Source of the DNA: Opitutales bacterium
GTDB lineage: Bacteria; Verrucomicrobiota; Verrucomicrobiia; Opitutales; UBA9783
Assembly: GCA_046881885.1 (NCBI GenBank)
Contig: JBKSMP010000012.1
Location: 1-20,470, forward strand
Reading direction: 5' to 3'
Length of the DNA stretch: 20,470 nt
Positions 1 through 20,470 of this stretch are shown here, piece by piece. The position numbers and the translations under genes were made by a program. Position 1 is the stretch's first letter. Every line of letters begins with the position of its first letter. Below the pieces are notes generated by a model that was given only the letters and a program-made list of their open reading frames with translations, was not told the origin of the DNA and made no database searches.

Positions 1-153
1 CTCACACATTTTTCAAACTTTTCTTGCTTGACTCCGCTGATCCTTCGTAAATACTTCTTCTTGAGTAGGGTTTTTTTCATATTTTACTTTTATCCTACTC
101 ACTTTTGTTTTTCAATCCTTTTATGCGTTTTCTTTTATTCAGACTTTTGCAGG

Positions 154-531
154 ATGTCTAATATTAAAAAAATTGGTAAAAATGTTTCTTGCAAAAATAT
201 AGGGTTATTTGGATTAGGTTGGTGTAAAGAAATCGATAAAATAAATAACTTAGAATGTGCTGGTCGTCATTCAACTTTTGGCGATGATGGTTTAGAGTCC
301 AAATTACGAGAAAAGAATATTTCTATATCACATTTTAGCAGGAGTGCATTTGAGCGTTTACAGCAGGATTACGATAGATATATAAGAGACAAAGATATTG
401 TTTATTTGTCAGGGTATGTAAACGTAAAAAATAAACCTAAAGAACTTTCGGATGCAGAATGGGATCATGTATTGATTTTGAAAGAAAAAGTTAAAGAATT
501 TGTTAATAGGTATTTTAGACAAAGGGAGTAA
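154..531 (+). CDS. hypothetical small protein (125 aa), no recognisable family
   Basis: This is the first ATG (154) inside ORF 28..531. The 42 upstream codons translate to an implausible F/Y/C-rich string. The gene lies in a very AT-rich segment and I recognised no motifs. Confidence 0.4.
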   Translation: MSNIKKIGKNVSCKNIGLFGLGWCKEIDKINNLECAGRHSTFGDDGLESKLREKNISISHFSRSAFERLQQDYDRYIRDKDIVYLSGYVNVKNKPKELSDAEWDHVLILKEKVKEFVNRYFRQRE

Positions 532-573
532 AAATTAAAACTTTTAGGTTTGGTATAGGAAAAATTTACGGGT

Positions 574-595
574 AAATCTCGTAGATTTTTATTTT
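574..595 (+). terminator. weak hairpin plus T-tract downstream of the 125-aa ORF
   Basis: aaatct (574-579) pairs with agattt (583-588) across a 3-nt loop, followed by ttatttt. The stem is only 6 bp and AT-rich, so this is tentative. Confidence 0.2.
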
Positions 596-623
596 GGCAG
601 GATGTTTGCTACATGTAATTTGT

Positions 624-1724
624 ATGAATAATGGTAATCTCGGTATATCACAAAAATCTAGTTTGACTAGTGATTATATAATTGATCAACCTTCAAATAA
701 TTCCACTAAAAGTATCCCTAAATTTTCTGAACAACTTGCCAAGCCTGGACAATCAATGTCGTCTAATTTAAAAAGATCAATAAGAAAAGTAAAGTATAGT
801 ATCGGATATTTATTTTCGTCGAAAACCAAAAGAAGTAAGAAATTAAAAGAATGTATAGATGGTTTTAAAGGAAATATAACAGATGAAGATATTAAAAAAG
901 TTTTGTACTCTGAAAGTTATAGTCCACGTATTGCAAAGGCTTTAATCCTTAGTGATAAAGTTGATATAAATCAGAAAGTAATTATTCTCAATAGCGGAAT
1001 ATTTAAAGATGGATTGGGATATGGGAGTAAATCTTGGCCTGATGCAATTTCTTTTCGTGCAGTTGACGATTTTTTAAATTCTGAATACTGTACTAAAGAG
1101 ATTGTAGCAGCTTTAATTCTTTGTGATAAAGTAAATGTAAGAGGAAAAAGGAAAATTTTAATGCAAGCGTATCCAAAGGGTATTACCGATGAGCAAATGG
1201 AGGTGTTTTTAAAGAATAAAAATAAAAATGTTAAAGCTCGTCGGAAAGTTATGGTGGCTTTAATCTCTAGCGAAACAGTTAATGTAGATAAGAAAATGGA
1301 TATTCTAGGCCGAGTATATCAGAAAGGTATTGACAAAACCACTTTTCAAAAGTTCTTAAAAACAAAATCAAAACCTCTTTTTGAGGCTTTGTTATTTAGT
1401 GAAGTAGTTACTATCGACCAAAAGGTGATGATACTAAATAAAGGATTTTATAGTATTCCTGACGATAAAATTAATCAGTTTTTAGCAAATAACCATTGTA
1501 CTACAAAACTCAAAATTGCTTTAATTCTTAGTAAGATTCTTAGTGTGGATAGGAAGACGGAGATTCTTGGACAAGCGTTTCTTGAAAATATTTCCGATGA
1601 TCAAGTTACTGAGTTTTTAAACTCAAGAAACTGTACTAAAGAAGTTGTAGATATTTTGTTAAACAGTGATAAAGTCACAGAGGCACAAAAACAAACTATT
1701 CGAAATTGGAAGCCAAGCAGATAA
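624..1724 (+). CDS. tandem-repeat protein: disordered S/N/K-rich N-terminus plus six 42-57-aa helical-looking modules; effector-like, function unknown
   Basis: The ORF track gives 594..1724 with a TTG start. The first ATG is at 624 (MNNGNLG...). Six modules share the pattern I-[TSP]-D-[DE]-x-[IVM]-x-x-F-L-x(3-8)-[ALIV]4-S-x-x-V-x-[VI]-[DN]-x-K-x-x-I-L. There is no signal peptide and no obvious SD sequence. Confidence 0.6.
   Translation: MNNGNLGISQKSSLTSDYIIDQPSNNSTKSIPKFSEQLAKPGQSMSSNLKRSIRKVKYSIGYLFSSKTKRSKKLKECIDGFKGNITDEDIKKVLYSESYSPRIAKALILSDKVDINQKVIILNSGIFKDGLGYGSKSWPDAISFRAVDDFLNSEYCTKEIVAALILCDKVNVRGKRKILMQAYPKGITDEQMEVFLKNKNKNVKARRKVMVALISSETVNVDKKMDILGRVYQKGIDKTTFQKFLKTKSKPLFEALLFSEVVTIDQKVMILNKGFYSIPDDKINQFLANNHCTTKLKIALILSKILSVDRKTEILGQAFLENISDDQVTEFLNSRNCTKEVVDILLNSDKVTEAQKQTIRNWKPSR
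876..1703 (+). repeat. in-frame array of six divergent protein-level repeats
   Basis: Module starts fall at ORF residues 95, 152, 197, 246, 288 and 333: ITDEDIKKVL..., ISFRAVDDFL..., ITDEQMEVFL..., IDKTTFQKFL..., IPDDKINQFL..., ISDDQVTEFL... Each is followed by a hydrophobic ALILSDKV-type segment and a K-x-x-IL segment. The repeats are divergent at the DNA level. Confidence 0.6.
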
Positions 1725-1830
1725 AAGCTTGATAAATTCATTCCTTAGTCTTTCCTTTTTACCTACGCTTTATTCTTTACTTAAATCGTAAATTCTTTTA
1801 ATTAATAAGGTGAGTTTTAAGGTAATTTTT

Positions 1831-3414
1831 ATGAGTAAAGATGATACATTAGATGCTTTCAAAGAGCGATTGGAGCAAGCTTTTAGTCAAATTCCAAATT
1901 CTTTCTCTGATTTGAATTTTAAAAAAACGACTCATGGTACAAACGAGGAAAGATCGATGCAAACGGATGTAGAAACTGAGAATTTCATCAAAACGATAGA
2001 AAATTTTAATTTAAAGCCAAAGGATTTAAAGAATTACCTGGATCGTTATGTTATCAAGCAGCATGAGGCTAAAAAGGTGCTTTCGGTAGCCATTTGCGAT
2101 CACTACAATCATGTTCGTGATTGCATTGAGCATCCTGAAAAGGCCGACCAAATGTATCATAAACAAAACGTTTTGGTGCTTGGGCCGACAGGGGTTGGTA
2201 AGACCTATCTTATTCGTAATATTGCTAAGCGTATTGGTGTTCCTTTTGTCAAAGCCGATGCGACAAAGTTTTCCGAAACGGGTTATATTGGTGGGGATGT
2301 TGAGGATCTGGTTCGTGATCTTGTTAAGGTCGCCAATGGTAATGTTGATTTGGCTCAATATGGTATTATTTATGTTGATGAGATCGATAAAATTGCTTCG
2401 ATGGGGAATTCTCAAGGGCGTGATGTATCCGGTCGTGGTGTACAGATCAATTTGTTAAAGTTGATGGAAGAAAGCGATGTTAACTTGGTGACACCGACTG
2501 ATATGATGGGCCAATTACAGGCGGTTATGGATATGCAGAGAGGGCAGGGGAGTAAAAAGAAAACGAAGATTAATACCCGCCATATTTTGTTTATTTTTAG
2601 CGGTGCTTTTGATAAATTAGCGGAATTGGTTAAACGTCGTATCGATCAAGGGACGATTGGTTTCAATGTTATGCCTTTATCGGATGAAGCCGATGCACAG
2701 AATTATTTACATCAAGTGCAGACCCAAGATTTTATCCAATACGGATTTGAGCCTGAATTCATTGGTCGTATTCCGATTCGTGTTGCTTGTGATCCGCTTA
2801 ATAAGGTTGATTTAGCTCGTATCTTAATCGATGCAGAAAGTTCTATTTTAAAGCAGTATAAGGACGATTTTAATGGTTATTCCATTAATATGGAGATTAC
2901 CAATGAAGCTATCCAGGAAATTGCAGCTAAAGCGGAAAAAGAGAAAACCGGTGCACGAGGCTTAATGACCGTGTTTGAAAAAACTTTACGTAATTTTAAA
3001 TTTGAGCTGCCGTCATCGGGTATTCATTTTTTTGAGGTTAATACCGATACGGTAGCAGATCCGGAAAAGGCCTTACATAACCTACTTTTGCAAAATCAAT
3101 CTTTGCTGCATAATCAGCGAATGGCGGATATAGAGATGTATTGTTCGGTCTTTCAGAAAGAGAATAATTTATCAATTCGCTTTACGGAAGAGGCGGTAAA
3201 AGAGCTTATTCGTCAAAGTATTTTGCAAGACAAGACGATTCCTAATCTTTGTGCGGAAATGTTTAAGGATTTGGCTTATGGTTTGAAAATTGTTGCTCGG
3301 AACGAAGAAAAGGATGCATTTGAATTGGATAAAGATTTTATCTTAGATCCGCAAAAAACGATTTCTCAGTGGATTGTGGGTAGTTTTCCGCAAAAACAGA
3401 AAGAAGGAGAATAA
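1831..3414 (+). CDS. ClpX/HslU-family AAA+ unfoldase, atypical: no N-terminal zinc-binding domain, and a ~120-aa C-terminal extension
   Basis: Motifs seen: Walker A GPTGVGKT, pore-1 loop GYIG, Walker B IIYVDEIDK, RDVSGRGVQINLLKLME (ClpX RDVSGEGVQQALLK-like), an IGF tripeptide (GTIGFNV) and sensor-2 GARGL. The ATG at 1831 follows taaggt, which is a better start than the track's GTG at 1810. There is no Cys in the first ~90 residues. Confidence 0.85.
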   Translation: MSKDDTLDAFKERLEQAFSQIPNSFSDLNFKKTTHGTNEERSMQTDVETENFIKTIENFNLKPKDLKNYLDRYVIKQHEAKKVLSVAICDHYNHVRDCIEHPEKADQMYHKQNVLVLGPTGVGKTYLIRNIAKRIGVPFVKADATKFSETGYIGGDVEDLVRDLVKVANGNVDLAQYGIIYVDEIDKIASMGNSQGRDVSGRGVQINLLKLMEESDVNLVTPTDMMGQLQAVMDMQRGQGSKKKTKINTRHILFIFSGAFDKLAELVKRRIDQGTIGFNVMPLSDEADAQNYLHQVQTQDFIQYGFEPEFIGRIPIRVACDPLNKVDLARILIDAESSILKQYKDDFNGYSINMEITNEAIQEIAAKAEKEKTGARGLMTVFEKTLRNFKFELPSSGIHFFEVNTDTVADPEKALHNLLLQNQSLLHNQRMADIEMYCSVFQKENNLSIRFTEEAVKELIRQSILQDKTIPNLCAEMFKDLAYGLKIVARNEEKDAFELDKDFILDPQKTISQWIVGSFPQKQKEGE

Positions 3415-3415
3415 A

Positions 3416-5380
3416 ATGGATACGGATCATTCTTTGCTCAATATTGCTCAAGAGGGTAGGGGACTTGCCTTCGATATGGTTGCTAAAGCGAATTCGGGGC
3501 ATTTAGGTTTGCCATTAGGGTGTTCGGATTGCTTTGCGGTGTTATTCGGAAAGTTTTTGCGGTATTTACCCAACAATCCACGTTGGATCAACCGTGACCG
3601 GTTTATTCTTTCCGCGGGTCATGGAAGTGCACTGTTATATACCTATTTGCACCTAAGTGGTTATCCGATAACGCTAGAGGATCTAAAACAGTTTCGACAG
3701 CTCAATAGCTGTACGCCAGGGCATCCCGAATTTGGTGTTACGCCAGGAATTGAAGCTACCACAGGGCCACTAGGGCAGGGAATTGGCAATGCGGTCGGTA
3801 TAGCGCTTTCACAGAAGAAATTAGCTGCGCAGTTTAATACCGAACAGTATACGATTTTTGATAATTGTGTGGTTTGTCTCTGTGGCGAAGGTTGTTTGCA
3901 GGAAGGAGTTGGCCAAGAAAGTATTGCATTGGCGGGTCTTTGGAAGCTCGACAATTTGATCCTGATTTACGATTGTAACGAAATTACCTTAGATGCTTCA
4001 GCTAACGTTTCTCAGTGTGAAGATGTGCGCGCAAAATTCGAAGCAATCGGTTGGGATGTCTTTGAAGTTGATGGGCATAATGTAGATGAAACAGAAATAA
4101 CCTTAAATACTTGTAGGGAGCGAAAAGGCAAGCCGCACCTGATTATCATGAAGACAGTTATTGGCAAAGGTCTTGCTATTGAAGGTACGGCCAAAGCTCA
4201 TGGTCCAGCAGGCGTTAAGGAACAAGCAGCTTTTAAGGAAAAACTTGGATTGCCTACAGATCAGCCTTTTTACGTTTCTGAAAAGACTTACCAATTTTTT
4301 GAAAAGCATCGTAATCGTTTACAAAAAGCTTATCGAGCTTGGTCGGAAAAGTTTGAAGTTTGGGCCAAAGAATATCCGGAACAAGCGGATTTATTCGTTC
4401 AGAAAAAGAAATTATCTCATGAATTCTTTGAAATATTACCGGAATCTTCTCCAAAAGCTATTGCAATACGTACTTGTGCTGGAGATATTCTGAATATTTG
4501 TTCCAAAGACTTACCGCATTTGTTAACTGGCAGTGCGGATTTATTTGAATCTGTAAAGAATTATATCCAAGACGGTGGCGATTTTTCGGCAGAGAATTAT
4601 AAGGGCAGAAATCTATTCTTTGGTATCCGTGAGCATGCGATGGGTGCGGTTTTGAACGGTATTGCTTATGATGGCTTTTTCAGGCCTTCTGGATCGACTT
4701 TTTTCGTCTTTTCAGATTACTTGAAACCGGCTTTACGTGTAGCTGCTCTATCGCATTTGCCCGTTATTTACTTTTTTTCACACGATTCAATTGCTGTGGG
4801 AGAAGATGGTCCTACGCATCAACCGATTGAGCAATTAGCAGGCTTGCGTAGTATGCCCAATGTTCATATCTTTCGTCCGGCAGATACCGATGAAACTATT
4901 GCCTGTTTTGAGCTTGCTCTGAAGCGTACTGAAGGTCCTAGCGTGCTGGTACTTTCTCGCCAAGATTTACCTAAATTGCCTTTGCCGAGCTCAGAAATAC
5001 GTCAAAACGCCTTAAAAGGTGCGTATATTGTAAAAAAGGAAGAAGAGGCCTTGGAGCGCATCCTTATTGCAACCGGTAGCGAAGTCTCGTTGGCTTTGCA
5101 AGTTGCGGAACGTTTAGGGACTAATACCCGTGTGGTATCCATGCCTTGTGTTGAAGTCTTTTTGCAGCAAGACCAAGCTTACCAAGAGAGTATTTTGCCT
5201 GTATCCTGTACGCAACGGATCGCTATTGAAGCTGGGAGTTCGCAACCCTGGTACCGATTTGTTGGTCTTAACGGCCTGATTATTGGCATCGATTCCTTCG
5301 GTAAAAGCGCTCCGAGTTTGGATTTAGCAAAAAACTTTGAATTGACGATCGAAGGTGTTGGGAAGAAGATTAAAAGCTAA
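3416..5380 (+). CDS. tkt: transketolase
   Basis: Motifs seen: SGHLG, GEGCLQEGVGQES and SHDSIAVGEDGPTHQPIEQLAGLR, in a ~655-aa protein. The ATG at 3416 is preceded by GAAGGAG and lies 1 nt after the upstream stop. The track's 14-codon N-terminal extension overlaps that upstream gene. Confidence 0.93.
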   Translation: MDTDHSLLNIAQEGRGLAFDMVAKANSGHLGLPLGCSDCFAVLFGKFLRYLPNNPRWINRDRFILSAGHGSALLYTYLHLSGYPITLEDLKQFRQLNSCTPGHPEFGVTPGIEATTGPLGQGIGNAVGIALSQKKLAAQFNTEQYTIFDNCVVCLCGEGCLQEGVGQESIALAGLWKLDNLILIYDCNEITLDASANVSQCEDVRAKFEAIGWDVFEVDGHNVDETEITLNTCRERKGKPHLIIMKTVIGKGLAIEGTAKAHGPAGVKEQAAFKEKLGLPTDQPFYVSEKTYQFFEKHRNRLQKAYRAWSEKFEVWAKEYPEQADLFVQKKKLSHEFFEILPESSPKAIAIRTCAGDILNICSKDLPHLLTGSADLFESVKNYIQDGGDFSAENYKGRNLFFGIREHAMGAVLNGIAYDGFFRPSGSTFFVFSDYLKPALRVAALSHLPVIYFFSHDSIAVGEDGPTHQPIEQLAGLRSMPNVHIFRPADTDETIACFELALKRTEGPSVLVLSRQDLPKLPLPSSEIRQNALKGAYIVKKEEEALERILIATGSEVSLALQVAERLGTNTRVVSMPCVEVFLQQDQAYQESILPVSCTQRIAIEAGSSQPWYRFVGLNGLIIGIDSFGKSAPSLDLAKNFELTIEGVGKKIKS

Positions 5381-5519
5381 AGGATATCCCCGTATAAATT
5401 AAAAAATGGCCAACTCCACATTGCCTTGATAAATGCAGATGATACCAAAGAATATTCTTTCCATATCGCTGCCAAAGACCTTGTCGGCGAGTGATTTTTG
5501 AAACGAGAAAGCATTTGAT

Positions 5520-5547
5520 TTGACTTCAGAGATGATCTGTTTATAAT
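5520..5547 (+). promoter_or_regulatory. near-consensus sigma70-type promoter for the pilin-like gene
   Basis: TTGACT (5520-5525), a 16-nt spacer, then TATAAT (5542-5547). This sits ~17 nt upstream of the ATG at 5564, with AGGA at 5557-5560. Confidence 0.4.
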
Positions 5548-5563
5548 CATTACTGTAGGATTT

Positions 5564-6163
5564 ATGAAAAATAAAGCAAGAGGGTTTTCGGTATTGGAAG
5601 TTTTGATATCTGCAGGCATTTTTACAATCGTTATTTTAGGGATCTCACAAACGGTATTGTTGATGCATCGTTATGCGCGTGGAAACCTTTGCCAAATGCA
5701 GGCCCATTTGCTCGCCACAAGCTACTTTGAACAGCTTCTTTGTCATACTCATCCCTTAGAATTAAATGGCAAAACAGGCAATGTATCGTTATTGAATTTA
5801 GAAAAGCCAACAACTACGCATGCTTTTGAATTTAATGTAAAAACGACAACAAGTACGACACAAGCGGATCCTAAAATTAATAGTTTCGATCTGCCTCTGA
5901 TCGAAGGTGAAGATACAATGACTGTCTACCTCCAAGTACAAGTGGAAGAATCACCGATGTATGATTATGATGAGAAAGATCGTACAAAAATAAATCCTCC
6001 AGAAGGCTTTCAATCCCTGCGTATGACATATTGGTGGACTAGTCCTTTTGCAACAACCAATGGCGAAACAGAAGGAAGCTTGGAATATTTAGCGACATTA
6101 CCTAAATCCGAATTATATGCTATCCGCCCTATCTTACCGGATGAGGCCGATTATGAAGGTTAA
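5564..6163 (+). CDS. prepilin-type N-terminal cleavage/methylation domain protein (type IV pilin or T2SS pseudopilin-like)
   Basis: The N-terminus MKNKARG|FSVLEVLISAGIFTIVILGI matches the class III signal: G-F-(S/T)-L-x-E plus a hydrophobic helix. The C-terminal domain is unrecognised. An AGGA RBS is present. Confidence 0.65.
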   Translation: MKNKARGFSVLEVLISAGIFTIVILGISQTVLLMHRYARGNLCQMQAHLLATSYFEQLLCHTHPLELNGKTGNVSLLNLEKPTTTHAFEFNVKTTTSTTQADPKINSFDLPLIEGEDTMTVYLQVQVEESPMYDYDEKDRTKINPPEGFQSLRMTYWWTSPFATTNGETEGSLEYLATLPKSELYAIRPILPDEADYEG

Positions 6164-7197
6164 AATTGGGTTAAAAAGCGAGTATCGTTTTGATAAAACC
6201 TGCGAATATCTTCAATGCCGTAAAGCAACATCGCCAAACGTTCAACCCCAAAACCAAACGCAAATCCTTGCCATTCGTCAGGATTAAGCCCTGCATTACT
6301 TAAAACATTCCGATTAACCATACCACATCCCCAAACTTCAATCCAAGTATCTTTGAATTTTCCAAGTTTTGGAACAAAAATATCCATCTCAAAACTCGGT
6401 TCGGTAAATGGGAAATAGCTTGGGCGCATACGCGTTTTAAACGCTTTACCAAAGAACTTTTGGACAAAATAATCTAAAGTTCCCTTTAAATCGACAATCG
6501 AGGTTTTTTTGTCAATGCACAAACCTTCGATTTGATGGAAATTGAAATTATGCGTAGCGTCTACTGTATCGCGGCGGAAAACTCGTCCCGGCGAAATAAC
6601 CTTAAACGGTGGTGTATGTTTCGCTAATGTTCGAATTTGAACGGTCGATGTCTGCGTACGCAATAAATAGAATTCGTCTTCTTTTTGTGAAGTTGTGCCG
6701 ATAGCCTTTCCTTCTTCAAAGAAAAAAGTATCTTGCGCAGCTCTCGCAGGATGATGCTTAGGTACATTTAATGCATCAAAACAGAACCATTCTGTTTCGA
6801 TTTCTGGTCCCTCTGCTACAGCATATCCTAACTGCTTGAAAATCGACAAAATGCGCTGTCTTGTTTGTGTAAGCGGATGCAAAGACCTTGCTTGTGGATA
6901 AGGACCTTCTAAACTAGGATCGATAGGGTCCCCTAACTTCTTAAGACGTTCTTGGGTTTGTAGCTCATTTTGCTTTTGGCTCAACAAAGCTTCTATGGCT
7001 GCCTTAACGCCATTAATTTCCTTACCCGATTGAATTTTTTCCTCTAAAGGCAAATTCTTTAAATTTTTTAATGACGTAATTAACGTGCTCTTAGGTCCTA
7101 AGAACTGCGTCTTTACTTCTTGTAAGGCAACTACACTCTTACAACTTTGAATAGCGGTTAAAGCCTCTGATTTTAACGTTTCAAAGGTAGTTGCCAT
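6160..7197 (-). CDS. pheS: phenylalanine--tRNA ligase alpha subunit
   Basis: Class II aaRS motifs are present: FRRDTVDATHNFNFHQIEGL and GFAFGFGVERLAMLLYGIEDIR. Length is 345 aa and the gene is downstream of rplT. Confidence 0.95.
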   Translation of the reverse strand: MATTFETLKSEALTAIQSCKSVVALQEVKTQFLGPKSTLITSLKNLKNLPLEEKIQSGKEINGVKAAIEALLSQKQNELQTQERLKKLGDPIDPSLEGPYPQARSLHPLTQTRQRILSIFKQLGYAVAEGPEIETEWFCFDALNVPKHHPARAAQDTFFFEEGKAIGTTSQKEDEFYLLRTQTSTVQIRTLAKHTPPFKVISPGRVFRRDTVDATHNFNFHQIEGLCIDKKTSIVDLKGTLDYFVQKFFGKAFKTRMRPSYFPFTEPSFEMDIFVPKLGKFKDTWIEVWGCGMVNRNVLSNAGLNPDEWQGFAFGFGVERLAMLLYGIEDIRRFYQNDTRFLTQF

Positions 7198-7206
7198 AAA
7201 GAGAAC

Positions 7207-7566
7207 TTATGAAACTAAAGTTTTCAAAACTTGTTCAACAAGCTGATTGAAGGCGGCTTCATTATGAATCGCCAATTCACTCAATTGCTTACGATCAAGC
7301 TCTATGTTTAACTTCTTTAAGCCATTGATGAAACGGCTGTAAGAAATACCAGCTGCACGGCAAGCAGCATTAATACGCACAATCCATAATTGACGGAATT
7401 CGGACTTCTTTTTGCGGCGATCGCGAAAAGCGAAGGCACCTGAACGCCAAAAAGCGTCGTGTGCATAACGATACAAGCGCGACTTGTTACCGAAATAACC
7501 GCGTGTCTGCTTGAGAATGCGTTTACGACGTTGTCTTGTTGCGACTCCATTTGTTACTCTTGTCAT
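7207..7566 (-). CDS. rplT: 50S ribosomal protein L20
   Basis: The 119-aa sequence MTRVTNGVATRQRRKRILKQTRGYFG...FRDRRKKKSEFRQLWIVRINAA is typical of L20. Confidence 0.95.
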   Translation of the reverse strand: MTRVTNGVATRQRRKRILKQTRGYFGNKSRLYRYAHDAFWRSGAFAFRDRRKKKSEFRQLWIVRINAACRAAGISYSRFINGLKKLNIELDRKQLSELAIHNEAAFNQLVEQVLKTLVS

Positions 7567-7593
7567 AGTTTTTCTTCTATCTTTTAGGCCGAT

Positions 7594-7620
7594 GTAAGGT
7601 CGTCGTTAAAAATACCTTAC
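7594..7620 (-). promoter_or_regulatory. small hairpin in the 75-nt rpmI-rplT spacer
   Basis: gtaaggt (7594-7600) and accttac (7614-7620) are perfect complements with a 13-nt loop. Function is unknown. Confidence 0.2.
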
Positions 7621-7641
7621 CTCTAGCAGTTAATCTTGTGT

Positions 7642-7842
7642 TTAAAAATTCACGAAAGGCATAGCCTCTTTAACCGTATGGGACAAAGCTGTACTATCTA
7701 AGCATCTGTCACTACCGGCTCTGCGCAAACGCACAGGAGACTTGTGTCGCAAAAAATGGCGATAACCAGGTTTGCGAAACACGACTTTACCTGTTCCTGT
7801 AATTTTAAACTTTTTAGCAATCGATTTTCTAGTCTTTTGCAT
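7642..7842 (-). CDS. rpmI: 50S ribosomal protein L35
   Basis: This is a 66-aa basic protein, MQKTRKSIAKKFKITGTGKVVFRKPGYRHFLRHKS..., immediately upstream of rplT. Confidence 0.88.
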   Translation of the reverse strand: MQKTRKSIAKKFKITGTGKVVFRKPGYRHFLRHKSPVRLRRAGSDRCLDSTALSHTVKEAMPFVNF

Positions 7843-7847
7843 GCATT

Positions 7848-10340
7848 CTAATGAACAGATTTTATCCCTTTTTGTAAAGCTAATTTTTTACGTTTTTCAC
7901 GAACCGTTTTTTGCGGCAATACAAAACGAAAAGGATTAAAGGTTAAAGTCCATTGTGGATTTTCGAAAGTACCTTGTACAGAGGCCGCAAAGCCTTTAGA
8001 AATAGGTTGAAATAGTTGGAAAAGTTGCTTCATAATGGGCAATTTTAACTGTTGATAATCCAAGAAAGAAAAATGTACTTTAGCATTTAATTCGCTTGTA
8101 TCGAGATGTAATTCTCCAGAAACATTGGCGCGAGTACTAGGACCTGAAAGAACTGCATTTTGTGTTGAAATATGCTTTTCTGTAAAGGTAAAGTCGGAAA
8201 TTAAACAATCCAATTCAATCGTAGGTTTCCATTTAAACCGCTTTGAAAACAGATGTTGTAGGGGACCTAACAAATGGATTTGGGAAAGCTGTGGATTGTC
8301 AAAACGTACCCAACCTTTTCCCGATACCTGCAATTCCTTTTCTAGGTCTCCATTTCCTTCTAAGGTTAAATCTAGCGTTCCCATATAAGCTGAACGATTT
8401 TTTTCCGGAATAGCGTTATTCCAATTTCTTAAAAGTGGATGTTGCAATAAAAACTCTGTTTGTAAATGGTCGGCCTTTAGCTCAAAATCAAATTGCTTTT
8501 GAAGGCAAGTATAACGTCCCTTAAAAGGTGCGTTGTTACCTACTATTCCCTGTACAGATTCAAAGGAAAAGCTTTCTGGCTTCCAGTGATAACAAAATTT
8601 TAAATCTTGCAGCGGAAAATGATATAAGGAGGTTTGTGGAATAGCCACAATAAGATTCAAGGTTTCTTGAGGATCTGCTTCTGAGTAAAGTTTGCCATTA
8701 AAATCAGACTGAACAAGTGAATTTTTTTGAAACAGATCAGCAATTTTATTACAGTAAGGTTGTTCAATAAAATCATTAATGAGATTTTTCCACGTGCTTA
8801 TGTAAAAATTACCAGAACCCTTAAATTTCCAAAATTCTTCCCCAGTTTTTTCACAATTATAAGGCCAGTGAATCGTACAATTTCCTTCTCCTTCTTGTGT
8901 ATTCAAATTTTTGATATCCAACAAACAATACCCTGGACGATACCCAAAAACAAGATTTAAAGATTTTATCTTAGAGCTTTTGTGTCTGAAATCATCTGCG
9001 GAAACATTACCATATAGTACGTTTTTATTCGAGTCTTTGTTCCAGTGAATAATGAAGTTGGTTTGCGGAAAATTTTTATAAAACTCGAAGTTTTCAAAAA
9101 AAGGCTGCCACCAATTAGGCAAAAAATCCTTTAATGGGTAGGTTAAGTGGGGCGATAGACAACCATCAATCCACAAAAAACCTTTGCTGCTTGCCAAACT
9201 ATGCCCTATACGACACTTAAGCCATTGTTCTTTTCCATAAAATTGTAACTGTCCTAAAAATTGTCGTCCTTTCTGATAGTGACCATAAGCTTGAGCTGAA
9301 GAAAATCTTTCGCCATCTATCAAAAAATCGCGAGTATATGCCGTTGCTCCAAAAGCATTTCTTGTTCCATGCAGTGAGAAAAATAAGTTCTTATCTAAAT
9401 TAATCGAATAAGGGATGGGATAGATTTTTGTGATTGCAGAAAATTTCGGCGTTAACCAACCTTTACACGAAAAAATCTTAAAATCTCGAGAGGTTATATT
9501 AAATGTTCCTTTTCCGGCAAAGTTCAAATCGGAAGAATTCCCTGCAAATGTTACAAAATTATGGTTTCCAACAACAAAATCTTTAGCTTGAAAAAATAAG
9601 GAAAGCTTTTGGAGGTTACCTGCACTCAAATTGCTTAAAAAACAACCATTTTCCCAATGTGAAAAGTTATTTCTTGTTGCTTGAGCTTTCAGAAAAACAT
9701 GAGCGAGATATACTTTCTCGTACCAAACCCCATTTGCCCATAATTTTAAATTTTCCTTTCGGTTTAATGGACACGAAAAACAAAAATCGACCATTTGTAT
9801 ATCCCCGCCCTGTAAACCTTTACCTGCTCCGTAAATCTTTACAGATTGTTTGGAGGAAGTCGCAAGCTTTAAACTTAAATGCTCGATATTGGGAAGCTTT
9901 GTTGTTGAAGATTTCCGAAAAAGTTTGGTTATTTCAGAAATTTTTATACAATTTAAGCAAGAAATTTGTATGTTTTTTATCGTATCGTTCTTCAAATTTA
10001 GAAAGCCACGTATTTTTCCAAATCGGCCATAAAGACGGCCATTAATGGCATAGAAACGTTCTTCCTGATAAGACAACTGGCCATCTTCAATGCAATATTG
10101 GAGTTCTCCAAATAGCGATTTCCAGCGTATTTTTAAATATTTACATGAAAAATTTTTATAATTAAAATTTGAAAATAATAGACAGCGTGATTTTATCTGT
10201 ATTTTTTGAACATTAAGCTGCAGGCGAAGTTTTAACTTATCTAAAAGGCTTTGGGGAAGCTCGCAATCGAATTCGCAAACGGTCAACACGCTTATGCCAA
10301 CAATAAGCAAAATCCATTGTAAAGCTAAAAACTTTCTCAT
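7848..10340 (-). CDS. large N-terminally anchored envelope protein, AsmA-like C-terminus (tentative)
   Basis: The protein is 830 aa with an N-terminal hydrophobic segment (LALQWILLIVGISVLTV) and aromatic, beta-strand-like composition. The C-terminal NVSGELHLDTSELNAKVHFSF...SVQGTFENPQWTLTFNP resembles the G-T-x-x-N-P ending of AsmA, TamB and YhdP-type proteins. Its ATG overlaps the upstream stop as ATGA (10337-10340). Confidence 0.55.
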   Translation of the reverse strand: MRKFLALQWILLIVGISVLTVCEFDCELPQSLLDKLKLRLQLNVQKIQIKSRCLLFSNFNYKNFSCKYLKIRWKSLFGELQYCIEDGQLSYQEERFYAINGRLYGRFGKIRGFLNLKNDTIKNIQISCLNCIKISEITKLFRKSSTTKLPNIEHLSLKLATSSKQSVKIYGAGKGLQGGDIQMVDFCFSCPLNRKENLKLWANGVWYEKVYLAHVFLKAQATRNNFSHWENGCFLSNLSAGNLQKLSLFFQAKDFVVGNHNFVTFAGNSSDLNFAGKGTFNITSRDFKIFSCKGWLTPKFSAITKIYPIPYSINLDKNLFFSLHGTRNAFGATAYTRDFLIDGERFSSAQAYGHYQKGRQFLGQLQFYGKEQWLKCRIGHSLASSKGFLWIDGCLSPHLTYPLKDFLPNWWQPFFENFEFYKNFPQTNFIIHWNKDSNKNVLYGNVSADDFRHKSSKIKSLNLVFGYRPGYCLLDIKNLNTQEGEGNCTIHWPYNCEKTGEEFWKFKGSGNFYISTWKNLINDFIEQPYCNKIADLFQKNSLVQSDFNGKLYSEADPQETLNLIVAIPQTSLYHFPLQDLKFCYHWKPESFSFESVQGIVGNNAPFKGRYTCLQKQFDFELKADHLQTEFLLQHPLLRNWNNAIPEKNRSAYMGTLDLTLEGNGDLEKELQVSGKGWVRFDNPQLSQIHLLGPLQHLFSKRFKWKPTIELDCLISDFTFTEKHISTQNAVLSGPSTRANVSGELHLDTSELNAKVHFSFLDYQQLKLPIMKQLFQLFQPISKGFAASVQGTFENPQWTLTFNPFRFVLPQKTVREKRKKLALQKGIKSVH

Positions 10341-12070
10341 AAATCCCTAGAATTCCAGACAGAGGACATTTTATCCCAATAAGGTTTATGTGTTATTTGG
10401 AAAAGAGTATCGATCCAATCTTGTGATAAGGTAAAGGTTTGATCGTCATAACGTCCTGATTGAAAATCTCCATTGAGACGTTCCCAAAAACATAATTCAT
10501 AGGACCGTTTTTCTTGTGTAGACGTTTGAGTTGTAAAGATAATGCGTTGTGGATTTCTGGGTACTATATGAAAATCTACAGGAGTCTTTAACCATTTTTT
10601 AGCTTGTAAAAACCGCAAGGTTTGCAATTGTTTTGCACTAAAATGAGGTTGTACGGTAAGTTTTTCCCCATTTTCTTTTATCCATTCGACCGCAACTAAT
10701 TTTTCATCTTTTTCCCATTGCCATAAGGTTTTTTCTTGAAAGTGTTCTGCCGTTAATTCGGCTAAATCAGATGCGACTAATGTTAATTGGAACCAAGCAG
10801 CATCGTTTTCTAATTGTAAGAAATAGGTATGGTCTTGGTAATAAAAATTACAATGGTATGGCTTATTGTCAGCTGTTACGGTTAACTTAAAAGATGTATA
10901 GGTTTCTAACGAAGGCAATTCATTGGGTGTCAAGAACTTCTCAACATACAAACTATTAATAAGACGAATAAAGCGTTTAATTGCCTTTGGTGCTGCTTTT
11001 TGCGCTTGAACAAAACTATCATTTGCGCTTTCAATCACTTCCCATTTTCCTCCTGAAATGGCTTGCAAGGTAATACCCAAAGCATCACGTTGATAAGTGA
11101 TTTGGTTGATAGCATCGAGCTTGAAATCAAATAAATTCCTTTCTCGCAAAGTTTCTTGTGCATGTAAAAGTCGCTCTATAACGTTCGATTTGAAGACAAA
11201 TAAAGGTCCCGTTTCATTCCGTTGTGCAATATACGTTTTTCCATCGGCAACATCTGTATCTGGAAGTATTTTAAAAAGCTTCGATTGTTGTTTGTCGCTT
11301 ATTTTTAGATGGTAGGTTTGTGTATCGGAAGCAAATTGAGGAATCCATTTTTCCAATTCTGATGGAGTTAAAAAATGTTTCAATTCCAATGTCTGCAATT
11401 GCGTACAAATAGTTTCTACATGGCTTGAATTGGCCTTAGCTTCTACAGGTGTTTTGATAAACCAATCCTGGGCTTGTTTTTGTAAATAAAGATTACTTTG
11501 AGGTGTATCAAAAGCTAAAGTTTGAATGGTCTCAAGGGTACAAAAAAATGGTTTACTCCATTCCTCTAATGATCGACAAAAACTCTCCATGAATTGCGGT
11601 TTTAGAACAAAAATCTTGTTAGTTTCATTTTCAAATACATAGATTTTATCATTGGATGCGTGTACTGTACTGATTTGTAATAAATAAGTATGTTCTTGGG
11701 TATTGCATTTTATTGTGCAAAATGGTGTTGTAAGTCCGTAATTTTCTAAATCTTTTTTATCTTTTACATCAAAGGCCAAAAGTGGTTTTAAAAGAGCTAA
11801 TTCTTTTAAAAATTGATCAACCGCCAACGGATTTGCTTCCCATTCTACTGGGTAGGTTAACTTCCAAAGTCGATCTTCTTTGACAAGCTGTATATGGGTT
11901 TTGGGTTCAGAAAAGTTGAAGTCTATAGCTTGAATTTGGATGGCTTCTTGCTGTATTTTTAACTCCGGACTTATGGATATATTTTGTGGATGCGATTTAA
12001 TGTAAAACCAAACACTTATCCAGGCTCCATTTAGTAAAAGAAGAAAACAAGTAAGTCCTAGGCGCAACAT
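10337..12070 (-). CDS. membrane-anchored periplasmic protein, DUF4340-like by position
   Basis: The protein is 577 aa with a single N-terminal TM helix (LTCFLLLLNGAWISVWFYI). It starts 3 nt after the GldG-like gene. The family assignment rests on the recurrent ABC, ABC-2, GldG, DUF4340 gene order, not on a motif I can read. Confidence 0.5.
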   Translation of the reverse strand: MLRLGLTCFLLLLNGAWISVWFYIKSHPQNISISPELKIQQEAIQIQAIDFNFSEPKTHIQLVKEDRLWKLTYPVEWEANPLAVDQFLKELALLKPLLAFDVKDKKDLENYGLTTPFCTIKCNTQEHTYLLQISTVHASNDKIYVFENETNKIFVLKPQFMESFCRSLEEWSKPFFCTLETIQTLAFDTPQSNLYLQKQAQDWFIKTPVEAKANSSHVETICTQLQTLELKHFLTPSELEKWIPQFASDTQTYHLKISDKQQSKLFKILPDTDVADGKTYIAQRNETGPLFVFKSNVIERLLHAQETLRERNLFDFKLDAINQITYQRDALGITLQAISGGKWEVIESANDSFVQAQKAAPKAIKRFIRLINSLYVEKFLTPNELPSLETYTSFKLTVTADNKPYHCNFYYQDHTYFLQLENDAAWFQLTLVASDLAELTAEHFQEKTLWQWEKDEKLVAVEWIKENGEKLTVQPHFSAKQLQTLRFLQAKKWLKTPVDFHIVPRNPQRIIFTTQTSTQEKRSYELCFWERLNGDFQSGRYDDQTFTLSQDWIDTLFQITHKPYWDKMSSVWNSRDL

Positions 12071-12073
12071 AAA

Positions 12074-13495
12074 TTATTCCTTTCGTAATACACTGGTCAT
12101 TAACCCTATAATGAAGAAAATAAAGGGAAGAATTAAAAAATTAAGCGTTAATAATAAAAACTTTTGTTGCGATAATGTAATTTTCAGAGGTGCCTCCATT
12201 TCAACCGTAAATTGTGGCGTATGGATTTCGTTTTCTAAATACTGACAAATTTGCATAAAAAACGGCTTATTCCCTAAGGCATTAATATGGCCGTTATCAA
12301 GCCAGTCGGCACAGGCTACAAAAACGCTTTTCCCAAGCGGTAGTTTTAAATTAAAATTATTGTTTTTAACAGAAGTATATAGCGAACAAAGAATATGCGG
12401 ACCTCTTATATCACGTGTAGGATTAAACGATAAGTCTTTAAAGGTTTCAGAATGTTTGGCCCAACTCGTTTCAGAAGAAAAAGCACAATGCTCGCACCGA
12501 TCATCCTTTTTAAGTTCTTGTAACATGGTTGTAAGACCAAAGAGCAAACCTACATTTTTATTCACAATAGCTTGCGTTAAAACATTTGGTTTGAATCTAC
12601 GAACAATTAAATTACCATTTGTACTTACAAAATCTTTACTTTCATCAAGCAATAAACTTCCATCACAGTATAAACCAATCGCTTCTAATAAGGGATTTAG
12701 ACCATGTTCATAAATTGGATGTAATCCAACAAAAAGGTGCCCATTGCGTTTTAATAGAAATTCTTTTATAACATCACATTCTTGGGGCAAAAAAGGTAGT
12801 TGTGGACCACAAATAAAGAGCGTATTGGCATCTTCGGGTAAGGTCAAACAATCGTCTATGTACTTTACTTCAAAATTAAGCTGTTGAAGCAGTTGACAAA
12901 CACTTGAACCTCCACGTTCTAGGTGGACATTTTTGCCATCTAGTTCCCCGTGACCTGTACACCAATAAAGGATTTTGGGAGGATTAGATAACTGCGTCAA
13001 GGTTGTTAGTAACGTACTTTCGCCTACAAAATGTTCTTCGTGAAAAAACTCTTCTTTTGTTAAGAACTTATTGCGTTCTCCCAAAACGACCAAAACACCT
13101 TCTGTTTCTGAAAAGCTATACTTTTCTTTCAACCACAAAATTTCTTGCGGCATTTTTAAAGAATGCAGAGAACGAAAAGAGAGTGATGTATTTAAGCCTA
13201 TACACGCTTCCTGAAAGGTTCGCATTAAGTCTTTAAAATAAGATTCAAAGTTTGTTTCTTCTTCATGCCCGTCGTTTAACAAAAAGATTTTAACAGGCTG
13301 TGAAAGGGTTTTAAGAAAAGCCTTGGTTTCTGTATGCAGTGTATGATTGCGTTTTTTTGAAAAGTCAAAACGAAGATGGCAGTGGGTCAGAGTAAGTTGT
13401 AAGCCTAGTAAAAGTGTTATTAATAAAACAATTTGCAAACAACCATTGGCAATTCGAACGCGATTAAAATATTTGAAATTATCTAACAAGCTCAT
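12074..13495 (-). CDS. GldG-like auxiliary component of an ABC-2 transporter (ABC_transp_aux-type)
   Basis: The protein is 473 aa with an N-terminal TM helix (IANGCLQIVLLITLLLGLQL) and a C-terminal TM helix (LLLTLNFLILPFIFFIIGLMTSVL) bracketing a large soluble domain. It has an ATGA overlap with the permease gene (13492-13495). Confidence 0.65.
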   Translation of the reverse strand: MSLLDNFKYFNRVRIANGCLQIVLLITLLLGLQLTLTHCHLRFDFSKKRNHTLHTETKAFLKTLSQPVKIFLLNDGHEEETNFESYFKDLMRTFQEACIGLNTSLSFRSLHSLKMPQEILWLKEKYSFSETEGVLVVLGERNKFLTKEEFFHEEHFVGESTLLTTLTQLSNPPKILYWCTGHGELDGKNVHLERGGSSVCQLLQQLNFEVKYIDDCLTLPEDANTLFICGPQLPFLPQECDVIKEFLLKRNGHLFVGLHPIYEHGLNPLLEAIGLYCDGSLLLDESKDFVSTNGNLIVRRFKPNVLTQAIVNKNVGLLFGLTTMLQELKKDDRCEHCAFSSETSWAKHSETFKDLSFNPTRDIRGPHILCSLYTSVKNNNFNLKLPLGKSVFVACADWLDNGHINALGNKPFFMQICQYLENEIHTPQFTVEMEAPLKITLSQQKFLLLTLNFLILPFIFFIIGLMTSVLRKE

Positions 13496-14238
13496 CGCAA
13501 TAATTTATTTTCTAAAACTGTTGTTGTTAAGATAAAAAACAAAAGGCCGCCTCCTATGTGAAAAAGCAGAGGCCGAATATCTAAGCTTCCTTTACAAAGA
13601 TCATCTAATTGCTGAAAACAATCCATGTAGATACCTAAATCATTTTCCAAATAGCCAATTTCGCAAAAGATTTTAATACAAACAAGGCCAATAAAGAGAA
13701 AACAAAAGCACAAAAACCCTGCTAGGGATTGTGTACGTGTTAAGCTGCTTGCAAATACACCGATACAAATAAAGAGGAAACTACTGCTACAAATGAAAAT
13801 AAGGCCTCCTATCAATGGCGTCGATTGAATAAGGGGTGCCGACAAATCTCCTTGTAAATGGTAATCTGCAAAAAAAGGATAAATTAAATTGAGTCCCCAT
13901 AACAAAAGATAAAAACAATAAACTGAAAAAACTTTACTTAAAACAAGACTCCTCGTACCAATGGGGGTGGAAAGAAGACTTTCTAAAATCCCAGAACGTT
14001 GATCTTCCGATAGCGTACGCATCGTTAGTAAAGGAATAATAAACAAGCTAGGAATCCAAAAAATTTCAAAAAAACTTTGCAAACAAGGGGTTGTTGTTGG
14101 ATTTTGGGCATTTAAGAACAAAATATAGAGAAAGTTAAAGCCCATAATAAAAAGAAATAATGCAGCAATAAAGTAAGAACTTGCGTGTCGTTTTAGTCGA
14201 TGGATTTCTTGCAAAAATAATAAATAAAAGCTCTTCAT
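13492..14238 (-). CDS. ABC-2 type permease (GldF-like)
   Basis: This is a polytopic hydrophobic protein of ~248 aa. The ATG at 14238 forms an ATGA overlap with the ATPase stop, which I prefer to the track start at 14256. Confidence 0.8.
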   Translation of the reverse strand: MKSFYLLFLQEIHRLKRHASSYFIAALFLFIMGFNFLYILFLNAQNPTTTPCLQSFFEIFWIPSLFIIPLLTMRTLSEDQRSGILESLLSTPIGTRSLVLSKVFSVYCFYLLLWGLNLIYPFFADYHLQGDLSAPLIQSTPLIGGLIFICSSSFLFICIGVFASSLTRTQSLAGFLCFCFLFIGLVCIKIFCEIGYLENDLGIYMDCFQQLDDLCKGSLDIRPLLFHIGGGLLFFILTTTVLENKLLR

Positions 14239-15194
14239 GGTTGCGTTTTTTTCCAAGCAAATTGCGTCAATTTAAGGAAAAGCGATTCTAAAGTTGGTTC
14301 GTTTTTAAAAAATTGTTGTACACTGTATCCTTTTGCGAAAATCCATGCCATCAAATCTTTCTCAAAGTTTGCATGATTGCATTGTGTCTCTAATATAAAA
14401 GTAGACGATGATTCTTGTTTTTCTTGCTTTACACAGCGTATATCAAAAGAAGATTGTTTCAAGTCTTCTAAGAAAGAATCCCAAGGGTTTCCTAAAATAA
14501 GCGTATATCGTATTTGTTTAAAATAGTGGTTTCGTAAATTTTCAGAAGTACCATTTGCTACCAATTCTCCTTGATGAATGATAAGCAATTGCGAACAAGC
14601 TGCTTCGATTTCAGGTAAAATATGACTCGAGAAAATGACCGTTGCCTCACCACGTAATTGTTGCAAAAGATCACGAATCCCCAAAATTTGATGTGGATCT
14701 AGACCAATCGTAGGTTCGTCCAATATAATCAGTTGTGGACGTCCTAATAAGGCTTCTGCGATACCTACCCTTTGTCGAAAACCTTTAGAGAGGGTACCTA
14801 TCATCTTTTTAGCTGCAGTCCGTTTAAGATCACAGCGCTCCATAACATAACCTACCGCATTGGAAACCTTTTCAATACGCTTCAATTGTGCACGAAACCG
14901 CAAAAATTCCTCCACGCGCATATCGTCCGGCAACGGGTTGTTTTCAGGCATATAACCGAGGCTGGCTTTAAGCGTCTGTAGATGTGTTGTTAAGGGCATT
15001 TTGTTGATATAAACACAACCTTCTGTAGCAGGCAATAGACCGCACAAAATTCGCAAAGTCGTACTTTTCCCAGCCCCATTTGGACCTAAAAAACCAACAA
15101 TCTCTCCTGGCTTTATTTCGAAATTCAATTTTCGAATAGCGGCTTTAGACCCATAGAATTTACTTAAATTTTTTACAATAATCTCTGCCGCCAT
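14235..15194 (-). CDS. ABC transporter ATP-binding protein (GldA/CcmA-like exporter ATPase)
   Basis: Motifs seen: Walker A GPNGAGKST, signature LSKGFRQRVGIA, Walker B LIILDEPTIGLD and H-loop SSHIL. I prefer the ATG at 15194 (MAAEIIVKNLSKFYG) to the track's TTG at 15239. Confidence 0.9.
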   Translation of the reverse strand: MAAEIIVKNLSKFYGSKAAIRKLNFEIKPGEIVGFLGPNGAGKSTTLRILCGLLPATEGCVYINKMPLTTHLQTLKASLGYMPENNPLPDDMRVEEFLRFRAQLKRIEKVSNAVGYVMERCDLKRTAAKKMIGTLSKGFRQRVGIAEALLGRPQLIILDEPTIGLDPHQILGIRDLLQQLRGEATVIFSSHILPEIEAACSQLLIIHQGELVANGTSENLRNHYFKQIRYTLILGNPWDSFLEDLKQSSFDIRCVKQEKQESSSTFILETQCNHANFEKDLMAWIFAKGYSVQQFFKNEPTLESLFLKLTQFAWKKTQP

Positions 15195-15374
15195 AATTAC
15201 AAACACTATTAGTTTTCCAAAAAATTTCTTATGAATCAACTCTTTTTCAACGTAAAATAAACGAACGGGATAAAACGTGCTAACGCTATTAAGCTACATC
15301 CTAAAATTGCTAAAAAAATACCTTTACTTCAAAAATGAATTCACGTAGTGTAAATCAGAACATTAACAGTTTGC

Positions 15375-16151
15375 ATGGATGTAACTGAAAAAATTGCTTT
15401 AAGGCATGTTAATAAAGTTTTTTTATCGGAACGAGGTCCGGTTAAAGTTTTAGAAAATCTTTCTTTTTCTGTAAAAAAAGGAGAGTTTGTAGCTATTTTA
15501 GGAGCAAGTGGTTGTGGAAAATCGACACTTTTAAATCTTATTGCAGGGTTGGATTCTGCTACTTCAGGGGAAATTTTTGTTAACGAGGATGATACGAAAC
15601 AACCTGAGCGTCATCGTATGATGTTGTTCCAAGAATCTGCTTTATTTCCTTGGTACAATGTAATCGAAAATGTAATGTATGGCCTTCGTTTTAAGCAAGG
15701 GTTGGATAAGTCGGCATATTACGATGTTGCACTGTATTATCTTTCTCTTGTAGGCTTAAAAAATCATGCCAATTCTCGTGTTTATCAATTGTCTGGAGGC
15801 ATGAAACAGCGGGTGGCTTTAGCGCGAGCACTTGCGCCCAATCCAGAAATTTTGCTTATGGATGAGCCTTTCAGCGCTCTCGATGCTCTTACTAGTGAGC
15901 AACTTTATCGTTATGTGCAATCGATTTGGGAATCACAACAGAAAACAGTTCTATTAGTTACGCATAATGTCCGTGAGGCAGTTGTTTTAGCGCAACGTAT
16001 CCTAATATTAGCGCCTCATTCTGGTAAGCTTTTAAAAGAAATAGAAGTAAATTTGCCCTATAAGCGCACTATTTACGATCCAGAGGTATTAAAAAAAGCA
16101 GATGAAATTTTTTCTATTCTGCACAATGAAACAAATTATGAACTTTCTTAA
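15375..16151 (+). CDS. ABC transporter ATP-binding protein, nitrate/sulfonate/taurine (NitT/TauT) type
   Basis: Motifs seen: Walker A GASGCGKST, FQESALFPW, signature LSGGMKQRVALARAL and Walker B ILLMDEPFSALD. Confidence 0.9.
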   Translation: MDVTEKIALRHVNKVFLSERGPVKVLENLSFSVKKGEFVAILGASGCGKSTLLNLIAGLDSATSGEIFVNEDDTKQPERHRMMLFQESALFPWYNVIENVMYGLRFKQGLDKSAYYDVALYYLSLVGLKNHANSRVYQLSGGMKQRVALARALAPNPEILLMDEPFSALDALTSEQLYRYVQSIWESQQKTVLLVTHNVREAVVLAQRILILAPHSGKLLKEIEVNLPYKRTIYDPEVLKKADEIFSILHNETNYELS

Positions 16152-16911
16152 ACGACCCTTTGTTCAATCTTTATTGTACTTCTTTTTAGCTGTTGTATTA
16201 TGGCAATGGATAGCAAGTTTTGAAAATTATTCGGACTTGTTTTTTCCCAAACCTATGCAAGTCGTTCATTTTTTATGGGAAGGATTTGTAAGCAATGGTA
16301 TACTTTGGTCTGCTATTGCAATTAGCTTTAAACGGTTAATTGTAGGATATTTATTAAGTGTTTGTGTGGGTATTCCATTGGGAATGTTTTGCTCGCATTC
16401 AAATTTTTTAAAAAATACCATTCGTAAGTTAGCCCTCGGTTTTCAAACGCTTCCAAGTATTTGTTGGGTACCCCTGACTTTGCTTTGGTTTGGACAAAGT
16501 GATACAGCCATTATTTTTGTGGTTATAATGGGTTCTATATGGTCTCTTATGCTGAGTACTGAGCAAAGTGTACAACGGGTTCCTGAGATTTATATTCGTG
16601 CAGCTACTACTATGGGGGCTCGAAAATTTGTTCTTTTCAGAACTGTTGTTTTTCCGGCAATTTTACCGTCGCTTGTAGTTTCCATGAAGCATAGTTGGGC
16701 TTTTGCTTGGCGTTCCCTTATGTCTGCTGAAATTTATATTAGCGCAATTAGCGGCCTTGGGCTTGGTCAACTTCTCCATTATGGACGCGAGGTTCAGGCT
16801 ATGGATCAAGTTGTAAGCATTATCTTTATCCTTACACTTATAGGTTTGTTTATCGAACATTACTTATTTTTGCCTATCGAGAAGCTCATCGAAAAACGTT
16901 GGGGAAAATAG
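16102..16911 (+). CDS. ABC importer permease (binding-protein-dependent transport family, SsuC/TauC-like)
   Basis: This is a polytopic protein with an EAA-type loop (AATTMGARKFVLFRTVVFPAILP). The start is ambiguous: ATGs at 16102, 16126 and 16138 all overlap the ATPase 3' end. Confidence 0.85.
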   Translation: MKFFLFCTMKQIMNFLKRPFVQSLLYFFLAVVLWQWIASFENYSDLFFPKPMQVVHFLWEGFVSNGILWSAIAISFKRLIVGYLLSVCVGIPLGMFCSHSNFLKNTIRKLALGFQTLPSICWVPLTLLWFGQSDTAIIFVVIMGSIWSLMLSTEQSVQRVPEIYIRAATTMGARKFVLFRTVVFPAILPSLVVSMKHSWAFAWRSLMSAEIYISAISGLGLGQLLHYGREVQAMDQVVSIIFILTLIGLFIEHYLFLPIEKLIEKRWGK

Positions 16912-16979
16912 TTCTAGTTTTAAGTTGAAAATTAGGTAGATAGGAGGGAGATTGGGAGGTAAATGGAAAAAAGGAGAAA

Positions 16980-20470: not shown

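What the first reader, a model, noticed from the sequence alone, without database searches (positions are those of the whole stretch)
7848..15194. Five-gene translationally coupled envelope operon: ABC ATPase, ABC-2 permease, GldG-like, DUF4340-like, plus an AsmA-like 830-aa protein
Seen in sequence:
- Successive gene junctions are ATGA overlaps at 14235-14238, 13492-13495 and 10337-10340.
- The remaining junction is a 3-nt gap at 12071-12073.
- This argues for co-translation and matched stoichiometry.

Established knowledge:
- GldA/GldF/GldG-type ABC-2 systems with a trailing DUF4340 gene are widespread, but their substrates are largely unknown.
- AsmA-like proteins (TamB, YhdP, YdbH) are implicated in bulk phospholipid transfer across the periplasm.

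Inference:
- Hard-wiring an AsmA-like protein as the fifth cistron suggests a single trans-envelope export machine. An ATP-driven inner-membrane extractor would pair with a periplasm-spanning conduit.
- I do not know this combination to be characterised.
Basis: partly seen in the sequence, partly recalled or inferred. Interest (0 to 1): 0.7.

Follow-up and report, generated by a model that had tools for sequence, protein, structure and literature searches.

The report
ABC exporter operon with AsmA-like bridge
An uncultured Opitutales bacterium keeps an ATP-driven ABC membrane pump, two large periplasmic helper proteins and a distant relative of the AsmA/YhdP lipid-bridge proteins in one tightly packed operon, and that gene order survives deep divergence, which suggests (but does not prove) an energy-coupled lipid bridge to the outer membrane.

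Summary
Five minus-strand genes tile 7848-15194, with three ATGA overlaps and one 3-nt gap.

Domain calls hold for four genes:
- ABC ATPase, GldA-like.
- ABC-2 permease, GldF-like.
- GldG-like protein (ABC_transp_aux, GIFT domain).
- DUF4340 protein.

The 830-aa protein has no direct Pfam, NCBIfam or PDB hit. It belongs to a family with 776 representative clusters, and several lines tie that family to AsmA-like proteins:
- 34 of 53 sampled members give colinear, sub-threshold YhdP hits.
- The family profile aligns to the C-terminal regions of E. coli AsmA (89.7 %, E 1.8e-6) and YhdP.
- With a 102-sequence alignment, AlphaFold2 gives pLDDT 91: an N-terminal membrane helix followed by about 43 amphipathic beta-strands.

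It is therefore a remote AsmA-like protein, not a YhdP, TamB or GspN orthologue.

The linkage is conserved. In 19 of 20 informative related loci the DUF4340 gene sits directly upstream. Twelve loci show the full five-gene order, down to about 20 % identity and with different flanks, often fatty-acid or lipid genes.

The single-machine model (ABC extractor feeding an AsmA-like conduit) is a well-motivated inference and is untested. I found no paper describing this combination. Interest is moderately high.

The parts
14235..15194 (-). ABC transporter ATP-binding protein, GldA-like (319 aa)
   Evidence: Pfam ABC_tran E 5.3e-31, with a weak DrrA1-3_C C-terminal domain. The best NCBIfam match is GldA TIGR03522 at E 6.2e-76 and 255.7 bits, below its cutoff of 402.6. 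No membrane segment.
13492..14238 (-). ABC-2-type permease, GldF-like (248 aa, about 6 hydrophobic segments)
   Evidence: Four ABC2_membrane Pfam families match just below their gathering scores, the best being ABC2_membrane_3 at 27.8 against 31.6 bits. NCBIfam GldF gives E 5.7e-17 and 62.5 bits against a cutoff of 288.5. Orthologues in L005, L020, L024 and L025 carry ABC2_membrane_2/3 hits.
12074..13495 (-). GldG-like accessory protein (473 aa): N- and C-terminal membrane anchors with a periplasmic GIFT-type domain
   Evidence: Pfam ABC_transp_aux scores 37.0 bits, above its cutoff of 34.7, and DUF7088 is weak. The profile of 10 orthologues matches the IFT52 GIFT domain in PDB 5fms at E 6.3e-7 and WBP1/OST48 at E 0.0023. 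Membrane segments lie at 12-41 and 444-472. The GldG equivalog model is not met, at 22.9 against 389.85 bits.
10337..12070 (-). DUF4340 protein (577 aa): N-terminal membrane anchor and a large periplasmic part
   Evidence: Pfam DUF4340 E 9.4e-31, 107.9 bits, two stretches. N-terminal hydrophobic segment at 2-24. No solved relative by sequence or by profile.
7848..10340 (-). Remote AsmA-like protein (830 aa): N-terminal membrane helix followed by a long beta-strand-rich periplasmic body
   Evidence: No direct Pfam, NCBIfam or PDB hit. Its family has 776 representatives. 34 of 53 members match Pfam YhdP colinearly but below threshold. hhalign to E. coli AsmA gives 89.7 % and E 1.8e-6 over residues 568-802; to YhdP it gives 69 % and E 4.4e-5. 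AlphaFold2 gives pLDDT 91.2 and pTM 0.71, with helix 2-21 and 59 % strand. The strands are amphipathic, z 4.4.
14235..14238 (-). ATGA stop/start overlap, ATPase to permease
13492..13495 (-). ATGA stop/start overlap, permease to GldG-like
12071..12073 (-). 3-nt spacer (TAA-TTT-ATG), GldG-like to DUF4340
10337..10340 (-). ATGA stop/start overlap, DUF4340 to AsmA-like
15195..15374 (.). Divergent intergenic region, the presumed promoter region of the operon. The opposite strand starts a taurine/nitrate-type ABC importer pair.
   Evidence: ORF layout. No promoter-like site was called here, and promoter-like sites across the scanned region are not above the shuffled expectation. The promoter assignment is therefore inferred from position only.
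7642..7842 (-). rpmI (L35, 66 aa), starting 5 nt after the AsmA-like stop and probably co-transcribed
   Evidence: Translation. The same order is seen in L001 and L025, with Ribosomal_L35p, Ribosomal_L20 and PheS.
6160..7566 (-). rplT (7566-7207) and pheS (7197-6160), downstream on the same strand
   Evidence: Translations. Pfam labels of the orthologues in L001 and L025.

Best explanation
This is a conserved verrucomicrobial (Opitutales) envelope operon whose five products all sit in or on the inner membrane.

Shown:
- A GldA/GldF-like ABC-2 exporter.
- A GldG-like protein anchored at both ends, with a periplasmic GIFT domain.
- An N-terminally anchored DUF4340 protein.
- An N-terminally anchored, strand-rich protein that is a remote member of the AsmA-like (repeating beta-groove) superfamily.
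- The gene order.

Inferred:
- The five act together. The ABC module uses ATP to extract a lipid, or another amphipathic envelope molecule, from the inner membrane.
- It hands the cargo, probably through the GldG-like and DUF4340 periplasmic parts, to the AsmA-like groove, which carries it across the periplasm towards the outer membrane.
- In logic this resembles LptB2FGC feeding the Lpt bridge, but built on an AsmA-like conduit.

Substrate and direction are not established. Phospholipid or another acyl lipid going outwards is the leading guess.
For: AsmA-like nature of the fifth protein:
- link it to P0008 (21 % identity, E 8e-7), which carries a weak YhdP hit.
- 34 of 53 family members hit Pfam YhdP. 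N-terminal, middle and C-terminal matches are colinear with the model, and the best is 39.1 bits.
- some members also hit the AsmA and YhdP NCBIfam models.
- hhalign to E. coli AsmA gives 89.7 % and E 1.8e-6 over 220 columns.
- hhalign to YhdP gives 69 % and E 4.4e-5.
- the model has pLDDT 91.2, with an N-terminal helix followed by about 43 strands.
- strand amphipathicity z 4.4; single N-terminal membrane segment.
- NCBI names relative P0015 'AsmA-like C-terminal region-containing protein [Opitutales bacterium]'.

Linkage:
- DUF4340 lies directly upstream in 19 of 20 informative loci.
- The full A-B-C-D-E order appears in 12 loci plus the window.
- Identity falls as low as 39-46 % for the ATPase and 18-23 % for the fifth protein.
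- Flanks differ: rpmI-rplT-pheS; birA/coaX with accB-accC; acpP with lpxB.
- All genes share one strand, with gaps of at most 76 nt.

Context in the field:
- Kumar and Ruiz (PMC10345924) describe AsmA-like bridges as diffusive and not known to be ATP-coupled.
Against: - There is no physical or functional evidence of a complex; everything rests on gene order.
- One distant homologue (L021) stands without the ABC block beside it, so the AsmA-like protein can exist unlinked.
- In E. coli, bulk phospholipid flow through AsmA-like proteins does not need ATP.
- The window protein itself passes no curated AsmA, YhdP or TamB model.
- TamB and YdbH give no profile match.
- The 3-D groove was not inspected. 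Foldseek against PDB gave only low-TM matches to ApoB100 and LptD.
- No outer-membrane partner is encoded in the block.
- The sampled loci come from the top of one profile search and one pattern scan. They are not an unbiased survey, and their taxonomy beyond Opitutales is unknown.
Confidence: 0.5

Rival explanations
1. The genes are co-transcribed neighbours but separate machines. The AsmA-like protein is simply this lineage's passive phospholipid bridge, a functional equivalent of YhdP/TamB/YdbH. The ABC-2/GldG/DUF4340 system exports something else, for example a surface glycan or glycolipid, as proposed loosely for GldAFG. They share an operon only because both serve envelope growth.
For: AsmA-like-dependent phospholipid flow in E. 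coli is ATP-independent and described as diffusive. A distant homologue occurs without the ABC block (L021). In the window clade the operon also runs into rpmI-rplT-pheS, which shows that unrelated housekeeping genes can ride the same unit. The D-E overlap is not conserved.
Against: The five-gene order is kept while the flanking genes change and identity drops to about 20 %. That degree of conservation is typical of proteins that interact. The AsmA-like gene is always last and directly follows DUF4340. rpmI-rplT-pheS, by contrast, are not kept next to the block outside one clade.
Confidence: 0.3
2. It is one machine running in the opposite direction or in a maintenance role. The ABC module would pull mislocalised lipid back from the outer membrane through the AsmA-like groove, with Mla-like logic, rather than exporting it.
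For: The linkage evidence is the same as for the main model. Mla shows that an ABC transporter can drive retrograde lipid traffic. Nothing in the sequence fixes the direction.
Against: ABC-2-type transporters are, from established knowledge of Wzm/Wzt, TarGH and the ABCA/ABCG types, overwhelmingly exporters or extruders. The neighbourhood of fatty-acid synthesis genes (accB-accC, acpP, birA) fits biogenesis better than repair.
Confidence: 0.1
3. The 830-aa protein is not a lipid conduit. It would be an AsmA/GspN-type assembly or secretion accessory factor, for outer-membrane protein or secretin assembly, that happens to share the beta-rich architecture.
For: 35 of 53 family members match the Leptospira-type GspN model at their N- and C-termini. 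The best profile match in E. coli is AsmA itself, which is not one of the three paralogues shown to carry phospholipid. A pseudopilin-like gene lies 1.7 kb away.
Against: All GspN hits are below the cutoff (at most 37 of 50 bits), and that model is 280 aa against 830-970 aa here. No type II secretion genes sit in the conserved block in any locus. The pseudopilin-like gene is on the other strand and is not conserved next to the block.
Confidence: 0.1

Closest known systems
E. coli AsmA-like proteins (AsmA, YhdP; also TamB, YdbH): the bacterial repeating-beta-groove lipid bridges
   Same: Single N-terminal inner-membrane helix and a long strand-rich periplasmic body. The C-terminal 235 residues or so align to the AsmA and YhdP C-terminal regions. 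Family members give colinear YhdP Pfam hits. The size, 830 aa, lies between AsmA (617 aa) and YdbH (879 aa).
   Different: No curated model is passed, and there is no detectable similarity to TamB or YdbH. The family carries its own hallmark WWxxxWxxFxF motif. It is encoded as the last gene of an ABC transporter operon, whereas the E. coli paralogues have no known ATPase partner and pair instead with TamA or YnbE. No such outer-membrane partner gene is present here.
Lpt lipopolysaccharide bridge (LptB2FGC-LptA-LptDE)
   Same: The logic proposed here is the same: an inner-membrane ABC transporter extracts an amphipathic lipid and pushes it along a periplasm-spanning open beta-sheet groove (described).
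   Different: The parts are different: an ABC-2-type permease rather than LptF/G, and an AsmA-like fold rather than beta-jellyroll domains. No LptC-, LptA- or LptD-like genes are in the block. The resemblance is functional analogy inferred from gene order, not homology. The Foldseek LptD hits have TM of only about 0.15.
GldA/GldF/GldG gliding-associated ABC transporter of Bacteroidota
   Same: The best-matching NCBIfam models for the ATPase and the permease are GldA and GldF. The third protein has the GldG-type ABC_transp_aux/GIFT domain and two terminal anchors.
   Different: All three score far below the equivalog cutoffs (255.7 of 402.6, 62.5 of 288.5 and 22.9 of 389.85 bits). The host is a verrucomicrobium, not a gliding Bacteroidota. 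The block also carries DUF4340 and an AsmA-like gene. The substrate of GldAFG is itself unknown.
MCE-based lipid transport systems (MlaFEDB, PqiABC, LetAB)
   Same: These are other cases in which an inner-membrane transporter is genetically and physically coupled to a periplasm-spanning lipid conduit.
   Different: No MCE domain is present here. The conduit is AsmA-like.

Membership tests
AsmA-like / repeating beta-groove superfamily | Single N-terminal transmembrane helix anchoring the protein in the inner membrane | tested here: met
   The only hydrophobic segment is at residues 1-29. The AlphaFold2 helix is at 2-21.
AsmA-like / repeating beta-groove superfamily | Long periplasmic body built from repeated groups of antiparallel beta-strands | tested here: met
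   The model has pLDDT 91.2, is 59 % strand, and has 43 strands of at least 5 residues (mean 11). Short helices recur about every 70-170 residues. This is secondary structure only.
AsmA-like / repeating beta-groove superfamily | Continuous groove with a hydrophobic interior (beta-taco) | tested here: inconclusive
AsmA-like / repeating beta-groove superfamily | Detectable sequence homology to the AsmA-like C-terminal region | tested here: met
   hhalign of the 102-sequence family profile against E. coli AsmA gives 89.7 % and E 1.8e-6 (residues 568-802 to 347-579). Against YhdP it gives 69 % and E 4.4e-5. 34 of 53 members hit Pfam YhdP. This is remote, family-level evidence; the window protein alone gives nothing.
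AsmA-like / repeating beta-groove superfamily | Chorein-N-like N-terminal domain | tested here: inconclusive
   The N-terminus of one family member (P0152, residues 13-148) matches YhdP model positions 6-148 at E 1e-6. Several N-termini match the start of the GspN_Lepto model. No Chorein-N model was tested directly.
AsmA-like / repeating beta-groove superfamily | Lipid binding or transfer between inner and outer membrane | not testable with these tools
   Needs biochemistry or genetics.
YhdP family proper (Pfam PF13116, TIGR02099) | Score at or above the curated cutoff (46 bits for PF13116; 519 bits for TIGR02099) | tested here: not met
   The window protein has no hit. The best family member reaches 39.1 bits.
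TamB (DUF490) and YdbH | Sequence similarity to the E. coli proteins | tested here: not met
   hhalign probabilities are 0.8 % and 0.3 %. No TamA/Omp85 or YnbE-like gene is in the block.
Leptospira-type GspN (TIGR04411) | Score of at least 50 bits, length about 280 aa, location in a type II secretion cluster | tested here: not met
   The best of the 10 members examined individually scores 37.1 bits; the best E-value among the 53 sampled members is 1.6e-10, and every member examined falls below the cutoff. Only the termini match. The proteins are 830-970 aa, and no secretion genes are in the block.
GldA/GldF/GldG gliding ABC transporter (equivalogs) | Scores above the TIGR03522, TIGR03518 and TIGR03521 cutoffs | tested here: not met
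   255.7 of 402.6, 62.5 of 288.5 and 22.9 of 389.85 bits. The proteins are related, not orthologous.
ABC_transp_aux (PF09822, GldG/IFT52 GIFT domain) | Pfam gathering score; similarity to the IFT52 GIFT domain | tested here: met
   37.0 against 34.7 bits. The orthologue profile matches IFT52 structures 5fms and 5fmr at E 6e-7 to 5e-6.
DUF4340 (PF14238) | Pfam gathering score | tested here: met
   107.9 against 25 bits, two stretches.
ABC-2-type permease | Pfam ABC2_membrane family at gathering score; about 6 membrane segments | tested here: inconclusive
   Four ABC2_membrane families match just below their cutoffs (27.8 of 31.6; 24.9 of 27; 22 of 25; 21.5 of 27.2). About 6 hydrophobic segments are present. 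Orthologues in other loci carry unmarked ABC2_membrane_2/3 hits.

The most novel reading that the evidence does not exclude
This operon encodes the first example of an AsmA-like (repeating beta-groove) lipid bridge that is hard-wired to an ATP-driven inner-membrane extractor. An ABC-2 transporter, with GldG-like and DUF4340 adaptors, would load the groove. That would make intermembrane lipid export in Verrucomicrobiota an energised, directional process rather than the passive, diffusive flow proposed for E. coli. It would also assign a function to the widespread but uncharacterised GldG/DUF4340 ABC modules.
Probability: 0.4. Interest if true: 0.85.

Novelty: new variant of a known kind. Interest (0 to 1): 0.64.

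Why it matters
How phospholipids reach the outer membrane is a long-standing problem, and so is what loads, powers or gives direction to AsmA-like bridges. The reviews read here describe flow through these proteins as diffusive and ATP-independent. They also state that no inner-membrane partner is known.

A lineage in which an AsmA-like gene is locked behind an ABC exporter offers a natural experiment. It names candidate partners: an ABC-2 permease, a GldG-like protein and a DUF4340 protein. These can be tested by complex prediction, co-purification and depletion.

If the coupling is real, it would also give a first functional handle on two large families of unknown function, GldG-type ABC_transp_aux proteins and DUF4340. 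It would show as well that the three known bridge architectures (Lpt jellyroll, MCE tunnel, AsmA groove) can each be driven by an ABC motor.

If the coupling is not real, the finding is still a useful annotation. It defines a divergent AsmA-like family of several hundred clusters that current curated models miss.

Tried and rejected
- Direct Pfam and NCBIfam scans and a PDB sequence search of the 830-aa protein gave nothing.
- PDB profile searches with alignments A3 and A4 gave only noise.
- A word-indexed profile search added no new relatives.
- The first AlphaFold2 run, with 16 sequences, gave pLDDT 51 and was discarded. The second run, with 102 sequences, was used.
- hhalign against E. coli TamB and YdbH was negative.
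With A3 it gave only 9 short contigs.
- tblastn of the GldG-like and DUF4340 proteins against plasmids found no match.
- Cluster look-ups gave no names or organisms for distant members.
- Promoter and terminator scans were not above shuffled expectation, so I draw no transcription-unit boundaries from them.
- Rfam and tRNA scans of the window were empty.
- A Verrucomicrobium spinosum transposon study reports an essential DUF4340 domain in VSP_RS39600. I could not see its neighbours or test orthology, so it is only a hint.
- I considered the family's WW motif as a possible ABC-docking site and dropped the idea, because the unlinked L021 homologue keeps the motif.
- Literature searches for DUF4340, GldG with AsmA, AsmA with ABC-2, and ABC_transp_aux found no description of this combination. 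The library covers only open-access papers.

Full report
**1. The observation**

The window carries five consecutive minus-strand ORFs between 7848 and 15194. I read the junctions directly.
- 14235-14238, 13492-13495 and 10337-10340 are ATGA stop/start overlaps.
- 12071-12073 is a TTT spacer between TAA and ATG.
- The chosen starts give 319, 248, 473, 577 and 830 aa. These fit the orthologues in L001, at 317, 249, 473, 577 and 813 aa.

- rpmI begins 5 nt after the stop of the 830-aa gene (7842-7642), and rplT (7566-7207) and pheS (7197-6160) follow. The transcription unit may therefore be longer than five genes. The same order is seen in L001 and L025.
- Simple promoter and terminator scans are not above shuffled expectation, so I draw no boundaries from them.

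**2. The organism**

The closest genomic matches are MAGs titled 'uncultured Opitutales bacterium', at 92 % and 78 % identity over the whole 830-aa protein. The host is therefore a low-GC (about 35 %) member of Verrucomicrobiota, a phylum with two membranes.

**3. The first four genes**

- ATPase: ABC_tran E 5.3e-31. Its best NCBIfam model is GldA at 255.7 bits, below the 402.6 cutoff.
- Permease: four ABC2_membrane Pfam families match just under threshold. GldF gives E 5.7e-17, far below cutoff. About six hydrophobic segments are present.
- GldG-like: ABC_transp_aux scores above the gathering score (37.0 against 34.7), with membrane segments at both ends. A profile of ten orthologues matches the solved GIFT domain of IFT52 (5fms, E 6.3e-7) and, weakly, WBP1/OST48.
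- DUF4340: 107.9 bits, two stretches, one N-terminal anchor. It has no solved relative, even by profile.

They are not orthologues of the Bacteroidota gliding proteins.

**4. The 830-aa protein**

On its own it matches no Pfam, NCBIfam or PDB sequence. The case that it is AsmA-like is indirect but comes from several independent directions.

*(a) Family links*
- A first search found seven close relatives and one distant one, P0008 (21 % identity over the C-terminal half, E 8e-7). P0008 carries a weak YhdP Pfam hit.
- Relatives of P0008 include a protein that NCBI names 'AsmA-like C-terminal region-containing protein [Opitutales bacterium]'.

*(b) Size of the family and curated-model hits*
- An exhaustive profile search found 776 representative clusters at E <= 1e-3, and 468 at E <= 1e-10. 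Most are 800-970 aa.
- Of 53 sampled members, 34 hit Pfam YhdP and 3 hit AsmA.
- 6 hit each of the NCBIfam AsmA and YhdP models.
- The YhdP hits are colinear: N-terminus to model positions 6-148, middle to 199-371, C-terminus to 1072-1207.
- None reaches the 46-bit cutoff; the best is 39.1 bits.

*(c) Profile comparison with E. coli proteins*
- hhalign of the 102-sequence profile against single E. coli sequences aligns window residues 568-802 to AsmA 347-579 (89.7 %, E 1.8e-6).
- It aligns residues 707-802 to the YhdP C-terminus (69 %, E 4.4e-5).
- TamB and YdbH give nothing.

*(d) Predicted structure*
- AlphaFold2 was poor with 16 sequences (pLDDT 51).
- With 102 sequences it was confident: pLDDT 91.2, pTM 0.71.
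- The model has a helix at 2-21, then 43 strands of mean length 11 (59 % of residues), broken by short helices.

*(e) Amphipathic strands*

The strands alternate hydrophobic and polar residues beyond within-strand shuffles (z 4.4). That is expected if one face of the sheet is greasy.

*What I could not do*

*Verdict on this protein*

It is a remote member of the AsmA-like superfamily, with confidence about 0.85. It is not a member of the YhdP, TamB or YdbH families.

*The GspN matches*

35 of 53 family members match the Leptospira-type GspN model at both ends, below cutoff. This probably means that the 280-aa GspN model is itself a short AsmA-like protein. It does not make this a secretion component.

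**5. Is the adjacency conserved?**

Yes. I collected 23 loci carrying a homologue of the fifth protein. I scored their ORFs with HMMs built from the five window proteins and their orthologues.
- Three loci start inside the gene and are uninformative.
- In 19 of the other 20, a DUF4340 gene lies directly upstream on the same strand.
- In all 12 loci where enough DNA is present (L001, L003-L007, L014, L020, L022-L025), the full order is seen: ATPase, permease, GldG-like, DUF4340, AsmA-like.
- This holds where identity to the window proteins has fallen to 39-46 % (ATPase), 27-39 % (permease), 22-27 % (GldG-like), 19-25 % (DUF4340) and 18-23 % (AsmA-like).
- Flanks change while the block stays intact. 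The window clade has rpmI-rplT-pheS downstream. L005, L006, L020, L022 and L023 have birA (with or without coaX) upstream and accB-accC downstream. L024 has acpP upstream and a GFO/IDH-lpxB pair downstream. L007 has a phospholipase-D/cardiolipin-synthase-like gene nearby.

The recurrence of biotin, CoA, fatty-acid and lipid A genes next to the block is suggestive of lipid biology. It is not proof.

The one exception is L021, the most distant homologue examined. It stands alone next to an AMP-binding enzyme.

Caveats: the loci are not an unbiased sample, many are related, and the taxonomy of the distant ones is unknown.

**6. Mechanism**

Shown:
- Four membrane-anchored proteins with large periplasmic parts and one cytoplasmic ATPase.
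- A conserved operon.
- An AsmA-like last gene.

Inferred: the ABC-2 module extracts a lipid or lipid-like molecule from the inner membrane using ATP. The cargo then travels in the AsmA-like groove towards the outer membrane, with the GldG-like and DUF4340 proteins as adaptors or scaffold. This copies the logic of LptB2FGC and the Lpt bridge, with different parts.

I give this model 0.5. The main rival, at 0.3, is that the two systems only share an operon. That rival fits E. coli data showing AsmA-like-dependent flow to be ATP-independent, and it fits the unlinked L021 homologue. Reverse (retrograde) operation and a non-lipid assembly role are less likely, at about 0.1 each.

The DUF4340/AsmA-like overlap itself is replaced by 11-70-nt gaps in other clades.

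**7. Comparison with what is known, and novelty**

- The components are known kinds. The combination is not described in any paper I could search, though that library holds only open-access papers.
[quoted passage not shown] They also say that ATP or proton-motive-force coupling through an inner-membrane partner is plausible but unshown, and that transport is modelled as diffusive.
- A Verrucomicrobium spinosum transposon study flags an essential DUF4340 domain in one gene. I could not establish orthology or see its neighbours.
- I rate the finding a new variant of a known kind: an AsmA-like bridge protein genetically locked to an ABC exporter.

**8. Verdict**

Domain identities, AsmA-like nature and conserved co-occurrence hold. 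The single-machine claim remains inference.
- Interest is 0.64. The finding makes an open question (what loads and powers AsmA-like bridges) testable with named candidates, but it rests on gene order and remote homology only.

Noticed in passing
window 7642-7842 (rpmI), 7207-7566 (rplT), 6160-7197 (pheS), minus strand: rpmI starts only 5 nt after the stop of the AsmA-like gene, and no infC precedes it. The same order recurs in L001 and L025. In this clade the envelope operon seems to run straight into ribosomal-protein and pheS genes, which hints at constitutive, growth-linked expression.
   Followed up: partly
L005, L006, L020, L022, L023 (also L002, L008); L024; L007: In distant relatives the five-gene block sits between birA (with or without coaX) and accB-accC. 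In L024 it lies between acpP and a GFO/IDH-lpxB pair. In L007 it lies near a PLD/cardiolipin-synthase-like gene. This is a recurrent fatty-acid and lipid neighbourhood.
   Followed up: partly
L021 9001-11646: The most distant homologue examined (P0164, 881 aa) lacks the ABC/GldG/DUF4340 block. It lies between a SufE gene and an AMP-binding (acyl-activating) enzyme, with acpP-fabF a few kb away. It still keeps the family's WW motif.
   Followed up: partly
family of the 830-aa protein (alignment A5); window residues about 30-130 and about 700-810 of the protein: The NCBIfam model for Leptospira-type GspN (TIGR04411, 280 aa) matches the N- and C-terminal ends of 35 of 53 family members, below cutoff. 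This suggests that this GspN type is itself a miniature AsmA-like protein.
   Followed up: partly
window 9077-9115 (protein residues about 409-421 of the 830-aa protein): A nearly invariant WWxxxW/FxxFxF motif (W410, W411, F418, F420) lies in a helix-loop segment between beta-strand blocks. It is the strongest sequence signature of the family, and its role is unknown.
   Followed up: partly
window 5564-6163, plus strand: A 199-aa protein with a prepilin-type N-terminal methylation motif (N_methyl E 1e-4; weak PilV-like). It is convergent on pheS and has no other pilus or secretion genes beside it in the window.
   Followed up: no
window 1-2000 and 19001-20470: G+C drops to 24-31 % at both ends of the window, against 34-42 % elsewhere. 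ORFs in these low-G+C ends (28-531, 594-1724, 19728-20441) and two further ORFs nearby (16980-17585, 18039-19583) match no Pfam or NCBIfam family.
   Followed up: no
window 15375-16911, plus strand: A divergently transcribed taurine/nitrate/SaoAP-type ABC importer pair (ATPase and BPD_transp_1 permease, ORFs overlapping by 50 nt). No substrate-binding protein gene is adjacent. The same pair lies next to the operon in L001, L003 and L004.
   Followed up: no
window 1810-3414 and 3374-5380, plus strand: A ClpX-like AAA+ ATPase lies just below the ClpX equivalog cutoff (336 against 359 bits). Its ORF is unusually long at 534 aa. A transketolase follows, and the longest ORFs of the two overlap by 41 nt, so the true starts are probably further downstream.
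   Followed up: no
L023 4735-5616: The permease gene of this otherwise complete five-gene block appears split into two fragments. The cause could be a frameshift or an assembly error.
   Followed up: no
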